The position numbers and the translations under genes were made by a program. This document shows positions 1-59,492 of a DNA stretch of 59,492 bases, piece after piece. The stretch covers positions 1-59,492 of IMG/VR virus record IMGVR_UViG_3300044940_000188. One strand, 5' to 3'. The DNA is from a virus. The notes under the pieces are model-generated. The model saw only the letters and a program-made list of their open reading frames with translations. It was not told where the DNA came from and searched no databases. Numbering within the stretch: position 1 is the first letter of the stretch; the number at the start of each line of letters is the position of its first letter.

Positions 1-127
1 AGAAGAGGGCCAAGCCGACTCCGCCACCGGTTGTCGAGGAAGACGAAGACGACGAGGAGGAGGCTCCACCGCCTCCTCCCAAGAAGAGGGCCAAGCCGAC
101 TCCGCCACCGGTTGTCGAGGAAGACGA
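1..127. repeat. Terminal overlap: nt 1-127 are identical to nt 59366-59492 (circular closure or assembly overlap)
   Basis: Base-by-base comparison of the first and last 127 nt shows identity. The reading frame of the ORF starting at 58252 is preserved when 59366 is equated with position 1. Confidence 0.9.
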
Positions 128-170
128 GGAGGAGGCTCCACCGCCTCCTCCCAAGAAGAGGGCCAAGCCG
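1..170 (+). repeat. Coding tandem repeat continuing the array at 59284-59492: one 81-bp unit (lacking its first base), one 72-bp variant at 81-152, and an 18-bp partial unit
   Basis: The unit aagaagagggccaagccgactccgccaccggttgtcgaggaagacgaagacgacgaggaggaggctccaccgcctcctccc encodes KKRAKPTPPPVVEEDEDDEEEAPPPPP. The variant lacks gaagacgac. Confidence 0.9.
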
Positions 171-224
171 GCCGCGGAGGATGACGATATCGGGGCCATG
201 GTAGACAAGCTGCTCGGTCTCTGA
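1..224 (+). CDS. 3' end of the wrap-around SSB-like gene that starts at 58252. It encodes an acidic/Pro/Lys repeat tail ending ...AAEDDDIGAMVDKLLGL*
   Basis: Frame 3 is open from the window start to TGA at 222-224 and continues the 58252 ORF through the 127-nt overlap. The DDDI motif near the C-terminus resembles SSB acidic tails. Confidence 0.7.
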   Translation, partial: KRAKPTPPPVVEEDEDDEEEAPPPPPKKRAKPTPPPVVEEDEEEAPPPPPKKRAKPAAEDDDIGAMVDKLLGL

Positions 225-232
225 GCGGAAAG

Positions 233-255
233 GGGGGAGGGTAGTACCCTCCCCC
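233..255 (+). promoter_or_regulatory. GC-rich hairpin (GGGGGAGGG / CCCTCCCCC, loop TAGTA) between the SSB-like stop and the primase start; no T-run follows
   Basis: Perfect 9-11 bp inverted repeat read directly. It contains the only SD-like purine run upstream of the ATG at 263. Confidence 0.5.
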
Positions 256-262
256 GTCTCCC

Positions 263-3121
263 ATGAACCTAGTCGAGTTCCTACGGGCAGTCACGCCGTC
301 GGGGGCGAAACTTGTCGCTGCCCGAAAGGTACAACGGGTGGACCAAAACGGCCGCCCGTACTCTACCTTTGCCCACACGGTTGTAGACACTCACGAAGAC
401 CTCGCTGCTGTGCTGCAGAAAATCGCAGCCAACGGGGAGGACGCCTATTTCGCCCTCGCTGGGTTCCGGCAGGGGTTCTACAAGAACACCAAAGGCAAAA
501 CAGTAGTTCGCGTCAGGGACAACGTCAGCGCCCTGAAGGCGTTCTGGATGGACATCGACTACAAGGATGGCTACGGTTCGCCCGGTGCCGCCCTGAAGGC
601 TATACGCGCGTTCTGTGACGCGTCTGGCGTGCCCCCGCCGACCATTGTCGTGGCCAGCGGCAACGGGTTGCACGTGTACTGGCCGCTATCCCAGCCCGTG
701 TTGGTCGCCGAGTGGCAGCCGCGGGCAACCCGGCTCAAAAATCTTGCAGCGCAACACGGCCTACGGGCGGACGGGGTCTGCACTGCTGACAGCTGTCGGG
801 TACTTCGGCCACCGTTCACCACGAACTTCAAGGATCCCACGGCCCCGAAGCCTGTCAGGCTTCTGAGTGGGAATGGGGTAACGCGAACTGCCGAACAGGT
901 GGTTCCGTCTGCTACTACCCCATTTGGGCCTGCGGTACTCGGTGACCTCCCCTCGTATGTGCGGCCGGGGGCTGCCGACGCAGACGAGTACACCGGGGGC
1001 ACCGGTACCGCAGCGCCCAAGGGCGTCATGGTTAACATCATCGCGCAATGCGCGGTGATGCAGGAGATCGTCGAGACCAAGGGAGCACACCAGAGAGAGC
1101 CCGAGTGGTCGGCCACCTTGCAGTTGCTGAAGCACTGTGAGGATGGTGAGAACTGGGTGCACAAAGTATCTGAGGGGCACCCTGACTACGAGTACGAGGC
1201 AACGGAGCAAAAGTGGCAAAGCAAGTTGGAGAACACGTCTGGCCCCACTTTGTGCGAAACCTTCCAGCAGTGGCACTCAGCGAAGTGCATTACGTGCCCA
1301 TTCTACGGGAAAATCAAGTCGCCGGTTCAGCTTGAAAGCGTGACGCCCAACAGCCCGGCGGCCAAAGCTGGCGTAGTACTGACTACGTGGCGCCCCGGAG
1401 CCGACGGCCGGTCGATGGAGATGAAGGTCTACAACAAGGAGACCAAAGAGTACTCGTGGCAGAAGGTATTGTCCTACATGATCGACGACGTCAAGGTAGT
1501 CTGCGTCGCCGGCAAGCTCAGCCACGGGCTCGAGTTCCGCGCTCACTTGGGTAACAATTCCAGCAAGCAGGTGTCGCTACCATCCTCAACCCTCGGCAAC
1601 ACGATGAAGCTGCGCGAGGAGATGTTCAGGGTAGGAGTTCCAATCGACGAACAGGAAACGAAGGCATTCGTTAAACTCATGAGTACGTGGCTGAAAAAAA
1701 TGCAGCAGGCCCGGCAGGTCGAGACGCTCTCAGAGCAACTCGGCTGGCTCACGGACGAAAACAACCAGATATCTGGCTTCGGCTGTGCCAACATCACGCT
1801 CAACCGTGACGGCACGGAAAAAACGGGGGTAAGGCCGACCAAGGACTTCGAGGTTTTGACTCGGCACTACACGCCGATTGGCGACCCGAAGGACTGGCGT
1901 GCCGTTGCTGACATGCTTTTGAAAGACGGTTCCCCTACCGCCACGATCATGTTGGCAAGTGCATTCGCGACGCCATTGCTCAGGTTTGCCGGGCTGCAGG
2001 GATCGATTCTTTCGTTTGTGTCAGCACAGTCCGGCGCCGGCAAGACCACGGCGATGCGGGCGGCTCAAGCCGTCTGGGGGTCGCCTACCAAGGCGGTGAA
2101 CTCGGTCGACGATACGGTGCTGTCGGTCGCCAAGAAGGTCGGCTTCATTCAGAATCTGCCGGCCTACTGGGATGAGGTCCGCGGCGAGAAGACGATCGAG
2201 AGCTTCAAAAAGCTGGCTTTCCAGATCACGCAGGGCAAAGAGAAGTCCCGGCTAGACTCGTCTTCGTCGCTGCGTGAGGTCTACGATTGGCAGACGATGG
2301 TGGTGGTCGCCAGCAACGACTCAATCTTCGACGCCATGGCCACGGTCGGTTCCGGCTCAGACGCCGGCGTGCTCCGCACGTTTGAAGTCACGGCCGACGC
2401 TTTGGAGTGCCCGGTCGAGGTCAGTCAACAGGTGCAGCGGGCAGTGGCTGCACTCAACCAGAGCTACGGCTGGGCTGGGGTTGAGTACGCTCGCTACCTC
2501 GTCACGCATCTTGAGCATGTAGAGCAGCTGGTTGAGGCGATGCAGGTCAAAGTATCCAAGGACACCAACGCCCTGCCAGTTGAGCGTTTTTGGGTTGGCA
2601 CGATGGCGGTGCTGCTGGCGGGGGCGCAGCTGGCCAACGAGGCCGGTGTATGCAAGTTCGACGTTCCAAGGTTGTACAAGCAGTTGCGTGCAGTGCTGAC
2701 GAGCATGCGGCAACGGTGGGCCTCCGCAGCCGCAAGTTTCAGCCCGGAGGAAATCATCGCGTCGTTCTTGACGTTCTATCAGTCAGAAGTGCTGGTCACC
2801 GACAAGTATCGGGGTCGCGGAAAGAGCGAGAACCCACGCATCGTCCGGCCACCTAACAACCCGTCGGACAAAATTACCGTTCACCGCTCGGTTGAAGATA
2901 ACCTTGTCAGGTTCCCGATCAAGCTGTTCAACGACTACGCTGAGCGGCAGTTTCGCACGTCGGCTCGAATCATCATTGCTGACATGAGGCGCAAAAAGCT
3001 GCACGCTAAGACGGTTCGCGGGGTACTTGGTGCTGGTACATCGTACGCGCTTCCGCAGATGGGGCTTGTAGAGGTAGAATACACCTCAGACGTCGACGAC
3101 GCCGATCAGCTAACGGAGTAG
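263..3121 (+). CDS. Bifunctional primase-polymerase (AEP-type) fused to an SF3/D5-like helicase
   Basis: N-terminal motifs FWMDIDYKDG and SGNGLHVYWPL are typical of AEP prim-pol. The C-terminal half has Walker A SAQSGAGKTT and downstream YWDEV / VVVASND. The ORF is 952 aa. Confidence 0.8.
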   Translation: MNLVEFLRAVTPSGAKLVAARKVQRVDQNGRPYSTFAHTVVDTHEDLAAVLQKIAANGEDAYFALAGFRQGFYKNTKGKTVVRVRDNVSALKAFWMDIDYKDGYGSPGAALKAIRAFCDASGVPPPTIVVASGNGLHVYWPLSQPVLVAEWQPRATRLKNLAAQHGLRADGVCTADSCRVLRPPFTTNFKDPTAPKPVRLLSGNGVTRTAEQVVPSATTPFGPAVLGDLPSYVRPGAADADEYTGGTGTAAPKGVMVNIIAQCAVMQEIVETKGAHQREPEWSATLQLLKHCEDGENWVHKVSEGHPDYEYEATEQKWQSKLENTSGPTLCETFQQWHSAKCITCPFYGKIKSPVQLESVTPNSPAAKAGVVLTTWRPGADGRSMEMKVYNKETKEYSWQKVLSYMIDDVKVVCVAGKLSHGLEFRAHLGNNSSKQVSLPSSTLGNTMKLREEMFRVGVPIDEQETKAFVKLMSTWLKKMQQARQVETLSEQLGWLTDENNQISGFGCANITLNRDGTEKTGVRPTKDFEVLTRHYTPIGDPKDWRAVADMLLKDGSPTATIMLASAFATPLLRFAGLQGSILSFVSAQSGAGKTTAMRAAQAVWGSPTKAVNSVDDTVLSVAKKVGFIQNLPAYWDEVRGEKTIESFKKLAFQITQGKEKSRLDSSSSLREVYDWQTMVVVASNDSIFDAMATVGSGSDAGVLRTFEVTADALECPVEVSQQVQRAVAALNQSYGWAGVEYARYLVTHLEHVEQLVEAMQVKVSKDTNALPVERFWVGTMAVLLAGAQLANEAGVCKFDVPRLYKQLRAVLTSMRQRWASAAASFSPEEIIASFLTFYQSEVLVTDKYRGRGKSENPRIVRPPNNPSDKITVHRSVEDNLVRFPIKLFNDYAERQFRTSARIIIADMRRKKLHAKTVRGVLGAGTSYALPQMGLVEVEYTSDVDDADQLTE

Positions 3122-3131
3122 CAGACGTGCT

Positions 3132-3323
3132 ATGAACTGGTACCTGTTCCAGATCCACCGCGACGGAAAGACCTACCAAGTCGAAATTTCGGCTGAGTCA
3201 CAGATGGAGGCTGAGGAAATTATCAGCCCCATTCCCTATGCAATGTTCGTGGCGGAGGGAGTCCCCCGGCCCGACGGTACGGGGGTGAGTTACCTAGTGC
3301 AAATGCCTGAACGACTCCAGTAA
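3132..3323 (+). CDS. Hypothetical 63-aa protein, last gene of the plus block
   Basis: The ORF starts 11 nt after the primase stop and has a balanced composition. No motif recognised. Confidence 0.5.
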   Translation: MNWYLFQIHRDGKTYQVEISAESQMEAEEIISPIPYAMFVAEGVPRPDGTGVSYLVQMPERLQ

Positions 3324-3587
3324 TCAGATCGGTTTGTTGTTCTTGTTGCGCTTGTACGACCGGTTCGTGTAGCGGTCGACGATACGCAGGTTGCTCTTGG
3401 CATTGGTGCCGCCGTTGCTCAGAGCCTTTTTGTGGTCGACTTCTTTCCCGTCACCCTTCCTGACCTTACCCTCACGCTCGGCTTCACGGCGCGCAGCGTT
3501 GCGCATGGCGCGCTGCTTCTTTGCCTCTTCTGTGCCATGATACTTATCGTAGTACGCTTTGGTGCTCTCACGTGTCGGCTTCTTCAC
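3324..3587 (-). CDS. Small HNH endonuclease-like protein
   Basis: Motif GKEVDHKKALSNGGTNAKSNLRIV (H-N-N). I prefer GTG 3587, which has GAGGA 8 nt upstream. The ORF is open up to GTG 3629. Confidence 0.7.
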   Translation of the reverse strand: MKKPTRESTKAYYDKYHGTEEAKKQRAMRNAARREAEREGKVRKGDGKEVDHKKALSNGGTNAKSNLRIVDRYTNRSYKRNKNNKPI

Positions 3588-4029
3588 GTTTCGTGTCCTC
3601 GATGGTGTAGTGGTGTGGGTTCCTGTCACTGTGAAGCTGTTTCAGGCTCTCAATGGCAGGCATGAGTGAGTCGATAGCAATGCGGTAATCCGCAACCGGC
3701 GGCCTGTCATCTGTCAGCTTACTGCATTCTCTGGCGTCCAACAGGATGCCGGCGCAGGCGATGATGCTGGCAAGATGAGGAACGTTTGTCTCGGGGTCGG
3801 CCCATTCGCCGTTCTGAAACTTGTGCAGATGTCGATGCATGGCGTCGATGTAGATTGATGCCCGCACCCCCGCAATTCGCCAATTGTACTTGCCGTATTT
3901 CAGTGCACCTTCGAGAAATGCCAGCGAGGCGTAGGTCATCACAGATGACGGTACGAGGTGCATCGGCAGCTTGGTCGCGCCGATGGCGTCCTTGGGATTG
4001 GTGTCTTTTGGTTTCAGAGGATCGTTCAT
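3568..4029 (-). CDS. DUF5664-like protein (dATP/dGTP diphosphohydrolase N-terminal-like fold)
   Basis: KLPMHLVP...LEGALKYGKYNWR...DAMHRHL...HLASIIACAGILLD matches my memory of that family. ATG 4029 overlaps the upstream stop (ATGA), so the longer 4197 start is rejected. Confidence 0.55.
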   Translation of the reverse strand: MNDPLKPKDTNPKDAIGATKLPMHLVPSSVMTYASLAFLEGALKYGKYNWRIAGVRASIYIDAMHRHLHKFQNGEWADPETNVPHLASIIACAGILLDARECSKLTDDRPPVADYRIAIDSLMPAIESLKQLHSDRNPHHYTIEDTKREEADT

Positions 4030-4274
4030 CCAGCAAATCTCCTGACCCAGCGCACTACGGCTTTGTGCAGGTTCGCGTTGAAGAAGCGCCGCCAGATATA
4101 CCCACGAATCACACTGACAACGGTAAAGATGCTGGTGATGCCAAGGTTGGAAGCGATGGTAACTTCGTAGCCAAACAACGGCCCCACCATCTGCCATACT
4201 AGCACACTTAACACGAACCCGGAAGCTACGTTCAGTAGCTGCTCAATCAAGCTGACGAGTTTCGTTTGGCCCAT
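4026..4274 (-). CDS. Small membrane protein with 2 predicted TM segments
   Basis: Hydrophobic stretches VASGFVLSVLVWQMVGPLF and LGITSIFTVVSVI. ATG start at 4274. Confidence 0.6.
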   Translation of the reverse strand: MGQTKLVSLIEQLLNVASGFVLSVLVWQMVGPLFGYEVTIASNLGITSIFTVVSVIRGYIWRRFFNANLHKAVVRWVRRFAG

Positions 4275-4768
4275 GCTCTGAGGTCCTCTGGTAGAAACTT
4301 TGACGAAACCCTCACCTTGTACTTCTTGGCAAGACTACGGAAGCCGGCTTCCGGCATGAGGCGGTACTTCTCCAACATGTGCATATAGACACCCACAAAT
4401 TGAGGCCTGTGTGCCTCTATATGTAATGGGTCGAATTGGTCGACTATCCAATGAGCTAACTCATGTAGCAAGGTAGGGGTGTTGGCTCCATGGTATCCTC
4501 GGTTCAGGACGATCTTTTTGTGATCAGTCCAACCGAACACAGTCTTGTCAGGACGATTCGTGATTACCAACCTCGGCACGGGGACGCCGTAGTACTTGCA
4601 AGCATGCTCAACTATGCCTATCAGGTCGGCCCGCTTGGCGGAGTGGTGTACGCACATCCCGATAATCTCCCGCTCCATGGCGTACACGCGCTCGCGTTGG
4701 GGATCGTATTGTGGCCCCGGCTTGGGGCGTTTTCCCGGGTGTGTAATGAGCTTGGAGATCACGTCCAC
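4247..4768 (-). CDS. Putative zinc metallopeptidase (HExxH, SprT/Wss1-like size)
   Basis: Motif TLLHELAHWIV. GTG 4768, or GTG 4762 which overlaps the upstream stop as GTGA. Confidence 0.65.
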   Translation of the reverse strand: MDVISKLITHPGKRPKPGPQYDPQRERVYAMEREIIGMCVHHSAKRADLIGIVEHACKYYGVPVPRLVITNRPDKTVFGWTDHKKIVLNRGYHGANTPTLLHELAHWIVDQFDPLHIEAHRPQFVGVYMHMLEKYRLMPEAGFRSLAKKYKVRVSSKFLPEDLRAWAKRNSSA

Positions 4769-6384
4769 GTCTTGCCATCAATGATGTTGATGAGCGTTCG
4801 CTTGCCATTGGCGTAGATGACGGCGTGCGTGTTAAGCCAGCTGCTTGGTCCCTGCGTGTAGGACAGCTTCAGATATGTGCTCGTGCCTACTCTGTAGTGC
4901 CCGCCCTCGATGGCAGGGCTGTGACTGTGACCGGAAATTACGCGGACGCCAATTTTGGACAGGTTGTTCACCGAGCCCCTTGCGCCATCCGGGCCGCGAT
5001 GCCCGTGGAAGCCGCATTCTATACCTCCAATGAGGCAAGACTCGTCTGGCTTCAGGCAATGGATATCGTCACCCTCTCTCAGCTGCGACTCCAGCCACAA
5101 GGCGAACGGGTCTGGGTAGCTGGCTCCGCCCTCGGCTACTTTTGCCCGCTCGGCAAGGGCGGTGGCTGTCTTCAGGTAGAAGATGGCGTTGGTGGGGTCT
5201 TTCCGCCAGTCCGAGTCCACCAGCCACCGACGGAAGAAGTCGTCATGGTTGGAAGCGACGACGTAAGCCCTGCGCCCCGCCGACTTTTCGCGGATGAAAC
5301 GCACTGCCTCCGCCACCTCTCGGGCAAAATCAGCGCTTCCATTTTTGTGCCTGGCGACTGCTGCAAACGGATCATGGCGTTCGTGTGGGTTGACCGCAAA
5401 GCCGTCCAGCACATCGTGCCAGACGAGAGCTTGAGGGTTCAACCTGTCGACGATCCCGCCGGGACCGAACGTAGCCTTGACTACCTTTGGATCAATGAAT
5501 CTGACATGTGTGTCACCCATCACCAGTCCTAAGGCCGGAGGAGCAGGGCGGGCCGTGCCGTCTGGCAAATACTCAGTATCCAGGTCGATGAACGAGCCAT
5601 CGTCCATGGCGTTGATTTGCCGAAGGTGAAATCGTGGACCATCTAACTCGACGACGCAGGCCCCGAACACATGGTGAAACTCACCCTTCTTGCCCGCCTT
5701 GCTGTCAGTGTAGTTCTGGACAGTCACCGCACCAGTCGTGGTCATGATCTTAGGCAGGGCACCGTGAGGCGTTGCAATTGTCCGCAAAGCTATCTTTGAA
5801 TGGCCGAGGATGCCTGATTCGCCGTGGGTAATGCCTTCGAACCCGGATAGCGGATGCTGAGCAGTGGGGACGGTCTTGATGTCCCCAAGCAGGATAAGGT
5901 GCTTGCTCAGGCGTTTTCGCTGATTGTGCAGGTACGGCGTGATGGCTGGATCCCACACTTCAGCGTTTTGCTGCGATTCGCTCCACCGGGAAGTAGGGTT
6001 TTTATAACGAGTCGGTATGACTACGAGGTCGGCACCCCAAACCGAACAGTAACCCTTCAGTGCTTCTAGGAACCCCGCATGGACTGGAGTGGCGTTCTGA
6101 GCCGACGTCACTACGAGCCGGCGGCTGGTCAGGTTTCGTTTGAACTGTGGCCGACCGACGCGCTTGTTTGTCCCATTCTGCTTCGCCACGTACCCATCTT
6201 TTGGTGTAGTCGTGCTGTAGCAGTATAAGTCTTCGCCGCCACTTTTTGTCCTACACCCCCACCTCACTCGACCAGAAGGAGTACGGGCTAGGCGGATCAT
6301 TTTGCGCCCACAACGTGGGCACGAGGGGCGGTCGCTATCTGAGGAAGACTGCTTCGCGCGCGAAGACTGCTGCTTGTCGGTCAT
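4759..6384 (-). CDS. Calcineurin-like metallophosphoesterase with an N-terminal zinc ribbon
   Basis: CPRCGRKM...WGCRT at the N-terminus. Phosphoesterase motifs GDTHV, SNHDD, GFHGHRG and SGHSHSP. GGAG lies 9 nt upstream of ATG 6384. Confidence 0.75.
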   Translation of the reverse strand: MTDKQQSSRAKQSSSDSDRPSCPRCGRKMIRLARTPSGRVRWGCRTKSGGEDLYCYSTTTPKDGYVAKQNGTNKRVGRPQFKRNLTSRRLVVTSAQNATPVHAGFLEALKGYCSVWGADLVVIPTRYKNPTSRWSESQQNAEVWDPAITPYLHNQRKRLSKHLILLGDIKTVPTAQHPLSGFEGITHGESGILGHSKIALRTIATPHGALPKIMTTTGAVTVQNYTDSKAGKKGEFHHVFGACVVELDGPRFHLRQINAMDDGSFIDLDTEYLPDGTARPAPPALGLVMGDTHVRFIDPKVVKATFGPGGIVDRLNPQALVWHDVLDGFAVNPHERHDPFAAVARHKNGSADFAREVAEAVRFIREKSAGRRAYVVASNHDDFFRRWLVDSDWRKDPTNAIFYLKTATALAERAKVAEGGASYPDPFALWLESQLREGDDIHCLKPDESCLIGGIECGFHGHRGPDGARGSVNNLSKIGVRVISGHSHSPAIEGGHYRVGTSTYLKLSYTQGPSSWLNTHAVIYANGKRTLINIIDGKTWT

Positions 6385-9300
6385 TCAGGTTCGCTCCATA
6401 GGTTTGCGTGCGCACCTCACGTTCACGCTTGTTTCGCAAAGATTGAAGCAGACCAGTGATGCTTATCGGGGCGTCTGGGTACATTTTATTGTGTCGAACA
6501 GCTTCGCCAATGAGTCTACCGCGTTCGGACGGGTCGGCTTTCAGTATGCGTGTAACAATATCCTGTTTATGCTCGGCGGCAAGGCGCGACCGACTGATGA
6601 GGTATTCCCGCTTGTCGTAGAAACGAGAAACCGACGTCGGGGTAAGGCCAATGCTCTGAACAAACAGGTCAAACGGAGAAACGTCATCCGCTGGAACGAG
6701 TACGTCACCCCGAGTAGACGTGATGCCTTCGGTAGCAAAACGGCCAGCGCGCAGGAAATCGCGGACAATCTTTGGTACGACAAACTCCAAACCACGGAAG
6801 AACCCGCGCACGTCACCGTTGGCAGACGCTTCCATGACTTGCTGGAAGCCACGCCCCCACTGCACGCCGATACCGATCCACGGTCCGCCGAAAGACGTAA
6901 CCGCACTACCAAGGAACGAGTCGGCGTTCTCCGGCCGTAGGTCGGCCATGAAAATGGACCCCATCGAAAGCCGCTTCGACATGTCGACGCCCAGGGCTGC
7001 CGGTATACCCTTGGCAGCAGCTTCAGCCAACGCCGGCGAGCCAGTGATCGCTGCAAGGTTTTTCTGGAACCACCAGTCGAACGCCTGCCCGCTGACCGCC
7101 GACGCCGCATCGTACGGCTCGTCATCGTCGCCAAACAACGCAAGCACCAGACCGGCAGCCCACTTGATTGGCTGGAACATGGTGCCCGTTACGCCGGCAG
7201 CGAGGGTGTGGGTGGCAAGCATGTTTAGGAAGACGCGCTTGGCTTCCTTGTCACCTTTCGTCCACTTGTACAGGTTCATGCCCATCATGGCATACATGTG
7301 CTGAGGCCACTGCATGAACTGTGTCACAAGAGGAGCACCGGCACCGAGAGGCCCGTTCGTCTGGAACCACCGCGGCTTGTTGGCGCCACCGTAGTTGAAC
7401 TGCGTCGTAGAGACAGCGGTCTTGGCGTACATCGTGGCCTGTCGGTCAGCTTCAACCTCACCGACAGCCTCTACCACCTCGTTGTACTTGAGATCGTAGG
7501 CAGCGATGGCCACCAGCACGCGGTTGTTCACCTCGGTCAAGTGGGCCATGATGCGAGAGGCGTCGAGGATACGCTGGGTGGGAGAGAGGTCCTGCCCCTC
7601 AGCAATGTCGCGCAGCTCTGCGATCCACGACAGGTCGATGACGTTGTTCCGCCGCAGCTCAGTCAGCATGGCGATGTACTTCTCCCCCCTGCCGTCCGGC
7701 AGGCTGGAGTCATTCCGGATCTGGTCGATGATCTGGTCGATGACCGAGAACGCCTGCTCAGCCGCCACCTTGCCTGTCAACTTGCGTGCAGCTGCGATAC
7801 CGCCCTTTGAGTCAACTACTGCCTTGAGCAGCGGCGACTTGATGAGATTCTGTGCCATACCCAAGGCAGCGCTAGCGGACCGCCAGCCGTACCGGGCGGC
7901 CAACCACGGCAGCGTGATCAGCCATGGCTGGGTGGCGTTGGTCATCCAGTACGCAGGTGTGGTGAGAGAAATGAACTGCGCGAACTCCGTCCCACGCTTC
8001 ACGATGTTCACAATGTCTGGCAGCTCGGCCATCTGCTCGTCGCGCTGCCTCAGCTCGTTCACCACATCACCCCGTCGCACCGCCGAAATCTCGTCGGTAC
8101 CACGGGTCCGCTTGGCGAACTCGTCCATGTCTCGCAGGTGCCGACCAAGCTGCCAGCCGTACTGCAGCTGTGAGGTGTAGTACGCAGATTGCTTAGCGTA
8201 GTTGGCGAAGTTCCGATGCTGGATGTCGTAGTCCACGCCCAGCCGGTTCTTGCGACGGATCTCATGCTTGCGGAAGCTGGAGTCCGCCAGCGACCGTAGG
8301 TAGAAGTTCTTGATTGCCGCCTGCGCCGCCTTGTTACCTTCCAGATTACCGAGAATGGAGGCAAGAGCCGAGTTCGACTGAATCGCCGCGTCCTGCGTGA
8401 ACTGTGACCGGCGTTGCACGTCGGACACAGCGTCGGCGCCGTAAGTTTCAACCATCCGCTGGCGAATCTCCTCCGCCTCCGTCCGCGACTCAGCTGTACT
8501 GAATTCTTTCTCAGTGACCCGCACTTCGAATTTGTTGTCGACCTTGAACACACCGACATCCAGCGTTGGGTCATCGCCACGCTTTGTCGCGGCATACGCG
8601 AATGCCTCCTTGCTGTCGGTGAACGTCTTGCGCTCTACCTCGCGCGACGCATACACGACAAAGTCACCGTAGCGCATTAGGGGGAAGTAATCACCCTGCC
8701 GCATTTCCGGCAAGCGGGCAAGCTGGGCTATCGTCGCCTTCATATCAGGCGTAGCGATGTCACCGATCATCTCATTCAGCTTCTCCGGGGTAATCCCAGA
8801 GAGCTTCTTGAGCGTGAACGTATCTTCGAACGTCTCTAAGTCGAGCGGAGCGCCGGCGCCAGTGGCCAACACCGCTCGCAGAGCGTTCTGCAGAATCAGA
8901 GTAGATTCCTCGGCAAGCGCGTTGCGGTAGTACGCCTGCAGGTCATCGTACATCTGTCGATACTCTGACGGCATGGCGAGATACCGAGCGTTCAGCTCTG
9001 ACCAGCGCTGCTTCGCCGTCGGTGTAGTCAGATGGCTGTTTCGAGGGCTAGTTACCGCCTCGCCGGGCGACACGCGGTACAGGCTAGCCTCAGTTGCTAC
9101 ACGTGACAGCTCGATAGCCGCTGCAGGGTCCTTCTGTTGCAGCGTAGTCCACCGCTGCATGATTTTCTCGGCACGCTCCATCAAGCGAGAGTTCTCAGCA
9201 GCCCGCTTGAAGTACGCATCCATGTAGGCAGTCAGCGGGTTACCCTGCGGACCTTGGAACCCGTCGGCGTACAGGTCCCGAATTTGCTCCATGGTCATTG

Positions 9301-12300
9301 CACCAAGAGGTGGCACGGCCATGTCACGGATGCGCTTGGTCCACTTGCTTATGCTGGTGTGCTTCTCAAGAATGGCAGCTGCTGGGGCACGAAGTACCGC
9401 GTCTGGCAGACGTACTTCAAGCGCGTCAGTCATGTCTACTTTCTCGCCGGTGAACAGCTCATCGGTCATCGAGAAGATCACGTCGAGCACGCTGGTTTGT
9501 ATCGGCTTGACAGGTTCGGGCAGACCAAGAACTCGCCGCACCAAAGCCTTGAACGCATCCCACGCCGACTGTATTCGTGACCCAAGAGTTGGAGGTGTGA
9601 CGGGCGGAGGAGCTGGCACACGCTTCAGAACCGCGCGCAGTTCCAGATTTGTCCATGCCTCAGCCAAAAACTCGTCAATGGGGTTTGGCCGCCCATCAAT
9701 CTTGGTCCTTTCAAGGCCGTAGCGCACGTACTCAGTCGGTGGCAAACCGCCCATTTTATTTTCAAGATACTGCCGGACGTGCTCACGCAAAGCCGTCAGC
9801 TCAAGAGCAAACCAAGGCTTATTGCGCAGGGCGCCATGAGTTGCTGCATGCGTCAATTCATGCAGTATCGTGTACGATTTTAATGCATCACCACGTGCAC
9901 TAAGTCCGGTGTCACCGTAGAACCTTAGCAGGACCGTCGGGCGCCCGTTCAAGTTGCGGACGAACGCAGCGGCGGCACCCTTCTTAAGACGGCGCCCGAA
10001 GTCGTAGCGAATCACCACATCGTCGAGGTTCGACATCAGCAGGCGCTGAGCGATGGCGTGGAACGGGTGCCCCTTCGGTATCTTCCGCATGAACACGTCA
10101 AGCGCATCATTGGCCGCCATGCCGGAACCAAGCTGGTTGATCGCCGCATCAATCTCGTCAACAACCGCCGCGAACTCCTCACTGTAGAGGTCCGGGTCAA
10201 TCGCCCGCATGAACAGGTCAGTTTCCTCGTCCACCGGAGTAGACCGAGCCTTGGACTCGACAGCGGCAAGCTGCTCACGGGCTTCCGGGCTGGCAGTCCG
10301 CCGGGCCGCGACCACAATGCTTGGCTCTGCCGGCGGCTTGAGGCTCAGCATGATCTCCTTGGCCTGCTGCTTGAGGAGCTTCTTCGACTGCAAGGCATCC
10401 GCAACTAGGCGCACCGAACGAGACTTGTCGCCAATCTTGATGGTACCGATAGCAGGCGTATTACCTTGATGCCACACGCCAAGTGCCTGCAAAGCACGCA
10501 CCAGTCGCTGTTCAGCCCTCACCATGCCATTGATCGTCGTCTTGGTGTTGCTGACACGCTTGAGGAAGCGGTCGATCACTCCAGCAACACGGGAATACAG
10601 CTCAGCCTGCTGCTGAACGTTTGCAGGGATGGCCTGCTCTGCTGCAACAGGTGTCCGCATGAACGTCGTAGCAATATCCGGACGCGCCCATTGCGGCAGG
10701 GGAGTGGTGATTTCTGGGATCTCCATCTCGCGTCCGAGACGACGAATATCCTCCAAAGCCGTGGAAGTGTCACCGGTGAGCCTAGGCTCCACAAGCGGCA
10801 CCTTCACGTCGTACCCGAACGCGCGCACGAGTACAGTAGTATCTTTCTCCTTGCCTACCCCAGGCCGCGCCTCGACTCCAAGCTCTTCAAGGGCTGCAAA
10901 CAGCTTCTGCCCGGCAAGTCGGGCTGCTCCAGTAGTACGAGCAGCAGCGAGGTTGTTGGAATATCGAGTGAGTACTCCGAGCACACGACTGTTGAGGACC
11001 CTGTCGCGGGCGATTTCGGACTGTTCCTTCCTCTCAGCAGACCTAGCGGCGATCTCCCGTGTCTCCTGAATCCGCTTGAAGATGCTTGCAGAAGTGCCTT
11101 CACGGATGAGTGGAGAAGCGGAGACTTCCGGCGTGTACTCCTCGCCAGTAACTCGGTCGACTACACCGAGCAGCGTCTCGTACTTTAGTCGAGCTTGCTT
11201 GTCGAGATTCTCGTCGGTGATCTTGGTGTACCGCTCAAACCGCCGGCGTGGCTTCTGCCCTTCTGGCGGCGGCTCTGAAGACTCTTCGTACTGCAGCACC
11301 CCATTCTCGTCGAACGTGTAACCAAGCTGCAGAAAGTACTTCGCAGTACGCTGCGTCAGCTCAGGAGGAGTGCGTTTGTCGCGCAGCATCCTCTGCAGGG
11401 CGTACTGGACGGAATCCATCTCAGCAACGGTGGGCTGGTACGAAAACCAGCCATCAACCATGAACGAGTCCGCGAACTTTTGCATGACCGGCATGATCAT
11501 GTCACGGAAGTACATGGATTTTTTCATCCCGACGTCCGTGAGTTCCCTGCCGAGCCGAACAGCAGCGACGTGCTTGGCGTGCAGAGCTGCGTCGCGATTA
11601 GCTCTGCTACGGTCGAGCACGAATTTGCGGAATGCCTGATCGCCGGTGATCAAACGGAGGCTGCCACGTAATGAAGATTTCATAACCTTCGCGTAATCAG
11701 CGGCGAAGGCCTCATCAGACATACCGTTGACCTCGTTGAGGAACTCAATCAAGTCCTCAATCTGGTTTAAGGCAGGTGTAGACGGGTTGTTAGCGTTGTA
11801 GGCGAACTGCGCGTAGTCGCGCAGAGAACGCAGATATGCCAAGGCGTACACCAGTTGGGTACGCTTGGCCTGGTCAGTTTCAGCTGGCAGCACTTCGTTG
11901 CGGTACCGCGTCAGCATTTCATCAGTCTTGGCGATAGCAGTAGCCAGCTTGGGACGCAGGCGGTCGGCCCGTGCGACCCGCTTCTTGCGCTCCTCCGGTG
12001 TCTCGTCCTGCACCCGCCAAAAGTTGAGAAGCACGTCAGCAGAGTAGGCAGATGTGACTTCGTAGATGTCAGCGGCTTTCGGCGTGGGCTGTGCTTTCTC
12101 CACCGCCTTGTCCATCTCCGCTATGGCAGCTTCCAAGGACACCCTTTGCAAAGGCGTGACCTCGTTGCCGGCCAGTCGAACGTTTTCAGCTGCATCACTC
12201 AGTTTCTTGAACGCCTCAACGTACAGTCTACGGTTGCGCGGTGCACCAAACTCGACATCCTCGGGAGCGTAGTACCCCTCGACCATCCGCTGCTTCGCCG

Positions 12301-15300
12301 CCTTACGTTCGACGGTCTTCGCACCGGTAGGCATCTGCCCAGAAAACCCGTAACGGTTAGTTCCGCCAGTCTGTTCATCCCGCCGGAACCTCGCCTGCCG
12401 GGCTCGACCGACGTTCTGATTGGTCTGATACATGACCTGAGCACGTTGAATAATCTTGCGTTTCAGACCCGGCGTAGTGGCGCGGTCATACAGCTGTTTG
12501 ACCACATCCTTGTCACCAGTGATGATCTGGCTGACGGAGACGTCAAATTGAATACCCTCATCAGCAAGAGCGCTAGTCAGCTCATGGCTGAGCAGCATTT
12601 CACCGGCCGCAGTGGCGCCCTCCTCGATCTCCTGCTCGGTCAGCTTGTTGGCCCGTTTGACCTCATCCAGAGACTCCAGCCGCATTACGCCAAGCTCATT
12701 AAGCCGCTCGATAGGCTCATCTTGAGTCTCTTCGACAGCAGCTACTGCTTTGAGATAGTCCTTGACGAGCTTCTGCTGAGTATTCCTGAGCGACTCGAGC
12801 TGGGCCTCTAGCTCAGCCGCCTCATTGGACTTCTTTTTCCTACCTTTGAAGGCGGCCAGCTTCTTCTTGACTTCTTCGATCTTGTCGTTGTTCCTGAGAA
12901 CCTTGTTGCCGGCGTTGGCTACCCGTGCAGCGGCGTCCTCTGGGGCACGAGCTCGGCGCGGTAGACCGGCGATGTAGTTGACCGCCTGGGCAAACAGTTC
13001 GTCTAAACGGAAGATAGCCTCGTCCTGCGCCAGCTCCTTCTCCGACGGAAGGGCATTACGCATAACCACACCCGGACGAGTGGCCAACGTCACAAGCCGA
13101 ACAAGCTCGTCTTCCGGTACGAGGTCGACAGTGTCGAACACGCTACGGCTAATATCCTCGCCGACAGGTATATCCAGCTGCCGCGTTTTTGCTTCAGCAG
13201 CCGCCTCCGGCGACAGTTTGGACGCTACCTCAATCGGCCGTGAATCCACTTTCTGCGAGGCACCACCGAGCTTGCGGGTCTTACTAAGTGTGTCCAGAAC
13301 ATCGTCAAGACGCTCAAGCTCGATGGCATAACGGATGCGGTCGCCGACAGTAGCGAACTCCTCAATGTCATCGAACTCATAGATGTTCAGCAAACGGGGC
13401 TTGGCGCCCTTGCGTGGTGTCACAGTCGAAGCGAAATTGACAAACCCACGAAGCTCCTCGAACGCCTTGGCGTACAGGTCGGCATACCGGGCATCACGGA
13501 AGGTAAGATCCTCCGGCGCGAAAAAGCCGCCAATACGACGACTGGCTGCGGCACGCTGAGCCTTGGCGCTGCGAGAAAGTAAGCGGGAGGCAGCGCGGCC
13601 GGGAGTCTTGGACTTGAGGACCTCCTGCTCCTCCTCCGGCGTGATCACCCCCTCCTCAACGAGTTTGTCAGTCTGCTCAAGGAACTCATCACGGGCCTTA
13701 GTCTCGGCACGCTTCTTGGCGCGCTGCTTGCGCTCCTGCTCGATCAGTCGGGCACGACGGCGGAGAGCCTGCTGAGCGGAGATGATGACTGCTCGCTCAC
13801 CGATTTGTTCAGCGAGAGCATCGGCCTCTGCGTACGTACCAACAAGCGTTTCACGGACGACAGCCCCGGTCGGTGTGCGCTCCTGCACGACATACCTGCC
13901 AGCAAGAGGCTTCCCTGCTCCAGCACGTGTGAGAAGACCAAGGATCTCCTGCATGTCCTGACCCTGAGCCTTCAGTTCGAGGGCCATGTCAGCAGTGGGG
14001 CGGTCGCGTACAATTAGCAGACCGCCCTTATCGTCGAAGTTACCAAGCTGCACGCCGCGACCACGAATGACTTCGGAAACACGGTCGCGGTTGAGTCGGG
14101 CAATGTTGTCCCTGGACAGGTACACCCCGAGACGGTCGCTGGTTTCATCCTCCATGTCATCGAGCTGGGCCTCAATGTCAAGGAGCGGCTCGGCCGTAGG
14201 TTCGTCAGGCTGCTTCACCTCCGGAACCGGCTCAGCCTGCTTGCGTAGTTCTGCAGTCGGCACGATGGAGAACTCCACCGTGTTGAACTCGGAGTCCATG
14301 ATGTACCGGGCAAGCGCGGCCTGCGCCGAGTCGGAGTCCGGGTGCGGCTCATTCACCACCACGTTGCCGTCCTCGTCGCGCCCGATAAGCCGGTAGACGT
14401 CGGCGGTAGACCGCTGACGCCGCTGGACCATTACAGTATTTCCAGTTTTCTCGGCTCGACGCCGAAGAGGCTCTGCAGCCGCTTCTGCTTCGGCAAGCGT
14501 CGGGAAAGTCTTTCGTGACTTGACCTGCCGATCACGGTCGACAACGGAGACTTCATACTCGACCGGTGCCTGAGCGGTTTCATCGGGCTGAGTTACCTCT
14601 TCAACAGACTGGACAACCGGCGCCGGCTCAGGGCGCGGAAACGGAGCCTGATCAAAAATTTCGATCTGCCGCTCATCGGGCAGGACGCCGGGCGGCTGTG
14701 ACAGGTCACGCTCCGGGGGCGGCTGCGGCAGCTGGCCGCGGGCGGGCGGCAGCAAACTCATGGTACCGCCGGGGATAGGCTGGGTCAGCTCGCGCTGCTC
14801 GGTAATCGGCCTTGGCGGCGGTGGCGGTAAGTCAAGCTGGTACTGCCGGAGTCCCATCTGGCCCGGGTCAAGCCCGCCATCCTGAATGGACCGCTCGATG
14901 CCCTCCGACCCGGGGATTGGGACGTACTCGAACATGTCCACCTGCGCCTCGTTCGGCGTGGCGGGCGGACGGATCTGCGGTACCTGCTCCAGTAGCTGCT
15001 GGGTGCGGGCCTCCACGGCCTGCTGCCAGCGAGCCTGCGCGGCGGCGGCACGAGCCTTGGCGTCTTTCGGGGCCTTGGGGGAGATAGGCTTCGGCTTGCT
15101 CTTGGCCAGCTCGGCCTCAGCCTGCGCCCTAGCGGTCGCCCGCATGGCCGCCTGCTCACGCTCAGCCTGCAGCTCACCAGAGTCCTGCAACACCACCGGT
15201 CGACCGGTGGGCTTACCCGACCGGTCGTACGGTTGTGCAACACGTGTAGTGAACTGCTCACGGGCGCGCAGGGCAGCGGCAACGGCGGGGTCAACCGCGT

Positions 15301-16576
15301 CCGCGGCGGACTGCCCGGGGGTAAACAGGTCGCCTTGCGTCTGGTTTTGCCCAATGCGGACGCCGCTCGGGGTAGGACCAAACACGGACTCGAACGACTC
15401 GCCGGGAGTACCGCGGTTGACTGCGGCCTGGTCCTCAGTGGAAGCCCCCGACGGCGGAGCCTCGGACGGCACTTTCGGGCGCTGCCGGCGACCAAGCGCC
15501 ACTGAGAAGCCACCACCGATAAGGCCGCCCAGCACGCCGCCCTCAACAGTGGCCTCAAGAACACCCTCGCTCGCTCCGCGGGTCTTGTCATACGTCTGAG
15601 CAGCGATGTTCTGAACGTATTGCTCAACGGCCGACTGCGAAACTTCCTGCGGCGCCTCTGCAATGGCGCCCCGGCCTAGCCGCTGAAGTACAGTACCAGT
15701 CGCACCTTCTCCCACGATAGGTGTCCAGAGACGCCCAGCTGCGGAGGAGATAGCTCCTACAATCAGGCCGGCAAGCAGCGGGCGAACACCCTGAGCCTCG
15801 GCCGCAAGAGCCTCACGCGCCTCAGACTCAGTCATTGTCTTGCGCAACTCGGCGTAGCGAGGAGACTGCATGAGCTCCTCTTCGCGGGCAGACGCTACCT
15901 CCTCATTAATCTGATTGGCGAGGGCGCCCATCGAAATGGTCGCTTCGGACGCTCCAAGGTAGCTAATAGCCGCGGGCGAGGCACCCAAACGGAACATGAT
16001 GATGGACGGCAGCAGAGTGGCTAGCGACGATGGGACGGCTTGCACCAACTTCGTACCAACAGAAGCAGCTGTCTCCAACGGATCGTCGAACTGGAAAATC
16101 GACTTGGTCGGATCAAGCGTAGTCCACTCACGTGAAACGCGTTCGACAACCTCCGGGCGGAGAGTCTTGTACATCTCCTCACGGATGTTACCGAGGTACT
16201 GACGGACAGCACGAAACGGGGTGTCGAGGCCCATCTCCGGAACAATGCCCGGTAAAGCCTCACGAGCTTTGCGCTCCCCCTGTCCTACCAGATACTCGCC
16301 AGCACCGGCCAACGCCTCGCCGACACCAACAAGTTCTGCCCCGAACAGAGTGGAAAGGCCACTCTCGCCCTTGGGCGGGCGCGGCTTGATGCCGCCACCA
16401 AGCTCCCAGAGAGGCGGCAGGGCACGGTCGACCGGAGAAGCGCCGGCACTGTACTGCTCGACAAGGGCATCCGCCTCACCTTGAATGTCGGGCAGAGGCG
16501 GGAGGTCGAGCGGGTCAAGAGCTCGAAGTGGACCGAAATTCTTCTCGTACTGCCGGCGAATGCTTGACATGGTCAC
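6335..16576 (-). CDS. Giant (3413 aa) polyvalent-type virion protein with a zincin HExxH domain and a PLxRFG-like motif
   Basis: Uninterrupted 10.2-kb ORF. ILHELTHAATH is at 9848-9862, with downstream DEFLAEAW. YFPLMRYGDF is at 8666-8683. The N-terminus has Gly-rich hydrophobic segments, Pro-rich linkers follow, and the C-terminus has hydrophobic segments. Confidence 0.85.
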   Translation of the reverse strand: MTMSSIRRQYEKNFGPLRALDPLDLPPLPDIQGEADALVEQYSAGASPVDRALPPLWELGGGIKPRPPKGESGLSTLFGAELVGVGEALAGAGEYLVGQGERKAREALPGIVPEMGLDTPFRAVRQYLGNIREEMYKTLRPEVVERVSREWTTLDPTKSIFQFDDPLETAASVGTKLVQAVPSSLATLLPSIIMFRLGASPAAISYLGASEATISMGALANQINEEVASAREEELMQSPRYAELRKTMTESEAREALAAEAQGVRPLLAGLIVGAISSAAGRLWTPIVGEGATGTVLQRLGRGAIAEAPQEVSQSAVEQYVQNIAAQTYDKTRGASEGVLEATVEGGVLGGLIGGGFSVALGRRQRPKVPSEAPPSGASTEDQAAVNRGTPGESFESVFGPTPSGVRIGQNQTQGDLFTPGQSAADAVDPAVAAALRAREQFTTRVAQPYDRSGKPTGRPVVLQDSGELQAEREQAAMRATARAQAEAELAKSKPKPISPKAPKDAKARAAAAQARWQQAVEARTQQLLEQVPQIRPPATPNEAQVDMFEYVPIPGSEGIERSIQDGGLDPGQMGLRQYQLDLPPPPPRPITEQRELTQPIPGGTMSLLPPARGQLPQPPPERDLSQPPGVLPDERQIEIFDQAPFPRPEPAPVVQSVEEVTQPDETAQAPVEYEVSVVDRDRQVKSRKTFPTLAEAEAAAEPLRRRAEKTGNTVMVQRRQRSTADVYRLIGRDEDGNVVVNEPHPDSDSAQAALARYIMDSEFNTVEFSIVPTAELRKQAEPVPEVKQPDEPTAEPLLDIEAQLDDMEDETSDRLGVYLSRDNIARLNRDRVSEVIRGRGVQLGNFDDKGGLLIVRDRPTADMALELKAQGQDMQEILGLLTRAGAGKPLAGRYVVQERTPTGAVVRETLVGTYAEADALAEQIGERAVIISAQQALRRRARLIEQERKQRAKKRAETKARDEFLEQTDKLVEEGVITPEEEQEVLKSKTPGRAASRLLSRSAKAQRAAASRRIGGFFAPEDLTFRDARYADLYAKAFEELRGFVNFASTVTPRKGAKPRLLNIYEFDDIEEFATVGDRIRYAIELERLDDVLDTLSKTRKLGGASQKVDSRPIEVASKLSPEAAAEAKTRQLDIPVGEDISRSVFDTVDLVPEDELVRLVTLATRPGVVMRNALPSEKELAQDEAIFRLDELFAQAVNYIAGLPRRARAPEDAAARVANAGNKVLRNNDKIEEVKKKLAAFKGRKKKSNEAAELEAQLESLRNTQQKLVKDYLKAVAAVEETQDEPIERLNELGVMRLESLDEVKRANKLTEQEIEEGATAAGEMLLSHELTSALADEGIQFDVSVSQIITGDKDVVKQLYDRATTPGLKRKIIQRAQVMYQTNQNVGRARQARFRRDEQTGGTNRYGFSGQMPTGAKTVERKAAKQRMVEGYYAPEDVEFGAPRNRRLYVEAFKKLSDAAENVRLAGNEVTPLQRVSLEAAIAEMDKAVEKAQPTPKAADIYEVTSAYSADVLLNFWRVQDETPEERKKRVARADRLRPKLATAIAKTDEMLTRYRNEVLPAETDQAKRTQLVYALAYLRSLRDYAQFAYNANNPSTPALNQIEDLIEFLNEVNGMSDEAFAADYAKVMKSSLRGSLRLITGDQAFRKFVLDRSRANRDAALHAKHVAAVRLGRELTDVGMKKSMYFRDMIMPVMQKFADSFMVDGWFSYQPTVAEMDSVQYALQRMLRDKRTPPELTQRTAKYFLQLGYTFDENGVLQYEESSEPPPEGQKPRRRFERYTKITDENLDKQARLKYETLLGVVDRVTGEEYTPEVSASPLIREGTSASIFKRIQETREIAARSAERKEQSEIARDRVLNSRVLGVLTRYSNNLAAARTTGAARLAGQKLFAALEELGVEARPGVGKEKDTTVLVRAFGYDVKVPLVEPRLTGDTSTALEDIRRLGREMEIPEITTPLPQWARPDIATTFMRTPVAAEQAIPANVQQQAELYSRVAGVIDRFLKRVSNTKTTINGMVRAEQRLVRALQALGVWHQGNTPAIGTIKIGDKSRSVRLVADALQSKKLLKQQAKEIMLSLKPPAEPSIVVAARRTASPEAREQLAAVESKARSTPVDEETDLFMRAIDPDLYSEEFAAVVDEIDAAINQLGSGMAANDALDVFMRKIPKGHPFHAIAQRLLMSNLDDVVIRYDFGRRLKKGAAAAFVRNLNGRPTVLLRFYGDTGLSARGDALKSYTILHELTHAATHGALRNKPWFALELTALREHVRQYLENKMGGLPPTEYVRYGLERTKIDGRPNPIDEFLAEAWTNLELRAVLKRVPAPPPVTPPTLGSRIQSAWDAFKALVRRVLGLPEPVKPIQTSVLDVIFSMTDELFTGEKVDMTDALEVRLPDAVLRAPAAAILEKHTSISKWTKRIRDMAVPPLGAMTMEQIRDLYADGFQGPQGNPLTAYMDAYFKRAAENSRLMERAEKIMQRWTTLQQKDPAAAIELSRVATEASLYRVSPGEAVTSPRNSHLTTPTAKQRWSELNARYLAMPSEYRQMYDDLQAYYRNALAEESTLILQNALRAVLATGAGAPLDLETFEDTFTLKKLSGITPEKLNEMIGDIATPDMKATIAQLARLPEMRQGDYFPLMRYGDFVVYASREVERKTFTDSKEAFAYAATKRGDDPTLDVGVFKVDNKFEVRVTEKEFSTAESRTEAEEIRQRMVETYGADAVSDVQRRSQFTQDAAIQSNSALASILGNLEGNKAAQAAIKNFYLRSLADSSFRKHEIRRKNRLGVDYDIQHRNFANYAKQSAYYTSQLQYGWQLGRHLRDMDEFAKRTRGTDEISAVRRGDVVNELRQRDEQMAELPDIVNIVKRGTEFAQFISLTTPAYWMTNATQPWLITLPWLAARYGWRSASAALGMAQNLIKSPLLKAVVDSKGGIAAARKLTGKVAAEQAFSVIDQIIDQIRNDSSLPDGRGEKYIAMLTELRRNNVIDLSWIAELRDIAEGQDLSPTQRILDASRIMAHLTEVNNRVLVAIAAYDLKYNEVVEAVGEVEADRQATMYAKTAVSTTQFNYGGANKPRWFQTNGPLGAGAPLVTQFMQWPQHMYAMMGMNLYKWTKGDKEAKRVFLNMLATHTLAAGVTGTMFQPIKWAAGLVLALFGDDDEPYDAASAVSGQAFDWWFQKNLAAITGSPALAEAAAKGIPAALGVDMSKRLSMGSIFMADLRPENADSFLGSAVTSFGGPWIGIGVQWGRGFQQVMEASANGDVRGFFRGLEFVVPKIVRDFLRAGRFATEGITSTRGDVLVPADDVSPFDLFVQSIGLTPTSVSRFYDKREYLISRSRLAAEHKQDIVTRILKADPSERGRLIGEAVRHNKMYPDAPISITGLLQSLRNKREREVRTQTYGANLNDRQAAVFAREAVFLR

Positions 16577-18501
16577 TGCGTTGGCATAGCGGTACGGTTG
16601 GCGACAGAAGCACGGAGACGCTGCACGTCTTCGGCAAGTTGATCAAGCGTACCATTCTCGTAGTGCTGCATTACCAACGCCGCAATCTCAGCCTCAGTGT
16701 ACTGAGTCCTGTCAGGATACAGCGTCTTAATTTGACCCATCAAATTGCGCAGCTGACGTGCAACAGGAGCAGTAGCAGGGTCAAGCTCGAGTGCCTCGGT
16801 CTCGCTCCTGAAGTAGTCGAGACCTGCTTTGATGTCACTTTGACGGATACCGCCGCCGACACCGCCGCGACGGGCAACGAGAAGGCGAGCAGAGCCATCC
16901 ATAAGATTCGCCTTCGCGTTGGCCAGAGAAGCAGCGGCCTGCGCAGCCTGCAGTCGCATAGTAGACTCTGCCATCGGCTTGTCGATTTCCTGCCGCTGCT
17001 CATCCTGCATGAGCTGTTCACGCCAATCCTTGGTCCACACGCGCCACGCTTTCGGATCGCTGAAGTTCTCGATCATGCTAGCGAGGTACTCGGGGGTGAT
17101 TACCTGCGGATTGCCAACCGGTTTCCCGGTCTTCTCATCAAAACCCATACCGATCAGCTGCCCTTTGTAGACGCCAAAGCGCACGTCAGAACCGTTAGGG
17201 AAGTACTGATACGCAACTGTGAGAGCACGAGTAGCGGCAGGGATATTTCCAGCAGCAAGGTACTGAAAAGCGGCGCGAGCATTCAAATCAAAGCCACGCA
17301 TCTGCATGTTGACTACCGTTCTGTCAACTTCGTCGATGGCTTCGGCCTCTGACTTGCCCATCGCAACCGCGTCAGCAACCATCGCCTCACGCTCTTTCGC
17401 CCACTCCATGGTGGAGTAGCGAGGAATTTCGTCAGGAGAAACCTGAATCTGGTCGTAGGGTATCGGCTCAGCACTTTCACCCGGCATGCTGAGAGTGCGA
17501 TTGCCGGCCTGCGGGTTGGGGGCAACCGACGGAACCGGAAGTGCAACGCTAGGGGTCACAGCGCCACCAGCAGTGGGTTGCGGCTTGGGTTGTGGTTCGG
17601 GCTGCAACTCAAGCTGTGGCTGCTCAACAGGCAAAGCGGACCTGAGCGGCTGACCAGCGTCAGGAGAAGGTCGAAAAACGCCAAGAGTCAGATCATCAGC
17701 AGCACCGAGAGCGCGTACACCAATATCCCCCAGAAGAGTAGGATCCTCATCAGGGCTAAGCTCCATACCGAATCGCTTGCGGTACTCCTCCGTGTCGGTG
17801 CCGGCGACCTTGACGCCAGTATTGGCCAGATGCGAAAGCGCTCCTAGCTGAAGAGCAGCGCCACCGACACCGCCGCGGGCAATTCGACTGCCTTCCGGTA
17901 GCTTGCCCTTCACTGTATCTTTGATCTTGGAGCCCATCGACTTCTTCGTCGTGGTGTCGTTGACGAAGTCGACCGGCCGCTTAGCTGGCCCGCGTTCCAA
18001 CTGTTCCGCGATGCGATTCCTAGGCGGCGATTCACCACGAGCACGGCGAGCCTGACGAGCTTTCCAGTCTTCCAAACTCTCACTGGTTACACGCCCGCCC
18101 TCGGCGTACGGTAGAGCACGACGAAAGTCGAACGGCTGCGAAAGCACAGTGACGGCTTGCTCTGGCACAACGACACCAGCAGGAGTGATCGTCCCCGGAA
18201 GAGCAACGGTTTGCGAAGGAACAACGCCAGGAGCATTGGCACCGAGCTTGCTCTTCAACCACCCAAACAGACGCTCACCGTAGGTCGGCGGAAGCGACCC
18301 GCGACCGCCTTCGCGTAAAGGAAGTCCCGCCCGTTGCCGCGCCCGGTTGACCGCACTAAGCCGTCCCTCGTTCTTCAGCTCACGGTCCTGAATCTCAGTG
18401 GCGAGAAGCCGCTCTTCCTGACGGGCGCGACGAGCATCAGTAGCGGCCTGATAGCCGCTTTGAAGACCTTGTACGAATGCACCGAACGGGTTCTGAGGCA
18501 T
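16573..18501 (-). CDS. Large virion or ejection-type protein (642 aa), function unknown
   Basis: Its stop overlaps the giant gene start (GTGA). Contains a PEPQPKPQP linker. No enzymatic motif recognised. Confidence 0.7.
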   Translation of the reverse strand: MPQNPFGAFVQGLQSGYQAATDARRARQEERLLATEIQDRELKNEGRLSAVNRARQRAGLPLREGGRGSLPPTYGERLFGWLKSKLGANAPGVVPSQTVALPGTITPAGVVVPEQAVTVLSQPFDFRRALPYAEGGRVTSESLEDWKARQARRARGESPPRNRIAEQLERGPAKRPVDFVNDTTTKKSMGSKIKDTVKGKLPEGSRIARGGVGGAALQLGALSHLANTGVKVAGTDTEEYRKRFGMELSPDEDPTLLGDIGVRALGAADDLTLGVFRPSPDAGQPLRSALPVEQPQLELQPEPQPKPQPTAGGAVTPSVALPVPSVAPNPQAGNRTLSMPGESAEPIPYDQIQVSPDEIPRYSTMEWAKEREAMVADAVAMGKSEAEAIDEVDRTVVNMQMRGFDLNARAAFQYLAAGNIPAATRALTVAYQYFPNGSDVRFGVYKGQLIGMGFDEKTGKPVGNPQVITPEYLASMIENFSDPKAWRVWTKDWREQLMQDEQRQEIDKPMAESTMRLQAAQAAASLANAKANLMDGSARLLVARRGGVGGGIRQSDIKAGLDYFRSETEALELDPATAPVARQLRNLMGQIKTLYPDRTQYTEAEIAALVMQHYENGTLDQLAEDVQRLRASVANRTAMPTQ

Positions 18502-18504
18502 GTG

Positions 18505-19530
18505 TTACGACAGCGCGAGACGACGCTGCTCCTTAGCCGGGGTGTGATACTTAGCAACGAGACGATCGAAGAACTCCTGTCCCTTGATCCGCACAACATC
18601 TGCTGGGATGACGTACTCGCCGTCAGACGCCATGATCGGCACAGTGTCGTCGATGCCAGACCCATCACCCAGCCCAGTCGCGATCATACCGTCCGTACCG
18701 TCTGTCTGCACGGCACCGCCGTCGGCGAGACCAGCGGCAGCTCCAATGATAGTGCCAACACCGCCAAGCACACCTGCCTTCTGCCCGAGCCTTGCGTCCC
18801 AATGGGCCATTTGGTTTGCATATCCTTGATTGAGGATGTTGGCCTGCTGACCGTACCCTTGCAGCGCCCCACCGAAGTAAGTAGCCGCACCTTGCATAGC
18901 ACCGGCAGACGTGCCGGTAGTCTGGTTGGCACCGCCAACAGCCGCCTGACCTGCACCGACAGCACCGCCGTAACTCTGAGCCACGTTAGACAGCGAGCCG
19001 CGGCCGAGATTGACGACGTCCGACCGAAGCGCCCGGCCTACATCCTCAACACGCCGGTTAGCAGAGGTGGCAGCGGCAGCTTGAGCGGCGGCTTGCTGCA
19101 CGCGAACGCTGACGTCGAGAGCAGCGTTACGGGTCTGCGATGGGTCTACGCCGTACGACTCAATTCGAGATAGAGCGTTACGCCGCTGAGCGTCAAACTG
19201 CTGACTGACATCAGCAATCGCCGCGGCCCGCTCCTGCGCACGCCGAGCGGCGGTGTCGTACCCTTGAGCCTCGGCGATGAACTGGTCCTCGATAGGACGG
19301 AACACAGTCTCATATCGCTGCCGGTCTTCTCGAGCGATACGGGCTTGCTCTTCCATCGCTGGCAACTGGACGTCGAGCACCCGATTGAGAATCTCGCGGT
19401 TCATCGCGTCCTGCTCTTTGGCCCACGCAAGTTGATCGAGCGCCGTCTGACGCTGAATTTCGGCGACCTCTCTGCTGGCATTGGCGACGCCAGAAAGGTC
19501 AGGCGGAGGAGGCGGATCACTGCAGCACAT
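18505..19530 (-). CDS. Virion or ejection-type protein (341 aa) with coiled-coil and Gly/Ala/Gln-rich regions
   Basis: AGAGGG lies 8 nt upstream of ATG 19530. N-terminus is MCCSDPPPPP; the C-terminus contains SDGEYVIPADVV. Confidence 0.7.
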   Translation of the reverse strand: MCCSDPPPPPDLSGVANASREVAEIQRQTALDQLAWAKEQDAMNREILNRVLDVQLPAMEEQARIAREDRQRYETVFRPIEDQFIAEAQGYDTAARRAQERAAAIADVSQQFDAQRRNALSRIESYGVDPSQTRNAALDVSVRVQQAAAQAAAATSANRRVEDVGRALRSDVVNLGRGSLSNVAQSYGGAVGAGQAAVGGANQTTGTSAGAMQGAATYFGGALQGYGQQANILNQGYANQMAHWDARLGQKAGVLGGVGTIIGAAAGLADGGAVQTDGTDGMIATGLGDGSGIDDTVPIMASDGEYVIPADVVRIKGQEFFDRLVAKYHTPAKEQRRLALS

Positions 19531-20053
19531 CGTTCGAACCCTCTACCTTCTTCGAGTAGAACATCGCCACAGGGCGATATCCTCTGCTTTCCAAAAACGG
19601 CCCGATATCCGGACCACCGACAGGTCCTTTTGAGGACATGCCAATGTACTTGCAGCCGAGCTTCGCGAGGATGTCTTCGGCGTACTTCAGCAGTTTTGAG
19701 GCCAGCCCTTGCCCCCTGACCTCCGGACGCAAGAAAAATGCATCTTCGCGACCGATCAGGGAACCACGGGAGTGGGCATCCCTGTAAACGTAATACTGCA
19801 GGTATCCTACCAGCTTCTTGTCGACACGTACAGTGAACAGAACAAACTTGGCTTCACGTTCCAGCTGTGCCCACTGGGCATAGTCTGGATCAAGCGGGGA
19901 GTCAAGGTACAAGGTCTCAGTCTCTGCATAATGCAAAGCGTGAAGTTCCCGCAATTCGTCCACTACCTGGCTGATTTTCTCAATGCCAACCACGGTGCCG
20001 ACAGCAACATCAAGCGGGGCAAAACCATAATACGTAACCTCAAGTCGGCCCAT
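19517..20053 (-). CDS. GNAT-family N-acetyltransferase
   Basis: FFLRPEVRGQGLASKLLKYAEDIL matches the acetyl-CoA binding R/Q-x-x-G-x-G/A motif. 178 aa. Confidence 0.8.
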   Translation of the reverse strand: MGRLEVTYYGFAPLDVAVGTVVGIEKISQVVDELRELHALHYAETETLYLDSPLDPDYAQWAQLEREAKFVLFTVRVDKKLVGYLQYYVYRDAHSRGSLIGREDAFFLRPEVRGQGLASKLLKYAEDILAKLGCKYIGMSSKGPVGGPDIGPFLESRGYRPVAMFYSKKVEGSNDVLQ

Positions 20054-20408
20054 CTAAGACCTCCGCACACGTAGGCCGTCTGTAACTGTGCTTCGTGCGC
20101 TCCTCGTACTCCCGCTCTTTCTCACTTAGACGAGTCAGGAAGAACTGCTTGGAGGACGCAGAAGTCGACTGGCACAGGCGAATGCGCGCGTCTATGAGCT
20201 GCTCTTCAAGCAGCGACACGTAAATCGAATTGACCTGCTCTGCTCTGGCGAAGCCAGTACCAAATGCCGGAGTTACGAACCACCCTAGCGCCCAGAAGGC
20301 AAAGACCCAAGACGAGACCGCACTGATGAACAGCGCGCTGTGGTAGAACAGTCTAGCCTGCGGATCAGAATCCGCGGCAATGAGCATGTTATAGATCCAC
20401 TTAATCAT
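20040..20408 (-). CDS. Membrane protein (2 TM) downstream of the spanins; possible lysis accessory
   Basis: ATG 20408 overlaps the i-spanin stop (ATGA). The TTG 20441 start in the track is rejected. Hydrophobic segments FYHSALFISAVSSWVFAFWALGWFV. Confidence 0.6.
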   Translation of the reverse strand: MIKWIYNMLIAADSDPQARLFYHSALFISAVSSWVFAFWALGWFVTPAFGTGFARAEQVNSIYVSLLEEQLIDARIRLCQSTSASSKQFFLTRLSEKEREYEERTKHSYRRPTCAEVLDGPT

Positions 20409-20962
20409 CTTGGCGACATCTGCAACAACCGACGCTGACAAGCGCGCAGGCGTTCGCTGACGAGCTTTGCCTGCCCAACGAGGTCGTCTAGTCCACTGAG
20501 ATCGAGTTCAATGATTTCAGAGCGTCCTCCAGCATTGCGTCCCACTCCGCGTCCGAGGGGGGAGGCACCATCACCGAAGGCGGGGGTGGAACCAGAATCT
20601 CCGTCGCGACCGGTGTACATGGCTTTGTCGTCGCACACCCTGACACGAATGATGCGAGGAGGAGCGGTGTCAATCCTATTCTGCAGTTCACGGATCCTCT
20701 CCTGAAGTTCAGATTCAACCTGCATGCTCTGGAAGACCTGAGCAGCCCGGAGTCGCTCACCCGCTGCCACCAGCTCTGACTGGTACGCTTCGTGTTCCTT
20801 GATAAGCGCCGCCACTGCAAGCTGCTCGTGTTTCTTGACATCGTCAATGCGGCCGCTCTGGAGCTTCCACGCTGCACCAAAGCCAGCCAAGAACGACACG
20901 ACAGCAAGGGCAGCGTACGGCCCCCAGTTCAACGCCGGTAACGTGAATTTGAACGGTCCCAT
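20405..20962 (-). CDS. i-spanin (Rz-like)
   Basis: N-terminal TM segment YAALAVVSFLAGFGAAW followed by a coiled-coil periplasmic domain. Sits next to the holin and endolysin. Confidence 0.75.
   Translation of the reverse strand: MGPFKFTLPALNWGPYAALAVVSFLAGFGAAWKLQSGRIDDVKKHEQLAVAALIKEHEAYQSELVAAGERLRAAQVFQSMQVESELQERIRELQNRIDTAPPRIIRVRVCDDKAMYTGRDGDSGSTPAFGDGASPLGRGVGRNAGGRSEIIELDLSGLDDLVGQAKLVSERLRACQRRLLQMSPR
20488..20691 (-). CDS. o-spanin (Rz1-like) embedded in the +1 frame of the i-spanin gene
   Basis: GTG 20691 has AGGAGA 6 nt upstream. The signal plus lipobox reads (M)NCRIGLTPLLLASFVSG|C, and the mature part is Pro-rich. Confidence 0.75.
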   Translation of the reverse strand: MNCRIGLTPLLLASFVSGCATTKPCTPVATEILVPPPPSVMVPPPSDAEWDAMLEDALKSLNSISVD

Positions 20963-21243
20963 TCGTCCAAGTCCGAGCTGTAGTCACGGTCTCGCCAGTA
21001 ATCGTCCCGCTCGTCCCAATGATCGTCCCGATCCGAACGGCGGTTGCGACCCCATTCTACCCTCTTTTGAAACGTCCGGTTAGTCGTGTAGACCCCCAAA
21101 ATGGCAGCGGAGGTCCACCCCCAGACATCGGGCGGAATATGTTCAGTGAACAGAGCAATTGCGGCAGTAATCTGGATGCCTAGCGACTGCCAGAATTCCG
21201 TAGAATTCCACGAGCGGGGCGGGTTTACCGGCGGCTCGCGCAT
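20929..21243 (-). CDS. Putative holin
   Basis: Two hydrophobic segments (FWQSLGIQITAAIALF, WGWTSAAILGVY) and a highly charged C-terminus. Located between the endolysin and the spanins. Confidence 0.6.
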   Translation of the reverse strand: MREPPVNPPRSWNSTEFWQSLGIQITAAIALFTEHIPPDVWGWTSAAILGVYTTNRTFQKRVEWGRNRRSDRDDHWDERDDYWRDRDYSSDLDEWDRSNSRYRR

Positions 21244-21734
21244 CGCTCGGCCAGCAATTCAAGGAAGTGGACACCGCGCCGCTGCCAGCCAGCAATGAAC
21301 GCCGCCTGCGACCGGTCACGCCGAACGAGGTCAGCCCACAGGACAAACCTGTAGCCTAGGACCCGCAGGAAAATCGCTGTGGGGTCCTGCTCGTTGACCG
21401 CAGCAAGGGTCTTGGGGCCGACAACCCCATCCTCGACCGCACCTGCCGCACGTTGGAGCCATTTGGCAGCAAGCCGGACACCATGGTTAACTCCAGCGTC
21501 GACGACTAAGTACCGGAGCAGGTCATCCTCGATCCGATCGAATTTAGGCCGCAGGATGTACTCACGCTCGTAGAACTCCCGGGCTTGAGCTTCGGTGATG
21601 TTGCGGACGTCACCGCCGTAGGCCCGCTCAGTGATGCCCCACTTGGTACGCCCACCCCGATCGCTGGGGTGATCGGTGAACTTGTCACCGCCCTCGTGCT
21701 TCAGGATGTAGGTGATGATCTTCTGATTGTTCAT
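21225..21734 (-). CDS. Endolysin, GH108-type N-terminal domain plus peptidoglycan-binding C-terminal domain
   Basis: ILKHEGGDKFTDHPSDRGGRTKWGIT is the GH108 signature. The C-terminal DGVVGPKTLAAV resembles PG_binding_3. Confidence 0.85.
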   Translation of the reverse strand: MNNQKIITYILKHEGGDKFTDHPSDRGGRTKWGITERAYGGDVRNITEAQAREFYEREYILRPKFDRIEDDLLRYLVVDAGVNHGVRLAAKWLQRAAGAVEDGVVGPKTLAAVNEQDPTAIFLRVLGYRFVLWADLVRRDRSQAAFIAGWQRRGVHFLELLAERCASRR

Positions 21735-23584
21735 ACGGCCGCCAGCCCCTTCGGGGTCTCAGCAATCTGCACGCTGTACACAGTCGTGTTGCCAGTCAGT
21801 TCCACTTGCCACCGGTCGGACTTAAAGCCGGTCGACGGACGAAGAATTCGCTCGGTACTGATGACTCGGTCGAAGGCTACGAACCGGTTACCGTTCTTGT
21901 CCCATGCATATAGGGTACACCGCACAGCTGGGGTTTGCACGGACTGAAAGCCGATGTCATACAACAGTCCGCCACACAGCGGCTGCTTAATCTCTGGCTC
22001 TGTCCAATCAAGGACCTCGCCAGCAGCTTGCGCCGGGAACCCGCACAGTACGTGCCCACCGAGCGTGTCAATCGGCACGTTGGCAGCGATGAGGGCAGCG
22101 TTGTACGTACCGTAGTACTCCTCGGCATCGTCAGACACGTCGTTGTCAGACGCATCAAACTGAATGCGGATGGCCCCGAAATTGACAGGCTTCGGGGTCT
22201 GGTAAACCTTCGACTGCCACCGCCAGTAAAGCCTCTCTACTTGCTCCGGGTCCCACTCCCACAAACGGTCCTGATAAATCAGATTCACGTTACCGGTGTA
22301 CCGGTCGGTCTCAATACCAACCACACCAGAAAACCCAGAAAGAGTCACCAGCTTGACGGTTGGTTCAGTAGGGGTGAACACCAAACCGTTGGAGCTGTCG
22401 GAAAACGCGATGTACTGCAACCCTAGCTGCGCAGCAAACATGTTGGACGGGTTGTAGGCCGCCCACTCTTCCTTCGTCAGAATGTCCTGCGTAATGACTT
22501 GTGCACCACCAGAATTGGCCATCACCAGACCATTGATCGAGGCGTAATAGACGCCCGCAGTTGTGGCGACCATGCTGCGCTTCGACAGGCAAGGTTCAAC
22601 AGCGTCCATCTTCTCAAGCGTGAACCCGGCGGGTGTCGTACCCTGCCCGAAGTACGGCTTCGACTCGGTGCCAATGACGACAGTAGAACCCCACACGGCC
22701 GCACCGACGATCGGGAACTCGGTGGACAGCTCGTACTCGGCAGGCCATGCGTGCGGACGGTACGGCTCAGAGAACAGCAGTCGCCGGCCCTTCCACCCAA
22801 TCAAGTAGCCATTTGGCATAGCGACAATGCCGTCAAGGTCGGAAGGTGGCTCAGCCCACGTCGTGGACTCAAGCAGCTCATTGGCCGCAACGGTAGCGTC
22901 CGACTGGTTGTCGTTGTACGTGGCCACATTCAACGGGATCTCGGCTACAAAAAAGAACGCCGTCGACACTTCACCAGCCACAGTGCGATAGATGCGCTTC
23001 TTGACGATGTTACGGTCTGCAGCGTTTGGTACGGTAGTGTCCATCCCACTGATGGTCCACGTAGAGGTACCGTCACCGTCCACCAGTGTCGGATCCGACG
23101 GCTGCCCCTCCTCACCGTAAGCAGACACGAACGTGTAGACGTAGGACCTAGTATCGTTACCGATCGACCCAGGCACTACGATCGGAGCGTTGACCGGGCG
23201 AGGTACACCAAGGATGAGCGGCGGAAGGCCGTTATGGATGCGGCTGTACGTGGTCATAGAAGTGCGCTCGCCGCCACCAGCGATGTAGTATCGGTCGAAC
23301 GCGTCGTTGACCAGCGGAGAGCGAACTACGTCAACGTTGCGGTCACCAAACACCAACCACTTGTCGTCGTAGTAGTCGCCCTCATCTGGAACGACAAACG
23401 CACGGCGGACGGTGAAATACTCATCGAACCGAGTAATTTCACGCGGCGCGCGGAACCCGCGAATCTCACCGTTCAGCAGCTTCGTGTTCTGGGCAACCGT
23501 GGCTGCCATGGGGGCCAGCAGGCGCTCGGATACCCGAGGCGCCAGCCCCTGAAACATCTCCAGCTTGATGCCGATACCAGCCAT
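21731..23584 (-). CDS. Tail structural protein (617 aa; nozzle or tubular-type by position)
   Basis: ATG overlaps the upstream stop. Lies between the fibre genes and the lysis cassette. No motif recognised. Confidence 0.6.
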   Translation of the reverse strand: MAGIGIKLEMFQGLAPRVSERLLAPMAATVAQNTKLLNGEIRGFRAPREITRFDEYFTVRRAFVVPDEGDYYDDKWLVFGDRNVDVVRSPLVNDAFDRYYIAGGGERTSMTTYSRIHNGLPPLILGVPRPVNAPIVVPGSIGNDTRSYVYTFVSAYGEEGQPSDPTLVDGDGTSTWTISGMDTTVPNAADRNIVKKRIYRTVAGEVSTAFFFVAEIPLNVATYNDNQSDATVAANELLESTTWAEPPSDLDGIVAMPNGYLIGWKGRRLLFSEPYRPHAWPAEYELSTEFPIVGAAVWGSTVVIGTESKPYFGQGTTPAGFTLEKMDAVEPCLSKRSMVATTAGVYYASINGLVMANSGGAQVITQDILTKEEWAAYNPSNMFAAQLGLQYIAFSDSSNGLVFTPTEPTVKLVTLSGFSGVVGIETDRYTGNVNLIYQDRLWEWDPEQVERLYWRWQSKVYQTPKPVNFGAIRIQFDASDNDVSDDAEEYYGTYNAALIAANVPIDTLGGHVLCGFPAQAAGEVLDWTEPEIKQPLCGGLLYDIGFQSVQTPAVRCTLYAWDKNGNRFVAFDRVISTERILRPSTGFKSDRWQVELTGNTTVYSVQIAETPKGLAAV

Positions 23585-26430
23585 TAGGTCACCTCATTCT
23601 CCCAATCGTAGGCTGAGTAGCCGACGGGCTGGTCTATGAACGGTCCAGTGAAGTTAACCGTGACCTTGCGCTCAATAGAGTTAAGGTTTGAGGCCATAAT
23701 CAGCGGACGCAGAGGAACGTTCTGATACAAGGCACCGATCGGTACGGTTTCTACCAGCACGCGCGAGCCAGAAACAATCTTCCAGAACTTGATCTCGTTG
23801 GCTGCAAAGTCGATACCAACACCAACCGTATCACCGGCGGTGAACGTAATTGTAGAGTTGGAGTACACAGAACCGTCTGCGTACACCGTGCCCTTGTCAC
23901 CGTACGTGTAGGTCCCAACCCTGTTCTCCATAAAGGAGCCAAACAGCACGGCGGTACCAACCAACGTGTGACCCTGATGGGCTGTGCAGACGCCAACAAA
24001 CGTGCGACTGCTCGAAGAGGTCTCGAACGGCGACGTCGCAACAGTAACCTCAAAGTAGTATTTGTCTGGCCCGTACGCAGGATGAACAACATGCAACGGA
24101 AACCCAGTAACGCGCGGCACGTTGAACACCGAAGGTCCGACAGTGAGCCCGTCTCCCGTCTCGCTAAACCCAAGATAGTCACCACCAGATACTCGGGCTG
24201 GCTCAGCAATCTGCCCGACTGGAATTAGCTCGAATGCACAACCAAGCACATATTCACTATTAGAAACAACCCCGTTTATGCGCCTGCGCCCAACGCCCGC
24301 TGCGGACGTGATCGCCGAACCGCTGGTACGAATCTGCCCCTTGGACAGCGACGGCAAGAACTCACCTTCATACAGGCCAAGCCAGCCACCCTGCGTATTG
24401 GCATGCGTGGGAGTAGCAGCCGGACTAATGTCGGATGTCTCGCTATTGGTGGACCCGAACGCAACACGGTAAGTACCGGTCGAAGGCGGAGTGAAGGTAC
24501 CAGACACAGTATGCCCCGGTGCAACTGCCCCGGGATTCGATCCAGCGGAAAACGAGGCATTGCTCAGCCCGCTACCAATATCAGCGGTCTTAGTACGGCC
24601 AGTCGATCCAGAATTGAAAATCATGCCCGCGGTGAAAGAGCCACCACTAGGCACGTTGGTAACTCGCATGTAGTTGTACGTCGAAGCCCCAGACTCGCAC
24701 ATGGCGGCCGCCAACGTGTAGACCTGCCCACCCGTCAAAGTGACATCAAAATACACCTCATGCCGTGAGTTAGCAGTCTCGGTGGGGTTCAACGACGACG
24801 GGGTATTACTGGTAGCATTGTCTGTCACAACCATCGCTGTATTGGACAGCGACGCAAGGTTTCGATGGTTGTAGGGTACAAGGTTCTGCAGCTCGTCTTG
24901 ATCCGGAGTAACGACAGCAGTCACAAGCCCGTACCGCGCGTTACCGGAAGGTGGGACACGGTTATGCCCCTCAAGAAAGTCTGGCGTATCACCAACCATC
25001 TGAAGAGTACCGATCGGGTTGATACTATCAGTTCGCATTACCGACGTAACAAACACAAACTTACCACCGGGGGCAAGGTTGTCCATGTACGGCGTAGTGA
25101 CGAACGATCCAGAATCCAAATTGGCGGCAGCAGTTATAGGTGGACTGAGCGTCGGAGCTATCTGCCCAATAGGACGAGACACTCTAACCCCACGAAACGC
25201 ATGAATGCAGGAAATGAGATACGAAGTGGCGTCAGTGATCGTGAGCGTCCAAGTCGTATCACCAGCGGCCAAAAACCGGTAGGCATAAAGCAACTCAAAA
25301 TTGCCATTCTGAGACGAAGAGCGATCACCGTGCGTAGAGTCGTTATTCCCATTCCGCTGATTTAGAAGAGTCCACCCAGCCGGCAAGGTAGTGGCATTAC
25401 TCTTCTTGACCAACATGCACCACAACAGGAAATCGCCTTCCTCAGCATCGTCAGGCGGACTGATGGTGACGTTGGACGTCGGGTTAGTATTGATGCACAC
25501 GGAGTCAACGTAGATCAGGTCGCCCCAGCCCACGATGTTGGAGTTAGGCCCTTCGCCGGCGAAAGTACCGACCGCCCTGACATACCAGTCGTAGCGGTTC
25601 TCACCGAGGTCAGCGATGGTGTCGGTGTATGTCGTAGTGGGTGCAGCCACCGTTGCCAGCAATGTATACGGCCCACCATTTACTCGCCGGTAAACCTTGT
25701 ACGAAGCCAGTGTGTCACCGGGACCGGGCGTGGCGGCAGTCCACGTCAGATCGTAGTCATCACCATCTCGTGTGCCGGTCAACACCGGCGCAGAAGGCGG
25801 CAGGTAGCTGATTTGCGGCTGGTTCACGACGTTGGAAGCCGTACCATCACCACCAAACAGACCGACCGGTACAACATACCAATCGTAGCTGTTGCTCAAA
25901 GCGTTGATAGGAGTGTCGGTGTACGCCGTCACATCACCATCGACCTCAGCAAGCAAGCTGTAGGCACCAGCATTCACCCGCCGGTATATCTCATACCGAA
26001 GGATGATGTCGTCCGTGTCCGGAGTAGCTGCGGTCCAGCTAAGCTGAAAAGACGTACCAACAAGAGAGCCAGACAGTACAACGGTCGACGGAGCGGTCGC
26101 AACAACTGACAGTTGATCCAAGAAACCTTTCGTTACCGTGTGCACAACATCGGCGCCGGCCGGAAAAGCACGCGCGACGGTGCCTTCCTTCCCGCGCTCT
26201 ACGGTCAGGCTGTCACCAGACCGTCCGGTGCAGTAGCAAACCTCAAAGTTGCCGGCGTCATCAAAAATGACCAGACTGAAAATGGTGTCTGGATACGAAG
26301 CTGTAGACGGCGACGGAAATAGTGCACCGCTACCAGTCAAAAGCGAAATGGTCGAATCGCTTGCTAAAACAGATGTCGCAAGTGTAGACCGAGCAAAGTT
26401 CTTGAACAGGAACTTGCGGAACTCCAACAT
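23584..26430 (-). CDS. Tail fibre: shared N-terminal anchor, two FN3-like repeats and a C-terminal SPRY/B30.2-like domain
   Basis: The duplicated segment SWTAATP...Y.(I/V)YRRVN.G.Y.LLA...YTDT...YDWYV looks like FN3. The C-terminal KYYFEVTV...GDTVGVGIDFAANEIKFWK looks like SPRY. Confidence 0.75.
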   Translation of the reverse strand: MLEFRKFLFKNFARSTLATSVLASDSTISLLTGSGALFPSPSTASYPDTIFSLVIFDDAGNFEVCYCTGRSGDSLTVERGKEGTVARAFPAGADVVHTVTKGFLDQLSVVATAPSTVVLSGSLVGTSFQLSWTAATPDTDDIILRYEIYRRVNAGAYSLLAEVDGDVTAYTDTPINALSNSYDWYVVPVGLFGGDGTASNVVNQPQISYLPPSAPVLTGTRDGDDYDLTWTAATPGPGDTLASYKVYRRVNGGPYTLLATVAAPTTTYTDTIADLGENRYDWYVRAVGTFAGEGPNSNIVGWGDLIYVDSVCINTNPTSNVTISPPDDAEEGDFLLWCMLVKKSNATTLPAGWTLLNQRNGNNDSTHGDRSSSQNGNFELLYAYRFLAAGDTTWTLTITDATSYLISCIHAFRGVRVSRPIGQIAPTLSPPITAAANLDSGSFVTTPYMDNLAPGGKFVFVTSVMRTDSINPIGTLQMVGDTPDFLEGHNRVPPSGNARYGLVTAVVTPDQDELQNLVPYNHRNLASLSNTAMVVTDNATSNTPSSLNPTETANSRHEVYFDVTLTGGQVYTLAAAMCESGASTYNYMRVTNVPSGGSFTAGMIFNSGSTGRTKTADIGSGLSNASFSAGSNPGAVAPGHTVSGTFTPPSTGTYRVAFGSTNSETSDISPAATPTHANTQGGWLGLYEGEFLPSLSKGQIRTSGSAITSAAGVGRRRINGVVSNSEYVLGCAFELIPVGQIAEPARVSGGDYLGFSETGDGLTVGPSVFNVPRVTGFPLHVVHPAYGPDKYYFEVTVATSPFETSSSSRTFVGVCTAHQGHTLVGTAVLFGSFMENRVGTYTYGDKGTVYADGSVYSNSTITFTAGDTVGVGIDFAANEIKFWKIVSGSRVLVETVPIGALYQNVPLRPLIMASNLNSIERKVTVNFTGPFIDQPVGYSAYDWENEVT

Positions 26431-26738
26431 CAGAGGTCCCTCAAGTACTCAAGAATCCCCGCAGTAATCGGCATTGTGACTTGAGCGCCAACAGGAAACG
26501 ACTGCGCAGTAGTGCCTTCCCGCGCCCGCAAAACAGACAGCACGTTGTACTCGCGCTGGTCGCAGTACATGATCTCGCGGACACCGGTGGCGGGGTCGCG
26601 GACCACGATCACAAACTCGTCGTAGTACGGGTCAGGGTCAGGGAAAAGATCCCCGTTAGAGACCGTAATCGTGGTATCGCCGGCAGCGATCGCCACAGTC
26701 GTAACATCCGACACGTTGTTAGCAAAGATGAAGGCCAT
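26430..26738 (-). CDS. Stand-alone copy (102 aa) of the fibre N-terminal anchor module
   Basis: Contains the motif LSVLRAREGTTAQSFPVGA, comparable to LTVVRGQEGTTAQSW and LTVERGKEGTVARAF in the two neighbouring fibre genes. Confidence 0.6.
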   Translation of the reverse strand: MAFIFANNVSDVTTVAIAAGDTTITVSNGDLFPDPDPYYDEFVIVVRDPATGVREIMYCDQREYNVLSVLRAREGTTAQSFPVGAQVTMPITAGILEYLRDL

Positions 26739-27796
26739 CAGCTTGCCACCTTCATGATGTAGTAGATGCCGGTGTACGGCGGCACGATGGTGCTTGTAGG
26801 AACGGAGTGCTGGTGCGCGCTCGCCGCCGTCATAGTGGAAGAGTGCGTGTGCGCCTCACCACCACCAGTTTGCTCAATGATCCTGTTGTTGTCGCCGGTG
26901 AACGTGATGTAGCTAGAGAACTGAGCGTTGTTCCCGTCACCAGTAGCACCCACGGTTGTCAAAGTAAGTGAGCGCGGTGCAGTACCAGAACCGGGAGTAG
27001 CCCAGATTCTGTGACCGTGGGCGGGCATTTGATCAACCGTCAGAGCGGTGGAACCAATGGTCAGTGAGTGGGTATGACCACCACCAGGATCGACGTTGAC
27101 CGACGAACCAGTCCACCCGCCCGTCTCGTTGAGTGCAGTAGGGCCGCCAGCACCGCGAACAAAACGACCGCGCAGGTCTGGAGTACCGTTCGTACCGTCA
27201 CAAAGCGCCCACCCAGCCGGGATAGACAACAACGAACCGAACCACATGATGATGGCGCCGGTCGGAAACCGGGACATCACTGGGTCGGTCTCAACCACTA
27301 TCTTCTGCCCACCAGCAGTAGCGCGAGTACCATCACCAGGCACGACAATTTGATTGGACGAATCGTTCTCCGCCCCGCGCATCGCAGTGCCAACAAGAAC
27401 GCCACCCTCAACAACAGTAGTTCCGGTAAGACGAGCGTTCTTAAGTTTGTTACCGGCGAGATCAATGTCACCGGTAACGGTGTCACCACCTTTCTGCACA
27501 AAATTGTTCATGGTGCCGGAGGTAAGTCTCAGCTCCACACGCGTCGTGTTCAGAGTCCACGACTGAGCTGTAGTGCCCTCCTGCCCACGCACCACCGTCA
27601 GCAGGTTACCGGTTCTACTGGTGCACTTCACAATTTCAAGATCGCCATCAGCATTCACAAGGGCGACCATGAAGTAATCGCCACCAGCCGGACTGGGAAA
27701 CGCCGCCCCAGACGCGACCTGAATCGTCGTAGTGGTCGGAGTAATGCTGGCAGCAAGAAGACTGCTCGCATTGTTCGAGAAGAGCTGCTTAGCCAC
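26738..27796 (-). CDS. Tail fibre with a phage tail-collar domain
   Basis: AIIMWFGSLLSIPAGWALCDGTNGTPDLRGRFVRGAG matches the tail-collar pattern. GxHxH repeats and C-terminal PPYTGIYYIMKV. GAGGGAG lies 7 nt upstream of GTG 27796. Confidence 0.75.
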   Translation of the reverse strand: MAKQLFSNNASSLLAASITPTTTTIQVASGAAFPSPAGGDYFMVALVNADGDLEIVKCTSRTGNLLTVVRGQEGTTAQSWTLNTTRVELRLTSGTMNNFVQKGGDTVTGDIDLAGNKLKNARLTGTTVVEGGVLVGTAMRGAENDSSNQIVVPGDGTRATAGGQKIVVETDPVMSRFPTGAIIMWFGSLLSIPAGWALCDGTNGTPDLRGRFVRGAGGPTALNETGGWTGSSVNVDPGGGHTHSLTIGSTALTVDQMPAHGHRIWATPGSGTAPRSLTLTTVGATGDGNNAQFSSYITFTGDNNRIIEQTGGGEAHTHSSTMTAASAHQHSVPTSTIVPPYTGIYYIMKVAS

Positions 27797-28109
27797 GCTG
27801 AATCTCCCTCACGTCGAATAGGATCTCGTCCTCTCGAGTCTGACCGGCGCTAGTGGTCACCGTGAACGTAACGGTGTACTCTTCACCACTAACCCCGCCC
27901 TCAGCGTAATACGCAAAGCGGTCCGAATCTGGACCGATCACGATGTCAGTGATTTCAAACGGCGGAGTAGTCGCATTGTCGACCGTCGCAGTTACCGTAG
28001 TGATGCGCTCACCTTCCTCCAGCCAACGAGAATAGTTCACCAGCCGGCGACGAACTTCGTTCGGCTGCTGAACATAACGCCCAAGGATGCTGTAGGCCCC
28101 TATGCGCAT
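27789..28109 (-). CDS. Small virion protein (106 aa)
   Basis: ATG 28109 has GAGG 6 nt upstream. The longer 28166 start is rejected. Confidence 0.6.
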   Translation of the reverse strand: MRIGAYSILGRYVQQPNEVRRRLVNYSRWLEEGERITTVTATVDNATTPPFEITDIVIGPDSDRFAYYAEGGVSGEEYTVTFTVTTSAGQTREDEILFDVREIQRG

Positions 28110-28726
28110 GACGACCTCGAGATCACCGGCTGGCAACAAGATTCTACCCCAGATCGCGGTGCGCACGCACGATCACTGGCAAGCAGACGGCGGCCAAGAT
28201 AAACATCAAAAGCCAGCAGGGCTGATTCACCAAGAGTCTCGCCAAGCGTCAAATTGTCGGCGAGCGGCGTGGTAGAAAGCTGGCCTACTGTCTCCCCAGG
28301 AACAATCCGAAAGTACCCACCATTCTCCGTAAACGCGTACAGAAAGTAGTCCTCTCCGTCCACTTCCAGTGGAGCGCCGAGAATACTGTCAGAATCCCAG
28401 TAAACCAGAAGGCGCGAAGTAGCGGCTGTACCAGTGTCCTCAAACAGGACTACGTGGTGAGCAGAACGGTCATCAAAAATCTGCGCCCACTTTATAGGTG
28501 ACCGCGCAGAATAAACCCGAGCGTCTCCTTCGCCGATCACATCGGGTACATCGACAGCGCTGCTCGTATCAATCACAAACGTGTTACTTATATCGCTACG
28601 ATACACATGGGATGCGCTGTACACAAAACCTTGTGCAAGGAGAAGCGCCTTGAAAGTACCACCTTCCCATTCAAGGGTCCCATCGACCAGAGCCTGAGCC
28701 GCAACAGGGTAAACACGTGCTGCCAT
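28100..28726 (-). CDS. Virion or tail protein (208 aa)
   Basis: ATG 28726 overlaps the upstream stop (TGATG). Confidence 0.6.
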   Translation of the reverse strand: MAARVYPVAAQALVDGTLEWEGGTFKALLLAQGFVYSASHVYRSDISNTFVIDTSSAVDVPDVIGEGDARVYSARSPIKWAQIFDDRSAHHVVLFEDTGTAATSRLLVYWDSDSILGAPLEVDGEDYFLYAFTENGGYFRIVPGETVGQLSTTPLADNLTLGETLGESALLAFDVYLGRRLLASDRACAPRSGVESCCQPVISRSSCA

Positions 28727-29424
28727 CAATGTCTCGCCACGTTCCATCCACCGGGGAACACCCAGTTCTGAGTCCCGTTGAAACCAGTGTCAGCCTCAGA
28801 ACGCCAGCGACCGATCTCTGACATGAACCGTCGACGGTGCTCACCGGCAAGAATGAGATTTGAGTACGGTTTATTGGGGTGCAAAAGGACCCTCGACAAG
28901 TACCCATTGAGGATCGCGTCGTAGAACTTGATCGCGGCAATACGAGGCAAATGCTCGACAGATTGCTTCGGAGTCAGAGCAACGTCCACAGCCAACGTAC
29001 CAAGGCCGTTTGACTCAAGTTGCGGGTACAATTTGATTGCGTCAGGCGGGTGGCTGACGTAGTACACCACCGGACGGTTCGTAGTCGAGTCTGTCTCAAG
29101 TGGCGGGGAGGCAATCGGCGCTAGCTGACTGTAAGCATTCGTGTCAGTAGGCTTAAACATGACACGAAGGACAGCCACCACATTGGAGAACTCGTCGTAC
29201 GGCGAGAGCCAGTACTCCTTGTCACCGGTCCGGGCAGCGATGTTGGACATGCGTACGCGCCATGCGTAGGACCGCTCGAAAAACTCGCGGGCAGCGAGGA
29301 CAAGCTCGCGGGCAGCGACAGCGCGCACCAGCCCGGGCGTCAGCGGGAGCGCATCCTTGAGCCACGTATCTAGCGTGACGTCGCACTCGCACCCAGTACC
29401 TTCGAGGAAGACCGAGTCAGTCAT
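28726..29424 (-). CDS. Virion protein (232 aa), head-tail joining region by position
   Basis: Compact spacing within the late operon; no motif recognised. Confidence 0.6.
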   Translation of the reverse strand: MTDSVFLEGTGCECDVTLDTWLKDALPLTPGLVRAVAARELVLAAREFFERSYAWRVRMSNIAARTGDKEYWLSPYDEFSNVVAVLRVMFKPTDTNAYSQLAPIASPPLETDSTTNRPVVYYVSHPPDAIKLYPQLESNGLGTLAVDVALTPKQSVEHLPRIAAIKFYDAILNGYLSRVLLHPNKPYSNLILAGEHRRRFMSEIGRWRSEADTGFNGTQNWVFPGGWNVARH

Positions 29425-29426
29425 GA

Positions 29427-29795
29427 TCAGATCCCCAACAGCGTCGAGCGAAACTGCTGAAGCAACATCATCGCACGACCGTCCTCAGTAAACTCGTCGT
29501 TTGTAATCTCTGTGACTGCAACAACGTAGTTCACGAGTGCGGGGATGAACTGCTCCTCGATCTCAATCTCGGCGGACAAAGCAGTCTCACCGGTACCGGG
29601 AGTCCCGGCAGCAATGCGAGGTACGTTCAGGGAGTTTGCGTCGTACAGAGAGTAGAACGCATCAGGACGCAGGCGTGCAAGTTCCAGCAAGCCGCGGTTG
29701 AGTACGGCTACGAGGTCGGCGTCCGAAAACCGGTTATCTACCGTGTCCTGAAGCAGAACCCGGCTATCGTCTATGATCGTCTGATACGTAGCCAT
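29427..29795 (-). CDS. Putative head-tail connector or adaptor (122 aa)
   Basis: First gene after the MCP terminator, with GGGAGGAG upstream. N-terminus ...LLQDTVDNRFSDADLVAVLNRGL is typical of head-completion proteins. Confidence 0.6.
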   Translation of the reverse strand: MATYQTIIDDSRVLLQDTVDNRFSDADLVAVLNRGLLELARLRPDAFYSLYDANSLNVPRIAAGTPGTGETALSAEIEIEEQFIPALVNYVVAVTEITNDEFTEDGRAMMLLQQFRSTLLGI

Positions 29796-29809
29796 GGGCT
29801 CCTCCCGTT

Positions 29810-29843
29810 AAGAAACCCGGGGGGCCTGTTACAGCCCCCCGGG
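29810..29843 (-). terminator. Intrinsic terminator downstream of the major capsid gene
   Basis: 10-bp stem CCCGGGGGGC / GCCCCCCGGG with an 8-nt loop, followed on the minus strand by TTTCTT. Confidence 0.7.
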
Positions 29844-29854
29844 TCCGTCAGGGC

Positions 29855-30841
29855 TTAGCCCTTGGCGACAACACCGCGACCAATCGCGACGCCATTCACC
29901 ACCTTGAAGCCGTAGACCTGTAGGCCACGGAGCAGGTTGGAGAAGGACCGCTCGGAGCGAATCGTCTCCATCTTGGTGAACTGCGCAGCAAAAGTCAGCG
30001 CCGCACTGGTACCAAACAGGATCGGATACTCGTCGTCGTAGTCATCCTGCGGGAGCAGCAGATTCGACAGGTACAGCGTGAACCGGTCAATCATGCCAAT
30101 CCGCCCATTCCGCAGAATGCTCGTGCCATCACCAGACAGCGAAGCATCCTTCAGTTCGGACTTTTTGATCTTCGCAGCAATCCACGCAGGCACAACCATC
30201 CACCGACCAGTCTCGGGAATGTTTTGCTCATCAAGGACCTGACCACACTCAACGATGTAGTCAACAATGGCCTTGTCGTTGGAGCTGTTATTACCGGACC
30301 CCGTACCCTGCGAAGCAGAGTTGACGAAGACCGGCACGCCATACTCACCGAGGTTGATATCCCCCGACACCTTACCAGCAGCAAGTCCCCGATTGAGAGA
30401 GTTGATGTCAGTAGTGGTGGCGAGGTAGTTCAGCACGTCGGTGTCGACAGCGATCTTCATCTGCTCGGCAGCATCTTCAGCCCACACAGAGAGCAAATCA
30501 ATGTCCGACTGGATCTCCATCACGTCATCAAGAGCAAGGTTGAAGTACTTACCCTTGTTGATCAACAGCTCGACGACATTGCTACCCGGCCGACGAACCG
30601 TAAGGTCCTGATTAGCAGAGTAGTTGTCAATCTGAATCGTCGGACGCGTGCGAATCTTGACGATATCGCCTTGGTTCCGAATCTCACCTTCGTAGTCCGT
30701 ATTCGCGATGGCGCCAAGCACCGTCGCTGCATAGAACTTCTCGATGAGCTTGCCAGACCAAACCTCAGGGATGAACGTACCCGAGTAGGCCGGAGACGGG
30801 TTAAGTCCAGACCACGGGGTACCAACTACAGGATAAGCCAT
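29855..30841 (-). CDS. Major capsid protein (HK97-fold type)
   Basis: IPEVWSGKLIEKFYAATVLGAIANTDYEGEIRNQGDIVKI is a typical N-terminal MCP signature. It follows the scaffold gene and is followed by a terminator. Confidence 0.85.
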   Translation of the reverse strand: MAYPVVGTPWSGLNPSPAYSGTFIPEVWSGKLIEKFYAATVLGAIANTDYEGEIRNQGDIVKIRTRPTIQIDNYSANQDLTVRRPGSNVVELLINKGKYFNLALDDVMEIQSDIDLLSVWAEDAAEQMKIAVDTDVLNYLATTTDINSLNRGLAAGKVSGDINLGEYGVPVFVNSASQGTGSGNNSSNDKAIVDYIVECGQVLDEQNIPETGRWMVVPAWIAAKIKKSELKDASLSGDGTSILRNGRIGMIDRFTLYLSNLLLPQDDYDDEYPILFGTSAALTFAAQFTKMETIRSERSFSNLLRGLQVYGFKVVNGVAIGRGVVAKG

Positions 30842-30868
30842 TGCAGTTACTCCTCAAACTAAAAACGG

Positions 30869-31951
30869 TCAACCAACAACCCGGCCTTCAGCGAGAGCTT
30901 TCGCGAGTTCCCGTTCCTCCTTCTGGAGATAGTCGGGGATTGGCTTCCCACGACGGGTATACTCGTTCCTCTTCGCATACAAAGCACGGAGTTCAGCGCG
31001 GGTCCACACCCGCTTACCGCCTTCATTGGGAGCGCCTGCTGGCCCGGTTTTTGGCGTTCCGGGAGCCGTGAACTCACTCAGGTCACGCTGTGATTCCTCG
31101 CCTTTAGGCTTCGGAGCAGCGCGGCCGTCACTAGATGCAGTCACAGCAGCGTTTTCCTGCAGAAAGCGCGTGAAGAAAGCGATCACCCTTTGGGCATCAT
31201 TCTTTCCGTACGCATCTCTGAGCATCTGACCGCGGACCTGACCAGAGAAAGGATCCACCTGATCCAGCCACGCCAAGAACTTCGGATCGCTGTTCAGCTC
31301 GTTCCAGTTCGGAACTTCCTCAGTCAAAGCCGCAAACAAACGCTCACGAGCAGATTGTGCCACAGAAGTAGCGGCAGTGGAAGCGGTCTCCTCCACCTTC
31401 TGGATTTTTGACTTAAGTTCAGCGGTTTGGTCTTCAGCCTGCTTGGCCGCAATCTGCGCTGCAGTGCGCAGGATGAAATCGTAGAGGTCAGGACCAAACG
31501 CCTTGATTTCTTCCTCTGTGACAGGTGCCAGAGAGGTCTTGGTCGGCGTTTTGTTGGACGAAGCGGCAACCTTGATCTCGAGTTCCGCCAGCCGATTGCG
31601 CAGTTCCGCATTGACGGCCATCAAATCGTTCACCTGCGCCGTTAGACGTGGCACCTCCGCATTGTACTTGCCCTGAAGAACGTTGTACCGCTGCTTGTAA
31701 TCGTCAGCAGAAGTACCTGCACTACCATCCGGCGCTTGTGCAGCAGGCTCACTCTTCTGGGGAGCAGTCGCCGGAGGAGATGTAGGATCACCTCCCTCCG
31801 CAGCCTTCGATTCCGGCTCAGGTTTCACCGGCTCATCGTCGGCAGGGGGCGAACCTGCTTGCGCTTTCTTGATCTCCTCTGCGATTTGGTTTGCTTTGGC
31901 GATCTGGTCTCGTACGGCACGTGGAAGGTTAGTAGCAGGCAGAGCACTCAC
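30869..31951 (-). CDS. Scaffolding protein
   Basis: Coiled-coil, Ala/Glu/Lys/Pro-rich, 360 aa, immediately upstream of the MCP. GGGGGA lies 6 nt upstream of GTG 31951. Confidence 0.7.
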   Translation of the reverse strand: MSALPATNLPRAVRDQIAKANQIAEEIKKAQAGSPPADDEPVKPEPESKAAEGGDPTSPPATAPQKSEPAAQAPDGSAGTSADDYKQRYNVLQGKYNAEVPRLTAQVNDLMAVNAELRNRLAELEIKVAASSNKTPTKTSLAPVTEEEIKAFGPDLYDFILRTAAQIAAKQAEDQTAELKSKIQKVEETASTAATSVAQSARERLFAALTEEVPNWNELNSDPKFLAWLDQVDPFSGQVRGQMLRDAYGKNDAQRVIAFFTRFLQENAAVTASSDGRAAPKPKGEESQRDLSEFTAPGTPKTGPAGAPNEGGKRVWTRAELRALYAKRNEYTRRGKPIPDYLQKEERELAKALAEGRVVG

Positions 31952-31974
31952 GTGTATTCCCCCTGACGGTTACG

Positions 31975-32232
31975 TTACTCCCTAGAGCTGGCGGCGGTTC
32001 CCTTGAACCGCTCAACAGTCTCCGGGGCCTCGGTGTTGGCCTTGACGAACTCGCGCAAAGCACGGATAAACCCTTGCTCACGGTAGAAGGACGTAGGAAT
32101 GTCCGTCGTAAGCAGGGCGTCCATGCTCTGCTTGTCGGCCGCCTGCAGCCAGTCAAGTACAGCCTCAAAATCCGGATTGCCCCGCAGGCGGGACAACGCC
32201 TCAGCAGCACGTTCAGTCAGTACAAGTCTCAC
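31975..32232 (-). CDS. Hypothetical 85-aa protein
   Basis: GTG overlaps the upstream stop (GTGA). Balanced composition. Confidence 0.55.
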   Translation of the reverse strand: MRLVLTERAAEALSRLRGNPDFEAVLDWLQAADKQSMDALLTTDIPTSFYREQGFIRALREFVKANTEAPETVERFKGTAASSRE

Positions 32233-32432
32233 AGCACAAACATCTTCTGATACCGAGCATCGCGCGCCTTGTCGTCATCGAAGACGCCACTACGGGCGGC
32301 GGCAACAGCTTTGCCGTTCTTCGAGAAATCGCGTTGCATACGCGCGTTCCACTCAGCAGGACCAAAGTTGATGTCGCGCGCGCCATCGAGATCACGAAGA
32401 CGCGCGTCCTTGATGACCCTACTGTTCTTCAT
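32229..32432 (-). CDS. Hypothetical 67-aa protein
   Basis: GAGGA lies 6 nt upstream of ATG 32432. Confidence 0.55.
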   Translation of the reverse strand: MKNSRVIKDARLRDLDGARDINFGPAEWNARMQRDFSKNGKAVAAARSGVFDDDKARDARYQKMFVL

Positions 32433-32441
32433 GGTAGGTCC

Positions 32442-32621
32442 TCACTTGCCGCCAGAACGATTCGGCGGCAAATCACGGTTACCCTTGGTGCCACCGGCGA
32501 ACTTGCCGCCAAGACCAGCAGCACCCTTGTGTGACTCACCGGAACCGCCATGACCGCCTTTCGACAGGTTGTGATTCATGTCGCGATTGCCTTTGGTGTC
32601 ACCGAGAAACTTGCCCTTCAT
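32442..32621 (-). CDS. Gly-rich 59-aa protein with an internal repeat GKF.G(D/G)TKGNRD
   Basis: ATG 32621 has GAGGG 8 nt upstream. The repeat is read from the translation. Confidence 0.5.
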   Translation of the reverse strand: MKGKFLGDTKGNRDMNHNLSKGGHGGSGESHKGAAGLGGKFAGGTKGNRDLPPNRSGGK

Positions 32622-32675
32622 GTTACAAACCCTCGCAGTTGAAAAGTGGAAGACAGAGAAACTATACCACAATTG

Positions 32676-32870
32676 TCAGGCACCAAGGTCTTCAAGTTGC
32701 TGCCGACGCCTGTTCTGAAGGATGTCCCGGGTACTGCCAGTAGGCGGAGACGCCTTGGGCGGTGCCTTGGGCGGCGGCCGGCGGGGGCCGCGGTTATTAC
32801 TGTTGCGCACGACACCGCCATCGGCGTACATAACCTTGGACTTTTTCGTAGCGCACTTTTTGCCACGCAT
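32676..32870 (-). CDS. Highly basic 64-aa protein directly after the portal gene
   Basis: GGAGG lies 5 nt upstream of ATG 32870. Rich in K, R and P. Confidence 0.55.
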   Translation of the reverse strand: MRGKKCATKKSKVMYADGGVVRNSNNRGPRRPPPKAPPKASPPTGSTRDILQNRRRQQLEDLGA

Positions 32871-32871
32871 A

Positions 32872-34995
32872 TCAACCTCCCATCCTCATACCGGGACGTC
32901 CGGTAGGTCCAACAAACTCACCCTCGACAGGGCGCCGTACCTCCTCGGCGGCAGCGCGGGCTTCCGCGGGGCTGGGCTGTTGCCCGGTGGGGATCATGCC
33001 CGGCGGGCCGGCGCCGGGGGAAGGCCCACCGGGAGGTACGGCATTCATCTGGGCTGCCAGCTCCTCATCAGACGGCACAGTGCGCTCGTGGTCCAGTCCA
33101 AGATTCTGGGCAACGCTACGCAGCACAGTAGCTCGCCCCTGCGGGCCGACAATCGCCATATCGATAGGGTTGGCAGTCAGCTGCAGGAACTCCAACTGCC
33201 GCATCCGATCCTGCTCACGCTTCACAGCATGGTTGACACCACGCACGTCAATGACCTCATCACCGCGGAGAACGCCGGGTTGCGTCAGCATCACCATGTC
33301 GTACAAATTCGTGATGAGTGGTTCAATGACGTCTCGGTCAATGGTGGCAGCAACATTCTGCAAAGTCTTGCTAGCGTTGCCCATAAGCATGGCCAGACCG
33401 GACGCCGTACGCCCTGCACCTCCAACCCGCTCATTACCGAGCATGTAACGCGGCAGGGAGCTGATCTCGTCGGCCATGATAGAAAACTTCTCGTAGACCA
33501 TCAGCAAGTCCTGAGAGTTCGAATTGGGCTGGAAAAACTCGACCGGGCTGCGACCGGAAGACGCGACATTGGGATCGTAACTGACCTCCCACCGCTTCCA
33601 CGGGTACAAAGACGTCTCAGCACCCGGAAGAAGGGCTTCACGGTTGATGACTACCTGCGGACCAGAGGATATGGACAGGTTGTTGACAAGTGAACGAACC
33701 GTGGCGTTACAGACGGTCTGAACATCCTCAAGAAGCTCTGGCAGGCCGGCACCGATCAAGCCACCTGGAATTTTCTCGAAGGACGAAATGTAGTAGGGGG
33801 CTCGCTGTGTCGTGTAGGGATTGATCTGAACCTTGATGATCCAGCGGTCAATAAGCCACGCCGTGACAAAATACTCCTCAACCTCGTCAGGCACTTTCTC
33901 CTCGGGCATCCCCCAGTCACGCAACAGGCGTCCAGAAACAAAACCGGTAAACTCGGCACAGTCAATCAGCGTCGATGACGTAGCCCGACCCCACCTCTCG
34001 CGTTCCTCAAGATCGCGTCGTTCAGCCTCCACGGAACTCCACCACTCAGAGAGCCCGCTGTTCCAAAACCGCTCCAATACCTGCGTGATGGCGTCGTCGT
34101 CATACCCAGGAACTCCTCTCAGCTGTGTCAAATCAGCCCTCGAAAGGCGTATGCGTTCGATGAAATTGGCGTGCTGAACGCGACTGGCACCGGGCGACCA
34201 GTACAAGTCAAATGGTGACACGCGCTCCCAGAACATCTTCGGAACACGCTGTTGGATGGGCGCGCCATTCTGCCACTTGGTCTGAACAACGTTCCTGACC
34301 ACGGGACCCTTGATGACCGCGTACGGAAAGATTGGCAGGTCGATGAGAAACTCAGCTAGGGCCTCGTAATAACCGCCCTCTACCAATATGTCGTTAAGTA
34401 GGCTGGTTGCGGCCGCAGCTTCCTCGGTGGCTTTCTTCTTGCTTGCACGCTTGGCAGCCTTGCGCAACTGCGTCACACGGTCGTCGATCATCTGCTGGTC
34501 GACTGACTGACCGTTCTTCTGAAGGGTAGCAACCTCGGCGTTAACCAACTCGTCGATACTGCGGTTGATATCGTCCGGGATCACCGGTTCTGGGGTTGGG
34601 GTCAACGCCCAGTGCGGCTCAGGACCAAGGTAGACGTCACGCAGCAGGGCGGTGGCAGCCCGGCACTTGGTAGCAGTCAAACGGGCATAGACTTCACTAC
34701 CTCCAAACTTCTTGATCTCGGTTAGGATGTGCGGTGGGTACTGACCGCGGTAGGTCCGAAGTGAGTCAATCAGGCGCTGGGCGATGCCCTCAGAATCGCG
34801 GAAATTCCGCATCTCTGCCAGCTGCCCACGAACAAACGACGCAAGCTGGGAAAGGCTGGCCTCTTCCTCCTGAGCAGCGGCGGCTGCAGCTTCAGCGCGG
34901 TCACGCTCAGCCAGCTGTTGAGGCGACACCACCCGCAACAGGGAACCGGTCTGAGTAGCAACGGGGATAGCCGGAGGGGTAGCCATTAGACCCAT
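32872..34995 (-). CDS. Portal protein
   Basis: 707 aa and located in the terminase-to-scaffold interval. Assigned by size and position; no strict motif. Confidence 0.75.
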   Translation of the reverse strand: MGLMATPPAIPVATQTGSLLRVVSPQQLAERDRAEAAAAAAQEEEASLSQLASFVRGQLAEMRNFRDSEGIAQRLIDSLRTYRGQYPPHILTEIKKFGGSEVYARLTATKCRAATALLRDVYLGPEPHWALTPTPEPVIPDDINRSIDELVNAEVATLQKNGQSVDQQMIDDRVTQLRKAAKRASKKKATEEAAAATSLLNDILVEGGYYEALAEFLIDLPIFPYAVIKGPVVRNVVQTKWQNGAPIQQRVPKMFWERVSPFDLYWSPGASRVQHANFIERIRLSRADLTQLRGVPGYDDDAITQVLERFWNSGLSEWWSSVEAERRDLEERERWGRATSSTLIDCAEFTGFVSGRLLRDWGMPEEKVPDEVEEYFVTAWLIDRWIIKVQINPYTTQRAPYYISSFEKIPGGLIGAGLPELLEDVQTVCNATVRSLVNNLSISSGPQVVINREALLPGAETSLYPWKRWEVSYDPNVASSGRSPVEFFQPNSNSQDLLMVYEKFSIMADEISSLPRYMLGNERVGGAGRTASGLAMLMGNASKTLQNVAATIDRDVIEPLITNLYDMVMLTQPGVLRGDEVIDVRGVNHAVKREQDRMRQLEFLQLTANPIDMAIVGPQGRATVLRSVAQNLGLDHERTVPSDEELAAQMNAVPPGGPSPGAGPPGMIPTGQQPSPAEARAAAEEVRRPVEGEFVGPTGRPGMRMGG

Positions 34996-35016
34996 CCTGT
35001 GGTTAGAATCGTGTCC

Positions 35017-35523
35017 ATGGAAACTGAACTCACCAAATCAGCCCTATCCCAAGAAGTGGCTCTGCCGCAAATCGAAGCATCCGTCGGTCTAGAGCACCTC
35101 TCGGCCACAATCTGCGCTGAACTGGCCGCCGGACTGTCAGAGCCGGCGGACATCCGGGCGAAGTATAACATCAGCAAGGAGCAATGGGACACCCTGCGCC
35201 ACTCGCCAGTTTTCCGGGCTATGATACGGGAAGCGGTCGAGAAGTTCGCCGGAGACTCCAACGCCGGCCGCCGCATCACGATGAAAGCCGAAATCGCCCT
35301 AGAAGACTCAATCCCCACGATATACAGCATGGTACATAACCGGGAAGTGCCGGCCGCCTCACGGCTGGACGCTGCCAAAATTCTGGCAACCCTCGCCAAC
35401 CGCACCGGCAAGATGGCGGAAAACAATAGCAGTGGCGTAGGGTTCTCCGTAAACATCCACATAAACACCGGTGAGAAGAAGGGCGTGGTCATCAACGGTG
35501 AATCAAGTCCACCCACGGACTGA
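35017..35523 (+). CDS. Small-terminase-like or DNA-binding protein encoded on the opposite strand between portal and TerL
   Basis: The plus-frame product has a balanced K/E/D composition and an ...ASRLDAAKILATLANRTGK... segment typical of TerS-like proteins. The co-extensive minus ORF (34986-35516) has 1 Lys in 176 aa and is Ser/Ala/Arg-rich. Start is uncertain: ATG 35017, GTG 35011 or GTG 34999. Confidence 0.6.
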   Translation: METELTKSALSQEVALPQIEASVGLEHLSATICAELAAGLSEPADIRAKYNISKEQWDTLRHSPVFRAMIREAVEKFAGDSNAGRRITMKAEIALEDSIPTIYSMVHNREVPAASRLDAAKILATLANRTGKMAENNSSGVGFSVNIHINTGEKKGVVINGESSPPTD

Positions 35524-36924
35524 CGGCGGCTGCTGTGGAGGCACCGGGTTCAGCCTTGCCATAATCTTCCCCACACTATTCGAGCTAACGCTCAGCGCCA
35601 TGTACTGAAGGCAGTCGGCCAAATCCGACCACGGATGGGTTTTCTCAGGCCTGTCCTCAAGCTCCCCGGTTTTCTTGCGCCGATACCGATACCCATGTTT
35701 CAGAGCGTGAACAAGCGTCGGGCACCCAGGTCCGGAAATCATCAACGCAGGACCGCCATCAATCTGCTGCAGGAACAGCTGCTCCACTGCCCTGATCCGC
35801 GGGTCGATGTCATTGGTCACAGCCGGAAACGCGTCAAAACCGAGGCGTTTAAGGGCCTTGATCGGGGATTCCTCGCCAATCGGTCCTTTGGCGTTGCCGG
35901 CCGGATCGCACACCACGAAGATGCGGCGCCCCATGTAGTGCTGATAGATTAATGGGCGCGTTTCCGTAATAGTGAACTGCTCCAGCCCTTTGTCAGTGCT
36001 GAACAGCTCCCGCATGATCACCAACCGCCCCCGATTCGTAACCTGACCAAACAAACAGGCGGGAGTGCGACCAAAGTCGTGCCCAATCATGATCGGAATA
36101 TGGTCCTGCGGCTCTATGTACTCGTTGACCACGTGAAACTCAGGCTTGAAGCTGGCTCTCCACACAGCCTGCCCACTTAACGACTTGCCATATTTGGCAT
36201 GAACGTGAACATCAACCCAGTCAGGACTGTTGTTCGCTACAAGTAGATCGTAGTACCCGTCTGGTAGGTTCTCGACATTCTCAGCGTTTGGTTCAGTACC
36301 GCCCGGCTGACGGAAGATCGTCCAATTAGGCGGCTTGTCCTTCTCCAGCTTGTGGTACCACTCACTATCCTCGTCCGGGGGGTTCGACTCAGCAACGATA
36401 CCCTTCCACGAGCATGGGGCAATAGCTTTGGCAGGGAATCGCCCAAGACGACCAGAAAGGGCGTCAATGAGCGACGGGGAGACTTCACGAAACTCAGACA
36501 CCCACGCTCCGGTCAGGTTCAGCGACAGCAACCGCTGCTGATCTTCCTTGGTATCTAACGGAATGAGCATCCAATCCGATACCACTTTGGTACCGTCAGG
36601 CAGTGGGGTACGAATCTGGATGGTGTTCTCGGCAACCTTGAAGGTCATGATCGGCCCAAGCCACAGCTGGATGTCCGCCAAACACGTCTGACGAAGTTGC
36701 GGGAGCGTGTTGCGAATGATCGCAAACCGGGTGAGCCGTCGCCCACGGGCATCCGGCGCCTGCATCTTGGCACGACGCAGAAGCTCCATGAAACAACCAG
36801 CCGACTTACCCGAGCCAACCGGACCGATGATGAGTCGAACGAACGACTCGTCAAGCATGAATCGCCCGATGGTTGGAGGGGTAACGTAGTTGAGAACCGA
36901 CGGGTTAGGGTCGTTGGAACTCAC
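35503..36924 (-). CDS. terL: Terminase large subunit
   Basis: Walker A GPVGSGKSAG and Walker B-like GAWVSEFRE. Nuclease acidic motifs IGHDFG, VCDPAG and HPWSDLADC. Confidence 0.9.
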   Translation of the reverse strand: MSSNDPNPSVLNYVTPPTIGRFMLDESFVRLIIGPVGSGKSAGCFMELLRRAKMQAPDARGRRLTRFAIIRNTLPQLRQTCLADIQLWLGPIMTFKVAENTIQIRTPLPDGTKVVSDWMLIPLDTKEDQQRLLSLNLTGAWVSEFREVSPSLIDALSGRLGRFPAKAIAPCSWKGIVAESNPPDEDSEWYHKLEKDKPPNWTIFRQPGGTEPNAENVENLPDGYYDLLVANNSPDWVDVHVHAKYGKSLSGQAVWRASFKPEFHVVNEYIEPQDHIPIMIGHDFGRTPACLFGQVTNRGRLVIMRELFSTDKGLEQFTITETRPLIYQHYMGRRIFVVCDPAGNAKGPIGEESPIKALKRLGFDAFPAVTNDIDPRIRAVEQLFLQQIDGGPALMISGPGCPTLVHALKHGYRYRRKKTGELEDRPEKTHPWSDLADCLQYMALSVSSNSVGKIMARLNPVPPQQPPSVRGWT

Positions 36925-38858
36925 CCGTAATCCTCGACAGCGTAGTAGCCGTTAAGAGCTGACACGACTGCAGTAGTGGTAGTCGTACCCGTATTAGCCC
37001 ACACAACCGGACCAAGTCCAACATTTGCGGCCGGCAAGTCGGACGTTACGTTGGATAGAGTGTAGACCATCCCAGTCTCTAGGTTCACAAGCTCGAGATC
37101 GGCGCGACCGCCACCTGGCGGAACGTACACCCGTAGTTCCAGCAAGGCATCTGCAAAACTGGTTTTAGCCACGCCGATGCTGGTCTTGGTCACAGTACCA
37201 AAGCCGTCATTTCGCATCCACTGAAGGTTGGTGTCGCTTTGATCTGCACCGATGCCAAGGCAATTGAGAAAAGCTGACGGCTCACCGGCTGTATTCATGG
37301 CCGTATACATGCCCATAAATAGGCGCTGGTCCGAACGCACGCTAGGCCAACCGCCACGAATCATGGCAAAGAACCCGCCAGCGGCCGAGCTGCCGCTACA
37401 GCTAACGTAAACCACATTCTGCACGGCATAGCTATTCAAACCAACGGACCCGATGGCGTTCGCCGTCGCATCGGACGTACCAGTGCGACGCATAACCTGC
37501 CCAAGCAGTGTCGTGGCGGAAGGAGAGCGGTTGGAAGTCGCTTGCGTACCAGTACCGGAAATACCGCCGAGACCCTGCAGGTCCATCGTCGTACCGCTGT
37601 ACACCCGAAGCCATCGCTCACGCTTGCCAAGCTGCCCGTTGAACATGGCAAACGGACGCCCATTGGCAGCCCGGAACGACGGCAATGACAAAGCCCCGTA
37701 ATCGTGACCGTACGCACGAGCCGATCCAACGGCGGGGGCAGAAGGCATGGGGGTGGAATCAAAACGGGCATGAGCAGTAAAGCGTGGATTACCACCATCA
37801 TTGACCAACCCGGACAGACCAGCAAAAGTCCCCGCATTGTTGTACTGGACTTGGGTATCCAGGCCACCAGGAAAACCATTGACCCCCGAAACAGAAAGGG
37901 TAGTACCGGACATGCTGAGACCGGAACCAAGGTTAATGGGCGAGACATTCCCAGTGGAACCGCGCCCAAGCAATTGGCTGGGTCCTATCGGTATGTCGTT
38001 GAGAGGTCCAGATGTAGCCGCCGCTCGACCGAGTACCGAGTTGGCTACTGCAGGGTAAAATCTGTCATACGCAAGAACGTTAGGCTTGACAATCCACACA
38101 CCAAGCTCGATAGCAATGTGGCCCTTGTCCCCCTCAGTTATGAAGTCTGCAAACGTCGCATGTGCCCCATCAATAGAAAAGCCAGATACATCAGCATAAC
38201 CGGCGTTACCAAACACCGGAGGCGAAGAAGGACCAGTCGAACGTAACACCTGCCCGACAGCACCAAGCGGCACTTCAACAATTTGCCCAGACCCGTTGCT
38301 GTAGAACACCTTCCAATTACCAGCAGTGTGGTCATTGGTAGAGGTAATAGCGTGCGAACGTTGGTGGAACCCGCTCGAAATCGATGAATCAATCGTCCAA
38401 ACAGTCCCGCCGCCGCTGACCACTATGTCGCCGTAGTCACCATCTGGCACTCCACCAGTCACCGCCGCAAACGACGGTGCAGCGGACGGCCCGTTCGACT
38501 TCAAGACCGTGCCGGACGCACCGAGAGCAAGCTCAGTAACCTGCCCAGCCCCGTTGCTGTAGAACACCTTCCAATTACCAGCAGTGTGGTCATCAGTGCT
38601 GGTCATCGTGTGCTGGCGATCGTGAGAGTTAGCAGACTCCTGTACGATCAGCTCCATCTGGTCGCCGTTGATCTTGATGAGCCCAAGGTCTTCCAGCTCC
38701 TCAAGACGGACAAACGACGGGCGCGGGTCGCGGACGCGCCGCTCGTAAATGTTGAGCGACGAGATTATGAGCTGCAACGCAAGCGTATGCGACCGAATGG
38801 CGTCCGTAACAGTCGGCCGCGATGGGTATGCCCGGGAGGTTTTGATCTTTACCGCCAT
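36921..38858 (-). CDS. Fibre-like or receptor-binding-type protein with an internal 86-aa duplication
   Basis: The repeat H..TS..DHTAGNWKVFYSNG.GQ..E..LG..G.VL.S.GPS..P.F occurs twice. A 44-nt stretch is identical at 38292-38335 and 38550-38593. Confidence 0.7.
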   Translation of the reverse strand: MAVKIKTSRAYPSRPTVTDAIRSHTLALQLIISSLNIYERRVRDPRPSFVRLEELEDLGLIKINGDQMELIVQESANSHDRQHTMTSTDDHTAGNWKVFYSNGAGQVTELALGASGTVLKSNGPSAAPSFAAVTGGVPDGDYGDIVVSGGGTVWTIDSSISSGFHQRSHAITSTNDHTAGNWKVFYSNGSGQIVEVPLGAVGQVLRSTGPSSPPVFGNAGYADVSGFSIDGAHATFADFITEGDKGHIAIELGVWIVKPNVLAYDRFYPAVANSVLGRAAATSGPLNDIPIGPSQLLGRGSTGNVSPINLGSGLSMSGTTLSVSGVNGFPGGLDTQVQYNNAGTFAGLSGLVNDGGNPRFTAHARFDSTPMPSAPAVGSARAYGHDYGALSLPSFRAANGRPFAMFNGQLGKRERWLRVYSGTTMDLQGLGGISGTGTQATSNRSPSATTLLGQVMRRTGTSDATANAIGSVGLNSYAVQNVVYVSCSGSSAAGGFFAMIRGGWPSVRSDQRLFMGMYTAMNTAGEPSAFLNCLGIGADQSDTNLQWMRNDGFGTVTKTSIGVAKTSFADALLELRVYVPPGGGRADLELVNLETGMVYTLSNVTSDLPAANVGLGPVVWANTGTTTTTAVVSALNGYYAVEDYG

Positions 38859-38870
38859 GCGCCAAGTCTA

Positions 38871-39575
38871 TCAGAAGTAATGGTCCAACACCCACGGATG
38901 ACTTTGGCGGACATCCTCATCCCACGGCTTGCGAAGCCCGTGGAACGAAACAAGCCGAGCACCCTTTGGGAGCCGACCAAGATTACGGAAAGTCCTGAAC
39001 GCGTGCACCCCGTCCTTGTCGGTCCACGTCGCTTCGTTCGGACCGAGGATGTAGTTCAACCACGCTTGGTCAGACCCAGCAAAGCCGGCCTCTCTGGCAG
39101 CGAGGGGAGACTTCACGGGGTCGAACTCCGTCCACACCTGCGGTCGGGCATCATAATTCATCATCCACATCGTACCGTTGTAGACCGTGTTCTTGAACGG
39201 CCACGCCCAGATGATGAAATCTTCCTCCCGGTCGAAAAGCGGCGTCAGGTCACCAGTGATGACTACATCGAGGTCAATGCTCACGAACCTTTTTGCGATC
39301 GTCGCCGCGACCGCTGGATCAAAAATGCGTAAACGACGATAGCAGGAAGGCTGAAGAGGACCATTAAGAGACTTAAGGTCAGCATGGTCGCTCCAAATAG
39401 GCACAGTGCGAACGCCCGGAAGAAAACCCCCCTGGCGGTCCGTAATGCAGACAAAATCGAACGGCTTCGCATAGTGCCGAGCAACCATCCTAAACAGCGT
39501 GTTAACGTGTGTCTGGTCGAACTGCGAGCGATAGCGCGTCAGTGGCGTCCAGAGCCAGCATACTACGGTAATCAC
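38871..39575 (-). CDS. GT-A type (DxD) nucleotide-sugar glycosyltransferase, paralog of 41257-41985
   Basis: Motifs SCYRRLRIF, IDLDVVITGDL and GSDQAWLNY. GTG 39575 has AGGAGA upstream and overlaps the upstream stop (GTGA). Confidence 0.7.
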   Translation of the reverse strand: MITVVCWLWTPLTRYRSQFDQTHVNTLFRMVARHYAKPFDFVCITDRQGGFLPGVRTVPIWSDHADLKSLNGPLQPSCYRRLRIFDPAVAATIAKRFVSIDLDVVITGDLTPLFDREEDFIIWAWPFKNTVYNGTMWMMNYDARPQVWTEFDPVKSPLAAREAGFAGSDQAWLNYILGPNEATWTDKDGVHAFRTFRNLGRLPKGARLVSFHGLRKPWDEDVRQSHPWVLDHYF

Positions 39576-39751
39576 GCTGATCTCCTCAACACGTGCCGCA
39601 CAATCTCAGCAACATCCTTGCGATCGTACTTCACAAGTACCTGCAACGCCCCGCGCAAGTATGACTTTGCCCGGGCGTCACCCATCGCAGCCGCCCGGCA
39701 CTTGGCCTTAAGAACATCTCCGTCAGGAAGGCTGGCAAACGGGTCCTTCAT
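39572..39751 (-). CDS. 59-aa ORF inside the glycosyltransferase operon (below the ORF-track cutoff)
   Basis: ATG 39751 overlaps the upstream stop (ATGA) and its own stop overlaps the next start (GTGA). Translation: MKDPFASLPDGDVLKAKCRAAAMGDARAKSYLRGALQVLVKYDRKDVAEIVRHVLRRSA. Confidence 0.45.
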   Translation of the reverse strand: MKDPFASLPDGDVLKAKCRAAAMGDARAKSYLRGALQVLVKYDRKDVAEIVRHVLRRSA

Positions 39752-40515
39752 ATCCGCAATTTCCCGTCAAAGTACAGAACGTCGTAGTGCTTGCTGAGAA
39801 AATCACGCATCTCCTCCGCCGTGACGTCCTTCGGACGCCGCAGGACAACCCTAACCGCCGGACCATTGTCCATGGAAGCTAGCTTGAGCAGGAACCCGCC
39901 GGCAGAACCAAGATCAACAGCATGAACACCATCGGCCGCCAGACGCGCCGCTATGCACGTCGCAGCGGGACCACAGGACAACACGACGAGATTGGCACCC
40001 TGCACTTGCCTAACGAGCTTGTCAGCAACCTTGTAGGACTGATGCGACGGACAAACGACGTGGGTCACAGAAGCCGCAGTCATACTGATCACAGCGAGCA
40101 GGGAGTTGCCTTTTTCACACACGACGTGCACATCTTTACCATCCCACAGCTGCTGTACAAGGACCAAATACTCCTTGCACAAGATCCACGGCGAGCTGTC
40201 GGGCCGGCTCACGAATGCCGACCCATAAACCCGGCCCATGTCTACGTACTCCGCGAACGACGTCATGTGCCGCACCCACCCGTCCAGCTTTGGTCCGTCC
40301 TTGTGCATGGTCGGGATAGCTGGCAGAAGATTGGGCGGCGGGTGTTTCAGGATGTGCCGCAGCTCGGCTGCAAGCTCCTCGTTGGCCGGCTCACGCACCT
40401 GCGAGCTACCGCGCATGAGCTTGAGTTCACCATCGCCGTAGCGAGACAGCGACATACCACCCACCACCCTCTTCATGGTCTCGAACTCGTCGAGAACCTT
40501 TGGCCATGTCCTCAC
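39748..40515 (-). CDS. GT-D (DUF1792-like) glycosyltransferase
   Basis: Motifs SLSRYGDGELKL and LSCGPAATCIAARLAADGVHAVDLGSAG. GTG 40515 overlaps the GT2 stop (GTGA) and has GGGAGAGG upstream. Confidence 0.65.
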   Translation of the reverse strand: MRTWPKVLDEFETMKRVVGGMSLSRYGDGELKLMRGSSQVREPANEELAAELRHILKHPPPNLLPAIPTMHKDGPKLDGWVRHMTSFAEYVDMGRVYGSAFVSRPDSSPWILCKEYLVLVQQLWDGKDVHVVCEKGNSLLAVISMTAASVTHVVCPSHQSYKVADKLVRQVQGANLVVLSCGPAATCIAARLAADGVHAVDLGSAGGFLLKLASMDNGPAVRVVLRRPKDVTAEEMRDFLSKHYDVLYFDGKLRI

Positions 40516-41264
40516 AGCGGCACCCTCTCCCACGTGAAATTCAACGGTATCGCCTTCGGCAGCTTTTCTCGGTTTTTCCGTCGCCGAATCTCACTGTACC
40601 GACTCGTGTCCCGACTGAGCACGGTCTCAGACGCGTCAGGCACGGAGTGAGTAGTATGCACATGCAACGGCATGGAGGCGGGCAGAAGCCGCGGCTCAAC
40701 GATGGCCGTCAGGTCCCGAAGGAATGGCGTCCCGCCACCCAGCGACCCGGAGTAGTCCTCGTCGTAGCCACCAGCCCGCCAGTACAGCTCTCTGGTGATG
40801 AGGTATGAGTCCACGTGCGGGTGAATCTCCACGAACGTCGCAGCCGGGTCCGCAGCGTCCTTCTTGCGCGTGAAATCAGCCGCCCCAACCCGCCACCGGC
40901 AGAACCGGTACCACCGCTCCGAGTCAAGCTCAATGTTGATGGCAGCAGCCATGGTCTCGGGCGGCACCGTGTGGTCGACATCGACGTGCAAAAGCCACGG
41001 CGTCTTGGCTACGTAGGCCCCAAGGTTACGCGCCCCACCCCGGTTCCACGGAATGTCCTCCTTGATGCGGTACAGCTCCACCGGCAGGGCGCGGACCATG
41101 CACCGCAAGGCCTCCTCTGCCGTCATATCAGGGCTGCCGTCGTCAACCACGATGATGTGAAGCCGCTTGAGCACCGCCGGGTCGTACTGCTCCCACACGT
41201 CGACATGCTTCCTGAGCATCCAGAAGTTCCGGTAGTACGGGATGATGAGGGAGATGTCATTCAC
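40512..41264 (-). CDS. Family-2 glycosyltransferase
   Basis: Motifs SLIIPYYRN, HIIVVDDGSPD, HVDVDH and AGGYDEDY. Confidence 0.8.
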   Translation of the reverse strand: MNDISLIIPYYRNFWMLRKHVDVWEQYDPAVLKRLHIIVVDDGSPDMTAEEALRCMVRALPVELYRIKEDIPWNRGGARNLGAYVAKTPWLLHVDVDHTVPPETMAAAINIELDSERWYRFCRWRVGAADFTRKKDAADPAATFVEIHPHVDSYLITRELYWRAGGYDEDYSGSLGGGTPFLRDLTAIVEPRLLPASMPLHVHTTHSVPDASETVLSRDTSRYSEIRRRKNREKLPKAIPLNFTWERVPL

Positions 41265-41985
41265 GCCAGTAGTCCTTGATCCATGGGTACCGTTTCTGTG
41301 CCTGCCGGCACCACGGCTTGAGTGCCCCCGGGGTACTAACCACAGTAGTCCCCGGCGCTGGACCGTCAGGCGACAACCACTTGAGGTACGCCAGCCCGTC
41401 GGCCGCAGTGAACCCCGCCGTGGGTGGATACAACCGGTAAGACAACCACCCTTGGTCCGACCCGAAGCACCGTGCCTTCCGCGCCTCTGCCGGCGACTTC
41501 TCCGGGTCGAACTCGTCCCAGATGTAAGTCATTGTACCCGGCTTGTGAAAGTACAGCCCACCAGCCACCTTCCGCCAGACGAACCGCCGGTCCACCCACC
41601 CGACGAAGTTCTCGGCACGGGTGAGCAGATGGTCAATGTTGCCAGTGATGATGACGTCGACGTCGATGGCAAGGATGCGCGGTCCGAGCACATTGGCAGC
41701 CTCGGCAGAGAAGTTCCACAACCGACGGTAGCAGGAGGGGAACAGCTCCCCGTGAGGGCTGCGGGCATGACTGACATTTGTCGGGTCCATGACCACGCGT
41801 ATTTCGGGCCGCAGGCCCGTGGGGTCGTCGGTTACGCAGACCAGCTCCCACGGCAAAGTAATGTGCCGGGCCAGCATCGCATAGAGGATGTTGTAGTAGT
41901 CCGGCAGGAATGAGGTACCGCGCTCGTGTTTTGGATCGGTCCACTTCCAGACGACTATGCTGGTAATCTGCCCTGACTCGTGCAC
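41257..41985 (-). CDS. GT-A type (DxD) glycosyltransferase, paralog of 38871-39575
   Basis: SCYRRLWNF, IDVDVIITGNI, GSDQGWLSY and the C-terminal KPW...YPWIKDYW align with the paralog. The start is set to GTG 41985 because the alignment begins at ITSIVVW; the track start 42201 would overlap the methyltransferase by 247 nt. Confidence 0.65.
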   Translation of the reverse strand: MHESGQITSIVVWKWTDPKHERGTSFLPDYYNILYAMLARHITLPWELVCVTDDPTGLRPEIRVVMDPTNVSHARSPHGELFPSCYRRLWNFSAEAANVLGPRILAIDVDVIITGNIDHLLTRAENFVGWVDRRFVWRKVAGGLYFHKPGTMTYIWDEFDPEKSPAEARKARCFGSDQGWLSYRLYPPTAGFTAADGLAYLKWLSPDGPAPGTTVVSTPGALKPWCRQAQKRYPWIKDYWRE

Positions 41986-42596
41986 AGCTGGAGCCAGTGC
42001 AAGATCCTCTCCCGATGAGTCGCGCCAACCATCGCGGTACGACTTGTGAGCACGCGTGGGGGCGGGTACGGCGCCAACCGACGAAGAACCTCCTCCTGCC
42101 GATGTCGCAGCTCCCGAATCTTCCGCACGTCGAAGTCCACCATCACGTAGGTGACTTTTTCGAATTCGCCGCTGTCTAATAGGTCGTCGAGGATGTCGCA
42201 TTCCGCACCTTCGCAGTTCAGTTTCAGGAACACGGTGGCAGGAGAGACGAGATTCTCACGAAACCAAGTTGAAGCCTTGACGAAATTGCACAACACTGGC
42301 TCGTAACCACGGTCAGTCCAATTGGTCTTTTTCCACAGGCTAGCACCCTTGCTACCTGCGTCAATAAGCTCTGCCTGCGTGTCCCGATCCCACAGCCCGA
42401 AACGGTGAACGACTGTCGTGCGGGTATCAGCAATCTCCTGCAAGTGTGCCCAACAGAACGGCGCCGGCTCGAAACAGTGAATCTCGTCAAACCCCCACTC
42501 TTGGGCAACGGCGAGTGACTGCCCGATGTTGGCACCGACATCAAGGAACACTTGCGGAAGGTGCAAGTATTCAGTATGCTCCGCTCCGTTGGTCAT
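41955..42596 (-). CDS. FkbM-family SAM-dependent methyltransferase
   Basis: Motifs VFLDVGANIGQS and HCFEPAP. Confidence 0.8.
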   Translation of the reverse strand: MTNGAEHTEYLHLPQVFLDVGANIGQSLAVAQEWGFDEIHCFEPAPFCWAHLQEIADTRTTVVHRFGLWDRDTQAELIDAGSKGASLWKKTNWTDRGYEPVLCNFVKASTWFRENLVSPATVFLKLNCEGAECDILDDLLDSGEFEKVTYVMVDFDVRKIRELRHRQEEVLRRLAPYPPPRVLTSRTAMVGATHRERILHWLQLCTSQGRLPA

Positions 42597-42608
42597 GTGC
42601 TTCCTCTT

Positions 42609-42634
42609 AGGCCCCCGAAAAGGGGGCCTTTTTT
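42609..42634 (+). terminator. Canonical hairpin plus T6 oriented for the PLUS strand, inside the minus-strand operon
   Basis: AGGCCCCC gaaaa GGGGGCCT followed by TTTTTT on the plus strand. On the minus strand the hairpin is preceded by an A-run and followed by TAAGAGGAAGC with no U-tract. Confidence 0.5.
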
Positions 42635-42926
42635 ATTCCGGAGGGATGATCCGCGGGTGTGGCACGAGAGGCTCCGGCTCAGCCTCCAGAGGCTCAACCG
42701 TATCGACCGGACCCATGTCGACGAGCTTCAGTATTACAGGCGAGCAGCCGTAGACCGGCTTCTGCTCGGCCGCACGACTAAGCACAGCCCGCTGGGCATC
42801 GACACGCCGCCGGGCCGCTACCGCGATGACCACCGGTACGTGCACGACTGCGTGATAAATGTGCACGGGCGGGAGAGAGTGGGTAGGAGAAACGGCATCG
42901 TCGTCTGAATCGTCGTCAGTACTCAC
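42633..42926 (-). CDS. Hypothetical 97-aa protein with an acidic N-terminus and one hydrophobic segment
   Basis: GTG overlaps the upstream stop (GTGA). The alternative plus ORF 42552-42908 is Arg-rich and looks spurious. Confidence 0.45.
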   Translation of the reverse strand: MSTDDDSDDDAVSPTHSLPPVHIYHAVVHVPVVIAVAARRRVDAQRAVLSRAAEQKPVYGCSPVILKLVDMGPVDTVEPLEAEPEPLVPHPRIIPPE

Positions 42927-43180
42927 TGGTCACCCCCGGTGATGTTGACCTTCATAGGACGAGACTTGAGGAGCCGCTCGCGCAATTCGTTGAGGTCACC
43001 GTAGGTGTAGACCAGCAACAGCTTAAAGCCCATGAACGCGATGGTCAGATTGAAGTTGTTGAGGACGTGCTCATGCTCGATGGTGAGTTCGACGAAGGTG
43101 AAGTCGACCCAGTTGTAACGGGACGGGAAGAACAGCGCCATCCACTGAATCTCGAGCGATGCCATGAACCGTACTGGCAT
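42923..43180 (-). CDS. Hypothetical 85-aa protein
   Basis: ATG 43180 is the first start after the RHH stop, with GGAGG 14 nt upstream. The track start 43291 overlaps the RHH gene by 86 nt. Confidence 0.5.
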   Translation of the reverse strand: MPVRFMASLEIQWMALFFPSRYNWVDFTFVELTIEHEHVLNNFNLTIAFMGFKLLLVYTYGDLNELRERLLKSRPMKVNITGGDQ

Positions 43181-43205
43181 GTAGGCAACGTCTACCTCCG
43201 TAGGC

Positions 43206-43400
43206 TCAAGATCGGGATTTGGCACGGGCGGCTTCCTTCTTGGCAGCGGAAAGAACACGCTCGATGTACTGGCGCACGGCCGCGCGGACATGTTCGCTGA
43301 CAGTCAGGCCAGTCTTGTCTGACAGCCGATGAAGCTCGGCAATGTCATCGTCGGGGACAATCACATGGATGCGGGTTCCGTTCAGGGACGGGCGTGGCAT
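43206..43400 (-). CDS. Ribbon-helix-helix (Arc/CopG-like) DNA-binding protein, first gene of the minus block
   Basis: TRIHVIVPDDDIAELHRLSDKTGLTVSEHVRAAVRQYIERV shows a beta-alpha-alpha pattern. AAGGAGG lies 7 nt upstream of the ATG. Confidence 0.7.
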   Translation of the reverse strand: MPRPSLNGTRIHVIVPDDDIAELHRLSDKTGLTVSEHVRAAVRQYIERVLSAAKKEAARAKSRS

Positions 43401-43517
43401 AGGTGTACCTCCTTGGTTGGCATAGTGTGGGCCTATTGGGGTGTGGTGTCAAGGGGTGAGTTTCGTGGGTCTGTTTGGATTTGGGGCTGACATATTTGCG
43501 AAGGCCATAAGCAGGAT

Positions 43518-43562
43518 CCCCACCCCCCACCCCCCTTGGCCCGGTACCCCCTACCCCCGCCC
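43518..43562 (-). other. Run of seven G-tracts on the minus strand (C-tracts on plus) in the divergent control region; G-quadruplex or i-motif potential
   Basis: Plus strand reads CCCC A CCCCCC A CCCCCC TTGG CCC GGTA CCCCC TA CCCCC G CCC. Confidence 0.5.
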
Positions 43563-43654
43563 ACTGACGCCCGACAGCCCGAGGCGTTCCTAAGTCACGG
43601 TATATGAAGGGCGCGCATGGTGCATGCCCGCAATCGCTGCACACGCGCAGCGAC

Positions 43655-43669
43655 TTACAAACCTTGTAA
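43655..43669. promoter_or_regulatory. Palindrome S1: TTACAAACCTTGTAA
   Basis: Exact inverted repeat. Ends 2 nt before the GGAG SD of gene 43683. Confidence 0.9.
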
Positions 43670-43682
43670 CTGGAGTACTGAC

Positions 43683-44225
43683 ATGACTAAGCAGACCAAC
43701 ACGATCACGAATCCTGCCGAACTGTCGCGTATCGCGAAAACGTTCGCGCGAGCCTACACGCTCAACGTGTCGGCGGCCGACATCCTGACGGAGTCGGCAA
43801 GCATGTTCGCGGCGCGTCTGAAGCGCGAGGAACGTGCCAGCACGAAGGAAGAAATCAACTTCATGGTCGCCGAAATCGTCGCACTCTGCGGCTTGCAGAA
43901 GCTACCGTCGCGGGCGGTGCGCGAGTCGGAAATCCGCAGCGTGTTCCGGAACGCGGCGGCTTTCACGGCCGTGATGCAGAAGATCGGCAACACGCGCATC
44001 GGCTACGCGCCGGCGATCCAGCTGGCGCGGAAGTGCGATAGCCTGCCGGTCGCCGACGTCGTGGCATGGTACAAGTCCGGTAAGCCGATCGCAGGAACCG
44101 CGACGCCGAAGGCGAAGCGCGCACGCGCCGTGAAGACGTTGACGCACCTGTGCGACGAAAAGTCGTTGCCGCGCGACTTCCGCGACGCGCTGGCGCGGCT
44201 CATGGCGAAGTACTCGCTGGCCTGA
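43683..44225 (+). CDS. First early gene, 180-aa hypothetical protein
   Basis: ATG 43683 has GGAG 7 nt upstream; the track start 43617 is rejected. Bracketed by palindromes S1 and S2. Confidence 0.65.
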   Translation: MTKQTNTITNPAELSRIAKTFARAYTLNVSAADILTESASMFAARLKREERASTKEEINFMVAEIVALCGLQKLPSRAVRESEIRSVFRNAAAFTAVMQKIGNTRIGYAPAIQLARKCDSLPVADVVAWYKSGKPIAGTATPKAKRARAVKTLTHLCDEKSLPRDFRDALARLMAKYSLA

Positions 44226-44226
44226 G

Positions 44227-44241
44227 TTACAAGGCTTGTAA
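44227..44241. promoter_or_regulatory. Palindrome S2: TTACAAGGCTTGTAA (17 bp including the G...C flanks)
   Basis: Exact inverted repeat starting 1 nt after the stop codon. Confidence 0.9.
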
Positions 44242-44256
44242 CTCACGTCCCTTCAC

Positions 44257-44285
44257 CCCCACGGCTTCACGGCCGTGGGGTTTTT
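44257..44285 (+). terminator. Intrinsic terminator
   Basis: Stem CCCCACGGC / GCCGTGGGG followed by TTTTT. Confidence 0.8.
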
Positions 44286-44310
44286 CGCTTCATGCTCTGG
44301 GAAAATCACG

Positions 44311-44547
44311 ATGACCCCGCACATTGACGGTCATGACTTGACGCCCACGGAACTGATGAACCTTGCGCTTTCATGGCTGGAAGTTTTCAACGAAACCTGC
44401 GACGAGCATGCGTGGCGCGTGGCCGCCAGCATCTACAACGATCTCGCCGAACGGCGACAGGAAGCCATTCGGCTGAACCTCGAAAGCTCCACCTACATCG
44501 GGATGGTAGCTGATGACTTGAGCCGCGAACTGATGTCGTGGACCTGA
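44311..44547 (+). CDS. Hypothetical 78-aa protein
   Basis: ATG 44311 lies downstream of the terminator. The SD is weak. Confidence 0.55.
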   Translation: MTPHIDGHDLTPTELMNLALSWLEVFNETCDEHAWRVAASIYNDLAERRQEAIRLNLESSTYIGMVADDLSRELMSWT

Positions 44548-44564
44548 GCCTACCTGACACACGT

Positions 44565-44579
44565 TTACAAGCCTTGTAA
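44565..44579. promoter_or_regulatory. Palindrome S3: TTACAAGCCTTGTAA, with flanks extending to an imperfect 29-bp palindrome
   Basis: Sequence cacacgtTTACAAGCCTTGTAAacatgtg. Confidence 0.9.
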
Positions 44580-44593
44580 ACATGTGCCTGCAA

Positions 44594-44623
44594 CCCCACG
44601 GCCTGACAGCCGTGGGGTTTTTT
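44594..44623 (+). terminator. Intrinsic terminator with the same stem as 44257-44285
   Basis: Stem CCCCACGGC / GCCGTGGGG followed by TTTTTT. Confidence 0.8.
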
Positions 44624-44780
44624 GTGTGCACATTTCGTAGGGACTCCGTTTATGCGCCCATTTTTCGCCGTATGCCGGGCTGGCGGGCTGGCGGGCCGGA
44701 GGGGGCGGAGGCAGTGAGGAGAGGCGCCGCCTCTGGCGGCGTTATCATCGGCGCAAATCATGAGCCGTGGGGCTGAAGTA

Positions 44781-45171
44781 TTTGTAGTGGTTTGCAGTCA
44801 GAGGCAGCGAGGGCGGATCACTACAAACAAACCCAGGCGGAGAGCGGTCTATAAATATATATAGTTATTATAGTATTTATAGTGATGTCTCCGCCGAGAA
44901 CCTACGTAAGGCTTTTCGGTTTCGTGGGTTTGAATTGATGGGGTGTGTGTAGAAGATTAGGGTCTTCTATTTCTAAAGCGCGCTATAAATACTATTATTC
45001 GTTTTTTCTTTAGAAACAATGACTTCTAACCCAGCTGCTGAACTGCGCTTCGAGGGTTTATAGCAGCGCGCTGCTTTTAACCCCCACAGCCCCACAAACT
45101 CTCCCTCTGCCACTTAACAACCCGATTATTTATAGTCATCGAAACAGCCCTACTATAATTACTATAAATAC
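44781..45171. repeat. AT-rich non-coding island with 5 exact CTATAAATA copies in both orientations, nested in short inverted repeats
   Basis: CTATAAATA at 44849-57 (+), 44874-82 (-), 44983-91 (+), 45127-35 (-) and 45162-70 (+). Inverted-repeat pairs: 44781-89/44819-27, 44836-43/44888-95, 44950-56/44963-69 and 44971-78/45008-15. A 14-bp palindrome lies at 45062-75. Confidence 0.85.
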
Positions 45172-45207
45172 CCAGCCTTTCTCAACAGGTGATTTCAGCA
45201 TCACTTG

Positions 45208-45222
45208 TTACAAAATTTGTAA
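45208..45222. promoter_or_regulatory. Palindrome S4: TTACAAAATTTGTAA
   Basis: Exact inverted repeat in the leader of the early operon. Confidence 0.9.
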
Positions 45223-45259
45223 ATTTCCGAGTCTCTAAACAAGTCTCGGAAATCTTTTT
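45223..45259 (+). terminator. Terminator or attenuator-like hairpin in the 5' leader of gene 45303
   Basis: Stem ATTTCCGAG / CTCGGAAAT, 13-nt loop, then CTTTTT. Confidence 0.55.
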
Positions 45260-45302
45260 CACAGTGCCTACTCCCTAAACAAACCATGAAGGAGAAATCA
45301 TC

Positions 45303-45521
45303 ATGAACCGTACCAACCTGATCGAAGTCATCGCTGGTGCCGCCGAAACGATTGCTGACACGGTGGGCCAGCACCTGTCCACCCTGCCACCCGACCACCT
45401 GTTCGCACTGGAGTCGGCGTACTACGACCTGACGGGAAACCCGCTCTTCAGTGAGGCGCAACGCCAGCAGCTGCTTGCCCGTGCCAACCGCCCCCCCGCC
45501 GCTGGCGTGGGTCGCTTCTGA
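45303..45521 (+). CDS. Hypothetical 72-aa early protein
   Basis: AAGGAG lies 8 nt upstream of the ATG. Confidence 0.6.
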   Translation: MNRTNLIEVIAGAAETIADTVGQHLSTLPPDHLFALESAYYDLTGNPLFSEAQRQQLLARANRPPAAGVGRF

Positions 45522-45536
45522 TCGTGGGGTATCAAC

Positions 45537-46121
45537 ATGTTCATCATCTATTTCCAGTTGGTCCCCCACCCCGCTGGTGAGCCGGGTGAAGTGCCGGAGC
45601 TGTTCACTGATCATCTGCTCTACCCGCTGGTCCGTCCGGTTGAGTTCGGCAAGGTCCGTGCCAACAGCCCCACAGCCCCCCGCCCGTGTCGTGCCAGTGA
45701 GCCGTCCTACTTGCAGAACGACGAGCTGAACCAGCTGAGGACAAAGATGATGGTTGACTACTCACTGCGGTCCGGGCGCTTCTACCCTAGCGACTTGACT
45801 GAACAGTACCCTGCCGGCGTGCGGGCGATACTGAGTACAGCGCCGTTCTATCTGCAGCACTCCGACATCTACGAGATCGGCCTGCTGCTTGGCTGGTTAC
45901 GGCCCACCAGTCTTGGGTACTACTGGGGCATTGGTCTTGGTAGCACGCTGGTTGACGTGTTCAGTCGGACTGATCCGCACATCGAATTCCAGTTCGAAAA
46001 CGAGGAAGACGTTCTGCGTTGTGCAGAGCTGTCAGTGAAAGGAGGTGAGCGCTACTACTTCGCCCTGCCTGAAAAACCGTCACATACCACGCTCCGTTAC
46101 GTGGCACTGTTCACGTACTGA
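45537..46121 (+). CDS. Hypothetical 194-aa early protein
   Basis: ORF with typical composition; weak SD. Confidence 0.6.
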   Translation: MFIIYFQLVPHPAGEPGEVPELFTDHLLYPLVRPVEFGKVRANSPTAPRPCRASEPSYLQNDELNQLRTKMMVDYSLRSGRFYPSDLTEQYPAGVRAILSTAPFYLQHSDIYEIGLLLGWLRPTSLGYYWGIGLGSTLVDVFSRTDPHIEFQFENEEDVLRCAELSVKGGERYYFALPEKPSHTTLRYVALFTY

Positions 46122-46150
46122 AACACACCTACACATGAGGAGACACAACC

Positions 46151-46552
46151 ATGAAAATCAACGACGCAGCAATCGGCTCTCGCTCCAGCTTCAGTCTCGT
46201 CTACGAGGACTTCGTGAACTCTGTTCTGTTCATGATCATCATCGCCGCCTGCTTGATCGCTGGGGTAGTCAACACTGACGCCGGCTGGACGGTGGCAGGG
46301 CTGGCGCTCTGGGTTGTCAGGCTGGACGATCAGATCACCCGTGCCAGACGGCGGCTGCTGGTGTACGGCGAGACGGTGTTCCTGTCTGAAGCACTGATGT
46401 ATGCGCTGAAGCTGGACCCCGACAATGGCAAGCAGTTCCTGCAGAAGCTGGTGGAGGAAGGGTACGTCCGTGAGGAGATACTGGCGGAGGTGCTTGAACG
46501 CACCGTCGAAGCCTTTGGCCTGAACAAGAAAAAGACCAACAACGAGGAGTAA
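46151..46552 (+). CDS. Early membrane protein (133 aa)
   Basis: GAGGAG SD. Hydrophobic segments VLFMIIIAACLIAGVV and WTVAGLALWVV. Confidence 0.65.
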   Translation: MKINDAAIGSRSSFSLVYEDFVNSVLFMIIIAACLIAGVVNTDAGWTVAGLALWVVRLDDQITRARRRLLVYGETVFLSEALMYALKLDPDNGKQFLQKLVEEGYVREEILAEVLERTVEAFGLNKKKTNNEE

Positions 46553-46557
46553 CAGCA

Positions 46558-46767
46558 ATGAAAAGCTGCAACACCTGCCGACACTACTACCGTCCGCTGT
46601 TTGCCCGTCTACTGAACACTGGACGGGTGGAGTGTCACCATCCGAAAGTCAACGAGCTTGCCAGCAACCATCTGTTTGCCGTGCACGGGCAGTTCGGCAT
46701 CGACTGCCTGGGAGCGCGGCGTCTTTATTGCCGTGACGGCAGCATGCATGAGGAGAAAAAACCATGA
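46558..46767 (+). CDS. Cys/His-rich 69-aa protein, possibly a zinc finger
   Basis: CNTC...CHH...C...C pattern. GAGGAG SD. Confidence 0.6.
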   Translation: MKSCNTCRHYYRPLFARLLNTGRVECHHPKVNELASNHLFAVHGQFGIDCLGARRLYCRDGSMHEEKKP

Positions 46768-46907
46768 AAAGGAAGGACAAGTGGATGCGCAGACGGGAGC
46801 GCCGGCGTGCCGAGAAGTGGCTGCGCCTGCAGCGGCAGGCTGCTGAGCGGCAGCGGCTGAGGGAGCAGTCCGGGTTGATCGTTGCCGCTGAGGAGACGTC
46901 GCGATGA
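46764..46907 (+). CDS. Arg-rich 47-aa ORF (below the track cutoff)
   Basis: ATGA overlaps at both ends and AGGAG lies 8 nt upstream. Translation: MKRKDKWMRRRERRRAEKWLRLQRQAAERQRLREQSGLIVAAEETSR. Confidence 0.45.
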   Translation: MKRKDKWMRRRERRRAEKWLRLQRQAAERQRLREQSGLIVAAEETSR

Positions 46908-47212
46908 GCAGTAGCTATCAACCTCTATCCGGACTCGTGACGGAGCCGGACGGTACGCAGGCCATGTATTTGTTGGGCACTGCCGTCCTGACGGTGTATC
47001 CGTCCGGGACTGTCCGCATCGACACTGATGACTGGCGTGGGCATGTAGTTAGTACCCGCATCAACTACGCCGCTGCCAAATTACGGTTGAACCTGCGGAT
47101 CTTCTTTTCCAAGAACGGTGATCTGCTGCTTGTCTACAAAAACAGAGAGATGAACCTCCGCAAGGCCAGCGTCGTGGTACTCCACGATGGTGCCGTGCTG
47201 GAGGTAGCGTGA
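46904..47212 (+). CDS. Hypothetical 102-aa protein
   Basis: GAGGAG SD and coupled start. Confidence 0.6.
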   Translation: MSSSYQPLSGLVTEPDGTQAMYLLGTAVLTVYPSGTVRIDTDDWRGHVVSTRINYAAAKLRLNLRIFFSKNGDLLLVYKNREMNLRKASVVVLHDGAVLEVA

Positions 47213-47222
47213 CGTGCCTACC

Positions 47223-47237
47223 TTACAAACCTTGTAA
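47223..47237. promoter_or_regulatory. Palindrome S5: TTACAAACCTTGTAA (17-mer identical to S1)
   Basis: Exact inverted repeat, 7 nt upstream of the AAGGAG SD of the ATPase gene. Confidence 0.9.
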
Positions 47238-47256
47238 CCAAACTAAGGAGACAGAC

Positions 47257-48321
47257 ATGAACATCAAGAATGCGAAAACCATGATTAAGGCCCTCTACAA
47301 ACGTCAGGTGGAGACCGGTGTGCGGTACTCGGTGATGCTCCAGTCTGGCCCTGGGCTGGGCAAGTCGGAGGGTGTGGCGCAGGCGGTGGCAGAGCTGTCG
47401 CAGGAGATGAAACAGCCATTCGGGCTGAAGACCTTCCTGCTGTCCACGGTTGAGTCGCCGGACCTGCGTGGGTTCGGCATTCCGGCCAAAGACACCGACG
47501 GCACGCCCATAATGACGTATACCCGTGCGCCGTGGGGGCTGCGTGCTGGTGACCCGCAGCACGGGATACTGTTCCTCGACGAGTTCAGGCAGGCGAGCCA
47601 CGACGTTCAGAAACCGGCTGCCGAGCTACTGCTCAACGGGCGTGTGGGCGAGACCGTGCTGCCCATCACCTACATGGTAGTCGCGGCGAGCAACCGGGAC
47701 ACCGACCGCTCAGGCGTGCAACGGGAGATGGCGTTCATTACCAATCGTCTGCTGACGGTTGACGTGCACGCTGACCTCGACGCGTGGGTGGAGTGGGCCG
47801 AGAAGTCGCGGGTGCACTGGATGGCAGTGGCGTTCGCCAAGGCCAACCCGAGCGACGTGTTTGCTGACCGGGTGCCCGACAAGCCGGGTCCGTTCTGCAC
47901 GCCGCGCACGCTGGTCAAGGTGGCCAACCTGATCGACGCTGGGCTGCCTCAGAACATGTTCGGTGAGGTTGCTGCTGGTCTCATCGGTGAGGGCACGGCG
48001 ACAAAACTGGTGGCGTTCATGCGGGTCATCGACGAGCTGCCCACGTTCGAGGAGATCGTCAAGGACCCAGAGAACTGCCGCCTGCCGCCAGTTTCTCGGC
48101 CCGACGCGCAGTACGCTGCCATGCAAATGGTGGCGCACCGGGTGACCCCGGCCACCTCTCGGGCAGTGTTCACCTACCTGCTCCGCCTGCCGCGTGAGTT
48201 CCAGTTGGCCGGCCTGCGGGCAGCCCTGCGTGTGGCACCACAGGTGTTGCACAACAAGGAGTTCGCCGACTGGATGCGGTCGAACAGCCAGCTGCTCGCT
48301 GCTGTCGCCGCTGCTTCGTAA
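47257..48321 (+). CDS. MoxR/CobS-like AAA+ ATPase
   Basis: Walker A SGPGLGKSEG, Walker B ILFLDEF and sensor-1 VVAASNRD. ATG 47257 has AAGGAG upstream; GTG 47209 would read through palindrome S5. Confidence 0.85.
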   Translation: MNIKNAKTMIKALYKRQVETGVRYSVMLQSGPGLGKSEGVAQAVAELSQEMKQPFGLKTFLLSTVESPDLRGFGIPAKDTDGTPIMTYTRAPWGLRAGDPQHGILFLDEFRQASHDVQKPAAELLLNGRVGETVLPITYMVVAASNRDTDRSGVQREMAFITNRLLTVDVHADLDAWVEWAEKSRVHWMAVAFAKANPSDVFADRVPDKPGPFCTPRTLVKVANLIDAGLPQNMFGEVAAGLIGEGTATKLVAFMRVIDELPTFEEIVKDPENCRLPPVSRPDAQYAAMQMVAHRVTPATSRAVFTYLLRLPREFQLAGLRAALRVAPQVLHNKEFADWMRSNSQLLAAVAAAS

Positions 48322-48350
48322 TCTACTAACATCTGTAAGGAGACATGACC

Positions 48351-49691
<1,341 letters not shown>

Positions 49692-49755
49692 TGACACGTG
49701 TAGACCTCACCAACGGTACCAATTACCTGACTATCGAAGTAACGAAGGAGTAGAC

Positions 49756-50976
49756 ATGAGTAGCCAGAGGTTTACAGAAATGAAGTCGGCCGTGCTGATG
49801 CACGTGCCGTTCTTCGCTGCGCTCTTGCTTGACCGGATGACGATGAAGGTTGGCAAGTTCCCCAACATCCCGACGGCCGGCACCGATGGCAAGACGGTCT
49901 GGTTCGACGAGGATTTTCTCAACAGCCTGACACTCAAGGAGGCGATGTTCGTGTGCTGCCATGAGGTAGCGCACGCCATGTGGATGCACATGGACCGGGC
50001 CAAGAAATACGAGAGGCTCGGCACTGTGAACGGCAGGCCTTTCAATGCCATGAAGTGGAACACTGCCGCTGACTACGTCATCAACTATCTGCTGGTGGAG
50101 GCTGGCATTGGCAAAATGCCTGCAGGCGGACTGTACGACGGCCGGTACACGTCGAGCATGTCGGTAGAGGAGGTGTACGCACAGCTGCCGGACCCGCCAC
50201 CGTCTGGAGGTGGTGGCGGTAGTACTGGTGACGGCGGTGACAATGGCGACGGTGACGGCAGTGACGGCGGTGGCGGCCGTGACGCCATGCCGGGGTTCGA
50301 CGTGCACGTACCTGCTCAGTCCGAGGTTTCCCAAGAAGAGTGGAAGCGCGCTGTCGCTAGCGCCGTGCAGGCTGCCAAGACCGCCGGCAAGCTGCCCGGC
50401 GCACTGGAGCGGTTCGCTGAGGCATTACTTAACCCGCAGGTCACGTGGCAGGAGGTGCTGCGCCGACGACTGACGGCGCTGGTGGGGCGCGACGCGCGCA
50501 CGTGGGCAAAGCTGCATCGGCGCCGGCTGGTGGCACAGGGGGTAGTTATGCCAGGTTACGCCGGTCATAGGGCCGGCACGGTGGTGGTTGTTGTGGACAC
50601 GTCCGGGTCTATCAGCAGTCAGGAGCTTACGGTGTTCCTGACAGAGGTACAGGCAATTCTCGACGACGTGCAGCCGCAGGAGACCGTCCTCGTTGCGTGC
50701 GACACCAAAGTGCAAGATGTGCACACGCTGTATCCAGGCGATAGCCTCACAGCCCTGCAGCTCAAGCTGGGTGGAGGCGGCGGCACGTCCTTCGTCCCGC
50801 CATTCGAGTGGGTGGCGGAGCAGAGTGTGTACCCCGACACGCTGGTGTACCTAACCGACATGCACGGTACGTTCCCTGCTGACCCGGGCTACCCGGTCAT
50901 CTGGTGTGCGACGAGTGACCGGGAAGGACCGTTCGGCGAGACGATTCGTCTTGAGGTTGGAGGTGGGCTGCTGTGA
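49756..50976 (+). CDS. VWA-domain protein with an N-terminal DUF2201-type metallopeptidase-like domain (CobT-like partner)
   Basis: HEVAHAMWMH, a Gly/Asp linker, and the MIDAS motif VVVVDTSGSIS. ATG 49756 has GAAGGAG upstream. Confidence 0.8.
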   Translation: MSSQRFTEMKSAVLMHVPFFAALLLDRMTMKVGKFPNIPTAGTDGKTVWFDEDFLNSLTLKEAMFVCCHEVAHAMWMHMDRAKKYERLGTVNGRPFNAMKWNTAADYVINYLLVEAGIGKMPAGGLYDGRYTSSMSVEEVYAQLPDPPPSGGGGGSTGDGGDNGDGDGSDGGGGRDAMPGFDVHVPAQSEVSQEEWKRAVASAVQAAKTAGKLPGALERFAEALLNPQVTWQEVLRRRLTALVGRDARTWAKLHRRRLVAQGVVMPGYAGHRAGTVVVVVDTSGSISSQELTVFLTEVQAILDDVQPQETVLVACDTKVQDVHTLYPGDSLTALQLKLGGGGGTSFVPPFEWVAEQSVYPDTLVYLTDMHGTFPADPGYPVIWCATSDREGPFGETIRLEVGGGLL

Positions 50977-51602
50977 GAAAGCGCACTAGGTCTAGCCCGT
51001 TCGAAGGCTATCAGGTGTGTTGGAACTGGATGCAGACCAGCCGCATGTCCGTACCGATACCACTTACAAACGCCCAAATTCAGAGCATGTTAGAACGACT
51101 GGCGGCAGTGTCTGTCTCCGGCACGTCAATAGAAGTGCACAACCGAAACATGGCTGTGCATTACTCGAACACGTCCGTGATCAAGCTGGAAGGTATGTCC
51201 ACCACTGCCGCATTGCATGCCGGTGGATTGAAGATCCCGTCGCCACGCGAGTTCTTCATTGTGCCGAAGAGTGCGTCAGAGTATGCCGTCCTGCAGGACT
51301 GGGTAACCAAAGCGTGCGAGTATGAAGACAGACTTCAGCACAACCTTGCCATCTTGCACACACAGCTGTCGAGTGAAGAAGGTGTTCATCCAATGCTGGC
51401 TGATTTACTGGAACCGTTTTGGAAGCTGCGTGTAAACAAGCACGATTCGACGCCCGGCATCCACGATCTTCTAAAAATGCTGACAGACGGACTGGCGCTT
51501 CAGACTGTCATCGGTATGGACGTGGTTGTGAGACCTGTGACTCCGGTAGATGGTGGTTGGAGTGCAGGCGATTCAACGGTTGTTATTTCGTGGGTGGAGT
51601 AG
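50973..51602 (+). CDS. Hypothetical 209-aa protein; lower GC than surrounding genes
   Basis: GTG overlaps the VWA stop (GTGA). The exact start is uncertain. Confidence 0.55.
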   Translation: MRKRTRSSPFEGYQVCWNWMQTSRMSVPIPLTNAQIQSMLERLAAVSVSGTSIEVHNRNMAVHYSNTSVIKLEGMSTTAALHAGGLKIPSPREFFIVPKSASEYAVLQDWVTKACEYEDRLQHNLAILHTQLSSEEGVHPMLADLLEPFWKLRVNKHDSTPGIHDLLKMLTDGLALQTVIGMDVVVRPVTPVDGGWSAGDSTVVISWVE

Positions 51603-51606
51603 AACA

Positions 51607-52455
51607 ATGACCAGACTGTCAACAAAACCAATGGCCTATAAGGTCAATCATTGCCTGCGAAAAGAAGCTGAGCGCTACATAGTAGCTACACGCCCGCTCG
51701 TACCATTCCCGCTTGACCCGGTGAAGCACCTTCTGATCCCTGCAATCGGCAAAGAACGGCTGGCATTTTTACTTGATATGTGCACGTCGTATGAAGATCG
51801 CAAGAACAGAAAGCAGCCGTGGTTCGCCGTTAACGGTCACGGGTTTGCGGCATGCTATCCGGACATAACTATTACCTTCGACCGGGACTCTTTGCGGCAT
51901 GTGGCTAGTACATACCCGCTACCGCTGGACCGCCAGTTCTTGAACGTCCGCTCAATGGTGCTGGACATGATTGACTCAGGCTGGAGTATTGCCATTGATG
52001 TCCGGCTACCAACCATGTTCGAAGGCCGTCTGTGTGATGTAGGTATCCACTCTTCCAACCTTCCACCTGAAATTGCAGAGGCGGTGGCGTTGTTTGTGGT
52101 GAGTCGGTCTATCGTCACGTGCAACATCTATACAGCTTTTCAGCTGGTAGAGATGATGTACTCCGATCGCAAGAACATACGTGTTCTGGCTAACATCTTT
52201 CCATCTTTGAGGAAGACGTTAAGCGAGTTGGTGGGATATGCTATCCCGGAGGAGAAAGTCAATTTGATGCGTTGTATTAAGAACAGTCGGCTGCGGAATT
52301 TAATTCCCGGTATCAACGCTGTTCTGGCCGTCAAACACCTGATCCCCAAAGTTGAAACAGACGACGCCACACAGATACCGTACCCAGACATCTACTACTC
52401 GATGTCGCCCAGTGCCAGATTACTTGATCTATGGCTGGCACGCCAGCCGGGTTAG
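51607..52455 (+). CDS. Hypothetical 282-aa protein; lower GC
   Basis: ATG 51607 has GGTGGAG upstream; the track start 51550 is rejected. Confidence 0.6.
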   Translation: MTRLSTKPMAYKVNHCLRKEAERYIVATRPLVPFPLDPVKHLLIPAIGKERLAFLLDMCTSYEDRKNRKQPWFAVNGHGFAACYPDITITFDRDSLRHVASTYPLPLDRQFLNVRSMVLDMIDSGWSIAIDVRLPTMFEGRLCDVGIHSSNLPPEIAEAVALFVVSRSIVTCNIYTAFQLVEMMYSDRKNIRVLANIFPSLRKTLSELVGYAIPEEKVNLMRCIKNSRLRNLIPGINAVLAVKHLIPKVETDDATQIPYPDIYYSMSPSARLLDLWLARQPG

Positions 52456-52461
52456 CCAAAC

Positions 52462-52476
52462 TTACAAGCCTTGTAA
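52462..52476. promoter_or_regulatory. Palindrome S7: TTACAAGCCTTGTAA
   Basis: Exact inverted repeat, 6 nt after the stop codon. Confidence 0.9.
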
Positions 52477-52481
52477 CTTTC

Positions 52482-52516
52482 AGGCCCACGGTCCCCGCGG
52501 ACCGTGGGCCTTTTTT
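52482..52516 (+). terminator. Strong intrinsic terminator
   Basis: 13-bp stem AGGCCCACGGTCC / GGACCGTGGGCCT, 4-nt loop, then TTTTTT. Confidence 0.85.
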
Positions 52517-52533
52517 GTGCCTTTTTCTTGCGC

Positions 52534-52562
52534 TTGACACGCCCCGTCGGCCCCGCTACATT
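52534..52562 (+). promoter_or_regulatory. Sigma70-like promoter candidate upstream of the DNA polymerase gene
   Basis: TTGACA, a 17-nt spacer, then TACATT. Located immediately after the terminator. Confidence 0.5.
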
Positions 52563-52673
52563 AGCACCCACGTTACTTGCCGACGGTGGTCGCATGGATT
52601 TCCTCATCGCTTTGCTCGTCTGCTCGTGGCCGGTCTGGCTGCCCGTTATCATCAGCTGGTGGGAGGATTCGAG

Positions 52674-54527
52674 ATGAGAATCTTCACCATCGACTTCGAG
52701 ACGTACTACGACCAGGAGTACAGTCTCCGCAAGATGACTACCGAGGAGTACGTATGTGATCCACGTTTTGAGATCATTCTGGTCTCGGTGGCGGTGGATG
52801 ACGACCCACCGCTGACTTTTTCTGCTGACACGCTTGAGGAGTACGCGAACTTCTTGCGTGGTCTCGGTATCGAGGACGGCGCGGTACTGGCTCACAACAC
52901 GATGTTCGACGGACTGATCCTGACGGCCCGTCTTGACATCTACCCAAAGCTGTGGCTAGACACAAGGTCTATGGCGTCGGCTGTGGACAAGCCGGAGCAC
53001 AGTTCGGTCTCGCTCGACAGTTGCCTGAAACGCCGGCCGCATCTGAACATACTCAAGGGCGACTACATTCACAACATGCTCGGTGTGCACCGTCGTGACA
53101 TGAGTCCTGAGCAGTTCGACGCGTATGCCCGTTACTGCACAATCGATACTGTTGGCTGCCGGGCACTGTTCCGCGACCTGCTGCCCTCTATCCCGAAAGA
53201 AGAGCTGCGGGTCATCGACTTGACTCTGCGAATGTACCTTGAGCCGCAGCTGGAACTAGACGAAGACCTTCTGGCCCGGATTGTGGCGGACGAGGAAACA
53301 AAGAATGCTACGGCACTGGCGTCAATCGAGAAGATTCTCGGCCCCGAGGCCCAGAAGATCGTCCGATCCAATGACAAGTTCGCTGCCCTTTTGACACGCA
53401 TGGGTGTAGAGGTCCCGATGAAGTACTCCGTCGCCAAGAAGACTATGGTCCCTGCGTTGGCCAAAACCGACGAAGGGTGGACTCAGCTGTGTGACATGTA
53501 CGAGGATCATTCCACCATCGGTCCGCTGCTCAAAGTGCGCCTCAGACAGAAGTCCACTAACGTCTTGACACGTTCCAAGAGGCTGCTGGCGATTGCACAG
53601 CGGTTCAAACGCTTCCGCGTCCCGCTGGTCTACTATGCGGCCCATACTGGCCGATACGGCGGCACGGAGAAGATCAATCCCCAGAACCTGAAACGTGTTG
53701 ACAAAAAAGCTGGCCCCCTCCAAATTCGGTACGCAATTACGCCGCCGGACGATCACCTCATTATCACGGCCGATCTGGCGCAAATCGAGGCGCGCATCAA
53801 CGCCCATCTTTCCGGCGAGGATACGCTTGTGCACGCATTCGCTACTGGCGAGGACGTTTACAGCGCATTCGCTTCCAAACTGTTCGGCAGACCGATCACG
53901 AAAGCTGACCACAGCGAGAGGTTTATTGGAAAGTGCTGTATTCTTGGCCTTGGATACGGCATGGGGGGCGAGCGGCTTCGGTTGTTTCTGCTCCAGAGCG
54001 GTGTCCGTGTCGACTTGAGTACGGCCGAGCGATACGTCACTACGTATCGGAACACGTACCGAAACATTGTGAAGATGTGGACCATTGCTGAGCGAATGCT
54101 CGGCTCGATTCAGCGTGGTGATATGCTGAACTACAAGTACCTCAGCATCACGCCTCACGGCATTGGTCTGCCCAATGGCATGGTTGTGAAGTACCCCAAC
54201 CTCACTTACGGCGACACCACGAATAGCTACGTGGCGATCTACGACGGGACTGTCCGGCACCTTTGGGGTGGCATGATCGTGGAGAACGTAGTGCAGGCAC
54301 TGGCACGGACAATAATCATCCAGCATATGCTTGCCATCTACAAGGAACTCGGGCTGCGGCCAGCTCTGCAAGTGCACGACGAGCTTGTGTACGTGGTGCC
54401 TCACAAGAAGGCCCACATCCTAGCCGCCCGCATCAACACCATCATGTCCACGCCACCTGAGTGGGCACCCACCTTGCCTATCGCTGCCGAAGTAGGCATC
54501 GGGGCAAACTACGGAGACGCGAAGTGA
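52674..54527 (+). CDS. Family A DNA polymerase with a 3'-5' exonuclease domain
   Basis: Exo motifs FTIDFETYY, HNTMFDGLIL and YCTIDT. Pol motifs DLAQIEARI, RFIGKCCILGLGYGMG and QVHDELVY. ATG 52674 has GGGAGG 7 nt upstream. Confidence 0.9.
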   Translation: MRIFTIDFETYYDQEYSLRKMTTEEYVCDPRFEIILVSVAVDDDPPLTFSADTLEEYANFLRGLGIEDGAVLAHNTMFDGLILTARLDIYPKLWLDTRSMASAVDKPEHSSVSLDSCLKRRPHLNILKGDYIHNMLGVHRRDMSPEQFDAYARYCTIDTVGCRALFRDLLPSIPKEELRVIDLTLRMYLEPQLELDEDLLARIVADEETKNATALASIEKILGPEAQKIVRSNDKFAALLTRMGVEVPMKYSVAKKTMVPALAKTDEGWTQLCDMYEDHSTIGPLLKVRLRQKSTNVLTRSKRLLAIAQRFKRFRVPLVYYAAHTGRYGGTEKINPQNLKRVDKKAGPLQIRYAITPPDDHLIITADLAQIEARINAHLSGEDTLVHAFATGEDVYSAFASKLFGRPITKADHSERFIGKCCILGLGYGMGGERLRLFLLQSGVRVDLSTAERYVTTYRNTYRNIVKMWTIAERMLGSIQRGDMLNYKYLSITPHGIGLPNGMVVKYPNLTYGDTTNSYVAIYDGTVRHLWGGMIVENVVQALARTIIIQHMLAIYKELGLRPALQVHDELVYVVPHKKAHILAARINTIMSTPPEWAPTLPIAAEVGIGANYGDAK

Positions 54528-55189
54528 AGAATCCCCCATGGAGCTACTCGGCTCTATCGACGTTCGAGCAGTGCCCCAAGAAGTACTACCATCTGCGCAT
54601 TGCAAAGGACGTCAAGGATGAGGACAGCGAAGATGCAGCGGAAGGCAGGGCGGTCCACGAGGCGCTGTACGCGCGTGTTGTGAAAGGTACACCCCTCCCT
54701 CTGCCTATGCGGGTGTACGAGCGGATGGCTCTCAAGTTCATCTCTCTGCCCGGCACGAAGTCAGGCGAGCTTAAGCTGGCGCTCAACGAAAACCTTGAGC
54801 CAACCGGGTTTTTCGCCAAGGACGTCTGGGTGCGGGCAGTAGCGGACCTCGTGATCGACCATCCGAGTGGCTGCGTGATCGTTGACTGGAAGACCGGCAA
54901 GCAGAAGGACAGCTGGGACCAGCTGGTTTTGTCTGCCGCTGTGCTGGCACAGCACATGCCGGAGGCCGATAACTTCCGCTTGGTGTACGCGTGGCTTCGT
55001 GATGGTCAATGCACCGGCAGGCGGTTCACGCGTGCCGAGCTGCTTGGTACGTGGAGCGGTTACATCGAGCGGGTCAACAAGATGTACGCAGCCGGCAAGA
55101 CGACAAATTTCCCCGCCCGCAGCAGTCGCCTCTGCGGCTGGTGCCCGGTGAAGCAGTGTCCGCATTGGTTTGATAGGAGTGAACGATGA
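54524..55189 (+). CDS. PD-(D/E)XK nuclease, Cas4/RecB-like, with Cys ligands for an Fe-S cluster
   Basis: FEQCPKKYY, then DLVID...IVDWKTGK, then CGWCPVKQCPHW. GTG overlaps the polymerase stop (GTGA) and has GGAG upstream. Confidence 0.8.
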   Translation: MKNPPWSYSALSTFEQCPKKYYHLRIAKDVKDEDSEDAAEGRAVHEALYARVVKGTPLPLPMRVYERMALKFISLPGTKSGELKLALNENLEPTGFFAKDVWVRAVADLVIDHPSGCVIVDWKTGKQKDSWDQLVLSAAVLAQHMPEADNFRLVYAWLRDGQCTGRRFTRAELLGTWSGYIERVNKMYAAGKTTNFPARSSRLCGWCPVKQCPHWFDRSER

Positions 55190-55698
55190 ATGCACCAAGT
55201 TCCGGACCGATCACGACGGCAGGCAAGGGCAATACGATTAGCCCCAGTTTTTTCACGGTGGAAGATATCGCCCGATGGCTTGAAACCCTTGCACGGTTCG
55301 AGGCGACCGATCCTGACCCTTCGCCTTACGCCATCGCAGCGGACACAATACGCCAGCTGCTGGACGTCATTGACTCACTGGAGCAACGACTGGAACACGC
55401 CGCCAAAGTCCACGCGCACCAGCGAGAGCGGGCGGCGATCGAAGAAGCGTACGGTTGGGCAAAGAAAAAATATCCCTTCGGCTTGGCTGGTGTACGAGCA
55501 TTGCGCAGTCCCTCTCAGCTTGATCTTTTCAACGATCAAGTACGTACGGAAGTGCGACCCATCAGTGCTGTCCTCAATGACGGCCCGGCGGGCGTATTTC
55601 AGGACCGTATCAGTGCTGCGCAGCCCGCAGGTGTATCGCCTGCACATAACCAAGCACGGGTTACGTCTGCTGGTCCCACTACGGAGAAAACCCGATGA
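55186..55698 (+). CDS. Hypothetical 170-aa protein
   Basis: ATGA overlap with the nuclease stop and an AGGAG SD. Preferred over the out-of-frame ORF 55190-55708. Confidence 0.55.
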   Translation: MNAPSSGPITTAGKGNTISPSFFTVEDIARWLETLARFEATDPDPSPYAIAADTIRQLLDVIDSLEQRLEHAAKVHAHQRERAAIEEAYGWAKKKYPFGLAGVRALRSPSQLDLFNDQVRTEVRPISAVLNDGPAGVFQDRISAAQPAGVSPAHNQARVTSAGPTTEKTR

Positions 55699-55832
55699 AC
55701 TCGCGTGAGTTGATGGCACTATTCTTCACGTTCGCTGTTTGCTACGCTACGGTTTTAATCGTGTTCAGATTAGTGCAGGATGTGCTGAGCTGGTGGAAGA
55801 ACTTCCATGCCAAGAAAACCCGTTCTTCGTGA
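55695..55832 (+). CDS. 45-aa single-TM ORF (below the track cutoff)
   Basis: ATGA overlap and GGAG 8 nt upstream. Translation: MNSRELMALFFTFAVCYATVLIVFRLVQDVLSWWKNFHAKKTRSS. Confidence 0.4.
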   Translation: MNSRELMALFFTFAVCYATVLIVFRLVQDVLSWWKNFHAKKTRSS

Positions 55833-56058
55833 TGCGTGTGCCAAGGTCGGGCTGGCGACCAGTACGTACTGGAAGCGCCGGCGTTCAGGCATGTCTCACG
55901 AAGAAGCGCTCGCCATGCCGGTATTACCTAGCCGCGCCCGTGCCGCTTCTGCCCGTGCCGCCGTCGACAGACGCATGCAAGAAGAGGCCAAACATGAGGC
56001 CGACGTACGACTCATAAACCGAGTGCTGCGCAGTTGGAGGTTGATCCGTGACCCCTGA
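55807..56058 (+). CDS. Small HTH-like DNA-binding protein (83 aa)
   Basis: LRDACAKVGLATSTYWKRRRSGMSHEEAL resembles a helix-turn-helix. Confidence 0.55.
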   Translation: MPRKPVLRDACAKVGLATSTYWKRRRSGMSHEEALAMPVLPSRARAASARAAVDRRMQEEAKHEADVRLINRVLRSWRLIRDP

Positions 56059-56353
56059 AGGCAAAGTCAAGAAGCAGGTGAAGGCTTTGCTATCCACGTA
56101 CAAAGACCTGTACCAAGAATGGCCGGTGCCGGGCGGCTACGGCAAGTCGGGGCTTGATGCTCACTGCTGCTACCGCGGCCGGTACTTTGCGATCGAGACC
56201 AAAGCACCCGGCAAGAAGCTGACGCCGCGGCAGGAACTAGCGGCGGCCTACATCAATCAGGCCGGCGGAGCAGTGTTTGTAATAGACGGGTCCACCGAGA
56301 AGCTGGCTGAGCTGAAAGCATGGCTGGATGCTTGTGAACAACTCCCCGTCTAA
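56048..56353 (+). CDS. VRR-NUC domain nuclease
   Basis: GLDAHCCYRGRYFAIETKAPGKKLTPRQ fits the D...ExK...Q pattern. GGAGG lies 8 nt upstream of GTG 56048. Confidence 0.7.
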   Translation: MTPEGKVKKQVKALLSTYKDLYQEWPVPGGYGKSGLDAHCCYRGRYFAIETKAPGKKLTPRQELAAAYINQAGGAVFVIDGSTEKLAELKAWLDACEQLPV

Positions 56354-57869
56354 GCTCAAGATCCACAACGGCAATATCGTCGCGCCAGATCACCCGACGC
56401 TGCGTTCATTGCGAATTGGCACCCCACAGCCCGACGGCACCGTACACGTGCCGCATGAGGAGGATGCGGTGCGCCTGCTCCGCAACTTAGGGTTCGTCGT
56501 ACCGGCGCCGATCATGAGTAAGTACAAGTGGCCCGGCCCCAAGCCGTTCCGCGTGCAGCGAGTGACGGCCGCCGCTGCGACGATGAACAAGCGGCTCTAC
56601 ATCCTGTCAGAGATGGGCACCGGCAAGACGCGGGCTGCTCTGTACGCCGCTGACTACTTGCTACAGCAAGGTCTTGCCAGACGTGTGCTGGTAGCTGCCC
56701 CGCTGTCTACGCTGTCACAGGTGTGGGACCGGGAAGTGTTCGAGTTCTTCCCCCACCTAGAAGTTGCAGTGCTGCACGGGACGCGTGACAAGCGACTGCA
56801 GAAACTTGCCAGCGGTGCTTCCATCTGCGTGATCAACCACGACGGAGTGCAGACCATCCTGAAGGAACTGATCAACGCGAATTTCGACGTGATCGTTCTC
56901 GACGAAGCCTCAGTGTACCGGAACAAGCGCACCGAGCGCTGGAAAGCCATGAACGCCCTCGTGGTCAACGCACCCTACGTCTGGGCGCTTACCGGCAGCC
57001 CGGCACCCAACGCCGCCACCGATGCTTGGGGGTTGGCGCGCCTGGTAACGCCCGCCACCGTGCCGAAGCACTTCAACGCGTTTCGTGACCTGACCCAAAT
57101 CAGAGTGTCTACTTTCCGCTGGGTCAACAAACCTGACGCGATCGAGAAGGTCTACGAGGCCCTACAGCCCGCCGTCCGGTTCAAGCGGGACGACTGCGTA
57201 GAACTGCCGCCGACTACCTACATCGACCACAAGATAGACCCGTCGCCCCGGGTGGCAGAGGTGTATCGGGAGCTGAGCACAGCACTACGCAAGGAGTTCG
57301 CTGAGGGCACCGTCACCGCTGCCAACGAGGGAGTGCTGATGTCGAAGTTGTTGCAGGTGTCGACCGGCTTTGTGTACACACGTGACAAGAAAACGGTGGC
57401 ACTCGGCTGTCAGGATCGAATGGACGCACTGCAGACGTACTACTACTCCACCTCAAACAAGCTGTTGGTGTTCTGCGCATTCACGCACACGGCAGAGGCG
57501 GTGTACGAAGACATGCTCCGTCGGAAGCTGTCGGTGGCACTGGTGACGGGGTCGACGCCAAAAGCCAAGCGGGACGAAATCTTCGGGGCTTTCAACCGGG
57601 ACTCGCAGCCCCGCATGATCGTGGCCCATCCGCAGTGCATGAGCCACGGTTTGACACTTGTCGCGGCCGATACCGTGGTGTGGTTTTCCCCGGTCCCATC
57701 ACTTGAAACCTACGAGCAGGCATGTGCTAGAATTATCCGGCCGGGACAGAAGCACAAGCAGTACATTATTCACTTGCACTCTACCCCGATAGAGCGTAAG
57801 GTCTACGCTCGGCTGAAAAACAGAGCGTCGGTACAAGGCGCCTTGCTTGATTTATTCAACGACGAATGA
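56328..57869 (+). CDS. SNF2-family (SF2) helicase or translocase
   Basis: Motifs SEMGTGKTRAAL, VLDEASVYRN, LTGSPAPN and QACARIIRPGQK. Confidence 0.85.
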   Translation: MLVNNSPSKLKIHNGNIVAPDHPTLRSLRIGTPQPDGTVHVPHEEDAVRLLRNLGFVVPAPIMSKYKWPGPKPFRVQRVTAAAATMNKRLYILSEMGTGKTRAALYAADYLLQQGLARRVLVAAPLSTLSQVWDREVFEFFPHLEVAVLHGTRDKRLQKLASGASICVINHDGVQTILKELINANFDVIVLDEASVYRNKRTERWKAMNALVVNAPYVWALTGSPAPNAATDAWGLARLVTPATVPKHFNAFRDLTQIRVSTFRWVNKPDAIEKVYEALQPAVRFKRDDCVELPPTTYIDHKIDPSPRVAEVYRELSTALRKEFAEGTVTAANEGVLMSKLLQVSTGFVYTRDKKTVALGCQDRMDALQTYYYSTSNKLLVFCAFTHTAEAVYEDMLRRKLSVALVTGSTPKAKRDEIFGAFNRDSQPRMIVAHPQCMSHGLTLVAADTVVWFSPVPSLETYEQACARIIRPGQKHKQYIIHLHSTPIERKVYARLKNRASVQGALLDLFNDE

Positions 57870-57876
57870 GGCACAC

Positions 57877-58251
57877 ATGAACACACAGGAGAAAATCGAG
57901 GCCTACATCAGGCTTCGCGATTACAAGAAGCGAGCCAAGGAAGAATTCGAGAAGTCTCTCGAAAAGGTCAACGCAGCGATGGAGGTTCTCGAAAACCAGC
58001 TGCTTGCCGATCTGAACGAACTTGGCAGTGAGAGCGTACGTTCAAAGTCTGGCACCGTCTACAAGCGGGTCGAGACTTCGGTCAGCGTCGAAGACAAGGA
58101 AGCGTTCCGCGCTTTTGCCGAAGAGTACGGTCCGGAGATCATGGACATCCGTGCGAACAAAACGGTCGTCCGCGAATTGATGGAGTCCGGCGTCACTGTA
58201 CCCGGTGTGAAAATTACCTCAACTACCCTTATTGGTGTTAGGAGCAAGTAA
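57877..58251 (+). CDS. Coiled-coil 124-aa protein of the replication/recombination module
   Basis: ATG 57877 has GAGG 5 nt upstream; the track start 57847 is rejected. Confidence 0.6.
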   Translation: MNTQEKIEAYIRLRDYKKRAKEEFEKSLEKVNAAMEVLENQLLADLNELGSESVRSKSGTVYKRVETSVSVEDKEAFRAFAEEYGPEIMDIRANKTVVRELMESGVTVPGVKITSTTLIGVRSK

Positions 58252-59492
58252 GTGAGCAAGACTGTAGCCCGCAAGAATCTGGTCCCTACGGCTGAAGTGC
58301 CGGCCTACCTGCGCAACGTGATTGCGCGGACCAAGACCGAAGACTTCTCGGAGTTCACCGACGGTGTGACGTCTGGCTTTGGGATCATCAGCTACCGTGG
58401 AAAGGTGTGGCGTGTCCGCAAGGGCGGCGAGGAGCAGCAGTACCTTGACGAGAACGGCGACGCGATGCCGTCGATTGAAGTTGTGTTCATCAAGGCTAAC
58501 CGCCTGCCGTCTAAGCTGTACTACGGAGCGAAGTACGTCGAGGGCGACAACAGCCCGCCGAAGTGCTACTCCACCGACGGCGTGCGGCCAGACGTCGCTG
58601 TACTGGAACCGGTGTCCGAGTTGTGCGCCACCTGCCCGAACAACGTCTGGGGCAGCCGCATTACCGATGACGGCAAGAAGTCACGTGCTTGTCAGGACAG
58701 CCGTAGGACGGTTGTCGTCTTTTCTCACCATCTGGTTGACGCGACGCCCTACAGCCCGCCGGAAGTGTTCATGCTTCGGGTGCCGCCCGCGAGCTTGAAC
58801 CCGTTGAAAGAGTTTGTCGAGAAAATTCTCAAGCCGAAAGGTATTCCTCTGTACTCGGTCGTGGTCCGTGTCGGGTTCGACAAAGACGCGTCCTTCCCGA
58901 AGTTTACCTTCCGGGTGGTGCGGTTTGTTACCGAGGAAGAGTACGAGATCATCGAGCAGCTGCGCGCTTCTGATGAAGTGGCGCGGATCCTCACGCAGGA
59001 GGGGGCTGCCGTCGAGCAGGGCGCGGGGGGAATTACTGCAGGCAGCGAGGTAGCGTCTGGTGCACCGGCCGGGCGCCGGGCTGAAGCGACCCCTGCAGCT
59101 CCCCCCGCCTCTTCCAAGAAAGCCAAGCTGGTTCCGGTCGAGGAGGAAGTCGAGGAGGATGTCGAGGAGGATGTCGAAGAAGAGGAAAACGAGGACGACG
59201 CTTTCCCTCCACCGCCGGTGCGCGCTGCCGCCCGTGAAGCGGACGTAGAGAACGACGAAGAGGAGGCTCCACCGCCTCCTCCCAAGAAGAGGGCCAAGCC
59301 GACTCCGCCACCGGTTGTCGAGGAAGACGAAGACGACGAGGAGGAGGCTCCACCGCCTCCTCCCAAGAAGAGGGCCAAGCCGACTCCGCCACCGGTTGTC
59401 GAGGAAGACGAAGACGACGAGGAGGAGGCTCCACCGCCTCCTCCCAAGAAGAGGGCCAAGCCGACTCCGCCACCGGTTGTCGAGGAAGACGA
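58252..59492 (+). CDS. SSB-like protein with a Cys4 motif and a long acidic/Pro/Lys repeat tail. Runs off the window and finishes at 224 (445 aa in the closed circle)
   Basis: GTG 58252 has GGAG 7 nt upstream. The frame is open to the window end. Contains CYSTDG...CATCPNN...ACQD. Not in the ORF track because it has no in-window stop. Confidence 0.7.
   Translation, partial: MSKTVARKNLVPTAEVPAYLRNVIARTKTEDFSEFTDGVTSGFGIISYRGKVWRVRKGGEEQQYLDENGDAMPSIEVVFIKANRLPSKLYYGAKYVEGDNSPPKCYSTDGVRPDVAVLEPVSELCATCPNNVWGSRITDDGKKSRACQDSRRTVVVFSHHLVDATPYSPPEVFMLRVPPASLNPLKEFVEKILKPKGIPLYSVVVRVGFDKDASFPKFTFRVVRFVTEEEYEIIEQLRASDEVARILTQEGAAVEQGAGGITAGSEVASGAPAGRRAEATPAAPPASSKKAKLVPVEEEVEEDVEEDVEEEENEDDAFPPPPVRAAAREADVENDEEEAPPPPPKKRAKPTPPPVVEEDEDDEEEAPPPPPKKRAKPTPPPVVEEDEDDEEEAPPPPPKKRAKPTPPPVVEED
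59284..59492 (+). repeat. Perfect 81-bp coding tandem repeat: 2 full units (59284-59364, 59365-59445) and a 47-nt partial unit that continues at the window start
   Basis: Period 81 verified by position (59284, 59365, 59446). Confidence 0.9.

Follow-up and report, generated by a model that had tools for sequence, protein, structure and literature searches.

Our analysis revealed a short palindrome, TTACAA-N3-TTGTAA (TTACAANNNTTGTAA), that is repeated seven times without a mismatch in the early region (43655-52476) of a 59,492-nt virus sequence (IMG/VR record IMGVR_UViG_3300044940_000188, analysed over its whole length and here called the window). The palindrome sites mark gene and operon boundaries of this region and show features of duplex-DNA sites, namely a dyad symmetry that is independent of whether the sequence can fold. 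We infer recognition at the DNA level, and the explanation that we tentatively prefer is that the palindromes are dispersed duplex-DNA operators for a phage-encoded dimeric regulator, which would exert roadblock or boundary control over the early transcription units.

The window is the near-complete genome of a lytic podophage, distantly related to Rhizobium phage RHph_TM3_14A, and can be regarded as essentially complete. The clade is uncultured; isolated relatives are exclusively Rhizobium phages with a portal identity of about 50%, and no DNA similarity of the window to known phages was detected. Pfam and PHROG scans of the approximately 75 ORFs identified no HTH protein, sigma factor or integrase, and no prophage relatives were found among one genome each from 185,579 species, which were searched with regard to a role in immunity. 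Because both integrase and prophage relatives were not found, a classical immunity repressor is unlikely. A phage RNA polymerase was not found in the near-complete genome, neither by a T7-like motif nor by Pfam or PHROG matches; the DxDGD motif is absent from the whole genome, as are homologues of N4 RNAPII, gp1 and gp2. Transcription in this phage would be carried out by the host RNA polymerase. Nothing was previously known about the timing of gene expression in this clade.

Distribution of the palindrome and its versions in relatives

By arithmetic, about 0.0035-0.004 exact copies of a 15-bp palindrome are expected. When up to two mismatches were allowed the count stayed at seven, with 0.66 expected, and none of 100 shuffles reached this number. 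The seven palindromes noted in the first-pass annotation were confirmed as exact copies, none of them degenerate. Seven exact copies versus ~0.004 expected, together with five to nine in each relative, are in line with a set of dispersed operators. All sites have the same geometry of a 6-bp stem and a 3-nt centre, the latter reading ACC, GGC, GCC, AAT, ACC, GCC and GCC from S1 to S7, and most copies are not accompanied by a terminator (Table 1). S6, as a correction to the first-pass annotation, sits inside a coding sequence, a placement that is tolerable for a DNA site and counts in favour of the operator reading.

Table 1. Palindromes, genes and transcription signals in and around the early region (window coordinates).
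Feature	Position	Strand	Remarks
Ribbon-helix-helix (CopG) protein	43206-43400	-	sole recognisable DNA-binding regulator in the genome
S1 palindrome TTACAAaccTTGTAA	43655-43669		13 nt 5' of the ATG of gene A, the first rightward gene
Gene A	43683-44225	+	180-aa basic helical protein; conserved first early gene
S2 palindrome TTACAAggcTTGTAA	44227-44241		1 nt past the gene A stop; flanks lengthen the stem to 9 bp
Intrinsic terminator after S2	44257-44285	+	CCCCACGGC ttcacg GCCGTGGGG TTTTT
Gene B	44311-44547	+	78-aa acidic protein between two paralogous cassettes; without family match
S3 palindrome TTACAAgccTTGTAA	44565-44579		17 nt past the gene B stop codon
Intrinsic terminator after S3	44592-44623	+	9-bp stem identical to that of the S2 terminator; T-run
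AT-rich non-coding block	44849-45170		five CTATAAATA boxes (3 on +, 2 on -)
S4 palindrome TTACAAaatTTGTAA	45208-45222		early-operon leader
Weak terminator-like hairpin after S4	45222-45259	+	CTTTTT; decays in relatives
S5 palindrome	47223-47237		10 nt past a stop codon, 19 nt 5' of the MoxR-type ATPase ATG; without terminator
S6 palindrome	48709-48723		within ORF 48345-49691, in the linker past the EPEP repeat
S7 palindrome	52462-52476		6 nt past the stop of the last early gene (51550-52455)
Strong intrinsic terminator at the end of the early region	52482-52517	+	13-bp stem, T6
Sigma70-like promoter of the DNA polymerase module (consensus match)	52534-52562	+	TTGACA-17-TACATT

Each of the relatives has a palindrome version of its own, in the form TTACAC-N2/3/4-GTGTAA, TCACAC-N3/4-GTGTGA or TTACC-N5/6-GGTAA, and relatives with 53-60% identity in the ATPase contain five to nine copies each of their own variant. 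Specifically, we identified TTACACCGGTGTAA in L004, TGTTACACAGCTGTGTAACA in L005, TCACACG-NN-CGTGTGA in L006, TTACACA-N-TGTGTAA in L014 and L016, TTACAC-N4-GTGTAA in L015 and TCACACA-N-TGTGTGA in L017. Such switching of variants across the clade is the pattern that would be expected of a trans-acting factor co-evolving with its sites. In relatives with 70-75% gene A identity all 12 arm bases are kept at orthologous sites while flanks and centre change (GGC to GCC at S2, AAT to GGT or GGC at S4); the S5 orthologues in L003 and L011 have one mismatch each.

The versions in relatives occupy comparable positions: they are located past stop codons (for the sites overall 0-17 nt 3' of them), just 5' of Shine-Dalgarno sequences (overall 0-20 nt) and just 3' of sigma70-like promoters, and they also precede the terminator that closes the early region. 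These positions are operator-like. In L004 (at 13.6 kb) and L015 (at 3.6 kb) a terminator is followed by a sigma70-like promoter, the palindrome at approximately +5 to +20 and a Shine-Dalgarno sequence. In the window, L004 and L015 a conserved TATATGAG box, a putative promoter, is located 5' of the gene A site; in L006 and L014 the site lies upstream of this box and covers the -35 position. In the TTACC clade the 3' arm often coincides with a Shine-Dalgarno site plus stop codon (GGAGGTAACCATG), and N5 and N6 spacers occur side by side in one genome. Among relatives the distance between identical TTACAC half-sites varies by 1-2 bp. Variable half-site spacing and a mixture of N5 and N6 would be incompatible with a rigid dimer, which counts against the operator reading.

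The bases around the dyad centre are complementary in 46 of 55 sites, and in genomes with a single central base 25 of the 28 sites are symmetric at a pair that is unable to form in a hairpin. Transcribed into RNA, the core is not stable enough to form a hairpin by itself, and the hairpins of S1 and S5 are missing from the minimum-energy fold. No RNA wobble bias was detected at the next pair on the coding strand of the TTACC clade (CA 20 vs TG 9). Hints at an RNA role come from L015, where one copy sits at the top of an extended hairpin with a T-run 3' of it, and from L007, where a change in an S3 arm is compatible with a G:U pair; G:U-compatible variants were found in L004 as well as L007.

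Terminators and the duplicated cassettes

The first-pass annotation described four palindromes as followed by a hairpin and a T-run. For S2, S3 and S7 this is clearly the case: the three top terminator-like sites that a terminator scan returned between 40 and 59.5 kb (44257-44280+T5, 44592-44619+T4/6 and 52482-52511+T6) start 15, 12 and 5 nt 3' of these palindromes, respectively. With random placement, the probability that at least three of the seven sites would have one of them within 20 nt 3' is ~5e-6. All three consist of a GC-rich stem-loop with a T-run on the transcribed strand, they lie on the coding strand 3' of gene A, gene B and the last early gene, respectively, and the RNA folds of the S2, S3 and S7 cassettes reach -32 kcal/mol (z = -4.3 to -5.9). 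The S4 hairpin (-14.8 kcal/mol, z = -3.5), with a T:T mismatch and a 7-nt loop, is borderline as an intrinsic terminator, and in L007 and L011 it shows uncompensated mismatches and a worse T-run. The sole Rfam match, sub-threshold and between the S7 terminator stem and a Burkholderia sRNA model, reflects the terminator rather than a family and was discarded.

The S2 and S3 units, which flank the 78-codon gene B, have in common the 9-bp stem CCCCACGGC/GCCGTGGGG and can be aligned over ~60 nt, as had been proposed from the first inspection; they are paralogous. Both units are present in L007 too, so the duplication is old. CCCACGG/CCGTGGG is common to the S2, S3 and S7 terminators. The half-stem at 44764, originally regarded as a lone copy, is indeed present, but a further copy occurs inside a gene at 47529, and two copies versus 1.2 expected are at chance level.

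Fresh promoters, assigned as consensus matches only, follow the S3 and S7 terminators, and both terminators therefore appear to be true unit ends at which antitermination would be counter-productive. The order palindrome, terminator, promoter is kept in L005, L006, L015 and L017. A separate promoter does not fit in front of gene B, which would therefore be expressible only via read-through of the S2 terminator. The AT-rich block between S3 and S4, whose last CTATAAATA box lies ~38 nt 5' of S4, probably serves as the principal cluster of early promoters and/or as a second operator set or the origin.

Candidate regulators and the weighing of explanations

If the palindromes are operators, the binder would be a phage-encoded, symmetric (dimeric or tetrameric) and sequence-specific DNA-binding protein, for which the gene A product and the CopG-type ribbon-helix-helix (RHH) protein are candidates. 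Gene A is flanked by palindromes in every relative, and the site in its own leader would give autoregulation if its product is the binding protein. Homology searches with gene A returned only four homologues among 5.8 billion and 1.8 billion proteins and nothing among phage genomes by tblastn; its AlphaFold model is poor (pLDDT 64) and had no Foldseek match, and profile searches against PDB and Pfam gave low-complexity or insignificant matches only, e.g. eL8 with an E of ~0.2. The N-terminus is not arginine-rich, though the protein, which is without homology and has a low-confidence model, is basic, and gene A is too divergent across relatives for co-variation with the palindrome motif to be read. 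The RHH protein is the second candidate. Its beta-strand R.HVI, the presumed DNA-contact residues, is unchanged across phages with different palindromes, which leans against it as the binder.

In terms of function, S1 and S4 would lie in the leaders of two early transcription units, S2, S5 and S6 at internal junctions, and S3 and S7 at unit ends. A protein bound to these sites would block initiation, promoter escape or elongation by RNA polymerase and would shut down or partition early transcription as the infection advances, and the GC-rich hairpins with T-runs would be ordinary intrinsic terminators of the same units. That palindrome and terminator adjoin would result from their shared nature as boundary elements, for which only very short intergenic spacers are available. 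The added value of a roadblock directly 5' of a terminator is not obvious and counts against the operator reading. Among the options listed in the first-pass annotation, protein roadblocks that insulate cassettes are nearest to the reading that the evidence favours. Further candidates were rejected. An activator model does not fit the distance between palindrome and downstream -35, which is 42-66 bp and not fixed, and no -10-like element follows the sites. A sigma54 enhancer was considered on account of a sub-threshold Sigma54_activat match of the ATPase, but no GG-N10-GC promoter was found after S7. The GGAGGC-N6-GCCTCC palindromes at the window ends belong to an 81-bp coding tandem repeat and are not a regulatory array.

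Two of the alternatives place recognition in RNA. The first-pass annotation had suggested a nut/boxB- or put-like module. In such a module an RNA hairpin would recruit an N-like protein, possibly gene A, to the host polymerase to allow read-through of terminators. The arrangement S1-gene A-S2-terminator-gene B does parallel pL-nutL-N-tL1 and cro-nutR-tR1 of lambda, gene B expression would require read-through, specificity is phage-specific as for N and boxB, gene A is basic and poorly ordered, and the palindrome-then-terminator order recurs in L005, L006, L015 and L017. In boxB, however, the loop is the determinant, whereas here it is the arms that are invariant and the centre that varies, and an A-form stem of 6-7 perfectly paired bp has little available for sequence read-out. 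No boxA (CGCTCTTTA-like) was found within one mismatch near any site, its genome-wide count being that of chance. The symmetry at positions unable to pair, the weak RNA hairpins, the new promoters after the S3 and S7 terminators, the terminator-then-palindrome order in relatives and the L006 and L014 sites upstream of a putative promoter box also speak against such a module. It is not supported by our analysis, and we regard it as distinctly unlikely. Unlikely as well, in our view, is an RNA junction element, i.e. a hairpin at Shine-Dalgarno sites or mRNA 3' ends that would be read by a phage endoribonuclease or RNA-binding protein and would serve to process the polycistronic early RNA, to stabilise its fragments or to gate translation. 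It would resemble RNase III sites located between the early genes of T7, or stem recognition of the Cas6 type, and it is consistent with the proximity of sites to Shine-Dalgarno sequences and stop codons, the use of the 3' arm and the coexisting N5 and N6 spacers in the TTACC clade, the longer hairpin in L015 and the G:U-compatible variants. Against this, the stems are too weak alone and without wobble bias, the dyad extends across the centre, copies inside genes would lead to cleavage or blockage of the mRNA that carries them, sites 5' of terminators are left unexplained, and the early proteins yielded no nuclease or RNA-binding domain.

Other alternatives keep the site in DNA or dispense with a dedicated factor. 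A palindrome that starts transcription of the next gene, as duplex or as an N4-like extruded hairpin, would depend on a phage RNA polymerase that escaped recognition, or on a redirected host enzyme insensitive to host-type terminators. Most early genes are preceded by sites, the clade-wide co-variation is like that of T7-group promoters, and in several relatives (e.g. L016 at 2441) the order terminator-palindrome-gene leaves no room for a sigma70 promoter. The 6-bp stem with a 3-nt loop resembles early promoters of N4 (PMC4496689) and LUZ7, and a giant virion protein of 3413 aa has the size of N4 vRNAP. This protein, however, belongs to the LPD39 polyvalent proteins, contains an HExxH motif and is DarB-like in its C-terminal region; it had no PDB sequence match and contains none of the TxxGR, motif B or HD patterns of single-subunit RNA polymerases. 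An N4-like phage with hairpin promoters, suggested by this ORF and the 3-nt loops, was dropped for these reasons together with the missing vRNAP and RNAPII. A perfectly symmetric site with a free centre does not specify in which direction transcription would run, Shine-Dalgarno sequences begin 0-2 nt past some sites, sigma70-like promoters lie directly 5' of some, and S3 and S7 would fire directly into terminators. We consider promoters a very unlikely explanation. A DNA-loaded antiterminator, i.e. a palindrome-bound protein that would move to the passing polymerase and render it terminator-resistant, Q-like but with many sites, also fits the DNA-level features given for the operator reading. 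Four sites are directly 5' of a terminator or leader hairpin, the order promoter-S4-hairpin-operon is reminiscent of pR'-QBE-tR', and gene A is similar in size to Q proteins. On the other hand, transcription units appear to truly end at the S3 and S7 terminators, a promoter-proximal pause signal is missing, gene A has no homology, and Q families are not known to use palindromic or multiple sites; we consider this possibility very improbable. In a related reading, which appears to us quite improbable, the duplex-DNA palindromes would load a new, fast-evolving protein of the gene A family onto the host polymerase, resulting in terminator resistance or in forced termination. This would account for the position of a site directly in front of every strong early terminator, and for the persistence of this order at the early/middle boundary of five divergent phages, and it would represent a multi-site symmetric counterpart of Q-type antitermination. 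Copied boundary modules that would chiefly promote recombination or gene shuffling without a dedicated factor, similar to PeSL elements, are the least probable. The paralogous S2 and S3 units around a small ORFan and the stem sequence common to three terminators might be taken as signs of such copying, but the arms are invariant while the flanks diverge, all copies were switched in concert between relatives, and most are without a terminator.

The occurrence of one phage-specific palindrome at every early-unit boundary would provide a map of the early regulon, and its concerted change among relatives would constitute a natural series of orthogonal pairs of site and factor. The list of candidate regulators is short, with two proteins, of which gene A represents a new protein family. 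If the sites control termination and are not mere blocks, they would couple a DNA-bound factor to intrinsic terminators in a new way. At present, the finding amounts to a well-documented regulatory motif whose general kind is familiar, and not to a new principle.

Comparison with known systems

In Streptomyces phage phiC31, a 17-bp inverted repeat (CIR) is bound by the phage repressor and occurs in many highly conserved intergenic copies in the early region, near promoters and terminators. Unlike the phage described here, phiC31 is temperate, its repressor is known, and its CIRs are tied to a distinct class of phage promoters. PeSL elements of T4-type phages combine a sigma70 promoter with stem-loop repeats around small ORFans, and recombinational shuffling is their proposed role. 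The S2 and S3 units likewise flank a small ORFan; PeSL elements, unlike these units, do not include a separate invariant palindrome. With lambda nutL/nutR and N, and with HK022 put, the sites have in common that a hairpin-capable element precedes the first early gene and recurs at a gene/terminator junction, and that specificity is phage-specific. They differ from lambda nut in the absence of boxA, in a variable 3-nt centre versus a conserved pentaloop, in number (seven versus two), in invariant arms with symmetry at non-pairing positions, and in being placed within a gene or, in relatives, upstream of a putative promoter.

Early hairpin promoters that serve a virion RNA polymerase have been described for N4 and LUZ7 (PMC4496689, PMC9163698). 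Likenesses are the stem of 5-7 bp with a 3-nt loop, the clustering in the early region and a giant virion protein of ~3400 aa; unlike in these phages, vRNAP and RNAPII were not found in the genome, and a conserved start site is missing. From S1 to S7 the central base reads C, G, C, A, C, C, C, and it flips strand at orthologous sites, so that a central loop purine is conserved on neither strand. The lytic T1-like phages (T1, Stevie) have unusually many rho-independent terminators and 16-20 mostly intergenic 22-bp repeats of unknown function (PMC4319613). Unlike the palindromes, these repeats are asymmetric and oriented with transcription, and no systematic pairing with terminators has been described for them.

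In Cluster A mycobacteriophages the repressor (L5 gp71 type) stops elongation at dispersed sites, the stoperators, whose motifs drift between relatives with the repressor (PMC9283540, PMC6550527); this provides a precedent for the operator reading. A monomer binds each of these asymmetric 13-mers, which are oriented with transcription, whereas the sites described here are perfect palindromes. The stoperator phages are temperate and their protein is the immunity repressor, whereas this phage looks lytic, with neither an integrase nor a prophage relative found, and the sites do not appear to be stoperators in the strict sense. In both systems a single short, phage-specific site recurs many times across transcription units, for the most part in small gaps between genes.

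A dispersed palindrome of the early region

Our analysis confirmed the palindrome TTACAA-N3-TTGTAA as a genuine regulatory motif that extends throughout the clade and has overwhelming statistical support. All seven copies in the 59.5-kb window (S1 to S7) are exact and lie between 43655 and 52476. Allowing up to two mismatches added no further copy in the window, at a threshold where 0.66 copies are expected and none of 100 shuffles reached seven.

Since the window ends within an 81-bp coding tandem repeat and a 58.6-kb IMG/VR contig is 96% identical to it, it is essentially a complete genome. The repeat (27 codons) encodes an acidic, proline-rich sequence (..EEEAPPPPPPKKRAKPTPPPVVEEDED..), and since the cut falls inside it, circularisation or breakage of the contig at this point is probable. 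The closest isolates are the Rhizobium phages RHph_TM3_14A and TM27A, with the same gene order and a portal identity of 49.5%. No prophage relatives were found among bacteria and archaea (185,579 species, one genome each), and Pfam and PHROG scans of the ~75 ORFs returned no polymerase, sigma factor, HTH protein or integrase. Leftward late genes start from 42.6 kb; next to the gene for a CopG-type ribbon-helix-helix (RHH) protein, glycosyltransferase and methyltransferase genes resemble a moron-type cluster for modifying the cell surface, an unusual finding where a phage shows no sign of lysogeny. The PF18909 family, also encoded leftward, has been associated with editing of the nucleotide pool in modified-base phages. 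Where the leftward and rightward arms meet lies a C-rich tract, conserved in several divergent relatives; it may mark a genome terminus, act as a packaging signal or form an unusual element of a promoter. The five CTATAAATA boxes of the rightward arm (0.04 expected) occur nowhere else in the window and are kept in L007 and L011; possible roles are those of early promoters in tandem (TATAAAT resembling a -10 element), of a further set of operators or of a replication origin.

Features of the window and of related phage genomes or contigs (L numbers)
Genome	Feature	Position	Description
window	dATP/dGTP diphosphohydrolase ORF	3568-4197 (-)	N-terminal domain, PF18909, E = 8e-24
window	3413-aa protein	6335-16576 (-)	virion-size 'polyvalent' protein; LPD39 domain, ~residues 2415-2571; HExxH near residue 2228
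window	surface cluster	39748-42596 (-)	glycosyltransferase (GT-D, GT2), FkbM-type methyltransferase
window	RHH protein	43206-43400 (-)	Pfam E = 4.6e-8
window	C-rich tract	43520-43565	ccccaccccccaccccccTTGGCCCGGTACCCCc, just 5' of S1
L004	C-rich tract	~1090-1130	
L014	C-rich tract	~2850-2885	
window	S1	43655	
window	gene A	43683-44225 (+)	180 aa
window	S2	44227	then terminator
window	gene B	44311-44547 (+)	78 aa
window	S3	44565	then terminator and 0.6-kb non-coding block
window	G-rich 8-bp tandem repeat	44676-44696	CGGGCTGG x2.6; in GC-rich stretch (44660-44720) between S3 terminator and AT-rich block; similar 'ggggccgggggg' run in L007
window	exact CTATAAATA boxes	44849-45170	3 on +, 2 on -, inverted pairs; AT-rich 0.3-kb non-coding block
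window	S4	45208	then eight small genes
window	S5	47223	then MoxR-type ATPase
window	acidic protein ORF	48345-49691	contains S6; then DUF2201/VWA protein, two ORFans
window	TGAGCC x12 hexanucleotide repeat	48445-48520	encodes (EP)n acidic linker of this ORF
window	S6	48709	190 nt downstream of TGAGCC x12, same low-complexity linker
window	S7	52462	then terminator
window	middle promoter	52517-52562	TTGACA-17-TACATT; then DNA polymerase module
window	81-bp tandem repeat	59252-59492, running on into 1-~200	at least 5 copies, 99% identical
L005	middle promoter	~8440-8472	
L006	middle promoter	~15262-15300	
L015	middle promoter	~15550-15595	
L017	middle promoter	~15180-15215	
L004	terminator-palindrome-gene	2165	
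L015	terminator-palindrome-gene	3629	
L016	terminator-palindrome-gene	2441	
L017	terminator-palindrome-gene	3874	
L004	palindrome		TTACACCGGTGTAA
L005	palindrome		TGTTACACAGCTGTGTAACA
L006	palindrome		TCACACG-NN-CGTGTGA
L014, L016	palindrome		TTACACA-N-TGTGTAA
L015	palindrome		TTACAC-N4-GTGTAA
L017	palindrome		TCACACA-N-TGTGTGA
Rhizobium-phage clade	palindrome		TTACC-N5/6-GGTAA, up to 26 copies in 21 kb

In the relatives with a gene A 70-75% identical to that of the window (L007-L011), 12 of 12 arm bases are kept at orthologous sites; the flanks have diverged and the centre is altered with strand flips (S2 GGC to GCC, S4 AAT to GGT or GGC). More distant relatives (ATPase identity 53-60%) have their own palindrome each, in five to nine copies. 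Sites recur 0-17 nt past a stop codon and 0-20 nt ahead of a Shine-Dalgarno sequence. The early region ends in a conserved order of last early gene, palindrome, terminator, 'cgcgagc..TTGAC-17-TAGATT' promoter and DNA polymerase. This middle promoter, more generally 'c(g/a)cgagc..TTGAC/TTGCG-N17-TAGATT/TACATT', is conserved in five divergent genomes, directly 3' of the early-region terminator and 5' of the DNA polymerase module.

The palindrome of the Rhizobium-phage clade (RHph_TM3_14A, L020-L025) occurs 20-26 times per ~20 kb in both genome arms, and its 3' arm often serves also as Shine-Dalgarno site and stop codon (GGAGGTAACCATG). We found no earlier description of this motif for these isolated phages.

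Terminators adjoining the palindromes

The first-pass annotation had placed a hairpin with a T-run after four of the palindromes. Three of these are strong: the top three terminator-like sites between 40 and 59.5 kb begin 15, 12 and 5 nt past S2, S3 and S7, respectively, an association with a probability of ~5e-6 under random placement, and each of these cassettes folds as RNA at ~-32 kcal/mol (z = -4.3 to -5.9). The fourth site, S4, adjoins a hairpin of lower stability (-14.8 kcal/mol as RNA) and a CTTTTT run; this hairpin is not kept in relatives. The proposed duplication around a small gene was borne out, as the S2 and S3 units have the 9-bp stem CCCCACGGC/GCCGTGGGG in common, align across ~60 nt and enclose the 78-codon ORF of gene B; both are present in L007 too, and the duplication is thus old. 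A half-stem said to recur alone at 44764 is present, together with a second at 47529, and the two are at chance level.

A promoter-like block comes after S3 and a conserved sigma70-like promoter after S7, so that their terminators are apparently real unit ends, which argues against a device meant for read-through of them. The GC-rich hairpins are best read as ordinary intrinsic terminators of the early units. Gene B has no space for its own promoter; judging from this layout, its expression would have to rely on leakage past the S2 terminator, which can be plain attenuation. The reverse order of terminator, palindrome and gene is seen in four relatives, and pairing of palindrome and terminator is therefore frequent, not obligatory.

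Recognition of the palindromes and candidate proteins

Five lines of sequence evidence point to recognition of the palindromes as duplex DNA. The arms do not change while the centre is unconstrained, contrary to boxB-type hairpins, in which the protein reads the loop. The symmetry extends across the centre: the two bases on either side of it complement each other at 46 of 55 sites, and at 25 of 28 in genomes with a single central base, where the pair could not form in a hairpin because a 1-nt loop would remain. As RNA the core is weak, the S1 and S5 hairpins being missing from the minimum-energy fold, and in the TTACC clade the position beside the 5-bp arms reads CA 20 times versus TG 9 times on the coding strand, with no preference for G:U over A:C. 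Intragenic copies count here as well, S6 lying in a linker after an EPEP repeat. Furthermore, some positions resemble those of classical operators: L004 (13.6 kb) and L015 (3.6 kb) show a terminator, then a sigma70-like promoter, then the palindrome at ~+5 to +20. Relative to a conserved TATATGAG box upstream of gene A, the palindrome lies 3' in the window, L004 and L015, and 5', covering the -35 position, in L006 and L014; if this box is a -10 element, a role based on consensus matches, the latter copies would not be transcribed from that promoter. Several features speak against duplex-DNA operators, namely identical half-sites 14, 15 or 16 bp apart among relatives, N5 and N6 spacers side by side within the TTACC clade, a copy in L015 that caps a longer hairpin ahead of a T-run, and two variants compatible with a G:U pair.

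Weighing these points, we tentatively propose, with slightly less than even confidence, that the palindromes serve as dispersed operators, recognised by a symmetric DNA-binding protein that the phage encodes. Bound to DNA, such a protein would block host RNA polymerase in the leaders of the two early units, at their junctions and at their ends, and palindromes would adjoin terminators because both are boundary signals packed into spacers of 30-60 nt. Candidates are the RHH protein and the gene A product. The former is the sole recognisable DNA binder, and its presumed contact residues are unchanged among phages with differing palindromes. Gene A, for which no family or fold was detectable, is the conserved first early gene and has palindromes on both sides in every relative.

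Comparison with known systems

The 3413-aa ORF and the 3-nt loops suggested an N4-like phage with hairpin promoters, given that N4 early promoters are hairpins of 5-7 bp with 3-nt loops (PMC4496689). This reading failed on testing. The C-terminal third of the protein is DarB-like, no family was detected in its first 2400 residues, no PDB sequence matched, and single-subunit RNAP motifs were absent, with DxDGD missing from every frame; homologues of N4 RNAPII, gp1 and gp2 were not found. RHph_TM3_14A has two ORFs (2307 and 963 aa) in place of this gene. The nut-like antitermination reading of the first-pass annotation is not supported by the sequence evidence, and the palindromes fall outside the nut, put and N4-promoter families when judged by defining features open to test.

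In T1-like lytic phages many terminators occur together with an unexplained intergenic repeat (PMC4319613). The nearest parallel in function comes from Cluster A mycobacteriophages, whose stoperators are numerous dispersed repressor sites that halt elongation, with motifs diverging in step with the repressor (PMC9283540, PMC6550527). However, stoperators are asymmetric, oriented and found in temperate phages, and the palindromes are therefore not members of that family. Further parallels are the phiC31 CIRs and T4-type PeSL cassettes. The palindromes are most readily understood as a variation on dispersed phage operators, set next to ordinary terminators.

Follow-up and report, generated by a model that had tools for sequence, protein, structure and literature searches.

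The analyzed stretch of viral DNA (59,492 nt, hereafter the window) represents a tailed-phage genome of about 59.5 kb and 58% GC in circularly permuted form; the assembly is cut within an 81-bp coding tandem repeat. The minus-strand genes (approximately 3.5–42.6 kb) are devoted to lysis and virion functions, the virion set comprising the major capsid protein, portal, large terminase (35503–36924), tail fibres and internal virion proteins. The same arm encodes a polyvalent protein of 3,413 amino acids that has an LPD39 domain and whose C-terminus resembles DarB. The plus-strand genes begin at about 43.6 kb, cross the window junction and end at 3.1 kb; they encode small early proteins and a replication module, in which we recognized an AAA ATPase, a metallopeptidase/VWA protein, a family-A DNA polymerase, a PD-(D/E)XK exonuclease, an SNF2-type helicase and a 952-aa primase-helicase. 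Searches with the island described below and with 23 kb around it revealed no DNA-level similarity to GenBank phages. The RHph_TM3_14A group of Rhizobium phages provided the closest cultured relatives (capsid 52%, ATPase 32% and primase 30% identical), and relatives sourced from NCBI were metagenome contigs. One metagenomic contig, L001/L004, was 96.7% identical to the window genome-wide at the DNA level and served for close comparison (L001 in the following). Pseudomonas phage Rollin, too distant a relative, was without an ATPase homologue and displayed no island in the stretch examined. Scanning genome contigs with an ATPase profile produced a single distant match in a metagenome-assembled genome (MAG) and thus no information on the host. 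The phage group is uncultured save for a few Rhizobium phages and, more distantly, Rollin; it is widespread, with more than 580 IMG/VR contigs encoding the primase-helicase, and almost unstudied.

A non-coding island occupies positions 44624–45302. When ORFs of at least 50 aa were counted on the strand of each gene arm, 44777–45302 was the sole gap of more than about 200 bp in the genome, in line with the original prediction, which had singled out this ORF-free stretch as exceptional in a compact genome. The sharp drop in GC content claimed for it was likewise found: values of 0.35–0.44, compared with 0.58 overall, make these the lowest 200-bp windows in the genome. Alignment of the island with L001 required indels of 4, 1, 3, 1, 1 and 2 nt, and because these are not confined to triplets the island is incompatible with coding. 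An Rfam search of the island returned only sub-threshold chance matches, and a tRNA search returned none.

On the left, the island is bordered by an intrinsic terminator on the plus strand (44592–44622), whose 11-bp stem includes 8 GC pairs and precedes a T run (RNA fold z = −4.1). It ends a short early operon upstream and is 100% conserved in L001. The adjoining GC-rich left part of the island (44624–44840) is fast-diverging, with 58–70% identity to L001 and non-triplet indels. It contains a conserved box, CGTTATCATCGGCGCAAATCATG (44739–44762), which recurs at the same relative place in L001, L005, L008, L009 and L011 and in inverted form in L155 (L numbers denote related contigs); the box, CGTTATCATC... 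at window position 44739, includes a −10-like TATCAT. Compared by eye with the consensus sequences, the box TTATCATC gave no convincing match to a DnaA-box, IHF or CtrA site. The right border (45208–45262, plus strand; RNA fold z = −3.6) consists of a palindrome at 45208–22 and a hairpin with T run at 45223–62, the latter being the element that had been termed an attenuator; a ribosome binding site (RBS) and the ATG at 45303 come next. The border palindrome is one of seven TTACAA-N3-TTGTAA elements in the window, all on the plus arm. Three of them lie directly before intrinsic terminators and two directly before an RBS and ATG, and the copy at 45208 precedes a hairpin and T run that resemble a terminator but are weaker. 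Relatives possess palindromes of their own with the same TTACA/TGTAA half-sites, five to ten per locus, mostly 0–15 nt upstream of the RBS.

The island contains a short repeat. Five exact copies of CTATAAATA, three on the plus and two on the minus strand, had been predicted, and indeed we located them at 44849, 44983 and 45162 (plus) and at 44874 and 45127 (minus), all within 44849–45170. No exact copy exists elsewhere in the 59,492 bp. Allowing up to one mismatch, we found nine copies against 1.7 expected, a number reached in none of 100 shuffles, and eight of the nine fall in 44779–45170; together with two to three degenerate copies these eight form a cluster in the range of 6–12 iterons. 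Of 20 genomic occurrences of the core CTATA/TATAG, nine lie within the 336 bp of 44840–45175. The repeat unit measures 9 bp, in which the CTATA core is invariant and the tail consists of A and T only. Of the two near-copies proposed earlier, CTATAATTA is real, albeit at 45153–61, one base off its original placement, and GGTTTATAG at 45056–64 stands as a degenerate copy with two mismatches (read on the minus strand as CTATAAACC) that is conserved in L001.

The copies are organized in several groups. Leftmost is a divergent degenerate pair (44779–44828; DNA fold z = −3.4) consisting of TATTTGTAG at 44779–87 on the minus strand, a one-mismatch match, and CTACAAACA at 44820–28 on the plus strand, separated by a 32-bp GC-rich spacer. 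The main array (44849–44882) is arranged head to head: CTATAAATA on the plus strand (44849–57) faces three contiguous 9-bp tandem units on the minus strand (44856–64, 44865–73 and 44874–82), which had been missed previously. With about 15% GC, the main array is a candidate unwinding site; it agrees with L001 at all except two positions. A further plus-strand copy (44983–44991) and a half copy, CTATTATTC, lie within 44970–45016. Finally, a divergent array (45127–45170, 98% identical to L001) comprises CTATAAATA on the minus strand (45127–35), a 17-bp spacer and the plus-strand tandem pair CTATAATTA CTATAAATA (45153–70). This tandem pair and the degenerate copies at 44779–87 and 44820–28 were also absent from the original prediction.

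Each repeat had been described as sitting inside an inverted-repeat frame. Around the main array, GGCGGAGA and TCTCCGCC indeed delimit a 60-bp imperfect palindrome (44836–44895) with 22-nt arms that are 77% complementary (DNA fold z = −5.6). The proposal that it forms a cruciform was not upheld, as the outer GC clamp is not conserved in L001; the palindromy is therefore probably a by-product of facing iterons and not a selected cruciform. The second frame, TTTCTAAAG/CTTTAGAAA at 44970–45016, is real too. In L001 the arms of this frame are conserved and the loop is variable, but its fold was no better than that of shuffles (z = −1.0).

We considered whether the repeats represent a cluster of early promoters for the host RNA polymerase, with TATAAAT cores acting as −10 elements. 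TATAAAT closely resembles the −10 consensus of sigma-70, the AT-rich region is followed by an operon, and a promoter scan called one sigma-70-like site in the island (CTGCCA-18-TATAGT, 45107–45136). This single call compares with 1.3 expected from shuffles over the scanned interval (42500–46500), however, and no repeat copy is accompanied by a good −35 element. The specific promoter that had been put forward, GAAACA-17-TATAAA, has a spacer of 16 nt rather than 17, matches TTGACA at three of six positions and was not called by the scan. Moreover, about half of the copies face leftward, into the terminator and away from the downstream genes, and contiguous 9-bp tandem copies would make no sense as promoters. 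Several of the corresponding words of relatives (e.g., GACGTAGAG and GGGGGAGTGA) contain G/C, unlike a −10 box, which argues that the repeats are not host promoter elements. A host promoter hub was thus not borne out, and we regard it as very unlikely.

Comparison with L001 revealed how the repeats evolve. The island as a whole is a divergence hotspot, being only about 78% identical to L001 as opposed to 96.7% genome-wide. Repeat positions were identical in 68 of 70 cases (97%), compared with 454 of 582 positions in the remaining island (Fisher p = 2e-5). This comparison indicates that the repeats are under purifying selection within a fast-diverging island. For the degenerate pair, the L001 counterpart of 44820–28 is an exact CTATAAATA, while that of 44779–87 is TTTATAGC, a two-mismatch copy that regains the TATAG core. 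The CTATA core is thus restored on both arms in L001, suggesting that the arms of the divergent pair change together.

To find comparable islands in relatives, we used the ATPase as an anchor, which yielded 18 viral loci and 33 loci from metagenomes. A similar island at the same position, after a terminator and upstream of the ATPase gene, is present in at least nine relatives of greater distance, whose ATPases are only 27–60% identical. The early genes themselves are not conserved among relatives; what is kept is the architecture of one to three small genes, a terminator and a low-GC non-coding island. Each of these islands carries 5–12 copies of its own word in mixed orientation, all or nearly all of them confined to the island. 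L009 displays four plus-strand copies of GACGTAGAG, a 50-bp (TA)n-rich spacer, two minus-strand copies and then three more on the plus strand. L021 contains 10–12 copies of GGGGGAGTGA (12/12 in the island) in three convergent groups around AT-rich spacers, and L155 contains GGACATTTA (9/9 in the island) as three plus-strand copies, an AT-rich spacer and then minus-strand copies. L008 has three copies of GTGGACAAN with a 9-bp period and inverted GTCCAC copies further on. The word of L005 is GGATATGATGG, extended as GGATATGATGG(T/A)AATGA, and that of L011 is GATATGATGAG, also given as GATATGATGAGATGA; L018 and L167 have TAATCTATAA-like words and L014 has AACTTTAGGGTTA. In Rhizobium phage RHph_TM3_14A the island measures 770 bp with a GC content of 0.27. 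In about half of the 21 loci scanned with a simple k-mer method, no clear repeat cluster was seen. Taken together, the loci suggest that the island module is common in the clade, and to judge from their words the repeats resemble sites bound by a phage protein that co-evolves with them rapidly. A separate scan of viral contigs for CTATAAATA-N(1-30)-TATTTATAG gave more than 120 matches in unrelated AT-rich genomes and was discarded as noise.

Arrays composed of short repeats, direct as well as inverted, also serve ribbon-helix-helix (RHH) regulators and terminase small subunits, and two further explanations had to be weighed. In the first, the repeats would be operators for a phage regulator, e.g., of the RHH or HTH type, binding cooperatively to the short tandem repeats and controlling an island promoter that resumes transcription past the terminator at 44592–44622 and drives gene 45303 onward. 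The setting between a strong terminator and the next operon is compatible with this role, and the conserved box with its TATCAT could act as a promoter directed toward the repeats. An RHH-like gene lies nearby (43206–43400), the first gene past the island in L011 resembles an HTH protein by eye, and contiguous tandem units of 7–10 bp are typical of RHH-type binding, as for omega, ParR and ParG. Yet no repeat copy was found near the RHH gene's own promoter region, and no conserved −35 element was found upstream of the box. L005 and L011 share the repeat core GATATGATG, whereas tblastx detected no early-region protein common to both, suggesting that the binder is not encoded beside the island. 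In addition, 8–12 copies spread over 300–500 bp with extremely AT-rich spacers would be an unusual operator set for a lytic phage. Finally, the TTACA...TGTAA palindrome, found directly before gene starts, is a better candidate for a transcription signal of the clade than the CTATAAATA repeats; it could be a promoter for other machinery, an operator or an RNA hairpin. We therefore consider an operator array rather unlikely.

The second explanation places the repeats in a packaging or terminal region, either as pac- or cos-like sites for the small terminase or as repeats flanking a terminal repeat or the physical ends of the genome. Repeated sites in both orientations around the cut site also occur in lambda cosB and SPP1 pac, and genomes of T7- and N4-type phages end at the start of the early region. 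A circularly permuted assembly that is cut inside a coding repeat would, moreover, hide the physical ends. The island is, however, located about 8 kb from the large terminase gene and about 1.2 kb inside the early arm instead of at its start, and no related contig starts or stops at its island. A packaging role thus appears highly improbable. The alternative readings are not mutually exclusive with an origin of replication; transcription into the island could help to activate one.

A candidate for the protein acting on the repeats is encoded in the replication module. The gene at 263–3121 (plus strand) specifies the 952-aa primase-helicase, hereafter PrimPol-Rep, composed of a PrimPol (AEP) domain, a DUF927 helicase of the SaPIbov1 Rep/SCCmec Cch family and a variable C-terminal domain; we propose it as the trans-acting initiator. 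The phage thus encodes a Rep/Cch-family helicase (DUF927, MCM-like AAA+). The assignment was obtained with Pfam (DUF927) and with primase/helicase families of PHROG, and phmmer matched the protein to SCCmec Cch (5DGK) with E = 8e-7. A profile of 42 family members matched SaPIbov1 Rep (8TCH) with E = 3.5e-31 over Rep residues 32–484, and Cch (5DGK) with 3e-20. The AlphaFold model of the protein (pLDDT 86) retrieved both structures in a Foldseek search (5DGK, 1.5e-17; 8TCH, 8e-16; TM 0.58 normalized to the target), and its N-terminal domain matched the PrimPol of cyanophage S-2L (6ZP9; 7e-7). The last ~150 aa are the least conserved part of PrimPol-Rep, with a mean pairwise identity of 0.34–0.42 compared with 0.72–0.79 in the ATPase core. 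In the AlphaFold model they adopt a helix-helix-beta-hairpin order, and the profile match stops short of the C-terminal domain of Rep. Such variability would fit, if weakly, the pattern expected of a specificity domain. Neither downstream of the rep gene (3100–3600) nor in the divergent promoter region were repeat arrays found, leaving the island as the sole candidate iteron site in non-coding DNA.

With somewhat better than even confidence, we propose from these sequence comparisons that the island is an iteron-type replication origin served by PrimPol-Rep. The possibility of an origin had already been raised in the original prediction, and it now gains indirect support from the positional conservation of the island, the selection on its repeats and the presence of a SaPIbov1 Rep/Cch homologue. 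About ten copies of the 9-bp unit, in both orientations and partly in facing tandem arrays, would serve as recognition sites for the C-terminal DNA-binding domain of PrimPol-Rep. The helicase would then load itself, probably in the form of two hexamers placed on repeats of opposite orientation (a scheme put forward for SaPI Rep), and melt the AT-rich core, whereupon the fused PrimPol domain would prime synthesis for the family-A DNA polymerase of the phage. Binding, melting, initiation and priming at the island are steps that we infer. As a speculation, transcription from the possible promoter at the box near 44740 may help to activate the origin.

The model draws on the Reps of staphylococcal pathogenicity islands (SaPI), which are self-loading initiator helicases whose C-terminal winged-helix domain binds iterons; 6–12 iterons flank a central AT-rich region in opposite orientation (PMC9371898; PMC7581432). 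Our island resembles the origins of SaPI (SaPIbov1 and SaPI1) and the putative origins of the SCCmec Cch and Cch2 systems in several respects: a homologous DUF927 initiator helicase, about 6–12 short repeats, a variable helicase C-terminal domain, and words that differ between related elements in the manner of specificity groups. A central AT-rich region flanked by opposing iterons is clearly seen in L009, L021 and L155. With regard to at least two iterons on each side of an AT-rich centre, the main array of the window presents one plus-strand against three minus-strand copies without a separate spacer, the AT-rich DNA being formed by the iterons, and its second array is divergent. Other features differ. 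SaPI and SCCmec origins are immediately downstream of rep, whereas the island is located about 15 kb upstream of rep along the plus arm. SaPI iterons measure 5–6 nt, while the units of the island are 9-mers (core CTATA) with 9-bp tandem spacing. The phage helicase carries a fused PrimPol domain, an arrangement shared with SaPI5 PriRep, yet it belongs to the SaPIbov1/Cch helicase type. Furthermore, SaPI are satellites, in contrast to this lytic-type podophage of about 59 kb with a DNA polymerase of its own. Since the proposed origin does not adjoin rep, we liken the island to SaPI-type origins in its proposed mode of action and its homologous initiator, without counting it as a plain member of the family.

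Other replication systems share individual traits with the island. In phage P4 (ori/crr), gp-alpha is primase, helicase and origin-binding protein in one, direct and inverted short repeats are present, and ori lies kilobases from the initiator gene. The multifunctional initiator, the mixed-orientation repeats and the distant initiator gene are thus alike, although P4 alpha belongs to a different primase/helicase family, and a second cis site comparable to crr was not seen here. The primary origin of T7 consists of the promoters phi1.1A/B and an AT-rich region, is without iterons and needs the phage's own RNA polymerase. It resembles the island as an AT-rich non-coding early/middle stretch that may be entered by transcription. 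Iteron plasmids (RepA/pi/TrfA) and lambda O-type origins likewise combine initiator-binding repeats with an adjacent AT-rich unwinding element. Their iterons, however, are 17–22 bp long and mostly direct, and their winged-helix initiators recruit the host DnaB, whereas here the putative initiator is itself the helicase.

Computing strand asymmetry had been suggested as a check on the origin. The minimum of the cumulative GC-skew is a plateau at 42.5–46.2 kb, which includes the island and also coincides with the switch in gene orientation at about 43.5 kb. The check was therefore uninformative: where the inflection coincides with a strand switch of the genes, GC and AT skew are not diagnostic of replication as opposed to transcription. 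We also considered a scheme in which, throughout this clade of ~60-kb podophages, the SaPI-Rep-type helicase has become uncoupled from its origin. An origin in the early region would then work with the hairpin-forming TTACA...TGTAA palindromes, found before most early and middle genes, as promoters or loading sites for a phage transcription machinery, located for example in the unannotated N-terminal portion (2,400 residues) of the 3,413-aa virion protein (cf. N4), and its firing would be coupled to transcription. The idea of an N4-like virion RNA polymerase arose because the 3,413-aa ORF and an N4-type ATPase are both present. Sequence searches against PHROGs, Pfam and PDB, however, detected no phage RNA polymerase in the window and no RNA polymerase signal in this ORF, and a homologue search with residues 1000–2199 of the protein returned none. 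We judge this scheme to be quite unlikely.

If an iteron-type origin served by PrimPol-Rep is confirmed, a defined pair of origin and initiator would become available for a widespread and almost unstudied phage group, and the paradigm of self-loading Reps from SaPI and SCCmec would reach beyond satellites to autonomous lytic phages. The related islands, with their differing words and matching initiator C-terminal domains, would then constitute a natural series of origins in which the evolution of origin specificity could be followed. For the engineering or rebooting of such genomes, the island would be flagged as a cis-essential region to be preserved.

The early/replication arm of the phage, on the plus strand, is marked by a recurrent 15-bp palindrome, TTACAA-N3-TTGTAA, of which the window holds seven exact copies against an expectation of 0.66. 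All seven fall within this arm (43655–43669, 44227–44241, 44565–44579, 45208–45222, 47223–47237, 48709–48723 and 52462–52476). Strong intrinsic terminators follow three of the seven copies at a distance of 4–13 nt, a weaker hairpin with a T run lies just downstream of the copy at 45208–45222, and a ribosome-binding site with an ATG immediately follows two of the seven. The relatives carry their own versions of the palindrome (e.g., TTACACCGGTGTAA and TTACATGCATGTAA) in 5–10 copies, with the half-sites TTACA/TGTAA retained and a ribosome-binding site mostly 0–15 nt downstream. This element might act as a promoter that serves some unknown machinery, as an operator or, at the RNA level, as a nut-like hairpin.

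A second element, the box CGTTATCATC(A/G)GC(A)CGTACATTGG, is kept in the left part of the AT-rich island (44739–44762 in the window) in phages that share only about 55% identity at the protein level. Among the relatives, it was found in L005 (2269), L008 (3692), L009 (3706) and L011 (3966), as well as in L155 (3708), where it is inverted. The window holds a second copy at 52643–52655, about 25 nt upstream of an ATG at 52675 that is likely the start codon of the DNA polymerase. The box contains a –10-like TATCAT, and no conserved –35 element accompanied its copies in the window and the relatives. Also upstream of the polymerase gene, a strong terminator (52483–52515) precedes a sigma-70-like promoter at 52534–52562 that is close to consensus (TTGACA-17-TACATT).

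Within the ORF at 48345–49691, alignments to homologues begin only at residue 142, just past the palindrome at 48709, and the real start of the conserved protein may therefore lie further downstream. The 5′ part of this ORF includes a (GAGCCT)n hexanucleotide tandem repeat (48447–48510). Another tandem repeat, with a unit of 81 bp, crosses the window junction (59290–59492, continuing into 1–170) and encodes the acidic, proline-rich peptide EEDEDDEEEAPPPPPKKRAKPTPPPVV. The ORF that holds it extends past both window ends; evidently, the assembly was circularised or cut within this coding repeat.

On the minus strand, the only recognisable parts of the 3,413-aa virion protein (6335–16576) were an LPD39 domain (residues 2415–2571) and a DarB-like C-terminus, and residues 1000–2199 had zero homologues in a large protein database. 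Its counterparts in relatives measure 3,492–3,644 aa, one of them with a Glyco_hydro_108 domain. In Rhizobium phage records (L002/L003, MN988472.1; H56–H59), the homologue of the primase-helicase PrimPol-Rep carries the label 'putative integrase protein', and the ATPase gene contains an annotated 'attL'; both labels are probably mis-annotations.

Where the two gene arms diverge, a small ribbon-helix-helix-like protein is encoded on the minus strand (43206–43400). This protein is 52% conserved in the relative L007 and may regulate early transcription.
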